Shown here: positions 1 to 64,000 of the stretch, piece after piece
Position numbering within the stretch: position 1 is the first letter of the stretch
Layout: each line of letters starts with the position of its first letter
From: Macrostomum lignano
Taxonomy: Eukaryota
Assembly: GCA_002269645.1 (NCBI GenBank)
Contig: NIVC01003789.1
Span: 1-64,000, forward strand
Length of the DNA stretch: 64,000 nucleotides
Direction: 5' to 3'
The notes under the pieces: generated by a model
Told to the model about the DNA's origin: nothing
Databases searched by the model: none
What the model saw: only the letters and a program-made list of their open reading frames with translations
Made by a program: the position numbers and the translations under genes

Positions 1-210
1 GATCGGGATCCCAATCGGGGTGTGGGATCGGGATGTGGGATTGAGATGCGGGACCGGGATGCGCGGGTCGGGATGTGGGATCGGGATGTGGGATCGGGAT
101 GTGATCGGGATGTGGGATTGGGATGGGATCGGGATGCGGGATCGGGATGCGGATCGGGATGTGGGATTGGGATGTGGGATCGGGATGCGGGATCAGGAAC
201 GGAATCCTGG
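1..210. repeat. GGGATC/GGGATGT low-complexity tandem repeat
   Basis: Repeated gggatc gggatgt gggatt units; ORFs 20..259 and 22..267 are repeat translations. Confidence 0.9.
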
Positions 211-487
211 ATGTCAAAACCTGGATGTCTATTTTTTTTCAGATCGCAAACCCGTGTAGCTGAATAATCTTTTTGATTCGAATTTCTGTTTTTCAGTTTT
301 AAAGAAATTTGAGTTTTTCTGCCTCAGCTTTCGTGACTGCTTTTCGTATAGCGGAGAGGCTGCTCTTCTAGCCTGCAAAATATTCCCCTTTTTTGCACGA
401 TTTCACTCAGCGATTTGTCTTCTACTTCTTTTCTAATCTCGTACCAGCGTCTACCTTGCCTTCTAGCCTAAAAATACTGTTCACTTT

Positions 488-852
488 AATCCCCACCCCA
501 ATAAACTCGAATCCCCACCCCGATAAACTCGAATCCCCACCCCAATAAACTCAAATCCCCACCCCAATAGACTCGAATCCCCACCCCAATAGACTTGAAT
601 TCCCACCCCAATAAACTCGAATCCCCACCCCAATAGACTTGAATCCCCACCCCGATAGACTTGAATCCCCACCCCAATAAACTCGAATCCCCACCCCGAT
701 AAACTCAAATCCCCACCCCAATAGACTTGAATCCCCACCCCAATAGACTCGAATCCCCACCCCAATAGACTTGAATCCCCACCCCAATAAACTTGAATCC
801 CCACCCCAATAAACTCGAATCCCCACCCCGATAAACTCGAATCCCAATCTCA
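488..852. repeat. 22-bp minisatellite (aatccccaccccaataaactcg)
   Basis: Period of 22 bp (aat at 488 and 510), ~16 copies. Confidence 0.95.
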
Positions 853-2049
853 ATCAGGTGATTTTGATCCCCCACGCCCCCATTTATTCTTTCCTGGCGC
901 ACAAGGAGCAAAATATTTTCATAAGAGCAGATCAATAAATCTCCATGTCAGAACAGCCGAGAATTCAACTGGATGCTGGCCAGATGCAGTTACTGTAAAC
1001 AATGTCCCCTATATTATAATTTTTCAGCCCTTTCACAAACAGCAGCCGAAAATGACCCAGCCCTCACCTGATGGTGTCGAAAAAGAAGCAAGAAAATCGA
1101 AAACTGCAGCAGCAGCAAAACTAATGACAAGAAAGGCAGACTTGAGTAAGGCCTGATGAAGCTGTCTTGTATTCGGAAGCTGGATCAGAGACGGGGGTCT
1201 ACAGTTGCATGTGAATTCGGTTCTGCCCGCATCAAGTCATTCGCTGACACACAGACAGGGCGGGGCGATGCGGAAGCTGAATAAGTTGATGAAGCAGCCT
1301 TGAGCTGAGGGCGAGAGCGCGGCCAAGGCGTACTTGAACTGAAATCTCTGGACTGGCAAACTGCACCCCTGAAACCTTCGTTTCTTACAAGAGAACACCG
1401 GAAGCAGTTCGCTTTAGCTTTGTCTGCAGCACAGTGGAAATTCAGAGATCTGACTCACTGGCCAACTTCAAAGCAGGATTGATCAACAAAAATTTAAAGT
1501 TCAACCACAGTTCAACGCTTTTAGCGGAACATCCTTTGGTCTTCACTGAACAGAAATTCACAAATCATTTCTCAGTTTTAGTAGCAGAGCGCGGAAATCG
1601 ACCAGGGGCTTGTCGCGTGACGTTCATGCCAACCCGAAGGTACAAATAGCTCGTAATTATATTCGCTCTACAGTCGGGGACGCTGTACAAGCCTGCACAT
1701 CCGTGAGCGTGTGCGGAGCCTGACTTCAGAGTAAAAAAGACAGTGAAAGAGTTGCGAGTCCGGATGTCTCGTCTTAAAACTCCTCGGCCGGGCTGTAGAC
1801 CCGCACGGATCTGCATGGCCCCGATCTCTTTCGCAGGCAGCCTCGAGTCCGCGCGTCCTTCTCCCCAGCTATTCCGCGCTCATTTTTTCGCAGATTAGCC
1901 AAATTTAAGCTGCCTGCACTTCATCAAGGTCTATTCCCAGATACAGCCAGTCTCCCCCCAACTAATCATCTGCGAGCGACTTCCTCCGTCTTCTTTCAAG
2001 GCAGATTATTAAAAAATATATCTTTTTTCTTAAATTGCTCTGCTAGCGG

Positions 2050-3009
2050 AAATGTCTCAATACGTACGAGTAAGGAGCACCCGGCTGTCACGATACTCGC
2101 CAATTTCTAAGCAAAGATGAATAGGAAGACAAAAATCAACAATAAATAAATTTAATTTAACGACGCGTTTCGCACGATACTGTGCATCTTCAGGTTTATT
2201 TTTGAGCGAAAGAAACGAGTGAGATCGGCAGTAAATAAATAATATTTGAAGTACAGGTTTGTTGGTCCAAAAGTCGAGCGGCAAAGTCCAGGGACGGAAT
2301 GATAGCGATATAGTTAGAAGTATATAATGTACATCCAGTGTCCCCTCCCTCAGAACACACGGAGAACATGTCCCGCGCCACTGTGTTGGAGTTGAGTGTT
2401 GAGGTTGGGGGAATGCGCTTTAATGTACAGCGCTTCAAGTATCTGGAGTTTGGAGTCAAATGAGCATTGAGCAACGACTTTGAAGCGCTCTTCGGGTTTG
2501 CAGTTGGAGCAACAATTACACTCTAAGAGTGGTTTTGTAAAGCCGACGGTTTCAGCCAGTGCTCCCTGATTCTAGTGTGCAGGTGCCTTTTTGTCTTCCC
2601 CACGTAGTAGACGCTCTGGTCATCAGAGCAGTTGAACTGATAAACGACACCAGCACGAAGAGCACAGGGAACACGTGACTTCAACCGACCGACAAAGTTG
2701 TCAACCTTAGCAGAACGAAAGATGACCAGAGGTTTTTCAGGTTTATGAACCTCACAGACCCCGTAGAGCTGACCAAGTTGGCTCCCACTGGGCAGGATGT
2801 GCTGGTAAGTGCTTTTATCCATGAGCTTTACGGGGTTCTGTAAGGTTCATAAACCTGAAAACCTCTTAGACCAATCGTCTATGATTAACACCGCTGAATA
2901 TGAGCTGGCCAAGTATCTGGATTCCCTCATCAAGCCTCTCATTCCGTCTTACTTGCCAATCTTACTTGCCAAGCGAGCAAATTTACCTGAATTTTACTTT
3001 CAAATCTAA
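2050..3009 (-). mobile_element. Degenerate, internally deleted and partly inverted Penelope-like retroelement
   Basis: Minus strand GIY-YIG motif GVVYQFNC..YYVGKTKRHLHTRIREH, then after a frameshift LQILEALYIKAHSPNLNTQ..VLRVF* (stop 2352-2350). RT N-terminal motifs LYGVCEVHKPEKPL (minus) and CKVHKPE..INTAEYELAKYLDSLIKPL (plus, 2809-3009). Confidence 0.85.
2159..2196 (-). ncRNA. Minimal type I hammerhead ribozyme (Penelope-type)
   Basis: Minus strand reads aac-CTGAAGA-t-GCAC-agtatc-GTGC-GAAAC-GC-GTC-gtt: conserved core, 4-bp stem II, palindromic ACGCGT stem III, GUC cleavage triplet, 3-bp stem I; lies downstream of the PLE GIY-YIG ORF. Confidence 0.8.
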
Positions 3010-3289
3010 GCAAAGAAATTTAACTCAGGTAAGAATCACCACATTTTGCGTTCACCTTTAGAGACCGTCATCGTGAGGCTACGCGCGAAAGAGCAAGTGA
3101 ATGTAAGAGCAACTCACTCTACTGACAGTAAATGAATCAGGGTAATTTTAGAAAAAAACTTTGCAAACAATCAAATTTAAGAAATGTCGGGTATAGACCA
3201 AAAAAGCAATATCCGCAAGAGCGCTGTGGTCACCATGGCGCAACGCTTTCGGTCGATTGACTGCGGTCAAGCGGACAATTGACTGCGGT

Positions 3290-3560
3290 CAAGCGGACAA
3301 AATGACTGCCGACCGACAATTGACTGCCAGCAAAATGACTGCCGACAATTTGACTGCCGACAATTTGACTGCCGACAATTTGACTGCCGACAATTTGACT
3401 GCCGACAAAATGACTGCCGACAATTTGACTGCCGACAATTTGACTGCCGACAAAATGACTGCCGACAATTTGACTGCCGACAATTTGACTGCCGACAATT
3501 TGACTGCCGACAATTTGACTGCCGACAAAATGACTGCCGACAATTTGACTGCCGACAAAA
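3290..3560. repeat. 15-bp minisatellite (tgactgccgacaatt)
   Basis: Direct tandem copies; translates as LTADN repeats. Confidence 0.95.
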
Positions 3561-4298
3561 TGATGCTCCTAAAGTTTAGCACGTTTTTACTCTTTCACCT
3601 TAAAATGTGTCGTTCGGTGAAATATTATATTGATGTTATTTATTGTTGTCAAGATGTTAATTAGAATAACGCAGAACAGAATACACTTCCTGTGTAAATA
3701 CAGACTGCAATTCTAAAGGCACAAGTGGAACACTTTTTGTTTCTTGGAAAAACCTATATATAATAAAAGATTCCTTTTAATCTTGGAGGTCTAAGAAAGG
3801 GTGCTAAATCGATTTTGGAAAGGATCACTTAGGGCCGAAGATTCGAGATTCCCCCAGAGACCACCGCTAAAACGGTTGGAATTCTTAAAAAGCGCGTTTA
3901 ATTTCATTTTGGATACTCCTGAGTGCAGGGAATCCAGGCTTAGGGATATAGGATCTTTCTGATCTATCGATTTCAGAACCCCAGAAACGTGGAGCCAAAG
4001 GCAATGCAGGATTGCAGTCAGTCTGAGCCTGACACAGAGGAAGAGATCCTGAATTGAAATTGCAAAATTGCAAATTGCAATCCCTCAGGGAGGCAGTCTG
4101 GGTCAAAAGGCCTGCCCGCTCAGTTTCGCTCCAATTTCCAGAGGAAAAGTCGTCCAGCACGACATGGGAGAATGTTTTGTGCAATTTCGATACCGTGAGA
4201 GATATGACTGCATAAGGCCTGACACGGGCGTGTAGAATATTCAGTCCTTATCAATTCGGCCAATGTAGCTCACTAAGCATTCGTTCATTTGCTGACTG

Positions 4299-4511
4299 TT
4301 GGAGACTGCCGCTCTGTCATGGGGCATTTCAATGCGGCTTGCTCTACTCTACGCCGAGACCTGGACGCTGACGGACGAGCGAGCGAGCGATAAATGTGGT
4401 GCTGTATGGCGCCGGCCTGGCCCTTCTCCAAGCGACTTGTCGCGTCGCCGTCGGCGACATCAGCTGGCAGGCCACATCATCCGCGCCGAGTCGTACTGCC
4501 CAGTAGTATGA
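4299..4511 (+). pseudogene. Relic of a non-LTR retrotransposon C-terminal region (RTE-like)
   Basis: LLYAETWTLT and RRRRHQLAGHIIR resemble the LLYGxETW and RRRRLxxAGHxxR motifs downstream of RTE-type RT. Confidence 0.5.
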
Positions 4512-6322
4512 CTTTTTTGCACACCCTCTTAACTTAACTTTGAAATGGGGCTTCTAATGTATTTTCAAATGATTTTTCCTCACTACAACAGTTCCGCACT
4601 TCTGGCTCACCCTTGCCGCAAGCCTGCCACCTCCCATAACTCTCCAATGGCGGGCGCAGCCGGCCGCCCCCACTAGTCGATTTCTATTCAACCAAGGCGA
4701 AAGACAGGGCTTCTGATGTTTATTATCCGCAATTTTTGACGCAGCATCAGAACGTACATGTAATCGGTATCCAAGAGCACTAACAGTATATTCTTTGAGT
4801 ATAAGCAGAATAAGTAACAGAAGTGAAATATAATGTGTATGAGTATTTGTTCTAATCGCCCGGATTACCGTATACCACACACCCTCTGCACCGGCCACGT
4901 CCCCGGAGGTTGTTCTGCTGATGCTTAAAAGGAAAGACATCTTGGTCTCTTTTACAGAGCAGAATTCATTTGATAAAAAAGATTAACATGCCTGCACTCG
5001 CAAAGTTGTGAACTCCTTCACCAGTTCGTCCGTCAGGCAGTTCACTTTTTGAGACCAGGCGCTCCACAATTGGGTACGAGTGTCATATGGCAAAGACTAA
5101 GTGGTAATTGATGGGTGATTTGTTGTGAGTTGATTGTAGGGCGAACGAGCCTTGAAAATTCAAGCTTTGTTGTTGTTGTTGTTGTAAAATTCAAAATTCA
5201 ATATTTTTCAACTCTTACCATTTCTAATGGAACGTGCGAGTTTGCGACCTGGAACATCTTTGTGGTCTTGTAGGGATCACCGGCGCAGTTCCGTACCGTT
5301 GGTGCCACTGCAGATACCCTACGGCCTACGCGAATTGACAGAAGCAGATGTTGAAACAGAATAAATAATGTCACAGCTCGTACTTTGTGTAAAACGTTGC
5401 AGCAAAAAGGAGTTTTTTCCGTATTCGTTTTTGGACATACCCACCAAGATTGACAACTCTACGCAGTTACCAAGGGAGGACGAATTCTTCAATAAACTTG
5501 CAATTCAGATATCACACTAAACCAGATAGATCAAGATTTCTTATCCCCCAACTTTTCATGCCATGCTCTGCCCAGTCTCTCTTGATTAAGCATCGCCTGA
5601 CTTTTCATTCCAATTCGTCATGCAGCTAACCTCAAAGACAAGTTTTTATCGTGTTGACAAGGTGGCCAAAGGTAGGAACACACCAAGTTTTCTATTGACA
5701 ATAAAATCCTACCTTCTTGAAGCAGTCGTTGAGTGTCTTGACAGTCCTGCGTGCTAATGGGCTGAACAACTAACTGACATTATGCTGGAATTTCATTGGC
5801 CCGCAGAGCATTCGGCAGCAACACAGCAACACTGTAAATGGGATCGCCACACAATGTGATGTTTCTCTGATTTGCTGGCATTGGAAGAAGTCCGGATGTA
5901 ATAATATAAAAAGCAGTAATGTTACATGGAGGAATAAAGTAAGCTTTAATTAGACTTATAACGTTCACGGACGGAGAACGATATCAAACCAACAGAATCT
6001 GACGGAGCAACAGAAGCTACTGGCAGAGCAGTAGTTGGAATTGAATCCTTGGATAAAAGAATCCATGGAAAGTAGAACAGAGTCCACTGACGGAAGAATA
6101 GGATGGGCAGACGACGCCGGCCGACCACCGACGCGTCTTCGCTGCCTCGCCTGGCCTTCGTCGCGTTCTCCGAGGCTGCAACAGAAGCAGCGGGCATCGC
6201 CGTCCCTCGAACACTGTAGCAATCACCTTCGCCGCATCGCCCAGCTAGAGGCAGCACCAGGTTGCGCCGACGAGCTTCAGCGTGTTCGACTCGGCCTGGC
6301 CTGTCAGTTGCAGCCCAGCTTG

Positions 6323-6772
6323 ATGGCCTGGGTTCGACTCCGCCGATGCCTGTTGGCTCTCGCAGCCGCAGCGCTGATCGGCGGCCTCACCTACGGCCTG
6401 GCCAGGGCGAGGGACCCCCGGCTGGATGACATCGGGCAGCTGGACGCGTCTGCCAATCTCGACTGGCTGATCGGCACGCCACTGTTGCTGTTCGGCGCCC
6501 TGGGGCTGCTGCTGGCCGCCCAAGCCGTGGCCTGCCGCCTGCGGCTGGTCAGCCTGCGACTGCACAGGCGGCTGGCCGCCCAGCTGCCTCTCATGACGGC
6601 CGTCGCCAGCCCGAATCCGAATTCTACTTCTAATTTGAATCCAAATCCGAATTCGAATTCCAACAAAACCCGGAATTCACCCGGACACCAGCGGAACCGC
6701 CACCCGAATCCGGTCCCGGCCGAGTCACCAGCATCAGTTCTGGTCAACCCGGCCTGCACTCGATTCGAGTAG
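6323..6772 (+). CDS. Hypothetical small membrane protein (two hydrophobic segments, N/P-rich tail); may be a terminal exon
   Basis: GC-rich ORF MAWVRLRRCLLALAAAALIGGLTYG...LIGTPLLLFGALGLLLAAQAV; codon style like neighbouring host genes; no family recognised. Confidence 0.4.
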   Translation: MAWVRLRRCLLALAAAALIGGLTYGLARARDPRLDDIGQLDASANLDWLIGTPLLLFGALGLLLAAQAVACRLRLVSLRLHRRLAAQLPLMTAVASPNPNSTSNLNPNPNSNSNKTRNSPGHQRNRHPNPVPAESPASVLVNPACTRFE

Positions 6773-7123
6773 CCCAGCTGCAATCTGTGCACATAAAATC
6801 TGCATTTTCTACACAGCTTTGCACTACCGCGGATGCGCTACAAAAACTGGCAACCGAAAATCCCAGTCCGGCCATAAAATTATTGATGAAGCAGGCGGGA
6901 TGCTGCCTAGGAATAAAAGCTGGGATAAACTAAATCTTACAAGAGAAGCATCTCGTAAGAGTAGGAGGGAACCCTGCTGAGAACAGCTAGTCTGTGCGTG
7001 TCGGCCAAATATATTGCATACCACTGTGGAAGAGTGTCCCAGAAAAAGTACAAAATTTACTGATAGTCATATACAAGCAGAATCCTGACACATTCATGCA
7101 TATATATTTCTAATCCAAGCAGC

Positions 7124-7297
7124 GATACAATACATCTCATCTAGATACAATACATCTCATCTAGATACAATACATCTCATCTAGATACAATACATCTCAT
7201 CTAGATACAATACATCTCATCTAGATACAATACATCTCATCTAGATACAATACATCTCATCTAGATACAATACATCTCATCTAGATACAATACATCT
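7124..7297. repeat. 20-bp minisatellite (gatacaatacatctcatcta)
   Basis: About 8.5 near-perfect copies. Confidence 0.95.
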
Positions 7298-7694
7298 TAA
7301 AATGGACGGAAGCAGTCAAGTTATAGAAAAATCAACAGCGATACAGCACCAGAGAATTCTGAAAGCAAATAATAGAATTATTGATTGACTATGTAAAAAA
7401 AGCTTTAAAAATCAAATCAAATAATTATTGAACTATTTGCGATTTTATGCGCGCAATCAGCTACTAACAACGGCTAGTAGGTGAGTAAGGGTTTTTCTAA
7501 ACAGTTCTAAGAAAATAAATAGAAAAAAAGCAATGGATTGCAAGCAAAGCTAGCTCATATTTAACAGATTAAGATAAGGTTTGATTTGAACGAGAATTCA
7601 AGGCGGTTCTCAGAGATGACAGGGCAGACAGCAGCAGCCTGGTTTCAGCCGGTATCTTGCGGATGCTCTAGCGATACATTTACTCAACAACCTG

Positions 7695-10600
7695 CTAGCA
7701 GGGCGGCGCATCCTTAAGCACGCCGAACACCACGCTGAGCAGGAAGCCAACCACCGCGCCGACTGCCGCGCCAGCCTGCGTGGCGACGCCAGTCAGACGC
7801 AGCCAGCGTCGGCCCTCGCCGCTGCTACCGCCCTCGCTGACGCTGGCAGCGATGCAGGCCTTGGCGAAGCTGAACAGCCCCGACGCGGCTGTCCAGCCGA
7901 TGATCATGAGGGCGGCGCCAAGGCCGCCGTGCAGCAGAGGCGGCGTCGGTGACATGGCGGCCAGCGTGGTGACGTAGCCGCTGGCCAGACAGCCGGCGGC
8001 CACCAGAGCCAGCAGGCTGCGGGCAGTCCGGGCCCGCCAGGCAAAGGTGGCAAAGCAGGCCAGGGGGTTGGCCAGGTTGGCCAGGGTCACGGCCAGGTGG
8101 TAGGCGCTGTAGCCGTATGGCAGGGCAGAGTAGGACTGCAACGAGGGCAGCAGGCCGGTGCCCCAGGCGTTCAGCAGGGCCACCAGGCAGAGCAGGAAGG
8201 CGCGATTGGGTGCGCTGCCGCTTCGGCGAGGCTGCCGAAGGCTGGTGGTCTCGTCCGGGGTGTTGCGATGGCTGGCATCGGGCTGAGGGGATACCTGAAT
8301 GGGGGGGGGGTTGAATCGCTGCAAGCACAGTCTTGGAGTCAAATTACCGCAGGGTCAACTACATCCGGTAGCTCAACCGGAAATTACTTCGGTTCGTGAT
8401 GTACCCGGATAAAGCTCGGGAAAATGTTTCTGATATTATAAAGTTCTTCTCAGTAGTTTCTCATCCTCCTACTTTTCATTGTCTAAACGCCGATTAAACC
8501 TGAGATAAGCCACCCACCTGGGCTCCGGAGGCGGCCAGCTGCTGCTCAGTCTTCAATGGCGGCCTATTAGCCAGCTTAAACGGCCAGGCGGTGAGCAGCC
8601 AGAAGGCCAGCAGGCTGTAGCAGAGCATGCCGCACAGCAGGCCGTAGAATGCGCCCACAGAGTAGCGGGGCGGCGCGTACTCCGGATGCGTGCCGTTGAT
8701 GCACTCTGGGGCGCCGCCCGAGCCCTGGGAATGATAAATAGGTCGGCTTTCTAAGAAAATATCGGCGTTCTAATGCTTCAACATTGAAGCAGTTTATCGC
8801 CCAGTCGGTTCTGGACTATTTATGGTAACTTTGTAAAGGCCTTTTTAATATGCAAGTATCAAAAAACTGTTTTTTCGATACATATCGGCAGAAAAGTTTC
8901 CTGAGCAATACAAGCTTAAGACAAGCTTATCTTTTAAGCACCGATATGCATAGAAATTAGAAACCTAGGTATAAGAGTAGGTAGGATGAGAAGTAGAGTG
9001 CAAAGTAGCCTACTATAAGTAGCAATATTGAGCAGTGTGAGAAGGAGTTGATTTGGTAAAGTAGACCCACCAACCAAAAAGCGAGCGAAGGTGCCCACCC
9101 TCAGTTTCTGCTTTCATCGAAAATATAATTGCAATTTCGTGTGTTCATTGTGTTGAAATTTTTTGTAGTAATTACTGTTCGATAACGATAAGGCGGCACT
9201 TATACGCTGCTGCACCTGTGCGCCATGGCTTATGCCGATGGGGCCTTGGTTCTTAGCCGTTGAACTGCGCACTTTCGCCAACATATTTATGGCCTACAAG
9301 AAAAAGCTTGACTAAATACAATGACCAAATGACTTTTCATTGTACAGCAAGGCCAGACTGTAGCGATTCTTATCTTTAACCGCTGAGTGCTGCATAATAG
9401 CAGTGCCGATTGACCTGCAGTCCGCTTTCTATAAGCTGCGAAGTGCGAAGCATTAGAATACAGTAATTTTTCTTAGCATCAAGCACACCAAATACTTCAC
9501 GTGAAATGCTTTTTTGGATACATAAACTTATGAGGCTCATACTGACGCACTTGAATCTGCAGATAGTATGAGATTTGCTAGCCTAAGTTTATTAGCGAGA
9601 AATTTGCCTGCCGAAATCTGCTAGCCGAATTTGCTGCCTTGTTCTCTTATTTGCTGTTTGTTTTCATATCGACAAGTTAATCAGCCGCTTTGATTCGTAC
9701 GAGTATAAATATATGGCTCGTACTGCCACTGACAGCTACTAGCAAGCTTCGGCTAGCAAATTTCCTGTTAGCAAACTTGATACTGCCTCTCCGCTCTCCC
9801 TCAGCGCTTGAATCTGCATCTCCGCTCTGCCTCAGCGCTTGAATCTGCCTCTCCGCTCTGCCTCAGCGCTTGAATCTGCCTCTCCGCTCTGCCTCAGCGC
9901 TTGAATCTGCATCTCCGCTCTCCCTCAGCGCTTGAATCTGCCTCTCCGCTCTCCCTCAGCGCTTGAATCTGCCTCTCCGCTCTGCCTCAGCGCTTGAATC
10001 TGCCTCTCCGCTCTGCCTCAGCGCTTGAATCTGCATCTCCGCTCTCCCTCAGCGCTTGAATCTGCATCTCCGCTCTGCCTCAGCGCTTGAATCTGCCTCT
10101 CCGCTCTCCCTCAGCGCTTGAATCTGCCTCTCCGCTCTCCCTCAGCGCTTGAATCTGCCTCTCCGCTCTCCCTCAGCGCTTGAATCTGCCTCTCCGCTCT
10201 GCCTCAGCGCTTGAATCTGCCTCTCCGCTCTGCCTCAGCGCTTGAATCTGCATCTCCGCTCTCCCTCAGCGCTTGAATCTGCCTCTCCGCTCTCCCTCAG
10301 CGCTTGAATCTGCCTCTCCGCTCTGCCTCAGCGCTTGAATCTGCCTCTCCGCTCTGCCTCAGCGCTTGAATCTGCATCTCCGCTCTCCCTCAGCGCTTGA
10401 ATCTGCATCTCCGCTCTCCCTCAGCGCTTGAATCTGCCTCTCCGCTCTCCCTCAGCGCTTGAATCTGCCTCTCCGCTCTGCCTCAGCGCTTGAATCTGCC
10501 TCTCCGCTCTGCCTCAGCGCTTGAATCTGCCTCTCCGCTCTGCCTCAGCGCTTGAATCTGCCTCTCCGCTCTCCCTCAGCGCTTGAATCTGCCTCTCCGC

Positions 10601-11578
10601 TCTGCCTCAGCGCTTGAATCTGCCTCTCCGCTCTCTCCCCAGTGCTTGAATCTGCCTCTCCGCTCTCCCCAATCCCTTAATCTGCCTCTCCACTCTCCCC
10701 AGTTCTTGAATCTGCCTCTCCGCTCTCCCCAATCCCCGAATCTACCTCTCCGCTCCCCCCCCCCAGTGCTTGAATCTGCCTCTCCGCTTTCCCCAGTTCT
10801 TGAATCTGCCTCTCCGCTCTCCCCAATCCCCGAATCTACCTCTCCGCTCCCCCCCCCCCAGTGCTTGAATCTGCCTCTCCGCTTTCCCCAGTTCTTGAAT
10901 CTGCCTCTCCGCTCTCCCCAATCCCCGAATCTACCTCTCCGCTCTCTCCCAGTGCTTGAATCTGCCTCTCCGCTCTTTCCCAGTGCTTGAATCTGCCTCT
11001 CCGCTCTCACTCAGACCATCACGGCAAGACCCAGTCAATGGACTCACCTGTATCAATGCCAGCAGCCCTGGGATCAGTCCGCCAACTCCTTCGCCAACGT
11101 ACAGGGCGCTCAGATACGCGGTGGGATAGGCGGACATGTAGCTGAGATAGACAACAGAGGAGGAGCAGTCTACCAGGGACAGGGTCAGCACTACCAGCAT
11201 GAGTGGAAGGCTGCGACCGTCGATGGTGATTGGCCAGACGAAGGCGAGCACAAGCAAAGCCACGGCGCCAGTCGCATTGATGACGAACACGCCTGCCCGG
11301 TCAGTGAATTTGCCGCGGCTAAGCCGGCTGGCCAACAGGAAGGCGGCCGGGCCGATGTTGCCCAGCTGCACAATCACGGCCAGGTAGGACGGCAGCGACC
11401 AGCCCTCCGGCAGGCTCTTCACCATCAGCGGCAGCTGGTTGAACACGCCATTGATGTCGATCCAGGAGCCCAGGGCGAAGCTGCCAATTAGAAAGCAGGC
11501 CAGCATTGACAGACGCGGCGGAGCTGGGCGCGGTGAAGGAGGCGCCTCAGGCCGCTCAGACATGGACGGCAGCGACAT
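7695..11578 (-). CDS. SLC52A: SLC52-family riboflavin transporter; exons 11578-11048, 8724-8518, 8294-7695 (~445 aa)
   Basis: GSWIDINGVFNQLPLMVKSLPEGWSLPSYL, YVGEGVGGLIPGLLALIQ|GSGG..C.N..P.YSVGAF, GLLPSLQSYSALPYGYSAYHLAVTLANLANPLAC. GT-AG introns in phase 0 restore one ORF. Confidence 0.92.
9784..11010. repeat. 31-bp minisatellite in SLC52 intron 1 (cttgaatctgcctctccgctctccctcagcg)
   Basis: Period of 31 bp (tcagcg at 9801 and 9832); diverging variants near 10620-11010. Confidence 0.95.
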
Positions 11579-12950
11579 GGACTGTCTGCTGGCTGGCGCT
11601 TTTGGCTCCTGTCAGTCCGAGTCGAATTTGGGGAATTGAGCAGCCGCATGCCAAAATCATCTCTGATTACTAACGAAAATTGAATTCATCAGGTGGCTCA
11701 ACCTGAGGATCTGGGAGGGTGACAATGGCCTGGTCTGAGGATCTGAGAGGGTGACAATGGCCTGGTCTGAGGATCTAGGAGGGTGACAATGGCCTAGTCT
11801 AAAGGGTCTGTGGGGATGACAATGGCCTAGTCTAAGGGTCTAGGAGAATGGCAATGGCCTAAGGGTCTAGAAGTATAGTGACCTAGCCTAATGGCTTTGG
11901 AAGTCATAATCTAGCCTAAAGACTAGGCTTTATGCAAAGTGATTCCATTGACATTAGAATTGTCCAAATAATGCCTTGAACTTTTAGACAAACATTTAAC
12001 ATTATAGCTTTAAAATCAAATCCTAGGTAAAAAGTTTAATTCTTTTTATGTAATATTATCCAAATTAAAAAAATGACACCTCAAAATTTGACTTTAAGTG
12101 CAATATAATACCTAATATCTAGATAAAAGCTTTCAAAAGTGTGGCTTAACCTTAGACTACATTGTTCTAAGAGGATAATAGCCTAGTCTAAAAAAATAGC
12201 ATACTAGCTTAAGAACCTTAGAGATTAAGAAATCTAAAAGTAAAAGATAAGAGATACTATACTTAAAAAAATAAAATATATAAAACTGGCTAATTCTAGA
12301 CTAATGTCATTTTTTCCTATACTTAGATTAGAAGAAAATAGGCCTAGGCTTAATGTTCATCAAACCACATTAACTTTTTATCAAATCCTTTCATACTACC
12401 ATTTGACTTAAATATAGTTGATATTTAAATATAGCTATAAAAAGTTAAATTAAACTTTTGATTGGAATGCAATATGCTTAAATAGTAAACTTTAATATAA
12501 AATGAGATATAATAATCATGCATGAAAGTTATGGTTTAGACTAGGCCTATAGAGATATACAAGTAATAGCAAGTAGTTTTCAACTAGGCCTATTCCTAGA
12601 ACTCTTACTTCTTTTGCAGTGGTACAACCATGGGGATAGAATGTAAATAGTTACCCCTATAGCCTTATAGGCAAAGACCTGAAAAAATCAAAGGGGAGAC
12701 CAAGCAAACTTTTACCAAAATATAGAGCCACTCTTTTTCTACCCCTTTTTTGGTCTTTACCTTCCAGAATCTACCCACCCTCAACAAATTTCTGGTTGCC
12801 CTACCATTCTTTTGATACCAAAGTAATAAAAAGTATAAACCTAGCTAGCTGAGCTATAAGTTTTAGGCTTTAGCTATACTCTATAGATAGGCACCTACTA
12901 GTTTATGAAAATTGATATAAATCCTATATACTAAAAATGGTCTGTCTGTG

Positions 12951-12983
<33 letters not shown>

Positions 12984-13567
12984 GTGATCGATTAGAGAAA
13001 AAATGGCTGGACCGATTTTGTTCGAACTTGCACTGTTCGATCAGAAATTTTCCCGTGACGGTACATGCATCGTGGCTAAGAAATTGCTCGATGCTAAAGG
13101 CATTAAATATTCGAAAAACATACTTTTTTGCAAAGGTCAAGCAAACTTTTCGACTTGAAATGCATTGTAAGAATGCTAGAGAAAAAACTGACTGGTTGAA
13201 TTCTGATTCTGAAATAGATTGCATCATAACTGAATTGTAACTCCGACTTGAATTGAAAATGCAGTGTGGAAGCGTAGCACCAGACTTGATTTAAATTGCG
13301 TAACCATATCCTATATACTAAAAATGAAAATTTTGTTTTGACTGAGAAACTGATTATGTCATAACTGCTTCGTGTGATTTACTCTATGCTTGGATTTTAA
13401 AGTGTTGAATTAAATAAGTGAAAAATTTGATGTTATCAAAACGATGAGAGCTAGCCTAGAGGTGAACAAACTGAACTGCTAAATGCAGCGACGATGATTC
13501 GAATTTTCATAGAGTATAATTTTTTTAATTAAAGCTTTTCAACGTCAGGAAAACTAAAAGACTTTTT

Positions 13568-15460
13568 AAAAGGAAGCGTCATGTAAAAATCATAGAAGCG
13601 TCATTTAAAAAATCATAGAAGCGTCATGTAAACAATCATAGAAGCGTCATGTAAACAATCAGAGAAGCGTCATGTAAACAATCATAGAAGTGTCATATAA
13701 AAATCATAGAAGTGTCATTTAAAAAATCATAGAAGCGTCATGTAAACAATCATAGAAGCGTCATGTAAAAAATCGTAGAAGCGTCATATAAAAAGCATAG
13801 AAGCGTCATGTAAAAAATCATAGAAGCGTCATGTAAACAATCAGAGAAGCGTCTTGTAAAATATCGTAGAAGCGTTATGTAAAAATCATAGAAGCGTCGT
13901 GTAAACAATCATAGAAGCGTCATGTAAAAATCATAGAAGCGTCATGTAAAAAATCATAGAAGCGTCGTGTAAACAATCATAGAAGCGTCATGTAAAAATC
14001 ATAGAAGCGTCATGTAAAAAATCATAGAAGCGTCATATAAAAATCATAGAAGCGTCATGTAAACAATCATAGAAGCGTCATGTAAACAATCATGGAAGCG
14101 TCATGTAAAAATCATAGAAGCGTCATATAAAAAATCATAGAAGCGTCATGTAAACAATCATAGAAGCGTCATGTAAACAATCATAGAAGCGTCATGTAAA
14201 CAATCAGAGAAGCGTCATGTAAACAATCATAGAAGTGTCATATAAAAATCATAGAAGTGTCATTTAAAAAATCATAGAAGCGTCATGTAAACAATCATAG
14301 AAGCGTCATGTAAAAAATCGTAGAAGCGTCATATAAAAAGCATAGAAGCGTCATGTAAAAAATCATAGAAGCGTCATGTAAACAATCAGAGAAGCGTCTT
14401 GTAAAATATTGTAGAAGCGTTATGTAAAAATCATAGAAGCGTCGTGTAAACAATCATAGAAGCGTCATGTAAAAATCATAGAAGCGTCATGTAAAAAATC
14501 ATAGAAGCGTCATGTAAACAATCATAGAGGCGTCATGTAAACAATCATAGAAGCGTCATGTAAACAATCATAGAAGCGTCATGTAAAAAATCGTAGAAGC
14601 GTCATGTAAACAATCATAGAAGCGTCATGTAAACAATCATAGAAGCGTCATATAAAAATCATAGAAGCGTCATGTAAACAATCATAGAAGCGTCATGTAA
14701 ACAATCATGGAAGCGTCATGTAAACAATCAGAGAAGCGTCATGTAAACAATCATAGAAGTGTCATATAAAAATCATAGAAGTGTCATTTAAAAAATCATA
14801 GAAGCGTCATGTAAACAATCATAGAAGCGTCATGTAAACAATCATAGAAGCGTCATGTAAACAATCATAGAAGCGTCATGTAAACAATCATAGAAGCGTC
14901 ATGTAAAAAATCGTAGAAGCGTCATATAAAAATCATAGAAGCGTCATGTAAACAATCATAGAAGCGTCATGTAAACAATCATGGAAGCGTCATATAAAAA
15001 TCATAGAAGCGTCATATAAAAAATCATAGAAGCGTCATGTAAACAATCATAGAAGCGTCATGTAAAAAATCGTAGAAGCGTCATATAAAAATCATAGAAG
15101 CGTCATTTAAAAAATCATAGAAGCGTCATGTAAACAATCATAGAAGCGTCATGTAAAAATTATAGAAGCGTCGTGTAAACAATCATAGAAGCGTCATGTA
15201 AAAAAAATCATAGAAGCGTCATGTAAAAATCATAGAAGCGTCATGTAAAAAATCATAGAAGCGTCATGTAAAAATCATAGAAGCGTCACGTAAACAATCA
15301 TAGAAGCGTCATGTAAAAAATCATAGAAGCGTCATGTAAAAATCAGAGAAGCGTCATGTAAACAATCATAGAAGCGTCATGTAAAAAAATCATAGAAGCG
15401 TCATGTAAATAATCATAGAAGCGTCATGTAAAAAAATCATAGAAGCGTCATGTAAAAACT
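13568..15460. repeat. ~23-bp satellite (agaagcgtcatgtaaacaatcat), ~80 copies
   Basis: Long tandem array with 22-24 bp variants; related motifs recur at ~20175 and ~20640. Confidence 0.95.
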
Positions 15461-16167
15461 AATAAAAGTGTCATTTAAAAAATTAAGAAGCATCATGGTA
15501 GAATAAAAGAAGCGTCATGTCAGACATGAAGGGTGTCATGTAAAAATAAATGCAGCTATAATGCTGTGCTGGGGAGAAAAACTGAGACGTAAAGGCTCAC
15601 GGAGAATAACTGAGATTACGGGGGGTGGGGTTCTGAGATGTCAAAGCAAAAGTCAGAAGCTAATTCAAAGTTAATGTTTAGTGACCAGCCCGACACAAAG
15701 AGACACAGAGACAATTGGCGAGCAAGGCGAGCAACGCGCGGGAGGCGCACAGCGAAAAAGCGACCTCCAAGCTATGTATTTTACGAGTATAACGAGTTAC
15801 AAGCAAAAAAATTGAGATAAAAGCAGAAATTGAATTAAAAAAAAAACTCAAGCGGAGAGCTGCGCGCAAATTGAGTCAGAAAACGCGGTGAGAGGCTCAC
15901 CTAAAAAGGCTAGCAGGCGGAGGGGGGGTGGGGGCCAGCCCCCACCCCACACAGATGCACAGAGACAGCAAAGGGGGCGGGCTGATCACTAAAGCCGGTT
16001 TGCACAGGCGCAAGCACCCATGCAAACCAAAGCATTAGTGACCAGCCCGACACAAAGAGACACAGAGACAATTGGCGAGCAAGGCGAGCAACGCGCGGGA
16101 GGCGCACAGCGAAAAAGCGACCTCCAAACCCAAAGCAAGCAAGCGAACAAAAGCAGAAGGCGAGGAG

Positions 16168-17217
16168 CTAAAACAAAGCAGAGACACCACCGGCAAAAGT
16201 CACAGCAGCCTCCGCTGCCTGGTGAAACTGGGGGAGATAACGCTGCACAGCCTCACTTCTCCAGTCACCAATGCGCATGATATCAGACACTGGGAGGCCT
16301 AGCACAGACGCCCAGGTAGCTCCTCCTCGTCGCAGACTGTGCGCGGAGTAAGATCCTGGTCGAACGCCGGCTGCGGCAAACTTGTCACGGAGGAAGCAGT
16401 CCAGGTGCCTCCCAGTCAGCAGGCGCAAGCCGCCACTTCCGTCGGCGTAGGACCAGAGCGGTGACTCTGCTGACTTCAACCCGTTGGCGCGGATGTGTCG
16501 CTCGACTGCGCTCACAGGGCACAGGGCTGGCTGCCGCGCCAATCTCGGCAGCAGTACCCGGTGACTGCGCTCCTTAAACTGGATGGTCTTGCCGAACTCG
16601 CAGCGCAACACCAAACCCTTCGGATGCTGAAGCAGGTCGGCGCGCCGAGAAAGGGCCGGGCCTTTGCCAGTTCGTGGCAGAAGGCTGGACTTTCGCAACA
16701 TTCCCCACCAGCAGCAGATGGTCGCAGCCCAGCAGGCCAGCTGCAGCCTGTCGGTCTCGTCAACTAGTCGTCGCATCTCCGTCAGCATTGTAGGTGACAC
16801 AGGCCGCTTTCGGTTCACGCGCAGTCCGAGGACCCGTTTAGCGCCGCGTAGGAGAAGAACCGCTGAAGCGTGCTTAGTCAGGTCCGGCGACGAGTTTATT
16901 CGAAACCAGAGCGACAGAGAGCTGCAGACTGCCGAGATGCTGCTGTAGGCATGTAGCCGTGTGCCGATCAGACTGGCCAAATAGTTCAGCAGGCTCGTGA
17001 CGTTGCAGGACACTGGATCGCAGCCGGTATGGCGGCAGAACTCCTGCCACTCACGGATGTGTCTGTTGACTGCCTGCGCCGACCTCGGTGCGTACGCAGC
17101 GCTCAGCAGCGATGTGGCGCGGCTGCTAAGAGAGTCTGACGCAGCTGGGCGGCCTGAAAATGAAGAAAGGAGGCGGTCGCCAAGCCAAAAGCATGCTGAT
17201 GCAGTGATTGTAGAATG
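16168..17217 (-). CDS. Tyrosine recombinase of the Ngaro element
   Basis: WWGMLRKSSLL (Arg), YSAHSLRRGGAT (HxxR), GDWRSEAVQRY (Trp, Tyr). Frame is open from 17217 (after TAG) and includes LLSAAYAPRS...WQEFCRH; true start unclear. Confidence 0.9.
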   Translation of the reverse strand, partial: HSTITASACFWLGDRLLSSFSGRPAASDSLSSRATSLLSAAYAPRSAQAVNRHIREWQEFCRHTGCDPVSCNVTSLLNYLASLIGTRLHAYSSISAVCSSLSLWFRINSSPDLTKHASAVLLLRGAKRVLGLRVNRKRPVSPTMLTEMRRLVDETDRLQLACWAATICCWWGMLRKSSLLPRTGKGPALSRRADLLQHPKGLVLRCEFGKTIQFKERSHRVLLPRLARQPALCPVSAVERHIRANGLKSAESPLWSYADGSGGLRLLTGRHLDCFLRDKFAAAGVRPGSYSAHSLRRGGATWASVLGLPVSDIMRIGDWRSEAVQRYLPQFHQAAEAAVTFAGGVSALF

Positions 17218-18806
17218 CTAGGACAAATAAAACCATAACAGCGGAGTAAAAAGTTTAACAGCTGGCCTCGCTCGTGCAACCGCGAGGCAGCGTCAGCAAA
17301 AATTTGAAAATCACCAGGCACATGAAACGCGCGAATGCTCATTCCAAAACGCAAACACATCAGAGCCACAGTCTGCAGCAGCCGCTGCAACGCAGGACAC
17401 TTTGAAACGCCTTTGTTGATGATGTGACAGGCCGTCTGGTTGTCGCAGTAGATGCTCACCTTGCAACCTTTGAGCACATCCCTCCACCTCATCACTGCCA
17501 GCAGAGGGGCCAACGCTTCCTTGTAGTTGATCGGCAGGTCAGCGAAGACAGATCCTGCATCCTTCTCCCAGTCCAGGTAGCACCAGTCAAACAGACCATC
17601 CTGGTCACGCAGCAGCGCCGCACCACCTCTGCCGCACGCATCGGATTCCATCGCCACAACTCGATCGTAGCTCGGCCACAGCTGCACCCATCGGCACGCC
17701 TGCAACGCCACCTTCCACCAGTTTAGCTGACTGCGTAACCCGGAGTCGACCAGCGTTCGCTGTCCACGCCGTAAGATGTTGCACCGCTCAATCAGCTCAC
17801 GCAAGAAGGTCCTTCCGCAACTGATGACCTGCGCTGCCCACCCCAACTTGCCAATGACCTGTTGGAGGGCCCGCTGACTAAGCCTCACCTTGGCTGACTC
17901 GACACCAAGCAGGTTGATCAACTTCCTTGCCTTCTCATCCGGCAGCTTCTTGATTCCTTCCACAGTGTCGAACTCAATTCCAAGGAATGACATCCGCTGC
18001 GCCGGCAGCTGGCACTTGGCCGGATTGACGGTGAAGCCCAGCCGAGTCAGCAAGTCAATCAGATCGACGTAGAAGCGCTGGCAGTTCTCCTGCGTCCCGC
18101 AGTAGGCAAAGTCGTCCAGGTAAGACTCGGTGTTGATGAAGCCTCTACGCACCATCATCAGATGAATCGCATTGCTCAGGCGTTGGAAGCACGTGACCGA
18201 GGCTGCCGCCCCGAACGGCAGTCGCGTATCAAACATGTAGGTGGGAGTGGCGCAGCCAGGAAATTTGAACTTGAGGCCGGTGTTGACGAAGTCTCCTGGG
18301 TGCACTCCACATGCGTGGTATGCTTCACTCAGGTCAACTTTAGTCATGTAGCAGCCTCTCGTTAACTTCCTTGCGAAGTTTTCAGCGCTTGAAAACCGCA
18401 ACTTCTCATTGCTCTCCCAGTGCGCGTTCACCGACAGATTGTCCGGCCGACTGCAATCGTGAATTAGGCGTACCCGACCGTCATCCTTCGGCAGGGCACC
18501 CAGCGCACTCACAATCCGAGGCCGCCACCCATCCGAGCACCGACGGTAGCGGTCAAGGCGAATTTCTCTCAGAATTTGCATTTGAACAGCTTCAGCGTAA
18601 ATATTCACAGACTCGTAGTTGCTGACCTCGACAGACTTCAGGTTTTCTCGCTGCACATTCGTAATCCGAAATCCCTCAGACACACCATCAAGAATAAACT
18701 GCTTTCTGTCCAGCGGCAGATCAATCGACTCCAACTCTTCCATCCATGCCTCCAGCTTTAGGTCAGTTGATAAAACAGAGGAAGTTAAAACAGGATCAAC
18801 GCGCAG
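17103..18806 (-). CDS. Reverse transcriptase / RNase H of the Ngaro element
   Basis: RLIHDCS, KVDLSEAYH, LPFGAAAS, YLDDF, FLGIEFDT; RNase H ESDAC..INYKEALA..YCDNQ..ADAASR. First ATG 18743, but the frame is open from 18806. Confidence 0.93.
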   Translation of the reverse strand: MRVDPVLTSSVLSTDLKLEAWMEELESIDLPLDRKQFILDGVSEGFRITNVQRENLKSVEVSNYESVNIYAEAVQMQILREIRLDRYRRCSDGWRPRIVSALGALPKDDGRVRLIHDCSRPDNLSVNAHWESNEKLRFSSAENFARKLTRGCYMTKVDLSEAYHACGVHPGDFVNTGLKFKFPGCATPTYMFDTRLPFGAAASVTCFQRLSNAIHLMMVRRGFINTESYLDDFAYCGTQENCQRFYVDLIDLLTRLGFTVNPAKCQLPAQRMSFLGIEFDTVEGIKKLPDEKARKLINLLGVESAKVRLSQRALQQVIGKLGWAAQVISCGRTFLRELIERCNILRRGQRTLVDSGLRSQLNWWKVALQACRWVQLWPSYDRVVAMESDACGRGGAALLRDQDGLFDWCYLDWEKDAGSVFADLPINYKEALAPLLAVMRWRDVLKGCKVSIYCDNQTACHIINKGVSKCPALQRLLQTVALMCLRFGMSIRAFHVPGDFQIFADAASRLHERGQLLNFLLRCYGFICPSILQSLHQHAFGLATASFLHFQAAQLRQTLLAAAPHRC

Positions 18807-19907
18807 TCAATGCAGAGGCCTGCTGACCTCAGCACCGTCATCCCTGTGCGCCATCGCTGCTGAGTGGCCAAGTCCACAACGCCGGCACCGATGAGCGAAA
18901 CGGCAGTTCCGCCTTGAGCATCCAGATTCCTTGTTGAAATCAAAGCAGGGTGGCTGCAGGCTTTGTCTTGGCCCCCGGTCAACTCTGGCAGTCGGTGCAC
19001 TCTGTGGGGCCATCAGATAGGTGGCAACTCGGCCAAGGTCAGATCCGCGCGACTCCCATGACGTCTCACCATCTTCACTCAGTCTGCACTCGTCATCAAA
19101 CCTCATGACTCGAGCCTTGTCGAACCCGAGGTCAAACAGCTCGCCAATGCGCGCAGTGTAGCGCAGGTAGTCTCGCAACTCTGACACATCAGGCTGGCCG
19201 CCCAGCCCGCTCTTCACCAACCTGCCATCATCCAGCAACTTCAGCATGATTCGAGCATTCGCCGAGATCCAGTCTCCAAACGTCAGCGAGTCAACAACAG
19301 CTTCCTTCACTCTGAAGGTGACTCTCCCTGATTTGTCAATGGACTGAGTCACTCCTGCCTCCTGCTGCTTTCGCTTGTTAATAAACTCAGGGATTCGGTA
19401 CACCTTGCCTACAGACCGACTGGGCTCTTGCTGGGCAGCATCTTCATCGTCAGACCACAGGTTAATGAGCAACTCACCGGGATTCTTTGACGTCGCAGGC
19501 CTTCGCTGAAGTTGGCTGACTTCCGCCTGAAGCAGAGCGGCCTCCTTGCGTAGCTTTAGCAGTCGGAGCTGCTTCTCAGCCTCCACCAGCTCGTCGTCCA
19601 GGCCGCCAGCCGCGTCAGACTCTTGACCATGTTGTACCGACTCGTTCGCGATAAAAGGCAGTTGCCTCTCCGCCGTAGCGCCGTTTCTTCTTTCACGCGT
19701 CGTCACTGTGGCAGCTTCATCTTGCTCCTCGTCCTCGTCGTCTGCATTCTCAAGATCGGAGGCGATGCCCTCGAGGTGCGCCCTCAGCCGCATTAAAAGT
19801 TCACATTTTCTGCCTTGTGTTGAAAGCCCTAGGCTCTGAAGCTTCTCACGTAGCGCCCTTACAGTGCTAGGCGCTTCGGATGCAACTGGCTCGTTAGGGT
19901 TTGGCAT
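18807..19907 (-). CDS. Gag-like protein with N-terminal SAP motif and C-terminal Cys/His finger
   Basis: MPNP start at 19907; TVRALREKLQSLGLSTQGRKCELLMRLRAHL (SAP-like); CFDFNKESGCSRRNCRFAHRCRRCGLGH. Confidence 0.85.
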   Translation of the reverse strand: MPNPNEPVASEAPSTVRALREKLQSLGLSTQGRKCELLMRLRAHLEGIASDLENADDEDEEQDEAATVTTRERRNGATAERQLPFIANESVQHGQESDAAGGLDDELVEAEKQLRLLKLRKEAALLQAEVSQLQRRPATSKNPGELLINLWSDDEDAAQQEPSRSVGKVYRIPEFINKRKQQEAGVTQSIDKSGRVTFRVKEAVVDSLTFGDWISANARIMLKLLDDGRLVKSGLGGQPDVSELRDYLRYTARIGELFDLGFDKARVMRFDDECRLSEDGETSWESRGSDLGRVATYLMAPQSAPTARVDRGPRQSLQPPCFDFNKESGCSRRNCRFAHRCRRCGLGHSAAMAHRDDGAEVSRPLH

Positions 19908-22615
19908 GATTGTGCAAAAAAAAAACTCAAGCGGAGAGCTGCGCGCAAATTGAGTCAGAAAACGCGGTGAGAGGCTCACCTAAAAAGGCTAGCAGGCGGA
20001 GGGGGGGTGGGGGCCAGCCCCCACCCCACACAGATGCACAGAGACAGCAAAGGGGGCGGGCTGATCACTAAAGCCGGTTTGCACAGGCGCAAGCACCCAT
20101 GCAAACCAAAGCAACTTTACTCAATTTTTTTATTGCATTCTTTGTTGGCTCGCCACGGGGGGGGCGCTGATAGAAGAAGAGTCATGTAAAAAATAAAAGT
20201 AGCACTATGTATACATAATAGAAAAGTCATGTCGAAGTTAAAAGATTCATTTGGGAATTGCTACGATGTCAAAGCTTGGTGGAAATCGTTATAGTGCTGT
20301 GATTCTTAAAGAAGGAATCACTAAAATGTCAAGGCTTAGGGGAGAAGAATTGCTGAGATTTCAAGGCTTTAGGTTGGGTTAAAGTTAGGTTTAGGTAAGG
20401 TGTGGGTTGAGGGTTATATTTTATCGGGTTTCAAGGTTAACGGGATTTTTTAGATTTCAAGGTTTATGGGGGGCCATCGCTGACATGTCAAGGCTTACGG
20501 GGGGAATAGCTGAGATGTCAAGGCTCACGAGGGTATAAATGAGATTTCAAGGCTAAAGTCAGAAGCTACATGTAGTTTATTGAAAACTTTTTATTACATT
20601 ATTTGATGCCTCCTCAGGGGAGGGATCGCTAATTAAAAAAGCGTAATGTAAAAAATAAAAGAAGCTTCATGTTGAAGTTAAGAGATTCATTTGGGAATCC
20701 CTACGATGTCGAGGCTTGCAGGGAATCGCTATAATGCTGTAGTAGTGCTATAATGACTCTTAGAGAGAATTACTGAAATTTCAATGCTTTAGGGTTAGGT
20801 TAGGGTTAGGGTTAGGCTAGGGTTAGGGTTAGAAGGTTGACAGATATTTTTAGATTTCCAAGGCTTATTGGAGGCATTGCTGAGATGTCAAGGGGGGAAG
20901 TTGATATGTTAAAGCTTGTGGGGGGAATTACTGACATGTCAAGGCTTACAAGGTTTGACAGGAGATTTTTTAAGATTTCAAGGATACATGTAGCTTATTA
21001 AAAAAACGTGTATTGCATTTCTCTGGCTCCCCAACGGGGGGCGTAGATTGCTAGTAGAAAGCTCTATTACCTAAAAATTGATATCATAGCAATAATTTTT
21101 TATGATGTCTATGTTGATATCTAGATTTTGTATTGCCATTGGCATTATAAATGTCAATACTACAATAGGCCTAGATATTTATATTTGAATTGGTGCCACA
21201 ATATATAGTGCCATGGTAGAAAATGATATCTGTGGCGAAAATGGATGGGAAATGGTATTAGAAAATGCTCTAGTTCTATCTACTACTCTATCTACTGCTC
21301 TATCTACTGCTCCATCTATCGCTACTTTTACTGCCCTATCGCTCTATCTACCGCTCTAGTTACTGCTCCATTTATACTTCTCTATCAACTGCTCTATCTA
21401 GTGTTTAGAGGCACTATGTTGTGGTAACGATTCAAACTTGAAAAAATATCGAATATCGAATATCGAAACTTGAAAATAATATCGAAACAAACTGGAAGAT
21501 CGCCTATTGAGGTTCTTAATGAACTGATACCTAGTAAGTCTTTGCGTTCCCTTGCTTCGACATTAACACACTGACAGAAATGAAAATTGCATCAAAATTG
21601 AATTCATTTACCTTTCCTTTCATTTAGCTTATGTAAATTATTTCAGATTTTTAGCTAAGCCGAGCCGAGCCGCGTATACAGCCTCGGTAATGTAGAAATA
21701 AATCTAAAATTGCTGCACGTGGCTTCGTGAGACGGAAATAACAAATGTTAGACCTACTACTGCAAGATAAATGCTTAGTTGTTTCAGATAAAACAGATCA
21801 TTTAACTATTGTTTTTGACAAAGCCTTTATTGACTAATTTGATAGAATAGTCTGAGTCTGAGTAATGATAGTTCTCGATCACTCCGCCGCCGCAATCACC
21901 CCGCAATTGGTCTCTCCCATAAAACGATAAGTTAAGACCGCCGCAATCACCCCGCAATTGGTCTCTCCCATCAACTAAATTTTTATTATTTGATGATATC
22001 TGATCCTGATTTTTGTAGCTCTTGGAGAGTGTTTCGAAGTACCCAATCAGTAATCACTTAGAATTTTCAAATATTTAAAGTAATGTTAATGTCACTAGGC
22101 CTAGGCCTAGTTTGTGTTTTACTTTCCAGTTTCATTCATTGGACATTGAGTCGATGTCGATTGGCATCTTGACTTGACTTAAAGTTAAACTAAGTAGCCT
22201 ATAGGCTATTGAAAATATTTATAATGACAGTGACTGAGTGAGTGAATATAACTATGACTAGTATGACTATGACTTTAAACTTATTTTTATGCACCAACAT
22301 TTAAAACAAGCTAAAGGGCCTGTGTCTACAATTCTATGAAGTTGGTTTCCTTGATAAATATTCTATATGGCAGGTATGCCATGATTATAGGCATAGTTAG
22401 TATAGAATTTCAAAAAATTAGGCAATTATAGATATTCTGGCAGAACAACATGCTTTGCTTGATAAGGATTAATAGAAAGAAAGCAATCCGGAGCATTTTT
22501 TTCTTATTCAAATGACATGTTTTGCCTAACATTAGGCTATACACTATTACAATTTTGATAAATGCTAAGTAAAATTTTCAACAACTTAAAGATGCTTAAA
22601 CAAAATAGGCCTAGT

Positions 22616-22912
22616 AATGGCTAGATTTCTGGCACTAGAACCCATTTTCTAATGGCTATGGATCCGGCAATCTTCTACAGGCAATTATTTACTAATGAAG
22701 TCTTGAACATAGAAGTATCTTGATTTGAATCTTATCATTTCATTTTGATCTTATCTTGAACAATATCTCAATACAAACCACCCATTAAAAAGTAAAATGT
22801 TTCTGCTATATTATAGGCCTACCCATAAATTACACTACTAGAATACCACTGCCAGATCTGTAGCAGTTAGAAAATGGCCAAATGGGTTCTGGTGCCAGAA
22901 CTCTAGCCATTG
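22616..22912. mobile_element. Degenerate MITE-like inverted-repeat element
   Basis: aatggctagatttctggcactagaacccattt (22616-22647) is an imperfect reverse complement of aaatgggttctggtgccagaactctagccatt (~22880-22912); similarity extends inward. Confidence 0.5.
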
Positions 22913-24514
22913 CCTAAGCAAAACATGTTAGTTGAATAAGAATATATATTTGTAATTTCTTCCCTTTCTTCTCTTTAATTATAGATAGGCCTATTGCTTT
23001 TATTCATTTATTGTAGTTCTGAGTTCTTAGACACTGTCATTTGCCACTTTGTTATCTGAAAAATTTGTTATCTATTACTTAGTTAGTCACTTTGTTATCT
23101 ACCAATAAAGCCAAATGTATTCAATGAGTTTTGTTATCATTTTATCATCTATTAATCAAACAAGTAAAGACAAAAGCTTCAAAAAAATGACTATGAAATT
23201 GTAGTATAATTATATAATTGCTGTTGGCAATAAAAAAATAGAATTTAAAATCTAAAATTAAACATTATTCTAATAACAAATTCCAAATGTTGCTTCCTCT
23301 ATTGCCTCTTCTATTGGTACTCTTGTGATATAGCTTAGAGTTAGTCTGTAGCGTCTATAGTCTATAGTACAGGTCACTCTTACAATGATTTTGACATCCT
23401 TTTAGGGAAGTTGATTGGCTTTACTAGCTGTATTGGCTGCATTGTTCCTTAGCAGGCCAGAATATGCCAGCACCCATGCAAATCTAATCTCATGCCCTAA
23501 GTCTTAGCTCCTCAGCCAACTAAAAAAGCATAGATTAGCACTAATAGTGTCTCTTGGTGCAAGAGCTCAAGTAGGGAATAAAGTGTCAGTCAGGTAAGTG
23601 TGCTCCACTTTCTGCTTTAGTCCCTAGTGCCAGCCTATGACTTCATTGTTGATGTAAATTGCTTGCCCAAAATGCTAATTTCAGTAAATGCATGGATCTG
23701 AATGATAAGCCATGTTGCTCATATACTTGGCAAAGTTGAGGAGTGTATGCAACTATTATAGCGATAATCTGGTCCTGGCCTTGAGCTGTGTTTAACAAGC
23801 AAGTAGGATAAGGCTATAAGCATCTGGTAGAATTTCCAAGTTCCTAGATCTAGATACTGTGATAGTTGTAGGGTTATGAGTGAATTCCATCTCAATGAGT
23901 CTTCATATAGTTATTTGTAATGTAATGCAGTTGCATGGTGTGCTCATGTACAATATATAATATCATATGCAATCTGTGCTCATGTCACAGTGTTTATTAC
24001 TGTGATAATTGAGGGATTATTATGTTAGCATATTGCATCTCTTATCTATGCCCTCCTTCCACATGTGCTTACCACTGTTACCAGGTTACCAGTATGCAAA
24101 ACAGGCTATTTACAGACACTAGAGAGTACTGGCTAAGCCGGTGCAAGTTCAGTCAACCAATGTCCAGTTGCTGCTGTTCGAGTGAATTTTAATCGATTTC
24201 TGAGAATAGTGAGTTTCCGTTTTGCCCATAGTTATGAGACCACTGTCTCTGGCTAGCTAAATTTATCGATTTTCCCTAACTGCTCAGCCACGGCGATCTG
24301 CTAAATTCGTCTCAAAGTATCGGTTTGAGAGAGAGAGAGAGAGAAACCCCCGCAGCTCATGCGGCCTGGGACTGAAATGTCAGCAGAGCATTGGTTGTCT
24401 GTATGTGAGCATGGAGCCGGTTAAAGCATAAAGCAGACAATACTGAGTCTTAAGTGCACAGTCGATCACTGAAGCAGAACACGGAGCTACGGTTTTGAAA
24501 GACTTGTGAATAGA

Positions 24515-27104
24515 ATGAAGTCCACTTGGAGCTACTTCAAGGGTCGAATCCGACGAAAGGGAGCAGCAGCTGTGGCGACCGCGCCAAAGTCTGCTGCCAG
24601 CGTCAGCGAATGGGATGATGAGGCGCCGGCAGCTTGCGACGGTGGCCAGATTCCCTGCAAGAATCGAAGGGTGAGCAGTTCAGTGCTTCTGGGTAATTAA
24701 AGCAATTGACGGTCCCTGATACCTTGGGCCTTCAGTTGGTGCCTCCCTCAATCCTTCAGTTGGTGCCTCCCTCAATCCTTCAGTTGGTGCCTCCCTCAAT
24801 CCTTCAGTTGGTGCCTCCCTCAATCCTTCAGTTGGTGCCTCCCTCAATCCTTCAGTTGGTGCCTCCCTCAATCCTTCAGTTGGTGCCTCCCTCAATCCTT
24901 CAGTTGGTGCCTCCCTCAATCCTTCAGTTGGTGCCTCCCTCAATCCTTCAGTTGGTGCCTCCCTCAATCCTTCAGTTGGTGCCTCCCTCAATCCTTCAGT
25001 TGGTGCCTCCATCAATCCTTCAGTTGGTGCCTCCCTCAATCCTTCAGTTGGTGCCTCCCTCAATCCTTCAGTTGGCGCCACAATGCCCCTCCCTCAATCC
25101 TTCAGTTGGTGCCACAATGCCCCTCCCTCAATCCTTCAGTTGGCGCCACAATGCCCCTCCCTCAATCCTTCAGTTGGCGCCACAATGCCCCTCCCTCAAT
25201 CCCAGTTGGCGCCACAATGCCCCTCAATCCTTCAGTTGGTGCCACAATGCCCCTCCCCCAATCTTTCAGTTGGTGCCGCAATGCCCCTCCCTCAATCCTT
25301 CAGTTGGTGCCACAATGCCCCTCCCTCAATCCTTCAGTTGGCGCCACAATGCCCCTCCCTCAATCCTTCAGTTGGCGCCACAATGCCCCTCCCTCAATCC
25401 CAGTTGGCGCCACAATGCCCCTCAATCCTTCAGTTGGTGCCACAATGCCCCTCCCCCAATCTTTCAGTTGGTGCCGCAATGCCCCTCCCTCAATCCTTCA
25501 GTTGGTGCCACAATGCCCCTCCCTCAATCCTTCAGTTGGCGCCACAATGCCCCTCCCTCAATCCTTCAGTTGGTGCCACAATGCCCCTCCCTCAATCCTT
25601 CAGTTGGCGCCACAATGCCCCTCCCTCAATCCTTCAGTTGGTGCCGCAATGCCCCTCCCTCAATCCTTCAGTTGGTGCCGCAATGCCCCTCCCCCAATCT
25701 TTCAGTTGGTGCCGCAATGCCCCTCCCTCAATCCTTCAGTTGGTGCCACAATGCCCCTCCCTCAATCCTTCAGTTGGTGCCGCAATGCCCCTCCCTCAAT
25801 CCTTCAGTTGGCGCCACAATGCCCCTCCCTCAATCCTTCAGTTGGTGCCACAATGCCCCTCCCTCAATCCTTCAGTTGGCGCCACAATGCCCCTCCCTCA
25901 ATCCTTCAGTTGGTGCTACAAAGTCCCTCCTCCAATCCTTTAGTTTATCGCCACTGTCTAAAGTCGCAGATTTTTGACAAAATAATGCAAGCTACACCTT
26001 TGCTTATTCCTAAACTCAGGTGACTGACGGCTCGCTACTCACCTGTCTGGGCTCGGACGCGTCCGCCTTGGCTGACAAGGTAAGCTTCCTAGTTTCGAGA
26101 TTAGGATACTGCGTCTAGTACAAATGGTTACTACATGTATCTTTGTTAGAAACCGCTGCATTGAATAATGTAAATTTTGTTTGCTGCGGTGCGAATGCTG
26201 CTTTGTTTCCCAGAAAGGGTATCACCTTTCAGCTTGGTTCGGGTAAGATCTTTCCGCTAGAAGAGAAGAGAGTTATGTAAATCGGTATAATTAGATTCAT
26301 CCAAGTATTTCCCGAGTTTTCTAAGTTTTATCGATCAGAGAGTGGAGAGAGATCCTGATGGATAGATGAGAGAGTGGAGAGAGATCCTGATGGATAGATG
26401 AGAGAGTGGAGAGAGATCCTGATGGATAGATGAGAGAGTGGAGAGAGATCCTGATGGATAGATGAGAGAGTGGAGTGAGATCCTGATAGATAGATGAGAG
26501 AATGTAGTGAGATCCTGATAGATAGATGGAAGAGTGGAGTGAGATCCTGATAGATGGATGAGAGAGTGAAGTGAGATCCTGATAAATGTTTGAGAGAGTG
26601 GAGTGAGATCCTGATAAATGGTTGAGAGAGTGGATTGAGATCCTGATAGATAGATGGGTGAGTGGAATGAGACGCAGACAGTCAGCCACCCCTCTTGCTG
26701 AATCGCAGACTCGCTTATCTCGAACGCGCGCCTGGCGCTACCTGGAATGGCGCTGGTGGCTCTCCGGCTGCCAACCCGCTGCCAGCGCTGCCGCTGCCAC
26801 CGAAGCCGACAGCCTCCTGCCGTCCCCATCCGTCCCCGCCGATCCGTCGGCCCGTCCGCTGCTGCAGCCACACCTGAGGCGGTCCATCAGCATCTGCTGC
26901 TTTGATGACGATTTCCCGGACAGTTTGGACAGCATCCGGCCACGGCGAAACAGCCTGTCCGAGCTGGACGAGAATGTGGGCAGCGACCTGCCAGTTAAAG
27001 CCTGGCATATTCCGGTGGACGCTGAGACGGTTCAAGCTGACAAGGAGGGGGCTCTGCAGAGCCCGGCAGCCGCGGACTTGATCAGCTTCGATAATCTGCC
27101 TTGA
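24515..27104 (+). CDS. Hypothetical ~203-aa protein; exons 24515-24670, 26020-26079, 26709-27104
   Basis: Three GC-rich islands joined in phase 0 by AGG|gtgagc, ctcag|..AAG|gtaagc and cgcag|; no domain recognised; exon 3 acceptor uncertain (26682 is an alternative). Confidence 0.45.
24731..25915. repeat. Compound minisatellite: 24-bp unit switching to a 34-bp unit at ~25075
   Basis: gcctccctcaatccttcagttggt becomes gccacaatgcccctccctcaatccttcagttggt; long ORFs here are artefacts. Confidence 0.95.
26335..26655. repeat. 32-bp purine-rich minisatellite (agtggagagagatcctgatggatagatgagag)
   Basis: Period of 32 bp, decaying rightwards. Confidence 0.9.
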
Positions 27105-27419
27105 CTTACTAAGCTATTACTAAGTAGTCGATGAGTAGTATATATGGTGTATAAACTTAGCATCATTAATTTCCAAATAAAGTCATTGTTATTGATCATT
27201 TCCATTGTTCACGGCGCAGAAGTATTGACGATTTTTGAGGCTGTTTGTGTTTATCTTCTTTCGGAAGGGGTAGAATTGTTTCCATGTGTTTTTTGTAATT
27301 TTTGACTGATTTGGGATCAATTTTAGTTTTAGTATATAAGATTTACTTTTAAAATATTTGCCTAGAATTTCCTTCTTAAGTGTAAACTATAATGTATATC
27401 TCAGCTAATGTCGCTATAG

Positions 27420-27572
27420 ATCCCATCCTGTCTTACCCCACATACCGGATCCTGTCAATCCCACATACCGGATCCTGTCTATCCCACATACCGGATCCTG
27501 TCTATCCCACATACCGGATCCTGTCTATCCCACATACCGGATCCTGTCCACCCCACATACCGGATCCTGTCT
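27420..27572. repeat. 23-bp minisatellite (atcccacataccggatcctgtct)
   Basis: About 6 tandem copies. Confidence 0.9.
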
Positions 27573-27744
27573 ACCCTACACACCAAAGTCTAGATTATAC
27601 CCTACATTCCCGAGTCTGTATTCTCTACACACCTGAGTCTACCCCACACCCCACACCTGAGTCTACACCACACCTAAGCCCGTGTACTCGCCGGCATTCC
27701 AGGAAGCTCAGAGTCGCCCGTACTCGGTCACCGCCATCGGCCCG

Positions 27745-30700
27745 ATGACGCCTAGCCCGATGCTGACTATCGGTGTCGGCCACGGCAGCGGCAGCAGCGT
27801 CGACAGCAACAGCGGCGGCAGCGGCCGCGCCGGCGTCACCACCGCCAGCTGCAGTCCCGCCAGTTCCCGCGCCACTGCCGCCGCTCCGGCCAACGCCCTG
27901 GCATCCGGGTTCACCTACTCGCCGACGCCTGCGCCGCAGTCCGATACCGAAGAAGCCGCTGTCGACGACGCCGACGGTCTGGCAGCCTGCTGCAGCCCGG
28001 AGGAGATGCTCCGCTGGGCCGTCAGCTGCGGCCATTGCGGTCTCCGCAGGCGGACCCGGATTCTGCCGTGCGGCCATCACTACTGCGACAGGTGCCTGGA
28101 GTCCGGCCTGGCTGTGGACATCCTGTCCGGCGGCGCGGCCTATCGCTGTCGGCGTTGCCCGGACGCCCAGGAGGTGCCCGTCGCTAAACTGCTGTGCAAT
28201 TTTGCTGGTGAGCGCTACCTGGGACTGGCGCCTGGGTCTTCGGCTCCCGATGGGCAGCCAGCCGTGCCCTGCAGCGAGCACCGGCAGCAGGTAAGTTGGG
28301 GGTCAATGATGTCTGGTTGAGCATGGCTTGAGTCCATTCCACTTTGCTTCTCAGTCAATCTCGCCAGTTCCCATGTTTATCTCACCTCTTTTCATGTCAA
28401 TCTCACCTCTTCCCATCTCAATCTCACCTATTCCCATCTCAATCTCACCTATTCCCATGTCAATCTCACCAGTTTCCATATCAATCTCACCTATTACCAT
28501 GTCAATCTCACCTCTTCCCATATTAATCTCGCCAGTTCCCATATCAGTCTTACATCTTCACATCAATCTCACCTCTTTCCATGTCAGTCTCACCTATTCC
28601 CATCTATTCCCATGTCAATCTCACCAGTTTCCATATCAATCTCACCAGTTCCCATGTCAATCTCACCAGTTTCCATATCAATCTCACCAGTTCCCATGTT
28701 AATCTCACCTATTTCCATATCAATCTCACCAGTTTCCATATCAATCTCACCAGTTTCCATATCAATCTCACCAGTTCCCATGTTAATCTCACCTATTCCC
28801 ATATCAATCTCGCCAGTTCCCATATCAATCTCGCCAGTTCCCATGTTAATCTCACCTATTCCCATATCAATCTCGCCAGTTCCCATATCAATCTCGCCAG
28901 TTCCCATGTTAATCTCACCTATTCCCATATCAATCTCGCCAGTTCCCATGTCAATCTCTCCTCTTCCCATGTCAATCTCACGTCTTAGTTATATCAGTCT
29001 CTCCTGCCATGTCAGTCTCGCTATTCTATCTGCCAATCCTTCCGCCAGTCGCTGACATTCTTCTGCGCTCACTGCGCCCGGCCGGTTTGCGACGAGTGCC
29101 TGGCCGGCGAGCACCGCGGCCACCCCATCAAGCAGCTGACGCAGGCGATGCTGCAGCGCGAAGCCGCCCTGCTAGAGACGGCCGGCCACGCTGCCAAGAC
29201 CCGCCTAGACTGGGTACAGCGAGCCCTGGACACCTTGCCAGAGTGGGAGGCCAAGTTGGCCGAGTCTTGCCGACTGGTGGCCGAGCGGATCGAACGCAGC
29301 TATCAGGATTATCAGGTGGGACTCCTGCTGCTGTGCGACTGAGGAATAGGGTATTATCCAGTGAAGAGTGGGATATATCTAGTGAGGAGTGGGATGTATC
29401 TAGTGAGGAGTGGGATGTATCTAGTGAGGAGTGGGATGTATCTAGTGAGGAGTGGGATATATCTAGTGAGGAGTGGGATGTATCTAGTGAGGAGTGGGAT
29501 GTATCTAGTGAGGACTGGGTTGTATCTAGTGAGGAGTGGGATGTATCTAGTGAGGAGTGGGATGTATCTAGTGAGGAGTGGGATATATCTAGTGAGGAGT
29601 GGGATGTATCTAGTGAGGAGTGGGATGTATCTAGTGAGGAGTGGGATGTATCTAGTGAGGAGTGGGTTGTATCTAGTGAGGAGTGGGATGTATCTAGTGA
29701 GGAGTGGGATGTATCTAGTGAGGAATGGGATATATCTAGTGAGGAGTGGGATGTATGTATTTAGTGAGGAGTGGGATATATCTAGTGAGGAGTGGGATGT
29801 ATCTAGTGAGGAGTGGGATGTATCTAGTGAGGAGTGGGATGTATCTAGTGAGGAGTGGGTTGTATCTAGTGAGGAGTGGGATGTATCTAGTGAGGAGTGG
29901 GGATATGTCTATTGAGGATTGGGATGTACCTATCGTGAGTGGGATCCATATAATAGTGAGATGGAATATTTCCGATGAATCCCACAGGCCGCCATCGCAG
30001 ACCGTCGTCAGCAGCTCACCCAGGAGCTCAACAAATGTGCCGCTGACTATGGCGCGGGACTACAGCGCTCCAGGCGCCAACTGCGTCAGGATATGCAGCT
30101 GCTGGCCAGGCACTACACCCTGATGCATGCGCACTGTGGCCCCCATTCCGCCCCGGCCGAGAGGGCGATGCTGCACGCCGCTTTGGAGCCGTCGCTGGAC
30201 GCCGTGCTGCAGCACCGCTACCCGGAGCTGGACCGCGACCCGGCCCAGTGCATCACCTACCTGCCGCCGCCGTCCATTGTGGCTCACGCCCTGGGCCTCA
30301 TGGGCAGCGTTGTTGGACCCGACCAGGTACAGGTGACTAGTGGCACTGTAATCATTCTGCTCAGATTATCTGTTTGAGTAGAGATAATGCGATGCTACCG
30401 TAGGTTTTAGTTAATGGATTGTGGCTATGAGTCAGGATTATCAGCGTTAGTAAGGATTATCAGTGTAGGAATATTATCGGTGTGAGAAGGGAAATTATCA
30501 GTGTGAGAAGGGAGAGTATCAGTGTGAGAAAGCAGACAATCAGTGTGAGAAGAAGATTATATGGTGTGAGAAGGAAGATTATCAGTGTGAGAAAGCAGAC
30601 AATCAGTGTGAGAAGGAAGATTATCAGTGTGAGAAGAAGATTATATGGTGTGAAAGGAAGATTATCAGTGTGAAAGGAAGATTATCAGTGTGAGAAGGAA

Positions 30701-33136
30701 GATTATCAGTGTGAGAAAGCAGACAATCAGTGTGAGAAGGAAGATTATCAGTGTGAGAAGAAGATTATATGGTGTGAAAGAAAGATTATCAGTGTGAGAA
30801 GTGAGATTATCTGTGTGAGGAGGATTTCCTCAGAACATTGCTATTGCTATCCTATAGGATATTGCTATGCTGCCCCAATTTACCTCCCAATTAAGGCCGC
30901 CGCTGCATCCACCGCCTCTGGCCGTCCGGGCAACCCCCTTGGTGCTATCGGCGAAGGTCGCCATCACCAGCACCCGCAGCCGCAGCAGCAGCGCTCGCAG
31001 ACAGCGGCTGTCGTCGAAGACTCTGCGATTCCGGCCGCTGCCGCTGCCTCGGCCTCTCTCACCGGCTGGCCGGTGCAGTCCGGTTGCACAGACAAGGAGA
31101 ATTCGGTTCCGCTTCTACTAGCAGCAGAGGAGCAGCAAAAGCAGCAGCGGCAGAGGCAAAAGAGCCGAGGCGGCAGTGGCGGCGCTGTCTACTGGTCCCA
31201 CGGCGGCGACTGCGGCGGCCCAGCTGCGATGAATGGCGGCGCCGCGGTTGCGGACTTGCCTTCGGCGGTGTCGCCAGGCTCGGTGGAGCAGAGCCTGGTA
31301 GAGCAGCAGCCTCAGCAGCAGCAACAGCAGCAGCTGCTGATTGGCCAAGCTGCTGGCGGTGGCGGAGGCGGCGGCATTATCGATTTGCAGCTGGCCGAGG
31401 CTCTGCTTCGGTCGCACATCGGCGGCGGCACCTCGCCGTCCGCTCCGCTGGTTGCTAGGGCCAGGATTCAGTACCACATGTGAGTGGTTTTTCCTTCCTT
31501 CCCGCCCTCACTCCTTCCCTCCCGCTCTCACCCCTTCATTCCCGCCCTCACTCCTTCCCTCCCGCTCTCACCCCTTCATTCCCGCCCTCACTCCTTCCCT
31601 CCTCACTCCTTCCCTCCCCCCTCCATACATGCGCAACAGTCGGCCAATCTAGCCGACCGATTTGGCGGCCAACCAAGGTAAGTCGCAAAAATGCCCATCT
31701 GAATAAATACCAAGTATAACTAAGTAGCTAACGAGCGATTGTGCCTCAATAAGACAGTCATAGTTACTCCTGCCGTTTACCCAAAGTAGCGTTTATTTTG
31801 CTTTAGGATTTCTTTTACATGTAAGTCGCATCTTTGGCCAAAAACTACGTCGCATTCTTTGTTAAAACTAAGTCGCACGGCCGACTGAATTTTGGAGGTT
31901 GAGCATGTATGCCCCCCTCACTCCTTCCTGCCTTTCCTTCTCTCCCTGCTTCCCCACAAGTGTTTAAGCAAATGCTTTTTTTCCTCTTACCGGCAGGAAA
32001 TTCGGAGAGTTCGGCCTCACTGACGGCCAGTTCACGGAGCCCAGCGGCGTGGCCGTGAACGCCCAGCAGGAGATAATCGTGGCGGACACAAACAATCACC
32101 GGATTCAGGTGTTCAGCGTCACTGGCCAGCTGCGCTTCCACTTTGGCGAGAACGGCCGGCGGGAGGGCCAGTTCACCTATCCTAATAGGGTGGCTGTGCA
32201 CCGAGCCACCGGCAATATTGTGGTCACGGAGCGCTCGCCTACGCATCAGGTTCAGGTGAGCGCTGATTGAACGGCACTGGGGGTAGCAGGGCAGAAACTG
32301 ACGTAATAGCAGGTCAAACACTGAGGGGATAGCAGGGTAGACACTGAGGGGATTGCAGGGTAGACACTGAGGGGATAGCAGGGTAGACACTGAGGGGATA
32401 GCAGGGTAGACACTGAGGGGATAGCAGGGTAGACACTGAGGGGATAGCAGGGTAGACACTGAGGGGATAGCAGGGTAGACACTGAGGGGATAGCAGGGTA
32501 GACACTGATTACGCGCAGCCAGTAACGATAAGCCTGGCCATACCTGACTCCAAACTTGCGCAGGTGTACACCCGCCTCGGCGAATTCATTCGCAAGTTCG
32601 GCTCGGATGTGCTGCAGCATCCGCGCGGCGTGTGCGTCGACCGGGACGGGCGGGTGATCTGCATCGAGTGCAAGATAATGCGCGTGGTGATTTTCGACTC
32701 CAGCGGAGTTGTTCTGAAGACTTTCAAGTGCAGCCGGCTGCAGTTCCCCAACAGCATTGCTGTGGACGGCAACTATAGGATTTACATCAGCGACAACCGA
32801 GCCCACTGCATTCGAGTATTTAATTACCACGGAGTGTACTTGGGCCAGATCGGCATGAGCGGGGTCACCAACTACCCTATCGGTGTGGCGGTCCGGTCCG
32901 ACGGCAACATAGTGGTGGCGGACAATCATAACAACTTCAATGTGACAGTGTTCAACCCGCAGGGCCAGCTAGTGCAGGCTCTGGAGTCGAGGATTAAGCA
33001 CGCCCAGTGCTTCGACATCGACCTGCTTGACGACGGGTCTATTGTGCTGGCTAGTAAGGACTACCGGATCTACATCTACAGATGCAGCAGTCTGCAGCAG
33101 CAACAGCAACAGCAGCCGGCTATTGAGCAGCAGTGA
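27745..33136 (+). CDS. brat: Brat/NCL-1-like TRIM-NHL protein; exons 27745-28290, 29049-29315, 29988-30326, 30896-31479, 31997-32255, 32564-33136
   Basis: RING CGHC..CGHHYCDRC..CRRC; B-box CSEH|..FCAHCARPVCDECLAGEHRGH; coiled coil; NHL HM|KFGEFG..GQFTEPSGVAVN..VADTNNHRIQVF..YPNRVAV..TERSPTHQVQ|VY..LQHPRGV..ISDNRAHC..TNYPIGV..ALESRIKHAQCFD..LASKDYRIYIY. All junctions are GT-AG and in frame; an upstream exon is possible. Confidence 0.9.
28340..28985. repeat. 21-bp minisatellite in brat intron 1 (cccatatcaatctcaccagtt)
   Basis: 7-codon periodicity in all frames. Confidence 0.9.
29345..29935. repeat. 21-bp minisatellite in brat intron 2 (tctagtgaggagtgggatgta)
   Basis: About 27 copies. Confidence 0.95.
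30430..30815. repeat. ~21-bp minisatellite in brat intron 3 (gattatcagtgtgagaaggaa)
   Basis: Tandem variants. Confidence 0.9.
31498..31605. repeat. 40-bp C/T-rich repeat in brat intron 4
   Basis: cccgccctcactccttccctcccgctctcaccccttcatt, ~2.5 copies. Confidence 0.8.
32318..32507. repeat. 23-bp minisatellite in brat intron 5 (acactgaggggatagcagggtag)
   Basis: About 8 copies. Confidence 0.95.
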
Positions 33137-34996
33137 GTCGGTTAAGCATTCTCTGTTGTGCGCCGTCTCTCCCCACAGACCAGGTTTTTGTTCTTTGCGG
33201 TTGTTGTGCTGTTTTAAACTTTCCCATCTCTCTAATTTTGCACACGTTTTGTCATCGCTTGGGCACTTGTTGTTGTTTGTGTTTTTGCTGTTTTTTTTGT
33301 TTTTGATCCCCATTTTATCCAGGACTCATCACAGACTGAAATAACTAGATTGGCCACTTGCTTAGTAAAACAGCTCTTCTACTTTCAGTGGCAAAGAGGA
33401 ATGCATAAAGCTTCCAACAAAAGGCAGTTGAAATGACTTATAAGACAAGAAGCCAAGCTTTCAGACGTAAACAGCTTGTTATTGATTTAGCGGTAATGTA
33501 CATTAGCCCGCGCCGCTTGAATGTACATGCCAGATTTAGACGGGGCACACAGGGGAAGGCAATAAAAATCGGGCGGCGTGGCTGGGGTAGAGGTTATATG
33601 CGGAAAGTCCCGGCGGGAGGGCTTCAGCTAACGGGGTGAGAGGCAATCAGTTTCGGTTGACTCTTTCGGCACGCGCTAATTGATAAAAGATAAGAAGAAC
33701 TAACCCAGTGCATGGGTGTTCACAATTGAACCAATTAAACTTGGATAAATAAATATAAACGACGAATGAGACTTGCAACAAGAGGAGATAATGTACTTTT
33801 GTGAATGGGCAAATCTTTGATATGGTTGATTTTGATCTTGCGTCAGTGTGCAGTTTTGTTCAATTATTCATTGGTTTTGTCTTAGAATAAATGAAAACGT
33901 GCCTGTTTCACTTTCTACTGAACTGAAAGAGTAGCTGACTGACACGCAAATTTGCTGAGCGGCCTATCTAGCTATTTTAGTACCTGTGTGGTGCTGACTG
34001 CTGACCGAGAAGATTTCAGCTGGAATGTGAGCATTGTCTGTTTTTTGGGCAGAGTCGGGTTGCAGTTTGTTATAATGCGCGTTATTTTGTTACTGTTTGT
34101 GCGGCATTCTGCCGGTCACATTGTGCTGCCTTTATACGATTTCTATATATCTACCTATATCTATCTATATTGGTTTTTATTCATATTTTTGTTAATTACA
34201 TAATCAATATAAGCCTCTGATTTTGTTGAAAAGCGTGCAATGTTATCCTGTTTTGTTCTCCTAGCCTTTGAGTTGCATATTTTTTAACATCCCATTGGTT
34301 GATAATTCTCAGTTCCTACACCAAAGCATTTTTTGTTTCGATTTGATGCTCAGCAAAATTGAACTTTTTTGCTGCAAATTGCTTTTAATATTCCCAAATA
34401 TATACATACAGTCTTTTTATTAGTTTTGCGCTAACTCAAACTTTGCGAATAAGTGCTCAATTAACCAATAATCAGGTGCTACTAGATCTTATTTTTATCA
34501 TATTTTCCTTTTCGATTTTGAAGTTTTGTTAAGCTTATTAAACACTAGCTGAAGTTGTTTGGCCTGGAAAGAGCTGTCTTAGAATTACATACTTCCTTAG
34601 TTACTGCACTCTCAATGTTACTAAGAGTAGTCAAAATCGTTAGGAATTCCGCGCTCCCGAAATTCAACCAGAGGCCAATCACTGCCCTAGTGCAGCTCAC
34701 AGCGTTCAAAAATGCTGCTTATTGAATTTTTGCGCTATCCAGCTTTGCAATTTCAAAAGCATTTTTTGCTCGCTTTGCGTTACAAAATTGTTATTTTTCG
34801 CACTGTTTTTGTTATAAAAAATAAATTGATATTTAATCGCACCGCCTTGCTGCTTTTTGTTAACCAACCAGCTGTTTCGGGTTTTAAGCTCGGCTTTTCT
34901 CGCTTTAAACAGTTTGATGCGATGCACAGAGTCTTTTTTAGTAATTTTTATTTGTCCGCATCTCAGCTGGCCAGAATTCTCTTATACTTGGTCTCA

Positions 34997-35365
34997 CCTG
35001 TGACCTGAGATGGACAGTTTATCTTCACCTGTGACCTGAGATGGACAGGCTAGTCTCTCACCCGTGACCTGAGCTGGACAGGCTAGTCTCTCACCTGTGA
35101 CCTGAGCTGGACAGTTTAGTCTCTCACCCATGACCTGAGCTGGACAGGTTGGTCTCACCTATGACCTGAGCTGGACAGGTTAGTCTCTCACCTGTGACCT
35201 GAGCTGGACAGGCTAGTCTCTCACCTGTGACCTGAGCTGGACAGTTTAGTCTCTCACCCGTGACCTGAGCTGGACAGGTTGGTCTCACCTATGACCTGAG
35301 CTGGACAGGTTAGTCTCTCACCTGTGACCTGAGCTAGACAGGTTAGTCTCTTAACTCTCACCTGT
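34997..35365. repeat. ~31-33-bp minisatellite (tgacctgagctggacaggttagtctctcacctg); related copies at 36245-36570
   Basis: Tandem copies plus a second cluster with a similar lead-in sequence (cttatacttggtctc). Confidence 0.9.
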
Positions 35366-36280
35366 GGACAGTTACGCAGGTACATGTAGCTTTGAAGCAG
35401 TGCAAAGACGCCAGACGGAAAACCCGAGCCCGTTGCCCAATAAACTGATTCGCTCCCGAATCAGCAAAGCTTTACAGCAGTTTCACACTGACTTGTGCGA
35501 GTAAATAAACAAGCCAGGGCGCATAGCTAGCGTAGCGAATACTTTTACCGTTCTACACACATAACCTTCGGCGATTATCTTCGACACGATTTTTTGACAT
35601 TTTAAGTTGCTCGTAACTCCCCGACAACCAGTATAAGTACACGTGAGTTAGCATGCAATTATGTTGAAAAAGCTTTATTTAGGATACTTCAGCTACTACA
35701 GTGGGGAGCTTATAATATCTTTAGCGATTGTCGCCAAGAAGTGAGAGCAGCACTCCAGATGCTGGATAGCCGCGCGGTCTCCTTGACTTCACAGCCAAAA
35801 GTGAATGTTTAAAAAACTGCAGCACTTCTTGACCCTCCCCAGTGGTCGGTGTTTGTTTTGAATCTGATCCCCCCTGCCAGTGGGGGCAGCCTGCGGTCCG
35901 GAGTGTTTTTGAAAACAAAAAAGTTTTGCGACCGACACCCTCGCGGATTGGAATGTTGACGCGCTTCGCTGAGGCGAATTATAAACTATCCTGCGGCATG
36001 CGGGCGATGCCAGCGTCTTTCATAGGATAGCCGGACGGAATGAAGATAAGGGGGCTGCTGGCCCGAAGACAGAAGGAGTTGAACAGGATTGCTGTGCCTG
36101 CCGAAAGGGCCATACAATTTTGGCTTCCTTGAATGTTGCGTGGAATTCTGTCTAAGTATCTGGACTTTCGGATACGTATGACCTATCCAGCTGGATCTGT
36201 CACAAAATTTTATTTTCGATACTTATTGGCTGGCTAGAATACTCTTATACTTGGTCTCTCACCTCTGACCTGAGCTGGAC

Positions 36281-36483
36281 CAGGGACTACTCAAACACCG
36301 GGACGGGAAACTAGGAATTTTTTACGAGGCTGGTCTTTTAGCAGCTAAGACGAGGCTGGCTGGCTTATTTTCAAAGAGCGATGCTGTGTTACTTTGTTGT
36401 CTATGGTTATTTTCTACTGCTGCTAAAAGACCAGCCTCGTAAAGAATTCCAAGTTTCCCGTCCCGGTGTTCGAGTAGTCCCTG
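36281..36483. mobile_element. hAT-type MITE (203 bp)
   Basis: ~64-bp TIRs beginning CAGGGACTACTC and ending GAGTAGTCCCTG; 8-bp TSD AGCTGGAC at 36273-36280 and 36484-36491. Confidence 0.9.
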
Positions 36484-36585
36484 AGCTGGACAGGTTGTTC
36501 TCTCACCTGTGACCTGAGCTGGACAGGTTGTTCTCTCACCTGTGACCTGAGCTGGACAGGTTGGTCTTTCACCGGTGATCTAGCA

Positions 36586-36848
36586 CGCCAGCACCAGGGG
36601 CGCCAGCACCAGGGGCGCCAGCACCAGGGGCGCCAGCACCAGGGGCGCCAGCACCAGGGGCGCCAGCACCAGGGGCGCCAGCACCAGGGGCGCCAGCACC
36701 AGGGGCGCCAGCACCAGGGGCGCCAGCACCAGGGGCGCCAGCACCAGGGGCGCCAGCACCAGGGGCGCCAGCACCAGGGGCGCCAGCACCAGGGGCGCCA
36801 GCGACAGGGGCACCAGCACCAGGGGCACCAGCACCAGGGGCGCCAGCA
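36586..36848. repeat. 15-bp GC-rich minisatellite (gccagcaccaggggc)
   Basis: About 17 copies; GAPGA and WCWRP ORFs are repeat translations. Confidence 0.95.
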
Positions 36849-37734
36849 TATACTTTTGCCAGCCATTTGGGCGCCACCGCTCCGCTGGCTACAACTACAA
36901 CCCTTGACCCCTTCACTATATTTTGTTGATTTGATTGTTACTGTAAAGCTCTGCTCTAAAATTACTCAAGTTCAACTGCAGTTCTGTTCTGAAGTTTCTA
37001 AAGTTGGCTTCTGAAGTTCTTTTCTCAAGCTCCTGAATATTTTCAAGGCATGGGACCGCGGCAGTCGAGTCTTAACTGCACTCGGATTGATGGCATTGTG
37101 GCTGCACAACAGACGCGGATCTGTGGAGTGACCGCACAGAGCCTTCAACAGCAGCGGCAACCGCGGGGCCTCGGTCAGCAGCGGGTAGATCCCATCCCTG
37201 ATAGATGACTTTCCCGGCACATACAGATTGCGATAAGGCTGAAATTGATGCCGGCAGATCTGGGAGCAGCAGCTATGGTGGAGGCGGGTTCGCGCCCAAT
37301 GTTATTTATTATCAATATAAATATTATCTGTTTTCCCTTATATCCCCGACACCTCGCCCGGGCACACCTTGATATCCCATTCCTTAATGAAGATTTCCCC
37401 CGCCCAGTTTATGATCCTCCATCATTTACCCCCTCCCCATCTCCAGTAACATCCGCGCCGCCTGACTTGGGCAGCGTTTCTGTTCGCTTTGTTTAACTGA
37501 TATTCCAGATTTGTTATAATATTTGTGCTTTTCTTAATCGGAAAAGCTAAAAAAGAGATTTCTGACTGCCTGATTTTCCTTTTGTCTCAATGGGACTCCT
37601 GTATATGTTCTTCAAGTACTGCGCACCCCTGTTCGGCATAACCTGTGCATGTACACTCAGATCGATGTCCTGTCGATCCTGTCGATAACTGTACGAGCTT
37701 TTATAATGCAGACATGCGGTGTTTGCCGGTAGAT

Positions 37735-39995
37735 TCTCACACAAATCTACTGTATGCCTGTAGATATTCACACGAATCTACTGTATGCCTGTAGATTCTC
37801 ACACGAATCTACTGTATGCCTGTAGATTCTCACACGAATCTACTGTATGCCTGTAGATTCTCACACGAATCTACTGTATGCCTGTCGATTATCACACAAA
37901 TCTACTGTATGCCTGTAGATCTTCACACAAATCTACTGTATGTCTGTAGATTCTCACACAAATCTACTGTATGCCTGTAGATTCTCACACGAATCTACTG
38001 TATGCCTGTAGATTCTCACACGAATCTACTGTATGCCTGTCGATTATCACACAAATCTACTGTATGCCTGTAGATCTTCACACGAATCTACTGTATGCCT
38101 GTCGATTATCACACAAATCTACTGTATGCCTGTAGATTATCACACAAATCTACTGTATGCCTGTAGATTCTCACACGAATCTACTGTATGCCTGTCGATT
38201 ATCACACAAATCTACTGTATGCCTGTAGATCTTCACACGAATCTACTGTATGCCTGTCGATTATCACACAAATCTACTGTATGCCTGTAGATCTTCACAC
38301 GAATCTACTGTATGCCTGTAGATTATCACACAAATCTACTGTATGCCTGTAGATTATCACACAAATCTACTGTATGCCTGTAGATTCTCACACGAATCTA
38401 CTGTATGCCTGTCGATTATCACACAAATCTACTGTATGCCTGTAGATCTTCACACAAATCTACTGTATGTCTGTAGATTCTCACACGAATCTACTGTATG
38501 CCTGTAGATTCTCACACGAATCTACTGTATGCCTGTCGATTATCACACAAATCTACTGTATGCCTGTAGATCTTCACACGAATCTACTGTATGCCTGTCG
38601 ATTATCACACAAATCTACTGTATGCCTGTAGATCTTCACACGAATCTACTGTATGCCTGTCGATTATCACACAAATCTACTGTATGCCTGTAGATTATCA
38701 CACAAATCTACTGTATGCCTGTAGATTCTCACACGAATCTACTGTATGCCTGTCGATTATCACACAAATCTACTGTATGCCTGTAGATCTTCACACAAAT
38801 CTACTGTATGTCTGTAGATTCTCACACGAATCTACTGTATGCCTGTCGATTATCACACAAATCTACTGTATGCCTGAAGATTCTCACACGAATCTACTGT
38901 ATGCCTGTCGATCTTCACACGAATCTACTGTATGCCTGTCGATTATCACACAAATCTACTGTATGCCTGTAGATCTTCACACGAATCTACTGTATGCCTG
39001 TCGATTATCACACAAATCTACTGTATGCCTGTAGATCTTCACACGAATCTACTGTATGCCTGTCGATTATCACACAAATCTACTGTATGCCTGAAGATTC
39101 TCACACGAATCTACTGTATGCCTGTCGATTATCACACAAATCTACTGTATGCCTGTAGATTATCACACAAATCTACTGTATGCCTGTAGATTCTCACACG
39201 AATCTACTGTATGCCTGTCGATTATCACACAAATCTACTGTATGCCTGTAGATCTTCACACAAATCTACTGTATGTCTGTAGATTCTCACACGAATCTAC
39301 TGTATGCCTGTCGATTATCACACAAATCTACTGTATGCCTGAAGATTCTCACACGAATCTACTGTATGCCTGTCGATTATCACACGAATCTACTGTATGC
39401 CTGTCGATTATCACACGAATCTACTGTATGCCTGTAGATTCTTACACAAATCTACTGTATGCCTGTAGATATTCACAAAAATCTACTGTATGCCTGTAGA
39501 TATTCACACAAATCTACTGTATGTCTGTAGATTCTCACACGAATCTACTGTATGCCTGTCGATTATCACACAAATCTACTGTATGCCTGAAGATTCTCAC
39601 ACGAATCTACTGTATGCCTGTCGATTATCACACGAATCTACTGTATGCCTGTCGATTATCACACAAATCTACTGTATGCCTGAAGATTCTCACACGAATC
39701 TACTGTATGCCTGTCGATTATCACACAAATCTACTGTATGCCTGTCGATTATCACACAAATCTACTGTATGCCTGTAGATTCTCACACGAATCTACTGTA
39801 TGCCTGTAGATTCTCACACAAATCTACTGTATGCCTGTAGATATTCACAAAAATCTACTGTATGCCTGTAGATATTCACACAAATCTACTGTATGCCTGT
39901 AGATATTCACACAAATCTACTGTATGTCTGTAGATTCTCACAAAATCTACTGTATGCCTGTAGATTTTTACTCAAATCTACTGTATGCCTGTAGA
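37735..39995. repeat. 31-bp satellite (atctactgtatgcctgtagattctcacacga), ~70 copies
   Basis: Period of 31 bp with a few interleaved variants; ends just upstream of the forkhead gene. Confidence 0.95.
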
Positions 39996-40276
39996 CTGTA
40001 AATTCTAAAACAGTGATTCAACATGTAATTGGTTTTGTTATTGCTGTGGAATCATCCGAGGGCCAGCCTGAAAGTTGGCCCTCAAAGAAATCCCCAGACC
40101 GCACGCCAGTCCCAGAGATTCCAGCCGCACCGCATTGGCTCGCTTGGCCCACCGTTGCCCCCACCTGCAATTTCAGCTCCTCTGCTCCATATTCAGTTAG
40201 CAAATGGGAAAAAATCCCCCTACTGCAGGAGAGCGGACAAGACATCTCGCAGTTTTCACCCACAGCCGGCTCAGCC

Positions 40277-44153
<3,877 letters not shown>

Positions 44154-44231
44154 ACTCGATTCGAAATTCGCCTACTTCTAAACACACTACTGCTATATTG
44201 CTTTGTTCAGTTGCACCGTTTGCTTCGGTTA

Positions 44232-44479
44232 TATCTGTGCCCAGGTGTCTTCCAGCCTTTGTCAGCTAGCTGACCCGCATTATGTGCTGCTCATCTGTGC
44301 CCAGGTGTCTTCCAGCCTTTGTCAGCTAGCTGACCCGCATTATGTGCTGCTCATCTGTGCCCAGGTGTCTTCCAGCCTTTGTCAGCTAGCTGACCCGCAT
44401 TATGTGCTGCTCATCTGTGCCCAGGTGTCTTCCAGCCTTTGTCAGCTAGCTGACCCGCATTATGTGCTGCTCATCTGTG
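44232..44479. repeat. 60-bp tandem repeat, ~4 copies
   Basis: Identical successive 60-base lines at 44281, 44341 and 44401. Confidence 0.95.
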
Positions 44480-44569
44480 CTCCTTGCTCCACTGCAGCCG
44501 CTTGGGTATATCTACTCACTCTGTCTGTATATTCTTTCCTGTATAGTCTCAGACTCCCCTTCTTTTCTC

Positions 44570-44820
44570 TCCGCCTCTCTCTCTCTCTGTTTCTCTCTGC
44601 TTTGCTCTCTTCTCTGCCTCTCTCCCTCCTCTCTGCCTCTCTCCCTCCTCTCTGTTTCTCTCCCTCCTCTCTGCTTCTCTCCCTCCTCTCTGCCTCTCTC
44701 CCTCCTCTCTGCCTCTCTCCCTCCTCTCTGCTTCTCTCCCTCCTCTCTGCCTCTCTCCCTCCTCTCTGTTTCTCTCCCTCCTCTCTGTTTCTCTCCCTCC
44801 TCTCTGCCTCTCTCTCCTTT
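44570..44820. repeat. CT-rich low-complexity repeat
   Basis: ctctccctcctctctg variants. Confidence 0.9.
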
Positions 44821-45761
44821 CCGCCTACTAGATTTTGATTCTGTGTACGAAAAAAAATAAAATAAACGAAACAAGAAATGCATGTATTTATAGCCTCGCT
44901 AAATAAAAAACTCTATTTATTAATTGGAAAAGGGCAATCAACTTCTTGATTCAATATCACCACATGTCAACTCAGTCGTACGAGTATGACATAAAAATTA
45001 AATAGCAGTACGTAAATTATAACAAAGACCAAATTAAACTTTCTGTTTATCCATTTAGAATGAAAATAACAATTATTTGTACAACATTTTAGTCGAAAAC
45101 AAATAAAATTTTGTTATTTCCGAAAAAATACCAAATTACCAAATTTAGATTTAGTATTTCAATAAATTAAGCTCAGTGGCGCTAAAAATACAGCGCCATA
45201 ATTATAAACTTGCAGTTGCATGCATTCTATGAAATAACTACTTCTTCATTCTGAATTTTGAGCAGTGCTCTTACAATTTGTGTGAAATTAAATAATAACA
45301 CAACTAACCAATACATTGTAGACTCACTATTAAGCTTTCGCTGAAGAAAACTGTATTGTTGAAAAGTTGGGAGCAGGGCCGGGAGGGAGAGAAGCGGCCG
45401 CCGGTCACCCGCAGCTGAAACCTTAGTGTATAAAAATCGAGTTAAATTGCTTTCCATTTGATCAGCTGGCATCGAGTCAATACTGCAGAGTCAACAAGCA
45501 CACTGTGTGGAGTCACCGACTGGGGCCACTTGTTGGCCAAATTCCATTGCCGTTTTTAGGTCAATTTTTATCCCTACAATGGGTGCTTAATGTGTCTGTT
45601 AATGGAACTAATTTATTTTAATTGGAAGTCCGTTTCAAGGTCATTTTGGGCGGTTAATCTAGGGCTGAATTTGTTTTAATTCGTCAAGACTTTAGTTAAT
45701 TTTCGCGCTCGTGTAAAACTTTGTCCGTCAAAAAAACTTAGCGCAACTAACTTAAAACTTA

Positions 45762-46545
45762 GTTGGCACTCCCCTGTCTAGAAGTTGGCACTCCCTGTCT
45801 AGAAGTTGGCACTCCCCTGTCTAGAAGTTGGCACTCCTCTGTCTAGAAGTTGGCACTCCCCTGTCTAGAAGTTGGCACTCCCTGTCTAGAAGTTGGCACT
45901 CCCCTGTCTAGAAGTTGGCACTCCTCTGTCTAGAAGTTGGCACTCCCCTGTCTAGAAGTTGGCACTCCCTGTCTAGAAGTTGGCACTCCCCTGTCTAGAA
46001 GTTGGCACTCCCCTGTCTAGAAGTTGGCACTCCCTGTCTAGAAGTTGGCAATCCCCTGTCTAGAAGTTGGCACTCCCCTGTCTAGAAGTTGGCACTCCCC
46101 TGTCTAGAAGTTGGCACTCCCCTGTCTAGAAGTTGGCACTCCCCTGTCTAGAAGTTGGCAATCCCCTGTCTAGAAGTTGGCACTCCCCTGTCTAGAAGTT
46201 GGCACTCCCCTGTCTAGAAGTTGGCACTCCCCTGTCTAGAAGTTGGCAATCCCCTGTCTAGAAGTTGGCACTCCCCTGTCTAGAAGTTAGCACTCCCCTG
46301 TCTAGAAGTTAGCAATCCCCTGTCTAGAAGTTGGCACTCCCCTGTCTAGAAGTTGGCACTCCCCTGTCTAGAAGTTAGCAATCCCCTGTCTAGAAGTTGG
46401 CACTCCCCTGTCTAGAAGTTGGCAATCCCCTGTCTAGAAGTTGGCAATCCCCTGTCTAGAAGTTAGCAATCCCCTGTCTAGAAGTTAGCAATCCCCTGTC
46501 TAGAAGTTAGCAATCCCCTGTCTAGAAGTTAGCAATCCCCTGTCG
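45762..46545. repeat. 22-bp minisatellite (ctagaagttggcactcccctgt)
   Basis: About 35 copies with a gradient of variants. Confidence 0.95.
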
Positions 46546-49500
46546 AGAACTGGGCAATTCCCCATCCATAGAATTTTGTTGCTCCCCTTGGCTTGAAGTA
46601 GAAATTTGTAGTCCTAAATTTACAAAATAAGGGGTTAAAAATTAAACTGCGACACTTCGATCACATAGGAATTCACCGGAAGTGCAAATTTAATAGGGTT
46701 ATAGCCATGTATCGCATCAGTGGAACTGCAAGTACGCTCGTAAGTGATTATTTTATCAGACAAGTTAAATTTAAACCCCGGAAATTCCTCTAGTCTAAAT
46801 GCAATAAGGTTTCGTTCCGCATTGAGAGATTATTGCAGCAACTACGCAGTTACGAACTAAATAAAAAAATCGAGGGAATTTAGAAAATTCAGCAAAGCTT
46901 TGTTAGTTCCGGATTTATTATAATTTGAAAATTAATCCGGCTTATTATTTGTTGCGTTTTAACTGGCCTGTTCAAAATTTTCCGCTGCAAGCTTTGCGTT
47001 GAGTTTAGCTACCATTACGGATTGTCAGCGTTTCTCTCCTGATAGTAATTTTTACTTGAATTTTATTTAATAGGCGAAACTAAATTTGCTTTAACTTTCC
47101 ATTTTCATGCGTTCCAATTCCCATTCAACTCAAGCCAATAATTGATTAATAATAAGCTTTTAGCAAAGAAGCATATTTTATAAAGCACATTCACGACAAT
47201 AACTACTGGAAGTAGTGCCTCTTAATCTTGATAGCTCATCGGGAGGCAATGCAAATTCGCAATCGGAAGTGTTTCACAAAAACTGGTTGCAAATTGCAGT
47301 CAGAAATTTTCAGGCAAGCGCTAGAAAAGTCTTATCTGGGCTTGGCTGCTGTGGCTGGTTATGCTATGCTGGTTTTGTTTACCACTTCGAGTTTTAGTGA
47401 AGGCCCATTCTATTTCCATTCCAATGGGGGCCAGACAAATAATTACAAATCAGCTGGCTCGGGGTGTGAAAAAACAAGAGTAAGAAGCTCTTAATTTAAG
47501 TTTTATTGTTGAGCCCTCTCACTCGCTTTATCGATTAAATTTCACCCAAAGCCAAACCGTGTTGTTTAAATTAACCCCGTCCGCTTCTTTGATTGGCTGT
47601 GATCCGTCGGGGCCGTCTGCAGGGGTTGGGGCTTGGGGTTGACTGAATTGGGGGTCTGGTCTGTTTAGATAATAAAGCCCCACCCGACTCTCGGAGCGCA
47701 GCCTGAGAAATCGAGTTTCTATTGAAACTTAGGCCGTGTTCTTCCGATAGGTAAGTATCTTACTACTACTATTATTTAGTATTAGTATGTTTGAGCTGCG
47801 CAAATTATTCGTAATTTCCGCGTACGAGAACGAGCTATATTTAAATTTAATATGAGCTACTTTTCAAGTTCAGAAAAAACAATACTGGCTTGAGCTTATA
47901 CAATCTTTCGTTAAATTATTTTTCTGCTTCAATTCGATTCTTTCTATTTGTAGAATAGTAGAGTGAAGTCTAAAATATGAAACGAGTGAACGAATTAACA
48001 CTTAAGCATGCACCAGCAGCTAAATTGTTTGTTATAGTCCAGTCACCACATCATCCCGGCTCGAGGATAGACTACATGTACTATTTGAATTGAACGTTAA
48101 ACGGGGGGTAAATGGGTAGTTCTCAAATCTTGGCTGGAATTTATGAAAAAAAATATATACAGCATAAAATATTACTTTTTTGGCTTTAAAATTTTCATTT
48201 CTGGCACCACAACAGATATAGGTTTATTAAACCACAAAATCCTTGAATATTCAATAAAAAGGCGTGTTTGTTTATTTTACTGTTAAGACTTAAGGGTCTA
48301 TAAACGACTATGTCGTTGTTTTAGAATATCTGATTAAATTGCATATAAAACATTAAAAAGTAATATATCTGTCCATTTATTTTTTTTCAAGTTACAAAGG
48401 TAAACAACTTTAATAGTTGTATTCGCTTTTGTTTTACTATTTAAAAATAGTTACACCACACGTTTTTAACTTCGAAGAAAAAAATTCTTTTACATCAGTC
48501 TTGTTAACCTGTTTGTCTTCAAGTTCTTAAAAATTCAGAATATGTAAATGAAACAAGAATGGATGTAAATGAAATGAATGGAACAAGTCGATATAAAATT
48601 GGAAATTTTTTGTATGCAAATAATTAAAAAAATTTCTTTGAAGTTCAACCATTTGCCATTTAGTTTTAATAAGCTAAATTTAAAGATGAAAAATTAACAA
48701 ACATCAGTGGAAAGAATCTTATTTGTAAAATGAAGCACATATTCAAATCCAATTCCTTGATACAAAAGTATGAAACAAACCACTGATTTGAAAGTACCTA
48801 TTAGGACTTCGACACTTCTGAGAAGTCTGTGCATAGCTTCAATAGACATTGAATATTCATATATATATTATTTAGATACTTCAAAAAGACATTAAAAGTA
48901 CTTCGTTAGCTTATTTAATATGGAGCTAATATAATGAGCTTTATTTCACTTCAGATTTGAAGACAGGTTTTAAAGAGAATCCAGAAAATTAAGTTTACTT
49001 CAGCATCAATAATACACTATATGAATTGATTGACTGTCCTTCAAAAGACCTGCACGAGATCCAGGAATCGATCCACTCTATGCATAGAAGACTACAGTAG
49101 CTATTTTGATTATATGCTATAAATTATGTTTTAAGTATTGTGTGTTTTTGACTCTACATTGTTTTAGATTTTTTTACGTGAGAATTTGGCATTTGGGGCA
49201 TCTCGCGTAGTGAAGCCGGTCATCTTGGATAACTTATAAACTGTACATGAAGCACTGTAGGGTCTTAGAACTGTTTGATGCCTACACCCCCAAAATTTTT
49301 GCCGTAGTTATAGATAGGAGTTTCTTTGGGTGCTTCCTTGTAGCCGTGACTTTCTTTAGCATGGATCTGTAAACACTAAGGGGGCGCGTGCTTTAGCATG
49401 TGGACCTTGACCTCACTGCAATGGCATATCCATAGAGGGTTAAGGAGGTCAGCTGTGGTCACAACAGACGGCCGGCTGACTGGGATCTACCGGTATAACC

Positions 49501-50427
49501 CAATACCAGACTTAGTTTTTTGTGAGACCGTAAGCGCTGAGCTTCTGTACTGCCCCGACTGGAGGACAAACTGACTGACTGCAGACTGGTTGAAGACAAT
49601 TTCTTTCCCTCCTCTTCACCCCTTGTCTGCTCTGATCTTTCATGTACATCGCATTGCTGTCACATTGATTCCAAAATCGTTTTTCTCCCCACCCGCCCAT
49701 GCATGTTATCCAGTTCGGTGCGGTTTTCAAGTACCGGAAGAGATTAAGACCTTTCCGATTACAGTTAGTGTGTGATGCATAAAGTTTTAAAAATTTACGT
49801 GTGGTGTCTTCATTAAAAACCAAGTGGTGTCTTTCAAGCCCAAGTCAAAGAAAAACTGCCTAATAACCTAAGTCACTGGATCGATGCTTCGCTCGTAATA
49901 AAATAAATAGCATTGAAAACTAAAAATTGATTCCCATGTGAGTTGAGTTCGTTAATATTCAAAGTTCCCTCATCTCAGCCTGTGTGATGTCGAAGGCGCA
50001 ATCAGGTGAGCAATAATAGTTTTGTGGCAGGTTGCTATTTGGTGGAAAGCCAGCACATTCACAATGATGCCAAGCATCACAGCCATCACATTGAATCCAC
50101 TGGATTCTCGAACTTGCAGGTTGAATACAGATGGTAGAACTGCAGCGCTCGACATCAGCCCCCGACTTACTATGATCACGACCTCGTTCTCGACCCCTGA
50201 CACGTTTTCCAGTTGAACACCCTGCAGCACCAACTGCATCTTTCACCGACAGCACTGTCTGTCTCGGCATCGGTGGCAAAGCCAGTGGTTGCCACAGCTT
50301 TGCGTTGTGGCACCGACAGCAATCAGTAGCTTCTGTGCAGAGACAGGCCAGCTCCCGATACAAGATGCCGTTTTCATCAACTCGGCAGACGTGGTGGCAG
50401 TTGGCAATGCCCGGCATCGTAGACAGG

Positions 50428-51990
50428 TGTAGAAAAAATACTAAACTAAAGACTAGAGAGTTACTTGGAGTTAAATTGAATCTAAGATAAGCCAGTAAGT
50501 GGGCGCAGGGCCCAAACAAGTATATTTATACCAGACATTAACTTAGGGGGTTTAAATTGCAGATAATAAAGAGAGGGGGTGGAGTGCGCGACTGAGGAAA
50601 GAGGCGAGAACGGAGAGCCAATCAGAACGCAGCAAGGGAGAGAGAGAGATAAGAATAACAAGATTGAGCTGGACAGAGAAGAGAGAAAACAGAGTAAACA
50701 GAGACAAGTGAAGGTGAACTAAGAAATGACTAGGAAAGTCGCGACACTCCCCCCAAAAAATGGAACATTTTTTGAATTTTCGAGTACCAATAGAATTATG
50801 AATTAGAGTTCAAGAAACAACTTTAAAACAAATTTAACAATGGTGTACGAGCTACAAATACGACTAAGAATTTCAATACAAAAACTGTGGAGACTAGAGT
50901 GAATGCAAAATTGACCAAGAAATTTCACGTGTGCGATTTTAATGAATAAATTTTTACGAGTATAACCAATGAAAAAACTGACTGCATCTACCCTCCCCCC
51001 TAAAAAATTATTTTAATTTTTTACATTGTGAAAGAAAAAATTGAATGACGAATTAACGAGGCGATCCGGCAGGCGATGAGCGAAGAGACGATCCGGCAGG
51101 CGAGCCCTGAGGCGCCCCTGCCGAGAATTTGAACCGAGAGAGACCGAGGACACCGCAGGACGCACCCCCGGCAGACGATGAGTGAAGAGAGTCGAGACGA
51201 TCCGGCAGGCGAGCCCAGCGGCGCCCCGGCCGAGAATTTGAAACCGAGAGAGACCGAGGACACCGCAGGACGCACCCCCGGCAGACGAAGAGCGAAGAGA
51301 CGATCCGGCAGGCGAGCCCCGAGGCGCCCCGGCCGAGAATTTGAAACCGAGAGAGACCGAGGACACCGCAGGACGCACCCCCGGCAGACGATGAGCGAAG
51401 AGACGATCCGGCAGGCGAGCCCTGAGGCGCCCCGGCCGAGAATTTGAACCGAGAGAGACCGAGGACACCGCAGGACGCACCCCCGGCAGACGAAGAGCGA
51501 AGAGACGATCCGGCAGGCGAGCCCTGAGGCGCCCCGGCCGAGAATTTTAAACTTAGATTTTTATTGAGTAGTTTTTGAACCAATGAGAAGACTGAAAAGA
51601 CTGAATATATCCACCCTCCCCCCTAAAAATTTAGTAATTTTTAACTGATGACAACTGGTACATGTACAGTACAGAAAAAATACTAAACTAAAGACTAGAG
51701 AGTTACTTGGAGTTAAACTGAATCTAAGATTAGCCAGTAAGTGGGCGCAGGGCCCAAACAAGTATATTTATACCAGACATTAACTTGGGGGGGTTTGAAT
51801 TGCAGATAATAAAGAGAGGGGGTGGAGTGCGCGACTGAGGAAAGAGGCGAGAACGGAGAGCCAATCAGAAGGCAGCAAGGGAGAGAGAGAGATGAGAATA
51901 ACAAGATTGAGCTGGACAGAGAAGAGAGAAAACAGAGTAAACAGAGACAAGTGAAGGTGAACTAAAGAAATGACTAGGAAAGTCGCGACA
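50428..51990 (-). mobile_element. Small non-autonomous LTR retroelement (TRIM-like, ~1.56 kb)
   Basis: ~320-bp direct repeats 50428-50746 and ~51663-51990 with TG...CA ends; 5-bp TSD ACAGG (50423-50427, 51991-51995); GGGGGGAG PPT (minus, 50754-50747); no coding capacity. Confidence 0.85.
51062..51545. repeat. ~103-bp GC-rich tandem repeat inside the LTR element
   Basis: gacgatccggcagg recurs at 51087, 51196, 51299, 51402 and 51504. Confidence 0.9.
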
Positions 51991-52622
51991 ACAGGTTCAC
52001 CATCTGCAGCACATTTCCAAACTCTTCGATGTCACTGGTTGTAACCTCGAAAAGCAAAATCTTCTTCTCTTCGTCACTGCCACCGATCATCATCGCCTCC
52101 ATCATGTCCTGCACCGTGACCACCTGCCTCTGCTCACCTGTGGACACCCGGTTGTCGCACCGCCGCTTAATGGCCGCTCCCACACCGTCAGCAGCACCCT
52201 TGCCATGGCCAGCTTCGGTAAAGATCCACTGCCAGCGATGGATGCCGATTCGCCGCAACAGTCGATCAAACAAAAAAATTGTCTATACACTTGTTAAAGC
52301 CGTGTATAATCGGACAGACACAGTGTATTTGCGGAGTTAGGCAACTGTACTGGCCTAACTTTATGATGTTCATTAAAAACAATAAACAGTGTGTATAAGC
52401 GGGCAGTGTATATATAAAGGTGTATAGAGAGGGTAAGATAAATATACTGGCCTGTTTAGCTTCTGACATTAATCCTAAAGAATAGTAAATTGTAAAAATA
52501 GGGATGCAGCAAACAACAACAGATAAAACAACGATTGGTTAGCTAGTAGATAATGAAACCATTTTATATACTTGAACAAGCGAAGCGGAAACATTAATAA
52601 TAAATATATATAAATATGATTG

Positions 52623-52803
52623 ACACAGGTAGCACTATTTCGAAATTATGTTAGGCAATTTTCCCTAAAAGATAAAACACGGACGGCGGCGGCGGCGGCA
52701 GCAGCCAGCCATATCATAGAAACAATTGCAGAGTTTTCATTCCAATTAATATAATTTAATAGGAAATGTGCCTAGAACAATTCCGAAATAGTGCTACCTA
52801 TGT
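52623..52803. mobile_element. Short inverted-repeat (MITE-like) element
   Basis: acacaggtagcactatttcgaaattatgttaggcaattttcc is an imperfect reverse complement of ggaaatgtgcctagaacaattccgaaatagtgctacctatgt. Confidence 0.55.
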
Positions 52804-53112
52804 ACATGAATAAGCACAAGTAACTCGTACACGCAATTTAATGTAATACATAGATGGAATAATTGCTAGCAAGCAAGCACTCGAAATTGTGCTTGGCACT
52901 TTCGAGTCAGCTATTTCTTTTCATATCTGAGTGCTATAATACACCAATGCTAGTATTTTAGTTCGTTAACATTTGGCTTACAGGCTAGCGAAGGGGTCGC
53001 GCTGCGGACTGATTAGTAGGTACTCAATCAAAAGTAGCTAGTATCTATATGGCATATAGAGCTAATATATAAACAGTTCCCTATGCCGCTACATGCACAA
53101 AGTAGCTATGTC

Positions 53113-53601
53113 TCAAACAGAAGCTGGCGTGCACAATTTAACTCTCTTACGGCCGCTGCATCTGACTCTGACGTCAGACGTCGCTGCAGTAGCCGCCATG
53201 CTGCTCTCCGCCGCGTCATCATAGTCGTTGTCGTCCAGTCGCATCAAGGTGCACGTCGCGTTGGCCGCAGCTTTCCGTTTAGATGTGAGTTGCGGCGGCA
53301 TCACTAGCGCCTTTCGTTTAGTGGCCTCCTGGAGCTGTCGCTCTGTTGACGTAATCGGCTGCGATGGGCTGTAAGCCGCCGCCGTCGCCACCACTGCCGG
53401 CGCTATTTTTCGCTGCCGTCTTTCCCGGCTTTGCTGCTGCCAAGGTTCAGCAGCATTCGGCGGCGCCTCGTCCACAGCCGCTGGCGCCGCAGCCGATGCT
53501 ACCGATGTTGAGGCCCGCTGCTCAATCATACCCTGGACGACGGCTTGCATGTCGGAGCGAGATGCCAACAGAGCGTTCGACGCGTAGTGCCGCATGATCA
53601 T
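53113..53601 (-). CDS. Orphan ORF (MIMRHYASNALL..., 162 aa)
   Basis: Open GC-rich frame. The ATG at 53631 in the ORF track lies inside the LINE 3' end, so 53601 is the likely native start. Confidence 0.45.
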   Translation of the reverse strand: MIMRHYASNALLASRSDMQAVVQGMIEQRASTSVASAAAPAAVDEAPPNAAEPWQQQSRERRQRKIAPAVVATAAAYSPSQPITSTERQLQEATKRKALVMPPQLTSKRKAAANATCTLMRLDDNDYDDAAESSMAATAATSDVRVRCSGRKRVKLCTPASV

Positions 53602-53627
53602 TGCCGGCGATGTCTCATACAGTGACG

Positions 53628-56600
53628 CCATCTAATTTATTAGGTCCGGGTTGTTGGACATGACAACGTCCTGTGTTGAGCTGCGGAACACGTTTGGACC
53701 GACGCCGTGGCGACCCAACACTGCAACGGAACGACATTTTGGTTCCGTTTCGTGTGCAAAACACAAAAACGTCGCCGCCATCTGGGCTGGCGCCGAAGCC
53801 CGCGCTGTGTCGCCACTTGAGCAGCAGGTTAACAAAGGACGTCGGCAGGCAGAGGACGCTGCAGCTGCAGGGCTGTCCCGGAGGGGACACAGCGGGAAGG
53901 CGCGGGCGCCCATTCCGCTAGTCCCTGAACAGCCGACGCGTCGCTATGGACGGAGGGTTGGCGCCGCCCAGGGAGGTCCCCCAGTGTCGCCAGCAGCTAT
54001 AGTGCTCTCTGGAAAGGAGAGTTCAGCCCTGCGGGTGGCCCGAAGGTAGCGCATGAGCTGATTAAAGTTTTCGGGTTTGCACGCTTCAGTAATAGATGTG
54101 TGTGGCCCGAGGTAAGTGAGTCTGGCCCGCGTGAAGGCGGGACAGATGCTGACGAAATGCTCAGCGGTTTCGTCACCTGAGTTGCAGAAACTACAGGTGG
54201 CGTTGGTGGCGTTGCCCTGCAGGTGCTGGTGCCTGGAGAAGCAGCCGTGACCAGAGAGGTTCATGGTGGCAGCCCGGATGTCTCTGCGCGAGAGGCGCAA
54301 GAGGAGCTTCCGGAGCTGGTGAGAGGGCTGAGGGACAGCGCCTCTGGATTGCCTGCAGGTAGTGCAGTTCGCCCAAGTCGAGCGGTGCTGGGTCCTGATC
54401 CACGCTTTGATGCGCGAGTCGATGACACAGCCAGGAATCGGGACAAGGGGTTCGGGACCGAGAGAGGAGCCGGAGGCACCAACTTTTGCAAGGGTGTCAG
54501 CCAACTCATTTCCTCGGATCCCCACATGCCCCGGAACCCACTTAAGGGTAATTTTGTTGGTGGAACCCAACACGTTGAGGAGTTTGATACAGTCGAGGAC
54601 TGTTGCAGAGTTGGTACTGCAGCCACTGATGGCGTGCAAGGCGGCTTGGCTGTCCGAATGGAAAATGATGTTCTTACCAGTAACGCCAGTGGCGAGAAGC
54701 TCTGCAGTGCAGGAGCTGATGGCCAGAACTTCATTTTGAAAATCACTGGAGTTGACCCCAGTGTATTGAGCGTGGGTAGCGATGACCTTCCCGTTCAGAA
54801 AGATTCCAACACCAAAGCCGGTGTTGGCTGACTGCTTAGAACCGTCGGTGTAACAATGAAGCTCACCAAGGTTCCATTGGTCATTGATGTTATCGCGCGA
54901 GTCGATAGCTACGGAGTAGCGCTGTCTCAGGTTGAGCGTTGAGGCAATGCGATCGGTGAAGACGCGATTGGCCTGACACTCGTTGAGAAAGTTGAGGCTC
55001 AGGTCGCTATGCGGGACAAGGTTCCGCTTAGCAGGTGCTCTCATGTAAATGAATTTGACGCCGGCATCAATTAGACGCCGCGTCGTTCTAGCCGCCTCAC
55101 CCCTGACGAAGAGGTCAAGAGGCGGTAGATTAAGGAAGGCCCCCATGCCAGCAAAGGGCGTGGACCTGGTGGCGTTGCAGATGAGCCTACACGCTCTGCC
55201 TTGGATCGTGTTGAGCAGGTCTGCATGGCTTTTGACCTGGGTAGCGCTAACCCAGACAACCGAGGCGTACGTAATGGCAGGTCTAACTACGGAAGTATAG
55301 ATCCACCAAAGCCGCTTTGGGGATAGACCCCAAGAAGTGCCAAGTGCTCGTCGGAGCTGGGCCAGGATGGCTGAGGCACGCTTGGCTTTTGCTTTCACGT
55401 GGTAGGACCAGTTGAGCCGGTGGTCAAGTGTGACCCCGAGACATCTGGTCTGGTGCGCGAAGGCAATATCTCTGCCGTAGAGCTGCAGAGGACGTATGTT
55501 CCAGCGTAGTCTGCTGGTAAACATAATGGCAACGGTTTTGGGCTCAGAGAGTTCCAGACCATTGTCATTGGCCCAGGATTCTGCTTTGCGGATAAAGCTC
55601 TGCATCAGATCCCTGAGCGTGCTGGGAGACGGTCCTGCCACAATGGCCGTGACGTCATCAGCATACCCGACTTTGAAGACGGGGTCGGGTCGGGAGTCAC
55701 TCAGAAGAGCGTCCATGACCAGGTTCCAGAGCGTCGGGGTGAGGACTCCGCCTTGGGGTCCACCCTTACAGACTCTGGTGGAGGCAGTTTGCCCAAGAAG
55801 TTGGGCAGTGACCGTACGGTTGGAGATCATGTACATGATCCACCGTATGAGGGTAGCATGAGCTTTGCGATTTTGAAGGGCCCTCTGAAACGCTTCAAAG
55901 ATAACGTTGTCGAAGGCGCCAACAATGTCAAGAAAGAGAGCCAGGGCGTAACCGTCACCCAGTACCGCCCGTTCAATCTTCTCGACAATCGCATGCAGGG
56001 CGCTGTCAGTCGACCTCCCGGTACGGAAGGCGTGCTGATTATTGCTGAGGGGCATCGCTGTCAGCTCGCAGGAGAGCAGCCGCCAGAGAATAAGCCTCTC
56101 AGTGAGCTTAAGCATTGCTGACGTTAAGCTAATAGGCCGGAAGGCCTTGACGCTTTGGTAGTCACCCTTCCCAGGTTTGGGAATAAAGACTACCCGAGCT
56201 TCAGTCCAGCATTTGGGAACGTATCCCAGCTGGATAGAGGCCCGCATAAGATTGCGGGTGAGTCTCAGGAACGAGGGTATCTTGGCTGCTTCACGAAGGA
56301 GAACAGGGTAGATACCATCAGGTCCAGGAGATTTGAAGGGTTTGAAGGTTCTGACCGCACGAGCGATTAGGTCTTCAGTGACAATGCCCGCCGCTAGGGT
56401 GGCTCCATCCATCGAATGGTTGGACTCCGGTCTAGCAGTAGGTACCCTCGGGAAGAATGTGCTAAGCATATGCTGAAGCACTTCTTCAGGGTCTTTAGTA
56501 AGAGAGCCATCATCTTTTTTTATCATGGCTAATTTGGACATTTTGTCCATTGTAAGGGCCTTGACAAGCCTAGAAGTAGGTCTGTCTTGATCCAATTCAT

Positions 56601-57225
56601 TGCAGAATTGGCGCCACTTACATTCCTTGGCCTTGCGCACTTCAGATTTGAAATTGCGGGAGGCTTGCCGGAAAAGCTCCATGTCCTCCGGGTTTCCGGT
56701 CTTCATGACACGGCGATGAAGGCTTTTGGCCTTCCGCCTGAGTTTCCCCAGGTCCGGGTTCCACCACGGCGCCGAGGTCTTGCCTTTGTAGGCGCGAGCA
56801 GGACAAGCCGCTTCGTAGGCTGCAATAATGCAACCTGTCAGCGTCTCAGCCATATGATCCACATCCTCGCAGGTCTCAATCGGACGTAAGTCCGTGAGTT
56901 CCTGCAGGTGCAGATCAAGGGCAGCCTTGTAGGCCGCCCAATCAGTGTTGCGGATATTGCGTCTCCAAGTGATCGGAGACTGGGTTTTAGTATCCGCGAT
57001 GTTAAAGGCGATAAAGCAGTGGTCAGACAGGGAGGGCTCCTCAGACCAGACTCTCCACTCCTCAACTCTGTCAAAGAGTCTTGGGGTAACGAGTGTGGCG
57101 TCGAGGACCTCGGTCCATCTGCCATTATTAAAGGTAGGAGTGCTGCCGCGGTTGCAGAGCATGAGGTTTGTGTTAGAGATGAGGGCCAGAAGCTCCTCTC
57201 CTCTAGTGTTGGTATCGGATGATGC
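53628..57225 (-). mobile_element. 5'-truncated non-LTR retrotransposon with RNase H (I-group; Loa/Lian-like)
   Basis: 9-bp TSD ACAGTGACG at 53619-53627 and 57226-57234; starts in the APE C-terminus (SSDTNTRGEELL); ~316-bp 3' UTR ending AATAAATTAGATGG. Confidence 0.88.
53944..57222 (-). CDS. LINE ORF2: partial APE, RT, RNase H, CCHC finger
   Basis: KSPGPDGI, FRPISL, QHAFR, FLDIVGAFDNV, GGPQGGVLTPTLW, GYADD, CYTDGS..EVLAI..SDSQAAL..WVPGH..GNELADTLAK, CSFC..ETAEHF..C; >1070 aa uninterrupted. Confidence 0.93.
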   Translation of the reverse strand, partial: SSDTNTRGEELLALISNTNLMLCNRGSTPTFNNGRWTEVLDATLVTPRLFDRVEEWRVWSEEPSLSDHCFIAFNIADTKTQSPITWRRNIRNTDWAAYKAALDLHLQELTDLRPIETCEDVDHMAETLTGCIIAAYEAACPARAYKGKTSAPWWNPDLGKLRRKAKSLHRRVMKTGNPEDMELFRQASRNFKSEVRKAKECKWRQFCNELDQDRPTSRLVKALTMDKMSKLAMIKKDDGSLTKDPEEVLQHMLSTFFPRVPTARPESNHSMDGATLAAGIVTEDLIARAVRTFKPFKSPGPDGIYPVLLREAAKIPSFLRLTRNLMRASIQLGYVPKCWTEARVVFIPKPGKGDYQSVKAFRPISLTSAMLKLTERLILWRLLSCELTAMPLSNNQHAFRTGRSTDSALHAIVEKIERAVLGDGYALALFLDIVGAFDNVIFEAFQRALQNRKAHATLIRWIMYMISNRTVTAQLLGQTASTRVCKGGPQGGVLTPTLWNLVMDALLSDSRPDPVFKVGYADDVTAIVAGPSPSTLRDLMQSFIRKAESWANDNGLELSEPKTVAIMFTSRLRWNIRPLQLYGRDIAFAHQTRCLGVTLDHRLNWSYHVKAKAKRASAILAQLRRALGTSWGLSPKRLWWIYTSVVRPAITYASVVWVSATQVKSHADLLNTIQGRACRLICNATRSTPFAGMGAFLNLPPLDLFVRGEAARTTRRLIDAGVKFIYMRAPAKRNLVPHSDLSLNFLNECQANRVFTDRIASTLNLRQRYSVAIDSRDNINDQWNLGELHCYTDGSKQSANTGFGVGIFLNGKVIATHAQYTGVNSSDFQNEVLAISSCTAELLATGVTGKNIIFHSDSQAALHAISGCSTNSATVLDCIKLLNVLGSTNKITLKWVPGHVGIRGNELADTLAKVGASGSSLGPEPLVPIPGCVIDSRIKAWIRTQHRSTWANCTTCRQSRGAVPQPSHQLRKLLLRLSRRDIRAATMNLSGHGCFSRHQHLQGNATNATCSFCNSGDETAEHFVSICPAFTRARLTYLGPHTSITEACKPENFNQLMRYLRATRRAELSFPESTIAAGDTGGPPWAAPTLRP

Positions 57226-57833
57226 ACAGTGACGTGGAGAGCAAATCTATTGCGCAGCTGGATCATCGACTGCTGCGACGCGGACAAAGCATCGTCGTCG
57301 GTGTCCTCGCCGTCGTCTGCGCTGGTGTTACCGCTAATGCTGCTGCTGCTGCTGCTGCTGCTGTCTGAAGCATTTGCGTCATCGTCGGCTGCGGCGGCGG
57401 CGGCGGCGGCGGCGGCATCGCCAATTTCGTCTGCAGCAGCCCTAACGACTTGGTCTGCGGCGCTCCCCAGTAGTCGAGCACGAGAACTGCTACCGCCGTA
57501 ACCGAATTGCTCGACGAGCTTGCTGTAGTCGGCAAGCACGAGGCGCCATTCTTCGCTGGTCAGCAGCTTTTTCTGCTTTTTCGCGTGGTGTTCAGGGGCG
57601 TCAAGCTTACGATAAAAGTCGTGTTGCATCCGGAGCACTCGCAGGCGCTTTTTAAATAGCAAACAGCGCTCCTCCAGATTGTCGGCGATATCGGCTGGTA
57701 GGCGAAGACGCCGAATAACCAGCAGGCGATGCCCGGGATCGTCTTCGATGTAGAGAATAATAAAGCGCATACATTTAATCAGCGACCGTGCCGATGCTGC
57801 TACTAGTCTGGCGTAGAGCGTCTGCGGCGGCAT
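57226..57833 (-). CDS. Orphan ORF (MPPQTLYARL..., ~204 aa) whose last codons were separated by the LINE
   Basis: Helical/basic N-half and acidic Ala/Ser-rich C-half; rejoining at the TSD gives ..ALHVTV* (stop at 53617-53615). Confidence 0.55.
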
Positions 57834-58335
57834 TTGGGTCAGCCAGACAGAATAGAAAGTCTCTTGGAGGCTGCGGCTGAGTAGTCGGCGACTCCGAGCA
57901 TGCAGAAGCCTCAGCTATTGGCTGCGGCGGCGGCGGCGGCGGCGGCGGCGGAAGAGTCGCTGCGGCATCTTGGTCATCGCTGCAGTCGTAATTTTCACCG
58001 TCCACGGCTGTGGAGGCCGAATATGGTACTTTCGCCATCTTCTCAAAGCTTGATAGTACCAGGTCGGCGATTGCTTTCCACTTCTCCTCAAAGCCGTCGA
58101 TGTTTTGATCGTGAACACCTGTCGAAGGGTCGTAGTATAGCGATCTCAGCACTCTTAGCTGCAGCACGGCTGGCGAATCGGGTCTGAATGGCGCGGACAG
58201 GGAGCCGCGTTTCTTCTTTTCGGCAGCAGCGGTGGCAGCGTCGATGCCAGTGGCGGCGGAGATGGCGGACGCCTCGTTTGGCGGCGGGTCGGCAGACGCT
58301 GGTGTTGCTTTGGCTGCGGCGGCGGCGGATTCCAT
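57775..58335 (-). CDS. Orphan ORF (MESAAAAAKA..., 186 aa) overlapping the next ORF by 59 bp
   Basis: Open frame with a non-low-complexity core (LRVLRSLYYDPSTGVHDQNIDGFEEKWKAIADLVLSSF); acceptor-like cag 15 nt upstream of the ATG. Confidence 0.5.
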   Translation of the reverse strand: MESAAAAAKATPASADPPPNEASAISAATGIDAATAAAEKKKRGSLSAPFRPDSPAVLQLRVLRSLYYDPSTGVHDQNIDGFEEKWKAIADLVLSSFEKMAKVPYSASTAVDGENYDCSDDQDAAATLPPPPPPPPPQPIAEASACSESPTTQPQPPRDFLFCLADPNAAADALRQTSSSIGTVAD

Positions 58336-59761
58336 CTTTCGGTGCTTGGCCTGTCGAGTTATTAAAGGATAGAATGGCTATATGCTGAGTAGTATATGGC
58401 CCTAACACAGCTGCTCGCTAATACACAACTGCCCGCTAATACACGACTGCTCCTTATCCCGATTCCGAGTCAATATGCGTCTATGGCAGCCCGCAGGTAC
58501 ACAGTGTATGCCCGAATTTACACGTCGCAACTGCTCACCTGGTGCTTGTCGCTATCCCTAAACCAGCACGCTGTGATAAATAGGCAATTAGATAATAGCA
58601 TGCACGGTAAGCAATTATTTAGGCCCTAGACAAACCTACTTGGAGCGTTTGGAGATTTTAAAGCTATTAATCCTAATCGCCTATCGCCGGTCGGCGAGTC
58701 CTACCAGTCTTTCTCCAATAGCCGCAGGTACAGTACAAGAAAAGAAAGAACACGAGGGAACACAAACCAAAAGATTTAGAGAGTGATAATCCTATATGAT
58801 ACAACTGATAATTGGCTAGACGATTTAATTTGATTACTCAAGTTACAGGATTCAAGCAATTTCGCGGCGCAGATAATTAGACTGATGATAACGAATAGTA
58901 ACGATTAATAATAATGATTATATTACGCACTGACAAGCGGATCTCAGCTTGAAGAAGAAGAAGGAGGCACCGAACACGACCACGGAGAAGACTCCTAACC
59001 CCTGGCCTAAGCCAGAACCTACACTCAAACGAGAGCCCTGCCGAACCGACCGTTCAACGGAGTACCGACTAAATTCTATCGGCACTGCCCTTCAGTGTAA
59101 CACTGAGGCCCTCGGGGTCGAGGCCGCGTACTTGATCAGATCCGACAGTCTCTATCTAACCGCGCTTGATAGCGACGACTTCAGACAGAAATTTGCCGTA
59201 GACGTTACGCCACAAGACTACTGCGGTTGGGCGGGAACAAAAAAATATGGACCGGGGGTGATGAATTCAGGCGCCTCAAAGCGCGAACCAACAAGAGAGG
59301 AGAAATCGGGCCACCGGCCGGGAACTGGACAAGACAAAACCGGGGAAAGGGAGCGAGAAGAAGGCGAGATCCGATTGCCAAAACACACTTTCATATATAG
59401 TCAGAGTCGCAACCCCTCAAAACCCCCTCAAGCCGGGTGGTGGTCGTCTGGCCGGCCGCTTGCTTAAGCCGAATTGCACTGTGCCCGCGGCGCCGGGTAG
59501 AATTGAAACTTGCCGCGTGCCAGGGTCCAGGCCGGTTCTGATTGGCTGGCCGCACAAAGCTGGGGTTCGCAGACAAACTCAACCCTCCGCTGAGTCACAA
59601 ATGGCGTCTGACGTCTAGCCTGTTTACGCAAAATTGATTCTAACTAACAAGGAAAAAGTACACCAAAAACGTATGACTAAACTAAAGCAAAATAATAATT
59701 CAATAACAATAATGCAAAACCTAACTAATAGAATACAAGGCTATCGTAAAAGATGCTCACA

Positions 59762-60431
59762 CTACAACGCGCATTGCTCGCAATACGTTTCGGTTCTTGC
59801 ATGCTTCTTCGAGCTGATGGTCTGCTCACTTCTAAGGATCAGGCTGCGCCAGTGCCAGTCCACGCGCTGCTTTGTAGACCAGCCGGCAGCCGTGTCCTTT
59901 ACATTGGCGCTCACGGGGCGAGCCAGGCACCAGGCAGCATGCTTCGCCGTAAAGTGGCGTTTAAGTGCATCCATTCGCATGATAACGGAACATCCATCTG
60001 CAGGACACACTCGCTTCTTGCTGCTGCTGCTGCTGTTGCTGGCATCGGCGCTGGCGGCGGATGCACCTGCAGCAGCTGTAGCCGAGGAGGCAGCATCCGT
60101 AGCAGCAGGCACTGCTGTTTTGCCTATTGTTGAGTTTATTAGACGAGGAAACAATATATATAGGTTCTGATACGTGGAAAGAGCGCACGAATATAAAATT
60201 GTCCCGCACACGCACGCACGCACAATTATTTCCAGGCAAAGGCGTGCTCACCTGTTGTTGGAATCATTATTACCGCCGACCTGTTCGGCGGCGAAATCAG
60301 CGGGCTGTTACGCTGGCTACAAGGCACGCCAGCAGCTGGTATTGGTGGCCAACAGAAACTAGCCGAATATACCTGTTCAGCGGCGGCGGCGATTGGTGGA
60401 GCAGCTGCTTCAGACTCGTGCTCGCTGGTGG

Positions 60432-60466
<35 letters not shown>

Positions 60467-60513
60467 TCAGCTGCGGCGTCGTCGCCAAAGAGGAGGCGCA
60501 GAAAGCTGAACAT
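59762..60513 (-). CDS. Spliced C2H2-type zinc-finger protein; exons 60513-60252, 60123-59762
   Basis: CAG|gtgagc donor and ttcctcgtctaataaactcaacaatag|GC acceptor join IPT-G-KTAV in frame; CPADGCSVIMRMDALKRHFTAKH; terminal CEQC. Confidence 0.6.
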
Positions 60514-61794
60514 TTGCGGAAATGTATGGATATGAATGTGGCACTTTATCCTTAAGTTAAAGTTAAGTTAAGTTAAGTCAAAGGCTCTAATGTTCGCGCC
60601 TGCTAAAGCCGCAGAAATTATGTGGATTATACGAGTTGTTGGTTGCTTGCAGCGGGCGGGGTACAGAAATGCTGGACCTCTTTAAGAATGAACTGCAGTG
60701 GTTGAGGAGGGGAACGGTCTGGGTCTAGAGTCTGCGATCGATGCATAGTCTATGGTTTAAACCCCCCCCTACTAAAACAGTACACTGAGTGTGTCTAACG
60801 AAGTAGAGAAGAGGGACGGTCCGGGGTCTATAGTCTATGGTTAACCCCCCCCCCCTAAAAGCAGCACGCTAGCTGAGTGAGTCTACAACGAAGTATTGAA
60901 TCGATACTCAAAGTATACAGTTTAGTAGTTCCAAAAGGTGGTTTTCAAAAGGAGATGTAGATTGCTTGTTTCATATATTTCAAAAAGAGGGTGTCGAAAA
61001 TCGCAACGAGATTAATACTTACTACCGCCGGTATTGAGACTGTAAAATTGTATATACGCGGCACATTAGCCACAACAAAACTGCAGACAACAACAATATT
61101 GCAATATAGAAACCCACGAGAATGGAAATGCCCCAAAAATACCCCTTTAAGTATGAAACAAGACGAACTGGTGCTATTCCTTCCTTTAAAAGCGATAACT
61201 AAAAAACACACAAAAACAAAGGGAAAGTATAACTGTTACAGCTACTAATCGCCTCTGCATGGCTTGGATGTGCCATTTATCTTTTTATGGGAATGTTGCT
61301 AAGCACAATTTCGCGATAGTGCTACTGTGCCAACACGCCTTACGGAAATGTATGAAAATGAATGTAGCACTTTTCCGATGTTTTGTCTGGCACTTTATCC
61401 TTAGTTACAGTAGCGTTAAGGCTCTAATGCTCGCGCCTGCTAAAGCAGCAAAAGGTGCACATAAAGCTGCAGAATAGTTGAATTTTTACTGTCCCTGCAG
61501 TGGCTCGTATAATAGCTGTAACACGAAATTGTTGGAACTTGAACGGCCAAATGTGAACTTTGTTGCGTTGCTGACGCACGAGTAATATTACCTAGCTTTG
61601 TGTTTACCTGCGTTCTACGGCGCATCCTGCACTATGTGAGCAGCCTAGCAACAACAACAAAATCCACTACTAATGCATATAAGGCCGGCTTGATTGCTAG
61701 GAGGGGAATCGGGATTTGGGAATATTTAAGGGCAGGGAAAGCAGTGCGTCATCGTTTATCTGCCCCGTTGTTCATCAATCCAGCTAATCAAGCT

Positions 61795-62655
61795 CTAATC
61801 AGACTCTGCGCGAGCATCATCCTGCAGCTGGCAGCCGGTGCACCGGAATATGTCGTGCTTCACGTGAATACACTGGCCGCCGGAGTTGACCCGCCTGACA
61901 AAGTCTATGGGCAGATCGGCGGGAGGGACATGGCCAGCGAGCATCACCGGGCCGCTCCATTCAGTCAGAATGAGGGCCTTGTGCTTGGCGTTGATGGTAA
62001 ATTTATCGCGATTGAGCAGCAGAAGCAGCTGCTGCGAGGAGGCCTGCGAGACGCTTAGCTCATCAAAGAACAGACACCTATGAATGCCCAGGCGCAGACC
62101 GTCGAAGGCAAAACCCTCGTCAAGGTTCGGAGTGAATACGGTCTCACGACCAAAATGCAGGCCCACCATTGCTGATTTGCCCACTCCACTGGCACCCCAT
62201 AGGTACAGGATTGAGGGCACAACTACAGTCTGCCGCATCGCTGTGCAGATTGCCTGCTGAATCGCGCAGCTTCCACCTAGCGCGATGCGGTGTGTTGCCA
62301 CATTGCTGCACCCCGGCTGATCCGTATTTGAAGCGGCTGTGTCGCCGCGTGGAGGCACCTGCATGCATTGTACAGGCAGAGGGTGACATGCCCCGCACAT
62401 ACTCGGCCAGACAATGGTGCTGGGGAGCAGTGACACGCCGTGCTCTTCGGCACGAATTCTGCGCATCTGTTGCACCGTTGTAAAGTAATCCATGGTCTGC
62501 TTCAAAAGCAGTGGATTACCGCAGACGAGATGGGGGTCGTCTGGTCGCGGTGCCATACTCCCCAGCGGATATGACATAGCCCATCTGTACAGTTGGACAA
62601 CGCGGGACAGACAAGCGTCGTCGATTTCGGTGATGGCGGCTGTGGGGTCGTGCAT
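61795..62655 (-). CDS. Superfamily 3 helicase (CRESS-Rep/parvovirus NS1-like ATPase domain)
   Basis: Walker A LYLWGASGVGKS (62196-62173), FAFDG, Walker B CLFFDE (62073-62059), B' LLLLNRDKFTINAKHK, motif C-like PVMLAGH, Arg-finger-like FVRRV. Confidence 0.8.
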   Translation of the reverse strand: MHDPTAAITEIDDACLSRVVQLYRWAMSYPLGSMAPRPDDPHLVCGNPLLLKQTMDYFTTVQQMRRIRAEEHGVSLLPSTIVWPSMCGACHPLPVQCMQVPPRGDTAASNTDQPGCSNVATHRIALGGSCAIQQAICTAMRQTVVVPSILYLWGASGVGKSAMVGLHFGRETVFTPNLDEGFAFDGLRLGIHRCLFFDELSVSQASSQQLLLLLNRDKFTINAKHKALILTEWSGPVMLAGHVPPADLPIDFVRRVNSGGQCIHVKHDIFRCTGCQLQDDARAESD

Positions 62656-62664
62656 GGTCACCCG

Positions 62665-63476
62665 TCATATTTCGGCAGCTGCTGAGCGCACGCTCCTGAT
62701 CTCGGCGCATGTCCATCCCTGCACCGCAAAGGTGTGCAGGCTGGAGCCAGACGCGAAGAAGGAATTGTGCATGGCATTGGATCGCAAAAATATCAACAGC
62801 GATCGTGTCTTGTCCACAGGGCAAGATGGAGTCGGGGCGTACGCGTCAGTCATGTGCGCGGGAGTCAGCATAAATTCGTTATCTGCCAGGCCTTATTACA
62901 TACAGTAGTAGTAGTTGTTGTTTGTTGTGGTGGCGTTGGGGGATGGGTTAAAGAGTTTCTTAAAATCGCATGTTCTACGTAGAAGATAATTGTTATGAGT
63001 TTTTCAGACACTTGTGAAACGACGCAAACACTCACTCACTCACCTATGGCAAACTGTGTCGCGAAGTCGCCGCTCCAGGTGCCGTTGATCATCAGCTTCA
63101 TCTGGGGCGCGTTCTTGACGTAGTACAGCTGAATCACCGACATTGCACGATGCGAACGCCGGCTCGCATTAGCCGAAAACATTATGTCGTTTGGTATGGT
63201 GTCGCTGGGATGCAGCGACACGGACGATGCCAGAAGGCGCGAGCTCGTTCCCTTCGGCGAGGTGCTAGCCGGCTGCTGCTGCCGTTCCTCCCCCTCTTCG
63301 TGGAACAGTGGGATCTCGCCGGCCGGGCAGGTCGTCTCTGCGAGGTTATATTTAGCTGTCGCCTCCATCTCCCTGGCCGCCAGCTCGTAGCCAGAGGCCA
63401 AAGCCCGCTCGCGCTGCGTAGCACTCGACTGCGGTACGGCTGCGGCGGTGGCTCCTGTGTCGTCGGGAAACAACAA
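62665..63476 (-). CDS. Spliced upstream ORF in frame with the helicase; exons >=63476-63044 and 62882-62665
   Basis: ATA G|gtgagt donor (63043) and ggcag|AT acceptor (62883) join QFAI-D-NEFMLTPAH in frame; ends at TGA 62667-62665; further upstream exons probably extend beyond the window. Confidence 0.5.
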
Positions 63477-64000
63477 TGTGAAAATGATACTACTGTAATA
63501 TGAGAGAATGTAGCATGAGCAAAAGTGTGAGCGCGAAATGCACGTAACCTACCTCTCGGGTAGAACGTCGTCGGCGGGCGGCTCGACCGAGGTCTCGGTG
63601 AGGCTGTCGGCGTCATGAATCGGAAGGCAGCAGTAGGAGCAGCAGGGCGAGTGGTGAAGCGCCAGGGCGCGCCGATGCCGCACGGGCCGATCCTAGGCTG
63701 CCGTAGAAGGTGCGGCTTCGGTGACGCTTGAGCAGCAGCGGCAGCAGAGTCAGTAGTATGGAATGAGGGCGACGCCTTCGGAATAAACTGCAGAGTCGGC
63801 GGCTGGTCGCCGCAGCCGGCGACGTGGTCAGCAGGATGCTGCTGCTGTTCGTCGTCGCTACCGCTGCTGTAGACAATTAATCGCGGCAGCTTGTTAAGCA
63901 AGCCGCGCTGCTGGCTTGGTTCCGGCGTCTCATTGGCTATGATGCGCCGAGAGGGCGTTGCGCTGCTCGTCTGCGGCGTGCTGACATCTTCTAATAGCAT

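Follow-up and report, generated by a model that had tools for sequence, protein, structure and literature searches.

The locus examined here raises the question of how a reverse transcriptase (RT) can be translated whose frame lacks an AUG at its start and is divided from a preceding gag-like frame only by an in-frame UGA. An earlier note on this DNA had proposed that a Gag-RT fusion is made by read-through of this stop codon. Comparative evidence from related copies supports that reading, and programmed read-through of the UGA is, at a probability of roughly 85%, the way in which the element would make Gag-RT. Positions refer to the window, i.e. the whole stretch of 64,000 nt that was analysed, and published papers are cited for those portions of their text that were covered.

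By its layout, the order of its ORFs and its domains, the element is an Ngaro-type tyrosine-recombinase retrotransposon, all features of which lie on the minus strand. A split direct repeat, A1 (19916..20113), forms the 5′ end and is 198 nt long, with 100% identity to repeat A2 (15837..16034), while repeat B1 (16020..16127) shares 94% identity with repeat B2 (15663..15770), which forms the 3′ end. The resulting order A1-[ORFs]-B1A2B2 is that described for Ngaro elements, e.g. those of Cafeteria burkhardae (PMC8547959). Gag-like ORF1, taken from the ORF list, encodes 366 aa (18807..19907, from the ATG at 19907 to the TGA) and contains a SAP domain at aa 15-46 (Pfam, E 1.3e-7); a Cys/His zinc-finger-like motif recognised in the sequence of the Gag C-terminus (18864..18947) served as an anchor in the surveys of junctions. 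The RT/RNase H frame of 567 codons (17103..18806) matched Pfam RVT_1 (E 5e-13) and RT_RNaseH (E 5e-4). Downstream of it, the recombinase frame is open from 17217 to 16168, with its first Met only at codon 144, and the tyrosine recombinase (YR) exon (16168..17153) carries HxxR and a C-terminal Tyr. This succession of gag-like, RT/RNase H and tyrosine recombinase ORFs is again that of Ngaro elements. No methyltransferase domain was matched in the element by Pfam at E<=1, as is expected for Ngaro elements, unlike the DIRS1-like elements, which carry one (PMC3266345). Alignment of the YR with that of a sister element (33% identity, E 4e-43) made HxxR and the Tyr visible; the sister YR matched Pfam Phage_integrase with E 4.8e-5, under the Pfam cut-off, and the window copy alone gave only Phage_int_SAM_4 (E 0.18). 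The search of the recombinase against solved structures yielded no real match.

Elsewhere in the window, a non-LTR retrotransposon was found at 53944-58377 (minus strand), with a frame of 1100 codons in which Pfam recognised endonuclease, RT and RNase H, and upstream of which lie two overlapping frames that gave no match in Pfam. Host exons (SLC52 riboflavin transporter, Forkhead domain) were located at 7695-8354 and 10931-11611 on the minus strand and at 43464-44153 on the plus strand, surrounded by many minisatellite arrays.

At the junction between gag and RT, the layout was exactly as had been described: on the minus strand, gag ends with ..PLH TGA (18809-18807) and the following CTG opens the RT in the same frame, so that the candidate read-through site reads CAT-TGA-CTG (18804..18812). 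The 21 sense codons said to precede the RT Met were also confirmed, the first Met being codon 22 (18743-18741), with the quoted peptide located there. This open stretch (18744..18806) comprises a linker and the RT N-terminus, with the pattern L...[VI]LS[TS]D[LM]....W; it is of equal length in four aligned families, with L1, L12, S13, D15 and W21 conserved. A U-rich motif, RTTTTATC (18769..18776, codons +11 to +13), is identical in the same four families. Together with a preceding TTTTAAY it occupies 18769-18790 (minus strand), where Leu is always encoded by TTA, though TTA makes up 5-11% of Leu codons; similar U-rich tracts follow the slip site in families with a -1 frameshift. Contigs from the sequencing runs X1, X2, X3, X4 and X7, like the other runs presumed to be RNA, span the stop codon unspliced, and no change is listed for them at 18807-18809.

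Searches of the genome to which the window belongs, which returned 26 places at the DNA level and 150 scored places at the protein level, led to 101 distinct loci that were examined. The RT N-terminal motif could be used as an anchor in 48 of these, to which all counts of the stop codon refer. The junction read TGA-CT(G/A/C), followed by an open linker of 20 codons, in 44 copies; it read AGA in three copies and was rearranged in one. Two further decayed copies showed TAA-CTG. The bases after TGA were CTG (22/48), CTC (16/48) or CTA (6/48), i.e. UGA-CU is kept while the third base varies. The 44 copies fall into five families, A (that of the window) to E, whose RTs outside family A are 57-74% identical to that of the window. 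Since the copies are not independent, they count as five lineages and not as 44 events. Several families keep a fully open RT frame of 567-606 codons, and the stop codon which ends that frame is TGA, TAG or TAA depending on the family. The earlier note had asked whether intact copies and relatives keep an in-frame TGA-C, and had regarded a sense codon in sister copies as evidence against its proposal. The former is the case in all five families, and AGA was confined to three decayed copies of one offshoot of family C.

These counts bear on the suggestion that the UGA is a nonsense mutation which has spread in a defective lineage borrowing RT from other elements. Many copies are indeed broken elsewhere, and three decayed ones read AGA; the AGA copies, however, carry other lesions besides, and the stop is common to five families in which RT has stayed open over 567-606 codons despite a divergence to 57-67% identity. 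This explanation is the remotest of those considered and is largely refuted.

A further possibility is that ribosomes terminate at the UGA and restart at the adjacent CUG or at an AUG downstream. It would suit the copies with CTG directly after the stop (22/48), and each family has some in-frame Met downstream, which in a further family, H (see below), stands just before the RT motif. Intact copies of family D have CTA at this place, however, and those of family E have CTC, neither of which is a start codon; since the codon after the stop may be CTG, CTA or CTC, restart at CUG fails. The first in-frame Met was found at codon 22, 154, 16, 32 and 35 in families A, B, C, D and E, respectively; in A, B, D and E it falls inside the conserved RT N-terminus or beyond it, and the conserved linker residues stand ahead of it in every family but one. 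Because the families share no AUG, homology of the RT starts before any Met, as had been claimed from the window copy. Restart would also leave the -1 and +1 slip sites and the TAG-G junctions of relatives unexplained, and is very improbable.

That the UGA is given a meaning in some other way, by RNA editing, by selenocysteine or by a host code that reads UGA as sense, has as its sole point in favour that the codon concerned is UGA. Against it, the RT frames contain 10-15 TGG codons and no internal TGA, and TGA terminates RT in three families. The four weak Rfam matches obtained at E<=5 between 15600 and 20200 included no SECIS element. The contigs crossing the UGA show it unchanged, although rare edits would be lost there. 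Recoding of this kind is extremely unlikely.

The remaining alternative to read-through is that RT is translated from a spliced or trans-spliced message of its own, for which the U-rich stretch would supply the pyrimidine tract and CAY-TGA-C the branch point. The element does splice, as shown by a contig of family C. In this contig, assembled from run X4, position 17154 of the window is joined to 19505 with 26 other letters in between, and these letters match the end of the family C exon 26/26 (locus L042; 17154/17153 and 19478/19477 in the window). The cut therefore falls exactly at the sites that had been predicted from the sequence before contigs were compared. The donor lies in gag (19472..19478), where the exon ends at 19478 and the intron starts with GTGAGT in phase 1; in 21 of 22 representatives from the same genome, gag carries such a phase-1 donor 337-454 nt from its start. 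The acceptor, a pyrimidine tract with CAG (17154..17170, phase 1), was alike in place and phase in 19 of the 22, and of 18 testable loci among metagenome relatives, 17 had their best acceptor in phase 1. The splice thus joins the N-terminal part of Gag, including the SAP domain, to the recombinase and removes RT, as observed in a single contig of a sister family from a run presumed to be RNA. A pre-spliced DNA copy was sought as the source of this contig, and no such family C copy was found in the genome; all six family C copies that reach the donor continue into the intron. The same junction is presumably used by the window copy itself. No Gag-YR joint of the window's own family appeared in the eight contig sets, which is no evidence either way. 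Other joints (e.g. 19193-19590), whose ends are non-canonical, were discounted as deriving from other families or variants. Contigs from runs X5 and X7 join 16467 to 20026/15947 and so link the recombinase region, through ten other letters, to repeat A; they may stem from a derivative with a deletion or from a circle-type junction.

With this splice the gag donor is accounted for, which shows that splicing serves the recombinase rather than RT. CACTGAC at the junction resembles the branch-point consensus, and U-rich tracts follow the stop in all five families as well as in several -1 families, as a spliced RT message would lead one to expect. The first AG after the stop, however, is found at +51, +69, +16, +5 and +11, in phases 0, 0, 1, 2 and 2, so that there is no common acceptor before the conserved Trp, and the donor in gag is in phase 1. 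An intron, moreover, needs no sequence that is in frame, free of stops and conserved as protein, yet the linker is all of these. Among the joints listed for the eight contig sets, from which rare splice forms are lost, none fell near the start of RT (18700-18810). A spliced or independently initiated RT message, which the earlier note had named as an outcome that would speak against read-through, was not found in these sets or in the arrangement of AUGs and acceptors, and a separate message for RT is improbable.

Signals 3′ of the stop that might stimulate read-through were less clear. The earlier suggestion to look for an RNA fold downstream was not borne out by local folding or by a scan of synonymous sites. 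No stable local fold was detected after the stop in nine folded copies (z -1.7 to +1.9), and synonymous conservation in four sequences showed no clear rise (0.52 and 0.65, the background being 0.44 and a higher value occurring elsewhere). When the same folding test was applied to nine -1 families, only one gave a clear positive result (L059, z -4.6) and two more came near -2, and the test is therefore weak. The bases at +4 to +6 in the window copy are CUG, rather than the textbook CUA or CGG, and were counted against read-through.

Outside families A to E, the same genome contains relatives that are joined differently. In 15 of 20 more distant loci, RT lies in the -1 frame and the heptamer A_AAA_AAC stands at the end of gag; this heptamer is ranked among the most shifty of the -1 type (PMC5009743). 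All 51 loci outside the A-E clade taken together, A_AAA_AAC was present no more than 10 nt from the gag stop in 31, no anchor could be found in 13, and seven were otherwise. In at least nine Ngaro families (L057-L073, L076) the gag stop is immediately preceded by A_AAA_AAC and RT lies in the -1 frame; in some a GC-rich hairpin follows the slip site, as in L059. In loci L068 and L112 the slip run is longer by a single A, which fuses gag to RT in one open frame and may be a homopolymer assembly error; in L072 and L073, which belong to a -1 family, 600-700 additional bases separate the slip site from the RT match, the RT frame still being open. Since a classical -1 slip site occupies this place in sister families, comparison lends stronger support than the earlier note could draw on. 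These relatives appear to be built for the same Gag-RT fusion by another route.

In RT trees, all of them quick IQ-TREE runs with SH-aLRT support and no bootstrap, families A to E come together in one clade (SH-aLRT 99), which lies among nine -1 families, and the RT proteins P0001 and P0002 fall inside this read-through clade. Most simply, a leaky in-frame stop would have taken the place of an older -1 frameshift. A sixth in-frame family from the same genome, H (L197-L203), has TGA-CTC in 7 of the 10 copies examined, all of which are broken; its linker of about 49 codons is longer than those of A to E, and a Met is found five codons before the RT motif. In the tree, family H is placed with weak support (83) beside the two nearest -1 families, so that either UGA-C was gained a second time or those two families reverted to -1. 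Given this weak placement, switches near the A-E clade may differ in number and direction from the simplest reading.

The diversity of junctions was greater still in related loci from metagenome contigs, where the type could be classified in 40 of 80 loci, the other 40 being left out. In-frame TGA-C was found in 11 (three of them assigned by hand rather than by script), TGA-A in one, TAG-G in eight, a -1 shift in 12 and a +1 shift in seven, and one locus was fused. The heptamer A_AAA_AA[C/T] was present in 10 of the 12 -1 rows and CGT_TTT_CGN (UUU_CGN) in six of the seven +1 rows. In a single clade (L125, L126, L141, L143, L150, L163), RT lies in the +1 frame and CGT_TTT_CGN stands close to the end of gag, resembling the +1 site of influenza PA-X; UCC_UUU_CGU is the +1 cassette of influenza A (PMC5009743). 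The in-frame TAG-G loci (L138, L149, L160, L161, L169, L173, L183, L195) resemble gammaretroviruses at the gag/RT junction and represent up to three lineages; six were folded and showed no local fold after TAG-G. By a hand tally, TGA-C or TAG-G was present at 19 of 20 in-frame stops and at 1 of 19 gag stops of frameshifted relatives (Fisher p=6e-9, a value inflated because the rows are related). UGA-C and UAG-G are leaky contexts, which correspond to type II and type III read-through, respectively (PMC3159437). Scans for relatives in viral contigs, and in the metagenome with a single RT protein as query, gave no match.

In a tree of 53 rows, from which L196 was left out as too short, the four junction types required 8 changes, against 26 with shuffled labels, and a single UGA-C clade was rejected in a subset of 25 rows (p-AU 1e-28). 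The types therefore pass down within clades and have changed over on several occasions; the count gives no direction. This suggests that the Ngaro group has repeatedly exchanged one decoding mode for another.

To judge from these comparisons, most ribosomes would stop at the UGA and release the 366-aa Gag, while a few would insert an amino acid there and continue at low frequency into a predicted Gag-RT-RNase H fusion of 934 aa. From a spliced message lacking the rest of gag and RT, a predicted fusion of 471 aa would be made from the Gag N-terminus and the recombinase. In retroviruses, gag-pol read-through sets the ratio of Gag to Gag-Pol, and by analogy the leak may set that of Gag to Gag-RT. 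More generally, it seems probable that Ngaro elements obtain three proteins from one promoter, i.e. Gag by termination, Gag-RT by recoding and Gag-YR by splicing out RT, and that recoding has switched repeatedly among -1 A_AAA_AAC, +1 UUU_CGN, UGA-C and UAG-G. The window element would then mark a switch from -1 to UGA that can be traced within one genome. Such elements, with a stop or frameshift after gag and no AUG behind it, would be scored as dead by annotators, and their RT is called from a wrong internal Met. As related elements solve one problem with four recoding signals, they offer a natural series in which the replacement of frameshifting and read-through during evolution can be followed.

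DIRS and Ngaro ORFs are described as separate or overlapping, with no mechanism given for expression of RT or YR, in the covered portions of PMC8547959, PMC3783388, PMC6681497, PMC3266345 and PMC7192593; the 300,000 of 449,034 characters covered of PMC5009743 mention neither DIRS nor Ngaro. Neither read-through nor programmed frameshifting nor Gag-YR splicing was reported for the order DIRS in the full-text literature searched; the original Ngaro description, subscription reviews and Repbase were outside this scope and may already note such junctions. The accounts covered thus leave the expression of RT and YR frames without a start codon unexplained, and the scheme proposed here is full and testable.

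Compared with known systems, the window element agrees with Ngaro elements of the order DIRS, such as those of Cafeteria burkhardae (PMC8547959), in its repeats, its ORF order, a YR with HxxR and Tyr, and the lack of a methyltransferase. With the gammaretrovirus MuLV, a type III system with UAG-G and a pseudoknot (PMC3159437), it shares a single in-frame stop between gag and RT. It differs in having UGA-C, in showing no compact 3′ fold on local folding, and in possessing neither a protease nor a DDE integrase, and is not a retrovirus; the UAG-G of type III is found instead in the eight metagenome relatives. Type II read-through, known from UGA-CUA and UGA-CGG in alphaviruses and tobraviruses (PMC3159437), is similar in having UGA-CU in the case of the former sequence and an RNA-templated polymerase behind the stop. 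In the read-through clade, however, the third base varies among G, A and C, and the extended 3′ stem-loop and synonymous conservation of type II were not seen by local folding and in the few sequences compared. LTR retrotransposons use -1 heptamers (PMC5009743), and gag-pol read-through has been proposed for gypsy-type elements of rice (PMC2754532); the same menu for joining gag to pol thus appears to be in use in a different order of retroelements.

What the first reader, a model, noticed from the sequence alone, without database searches (positions are those of the whole stretch)
53113..64000. Compact single-strand cluster of orphan ORFs with a viral-type SF3 helicase: candidate endogenous virus-like element
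Seen: after removing the LINE (and a possible insert at 58379-59599), at least six ORFs lie head-to-tail on the minus strand: a spliced N-terminal ORF, SF3 helicase, spliced C2H2 protein and three orphans, with a 59-bp overlap and a ~13-nt stop-to-start gap. Introns are short and repeat-free, unlike the host genes in this window. Known: SF3 helicases are hallmarks of small DNA viruses and related mobile elements, not core eukaryotic genes; I recall a planarian extrachromosomal virus-like element (PEVE) with Rep-like helicases. No capsid, HUH or integrase motif was recognised. Inference: an undescribed integrated DNA virus or mobile element extending past 64000.
Basis: partly seen in the sequence, partly recalled or inferred. 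Interest (0 to 1): 0.82.

Follow-up and report, generated by a model that had tools for sequence, protein, structure and literature searches.

The report
Captured virus replication gene, not provirus
The ATPase gene at the end of this animal-genome window descends from the replication protein of a small circular DNA virus but now looks like a host gene (introns, dead nuclease site, here one premature stop), and nothing ties its neighbouring orphan reading frames to a virus.

Summary
The "viral-type SF3 helicase" call is correct. ORF 61795-62661(-) has no Pfam or PDB sequence hit by itself. An exhaustive HMMER search found 15 relatives. The family profile matches HUH+SF3 Rep proteins at 99.3% probability, and one of those Reps lies on a 2.9-kb contig with the layout of a circular Rep-encoding ssDNA (CRESS) virus genome. 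An AlphaFold model (helicase core pLDDT above 90) matches papillomavirus E1, AAV Rep40/68, parvovirus NS1, circovirus Rep and CRESS Reps before any cellular AAA+ protein.

The gene is not a fresh provirus. It has two to three exons. Its HUH-like domain lacks the catalytic His and Tyr, and the motif C Asn is replaced. It belongs to a small unnamed family that includes a Macrostomum lignano hypothetical protein and intron-bearing genomic contigs. This copy carries one in-frame stop.

The other ORFs (C2H2-like, 186, 201 and 172 aa) have no homologues, no viral domain, and no linkage to Rep relatives at other loci. Three of the segments scored have codon usage no better than antisense controls. 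No capsid, origin hairpin or termini were found.

Verdict: an endogenised Rep-derived gene. The multi-gene virus-like element is not supported.

The parts
61795..64000 (-). Rep-derived gene in a three-exon model. Exon 1 is >=64000..63553 and is tentative. Exon 2 is 63454..63044 and exon 3 is 62891..61795. The frame runs off the window at 64000. As it stands the gene is broken by one in-frame stop. No frameshift was detected over the 368 columns that align with the intact relative L006.
   Evidence: Joined as they stand, the exons give 651 codons with one internal stop. tblastn of the model against L006 gives one HSP at 32% identity, E 5e-36. Codon usage is coding-like for exons 2 and 3 but not for exon 1.
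63455..63552 (-). Intron 1 of the Rep-derived gene: 98 nt, GT-AG, phase 1.
62892..63043 (-). Intron 2 of the Rep-derived gene: 152 nt, GT-AG, phase 1.
62527..63146 (-). Degenerate HUH-endonuclease-like domain, which spans intron 2. The positions that align with Rep motif II (His-hydrophobic-His) and with the motif III Tyr do not carry those residues.
   Evidence: Alignments A1 and A9. hhalign of A9 against the HUH+SF3 Reps gives probability 65%, E 6e-5, collinear with the helicase match. The Reps' own N-domains match the geminivirus Rep catalytic domain (Pfam PF00799 at its cutoff; PDB 1l2m at 8e-4).
61816..62277 (-). SF3 helicase P-loop core. Walker A (GASGVGKS) is at 62173-62196 and Walker B (LFFDEL) at 62056-62073. 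Motif C is at 61930-61947 and reads VMLAGH, without the sensor-1 Asn. The RR segment is at 61888-61902. A family-specific motif, H-x3-C-x-G-C, lies at 61831-61857, and a C-x6-7-C motif at 62245-62271.
   Evidence: phmmer against 1.84 billion representatives gives E 4e-24 to P0001. hhalign of A6 against A3 gives 99.3%, E 3.6e-20. The AF2 core has pLDDT above 90. Foldseek top hits are E1, AAV Rep, NS1, PCV2 Rep and CRESS Reps.
61340..61453 (-). Copy A of a direct repeat of about 110 nt.
60514..60616 (-). Copy B of the same direct repeat (88-92% identity). It abuts the ATG of the C2H2-like ORF.
59762..60513 (-). C2H2-like orphan gene in a two-exon model (60513..60252 and 60123..59762, intron 128 nt GT-AG), giving 207 aa. 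It has one Cys2-His2-like motif and is rich in Ala and Ser.
   Evidence: Joins in frame. No Pfam, PHROG or PDB hit. Codon usage is no better than the antisense controls.
58336..59761 (.). It has no detectable termini, and the plus-strand 172-aa ORF inside it has no hits.
57775..58335 (-). Orphan ORF of 186 aa. It overlaps the next ORF by 59 nt.
   Evidence: Codon usage is weakly coding-like.
57226..57833 (-). Orphan ORF of about 201 aa before it runs into the LINE. It is helical and charged, and has a sub-threshold Chromo_2 hit (E 0.004).
   Evidence: Codon usage is coding-like.
53628..57225 (-). Nested 5'-truncated LINE (RT and RNase H; ORF 53944-57162), flanked by 9-nt target-site duplications at 53619-53627 and 57226-57234.
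53113..53627 (-). Orphan ORF downstream of the LINE. The ORF finder lists it as 172 aa because it borrows a start codon from the LINE's 3' end.
   Evidence: Codon usage is not coding-like.
61290..61340 (-). Solo copy of a motif of about 45 nt that also forms the inverted pair at 52623-52803.
52623..52803 (.). Inverted pair of the same ~45-nt motif (42-nt arms, 83% complementary, 97 nt apart). It resembles a miniature inverted-repeat element.

Best explanation
The gene at 61795-64000(-) is an endogenised descendant of a CRESS-DNA-virus-type Rep (HUH endonuclease plus SF3 helicase) that has lived for a long time as a eukaryotic nuclear gene. It acquired spliceosomal introns and a long low-complexity N-terminal extension. 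It lost the nuclease catalytic residues and the sensor-1 Asn of helicase motif C. It kept Walker A and Walker B, and it gained conserved Cys/His motifs. Such a protein can most plausibly still bind ATP and assemble on DNA as an SF3-type ring, but it cannot nick an origin and so cannot start rolling-circle replication (inferred). I think its most likely role is as a host protein, either a decoy that interferes with related viruses or a DNA-binding ATPase put to a host use (inferred). The copy in this window has one in-frame stop between the dead nuclease domain and the helicase. It is therefore either a recently disabled copy or is expressed only as the helicase part. The other minus-strand ORFs are unrelated lineage-specific ORFs, some possibly non-coding, together with ordinary repeats (a LINE and short repeat families). 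They are not genes of the same virus.
For: Shown. The exhaustive search found 15 relatives. Nine form a close family, and the rest are 370-440-aa Reps with HUH motifs. hhalign between the family and those Reps gives 99.3%, E 3.6e-20. The Rep P0015 sits on L001, a 2.9-kb contig with an origin-like hairpin upstream of Rep, an ORF2 with an Arg-rich N-terminus, and 11-nt terminal redundancy. The family profile also hits P0016, which has Viral_Rep and RNA_helicase above their Pfam cutoffs. For the fold, the AF2 model has pLDDT 77.6 with a core above 90, and the top Foldseek hits are SF3 helicases only.

Signs of host residence. The window gene has two GT-AG introns. L008 and L009 share a GT-AG intron directly after Walker B, and probably a second one further upstream. 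The only named member is Macrostomum lignano PAA62424.1, a single-member cluster lying next to COG7 and EME1 genes.

Dead nuclease. His-U-His and Tyr are absent in all five aligned members, including the uninterrupted 444-aa ORF of L006.

Neighbours. They have no homologues or domains and are not conserved beside Rep relatives elsewhere. No origin-type nonamer occurs in the window.
Against: The host species and the copy number of this gene are unknown, because none of the window's proteins is in the searched collection. The window copy is only 32-47% identical to the other members and is not syntenic with the M. lignano locus, so repeated insertion or transposition of the family is not excluded. 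The match of the N-domain to HUH domains is only moderate (65%, E 6e-5). Expression was not tested. The orphan ORFs were searched only with Pfam, PHROGs, PDB sequences and pattern scans, not with the exhaustive search or with structure prediction, so a very divergent capsid could have been missed. The element may continue beyond 64000.
Confidence: 0.72

Rival explanations
1. The whole minus-strand cluster, and possibly more beyond 64000, is one integrated virus-like or mobile element that carries a Rep-derived helicase together with element-specific genes (C2H2 protein and orphans).
For: All the ORFs lie on one strand with short introns and one 59-nt overlap. Relatives of the helicase gene lie in different genomic neighbourhoods in the window and in M. 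lignano. Repeated ~45-nt and ~110-nt motifs lie within and at the edge of the cluster. Transposons that carry captured Rep genes have been described (Tuber melanosporum; PMC3198968, section 8).
Against: No other ORF has any viral or transposase similarity. None recurs beside a Rep relative at L002-L009. The nuclease is catalytically dead, so the Rep could not mobilise the element by nicking. There is no origin hairpin. The ~45-nt motifs, if taken as termini, would leave the Rep gene outside the segment they bound, and no target-site duplication was seen at them. Several of the ORFs fail a codon-usage test.
Confidence: 0.13
2. The helicase ORF is simply a decaying fossil, a neutral pseudogene of a single ancient Rep insertion, with no current function. 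The apparent family conservation would reflect several independent recent insertions from related viruses.
For: The window copy has one in-frame stop. In the M. lignano copy the N-terminal and helicase parts are in different frames. Members are only 25-52% identical to one another.
Against: The features that separate the family from viral Reps are shared by all members: the lost His and Tyr, the replaced motif C Asn, and the new CxxC, Cx6-7C and H-x3-C-x-G-x-C motifs. The family also has shared intron positions and long intact ORFs (444 aa in L006, 332 aa in L003). This pattern points to descent from an already modified ancestor under constraint, not to independent neutral decay. The M. lignano frame change may be a long-read indel error.
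Confidence: 0.12
3. The ATPase is a divergent cellular AAA+/P-loop protein and its likeness to viral helicases is convergent or due to chance.
For: The single sequence gives only sub-threshold generic P-loop hits in Pfam (AAA_16, AFG1). Cellular AAA+ proteins (NtrC-type, RuvB, Hda) do appear further down the Foldseek list.
Against: The profile-profile match to HUH+SF3 Reps is 99.3% over Walker A through motif C and beyond. The 26 best PDB structural hits are all viral SF3 helicases, and the first 50 named BFVD hits are viral replication proteins: Rep, NS1, E1 and related SF3 helicases. The upstream domain aligns collinearly with the HUH domain.
Confidence: 0.03

Closest known systems
Rep proteins of CRESS-DNA viruses (Cressdnaviricota; HUH endonuclease plus SF3 helicase), represented here by the uncultured Reps P0010-P0012, P0015 and P0016 and the contig L001
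   Same: The domain order is the same (nuclease-like domain, linker helices, SF3 P-loop core). Walker A, Walker B and the B' region align at 99.3% profile probability. The fold matches CRESS Reps in BFVD and the PCV2 Rep ATPase in the PDB.
   Different: The window gene has no His-U-His, no catalytic Tyr and no motif C Asn. It has spliceosomal introns and a low-complexity N-terminal extension of about 290 aa. It has extra Cys/His motifs. No origin hairpin or capsid gene lies nearby, and it is chromosomal.
Endogenous Rep-like sequences of circular ssDNA viruses in eukaryotic genomes (Liu et al. 2011, PMC3198968)
   Same: It is a single captured Rep gene in a eukaryotic chromosome, with a disabling mutation in this copy.
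   Different: The family here is intron-bearing, shares derived features across distant members and retains long open frames. This suggests long-term retention and not a simple fossil. I found no paper describing this family.
PEVE (Girardia tigrina extrachromosomal virus-like element), PIVE (Schmidtea) and the 'Platyhelminthes parvovirus-related sequences'
   Same: These are flatworm-associated, carry an SF3 helicase of viral type, and include integrated forms.
   Different: They are described as Parvo_NS1/PPV_E1_C-type (PMC3198968 section 8; PMC10433990). No member of the present family hits Parvo_NS1 at E<=1, and its nearest full-length relatives have geminivirus/circovirus-type HUH domains. 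PEVE proteins themselves did not come back as hits in any search, and I could not compare them directly.
Geminivirus-like Rep inside a terminal-inverted-repeat transposon of Tuber melanosporum (PMC3198968)
   Same: A Rep-derived gene lies next to other ORFs and short inverted repeats.
   Different: In Tuber there are 42 copies of more than 95% identity, 37-bp terminal inverted repeats and recognisable transposase genes. Here there is no transposase, no demonstrated termini, and the copy number is unknown.

Membership tests
SF3 helicases (viral replicative helicases) | Walker A and Walker B in a compact P-loop core of about 100 residues | tested here: met
   GASGVGKS and LFFDEL lie 34 residues apart, aligned with the Reps.
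SF3 helicases (viral replicative helicases) | Motif C ending in a conserved Asn (sensor 1) | tested here: not met
   The window has VMLAGH where the full Reps have ..VSN. The family has LAGH, LAAV, ASV or SSV at this position, and only P0003 keeps an Asn nearby.
SF3 helicases (viral replicative helicases) | SF3 fold: helical N-terminal bundle plus AAA+-like core, closest to E1, Rep40 and NS1 | tested here: met
   Foldseek against the PDB gives E1 at 2.8e-7, AAV Rep40/68 at 5e-6, B19 NS1 at 2e-5 and PCV2 Rep at 4e-5. Against BFVD, CRESS Reps score from 5e-9.
CRESS-DNA virus Rep (HUH superfamily endonuclease plus SF3) | HUH motif II (His-hydrophobic-His) for metal binding | tested here: not met
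   The aligned segment reads SLLIFLRS in the window. It is also lost in L006, L007 and M. lignano, and P0005 keeps one His.
CRESS-DNA virus Rep (HUH superfamily endonuclease plus SF3) | Motif III catalytic Tyr (Y-x-x-K) | tested here: not met
   No Tyr occurs at the aligned position in any of the five family members.
CRESS-DNA virus Rep (HUH superfamily endonuclease plus SF3) | Homology of the helicase domain to bona fide Reps | tested here: met
   hhalign gives 99.3%. phmmer gives E 2e-5 to 1e-3 against P0009-P0012 and P0015. The family profile hits P0016, which has Viral_Rep and RNA_helicase.
CRESS-DNA virus genome (integrated) | Stem-loop origin with the conserved nonanucleotide in the loop | tested here: not met
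   It is present in L001 at 28-56. The same nonamer is absent from the whole window, and no comparable hairpin lies near the gene.
CRESS-DNA virus genome (integrated) | Capsid gene, typically with an Arg-rich N-terminus and a jelly-roll fold | tested here: inconclusive
   No window ORF resembles ORF2 of L001 or L005, and there are no Pfam, PHROG or PDB hits. No structure predictions were available for the orphans.
Parvovirus NS1 / PEVE-PIVE type elements | Parvo_NS1 (PF01057) domain | tested here: not met
   No hit at E<=1 for the window ORF, L006 or P0001-P0013. Structural similarity to NS1 is at the general SF3 level only.
Parvovirus NS1 / PEVE-PIVE type elements | Terminal inverted repeats or hairpins bounding the element | tested here: inconclusive
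   The only inverted repeats are a ~45-nt motif pair at 52623-52803 and a solo copy at 61290-61340, which would leave the helicase gene outside the bounded segment. The far end lies beyond the window.
Domesticated (exapted) viral gene | Orthologues under purifying selection across species, and expression | not testable with these tools
   The evidence is indirect: derived motifs and intron positions are shared across distant members, L006 has an intact 444-aa ORF, and M. lignano has an annotated protein. No transcriptome, host genome set or close orthologue pairs were available.

The most novel reading that the evidence does not exclude
The family represented here is a previously undescribed, anciently domesticated Rep gene of flatworm-like animals. 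It is a nuclease-dead SF3 ATPase with new zinc-binding-type motifs, kept by selection (for instance as a guard against related CRESS viruses). A bolder version is that the window cluster is a new kind of mobile element built around such a Rep.
Probability: 0.4. Interest if true: 0.65.

Novelty: new variant of a known kind. Interest (0 to 1): 0.45.

Why it matters
Captured Rep genes of small DNA viruses are common genomic fossils, but examples that have clearly become long-lived, spliced, remodelled host genes are few. This family has only nine close relatives among 1.84 billion representative proteins, matches no Pfam model, and has one named member (a Macrostomum lignano hypothetical protein). 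It would give a dated host link for an uncultured CRESS virus lineage. It would also be a candidate case of a viral replication protein reused without its nuclease. The result also corrects an over-reading: a same-strand run of orphan ORFs next to one viral-type gene is not evidence of a provirus.

Tried and rejected
- Single-sequence searches of the helicase ORF gave nothing specific: Pfam and PHROGs, PDB phmmer and the word-index protein search. Single-sequence AF2 failed with pLDDT 33.
- Word-index searches with family alignments recovered only P0015, P0003, P0004 and P0016, so they gave no copy-number information.
- Exact look-ups of the window's own proteins failed, so the host species could not be identified.
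- Scans of viral contigs with the Rep alignment, the helicase ORF, the 201-aa ORF and the 186-aa ORF found no relatives. The two metagenome scans found none either. Alignments A2, A4 and A6 were too divergent for pattern scans.
- The window's orphans show no similarity to any fetched locus, including the two orphan ORFs near the M. lignano gene. The cluster shows no similarity to the rest of the window.
- No Rfam family matches in the window.
- The PEVE paper (PMC116598) is not held, and searches for the run accessions found no paper.
- I considered and rejected selenocysteine or an alternative genetic code as an explanation for the in-frame stop. No evidence supports either, and the intact relative has an ordinary sense codon at that position.


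Full report
**Setting**

The window is animal nuclear DNA. It carries forkhead, TRIM-NHL and riboflavin-transporter-like exons, a DIRS-like retroelement and abundant simple repeats. GC content is about 0.31-0.58 in 2-kb windows. No Rfam family matches anywhere in it. The finding covers its last 11 kb, read on the minus strand.

**Observation**

- The listed ORFs are present.
- The LINE is real. ORF 53944-57162 hits RVT_1 (7e-28) and RNase_H (1e-10), and only the tail of the endonuclease domain, so it is 5'-truncated. The same 9-mer lies at 53619-53627 and 57226-57234, a target-site duplication that sets the insert at 53628-57225.
- The 59-nt overlap between the 186-aa ORF and the next ORF is at 57775-57833.
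- Two canonical GT-AG phase-1 introns (98 and 152 nt) join three open segments into one frame of 651 codons that ends with the ATPase.
- A 128-nt GT-AG intron joins two segments into a 207-aa C2H2-like protein.
- The 'possible insert' at 58379-59599 shows no termini.
- ORF length alone means little here, because the plus strand carries ORFs of 117-178 aa across the same stretch.
- I ran a crude codon-usage log-odds test, trained on five host exons of this window and checked on the LINE, the DIRS RT and the helicase core. It scores Rep exons 2-3, the helicase and the 201-aa ORF as coding, and the 186-aa ORF weakly so. Rep exon 1, both C2H2 exons and the 172-aa ORF score no better than the antisense ORFs. 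The training set is tiny and the Ala-rich low-complexity sequence confounds it, so this is only a hint.

**What the ATPase is**

Taken alone, the 288-aa ORF (61795-62661) gives only generic sub-threshold P-loop hits. An exhaustive phmmer search of 1.84 billion representative proteins found 15 hits.

Nine of them form a close family: P0001-P0008 and P0013, at E 4e-24 to 3.5e-4 and 29-47% identity. Five others (P0009-P0012 and P0015, E 2e-5 to 1e-3) are proteins of 157-443 aa, four of them full length (370-440 aa), and their N-terminal halves carry the three HUH-endonuclease motifs. The fifteenth hit (P0014, 2489 aa) was not examined.

- P0015 reaches the Pfam cutoff for the geminivirus Rep catalytic domain.
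- A profile of the five hits the geminivirus Rep nuclease structure 1l2m (8e-4) with its N-terminal half and AAV Rep40 (1.6e-4) with its C-terminal half.
- P0015 lies on L001, a 2942-nt contig. At 28-56 this contig has a 9-bp-stem hairpin whose 11-nt loop reads CTAGTATTACA. By established knowledge this has the form of the conserved loop nonamer of CRESS-virus origins. Rep follows the hairpin, then an overlapping ORF2 with an Arg-rich N-terminus, then a third ORF. The contig has 11 nt of terminal redundancy. L005 is a partial relative with the same Rep-ORF2 order.
- Profile-profile comparison of the close family (A6) with these Reps (A3) gives 99.3% probability, E 3.6e-20. The match runs from before Walker A to beyond motif C.
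- The family profile also hits P0016, which has Viral_Rep and RNA_helicase above their cutoffs.
- With the 15-sequence alignment AlphaFold gives pLDDT 77.6, with the core above 90. Foldseek returns papillomavirus E1 (2.8e-7), AAV Rep40/68, B19 NS1 and PCV2 Rep from the PDB. From BFVD it returns CRESS Reps (from 5e-9) and parvoviral NS1. Cellular AAA+ proteins come only lower in the list.

The sequence evidence places it with CRESS-type Reps and not with parvoviral NS1: no family member hits Parvo_NS1 at E<=1.

**A remodelled Rep, not a viral one**

Upstream of the helicase, exons 2-3 align collinearly with the nuclease domain of the Reps. The profile comparison of this domain alone gives 65%, E 6e-5.

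- At the motif II position the window has SLLIFLRS where the Reps have H-L-H-x-Y-L-K-F.
- At the motif III position there is no Tyr.
- The same losses are seen in L006, L007, M. lignano and (one His kept) P0005.
- In motif C the Reps' ..VSN becomes ..LAGH..LAAV or ..ASV.
- The family has its own conserved CxxC, C-x6-7-C and C-terminal H-x3-C-x-G-x-C motifs.

L006, a 3.4-kb metagenome contig, has an uninterrupted 444-aa ORF covering both domains. It aligns with the window's model in a single HSP of 368 columns (E 5e-36). The window copy therefore has no detectable frameshift there, and L006 has a sense codon where the window has its single stop.

**Residence in eukaryotic genomes**

- The only named member, P0001, is PAA62424.1, a 'hypothetical protein BOX15_Mlig013629g1' of Macrostomum lignano. 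It forms a one-member cluster. It lies on a 220-kb scaffold next to COG7 and EME1-MUS81 genes.
- Its upstream low-complexity ORF runs into the start of the conserved N-domain, as in the window. Its N-domain and helicase parts are in different frames, which could be a real frameshift or a long-read indel error.
- L008 and L009 are AT-rich contigs (GC 0.37 and 0.33). They share a GT-AG intron directly after Walker B, and the downstream exon keeps every family motif. The ORF ends suggest a second shared intron upstream.
- Introns therefore differ between lineages, as in old cellular gene families.
- The window's host is unidentified, because none of its proteins is in the collection. It shares no nucleotide similarity with the M. 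lignano locus. A flatworm host is an inference from the nearest named relative.

**The neighbours**

- The C2H2-like protein and the 186-, 201- and 172-aa ORFs have no significant Pfam, PHROG or PDB hits.
- The 186- and 201-aa ORFs have no relatives in the viral contig scans, nor the 201-aa ORF in the metagenome scan; the C2H2-like and 172-aa ORFs were not scanned there.
- They do not resemble ORF2 or ORF3 of the CRESS contigs, nor anything near Rep relatives at L002-L009.
- The window has no origin-type nonamer.
- Two repeat families lie in the cluster. One is a ~110-nt direct repeat at 60514-60616 and 61340-61453, whose second copy abuts the ATG of the C2H2-like ORF. The other is a ~45-nt motif found three times: an inverted pair at 52623-52803 and a solo copy at 61290-61340, with none expected by chance. 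If those motifs were element ends they would bound the C2H2-to-172-aa segment and leave the Rep gene outside, and I saw no target duplication at them.

**Mechanism (inferred)**

A protein with intact Walker A/B and an SF3 fold, but without the nuclease His and Tyr and without sensor 1, can probably still bind nucleotide and assemble on DNA. It cannot initiate rolling-circle replication, and it may unwind poorly. I consider two roles most plausible: interference with related viruses as a decoy, or a host DNA-binding ATPase. In this window the single stop either disables the gene or leaves a helicase-only product.

**Comparison and novelty**

The kind of feature is known: Rep genes of circular ssDNA viruses captured by eukaryotic genomes (PMC3198968). 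The PEVE/PIVE and 'Platyhelminthes parvovirus-related' elements are of a different type, Parvo_NS1 (PMC3198968; PMC10433990). I found no description of this intron-bearing, nuclease-dead family. I rate it a new variant of a known kind, of moderate interest.

The multi-gene provirus reading gets about 0.13.

Noticed in passing
window 52623-52664(+), 52762-52803(-), 61290-61340(-): A motif of about 45 nt occurs three times, where none is expected by chance. Two copies form an inverted pair 97 nt apart, like a miniature inverted-repeat element. The third lies 8.5 kb away, between the Rep-derived gene and the C2H2-like ORF.
   Followed up: partly
window 60514-60616 and 61340-61453: A direct repeat of about 110 nt (88-92% identity) flanks an AT-rich stretch of about 720 nt that has G-runs and an internal 85-nt-spaced repeat (60745-60854). 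One copy ends exactly at the ATG of the C2H2-like ORF.
   Followed up: partly
window 16168-19979 (-): A DIRS-like retroelement with three long ORFs: gag-like (390 aa), RT-bearing (546 aa) and tyrosine-recombinase-like (281 aa). This is judged from the ORF translations only.
   Followed up: no
window 49959-50519 (-) and 51974-52273 (-): One ORF has a PHD-finger-like end (Pfam PHD E 4e-4, below the cutoff). A nearby ORF contains 'GHGKGAADGVG'. They may be fragments of a single transposon-derived gene just downstream of the cluster.
   Followed up: partly
L001 1-2942 (Logan SRR13494277); L005 (Logan SRR14381426): L001 looks like a complete uncultured CRESS-DNA virus genome. It has an origin-like hairpin at 28-56, a 443-aa Rep, an overlapping ORF2 with an Arg-rich N-terminus, a 162-aa ORF3 and 11-nt terminal redundancy. 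L005 is a partial relative. Their Reps are the nearest full-length relatives of the window's gene.
   Followed up: partly
L002 9462-10759 (Macrostomum lignano NIVC01001938.1): In the M. lignano family member the N-domain and the helicase part are in different reading frames, so the annotated protein (PAA62424.1) covers only the helicase part. This could be a frameshift or a long-read assembly indel. The window copy is interrupted in the same general region by its stop.
   Followed up: partly
L008 1097-1700 and L009 282-970: The AT-rich family members have a GT-AG intron at the same position directly after Walker B, and apparently a second shared intron upstream. Neither intron is present in the window or in L006.
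   Followed up: yes
window 24706-26023, 29009-29915, 40860-41760, 44203-44883, 51013-51583: Long tandem or minisatellite arrays create spurious ORFs of 150-420 aa on both strands. This is a reminder that ORF length is a poor guide in this genome.
   Followed up: no
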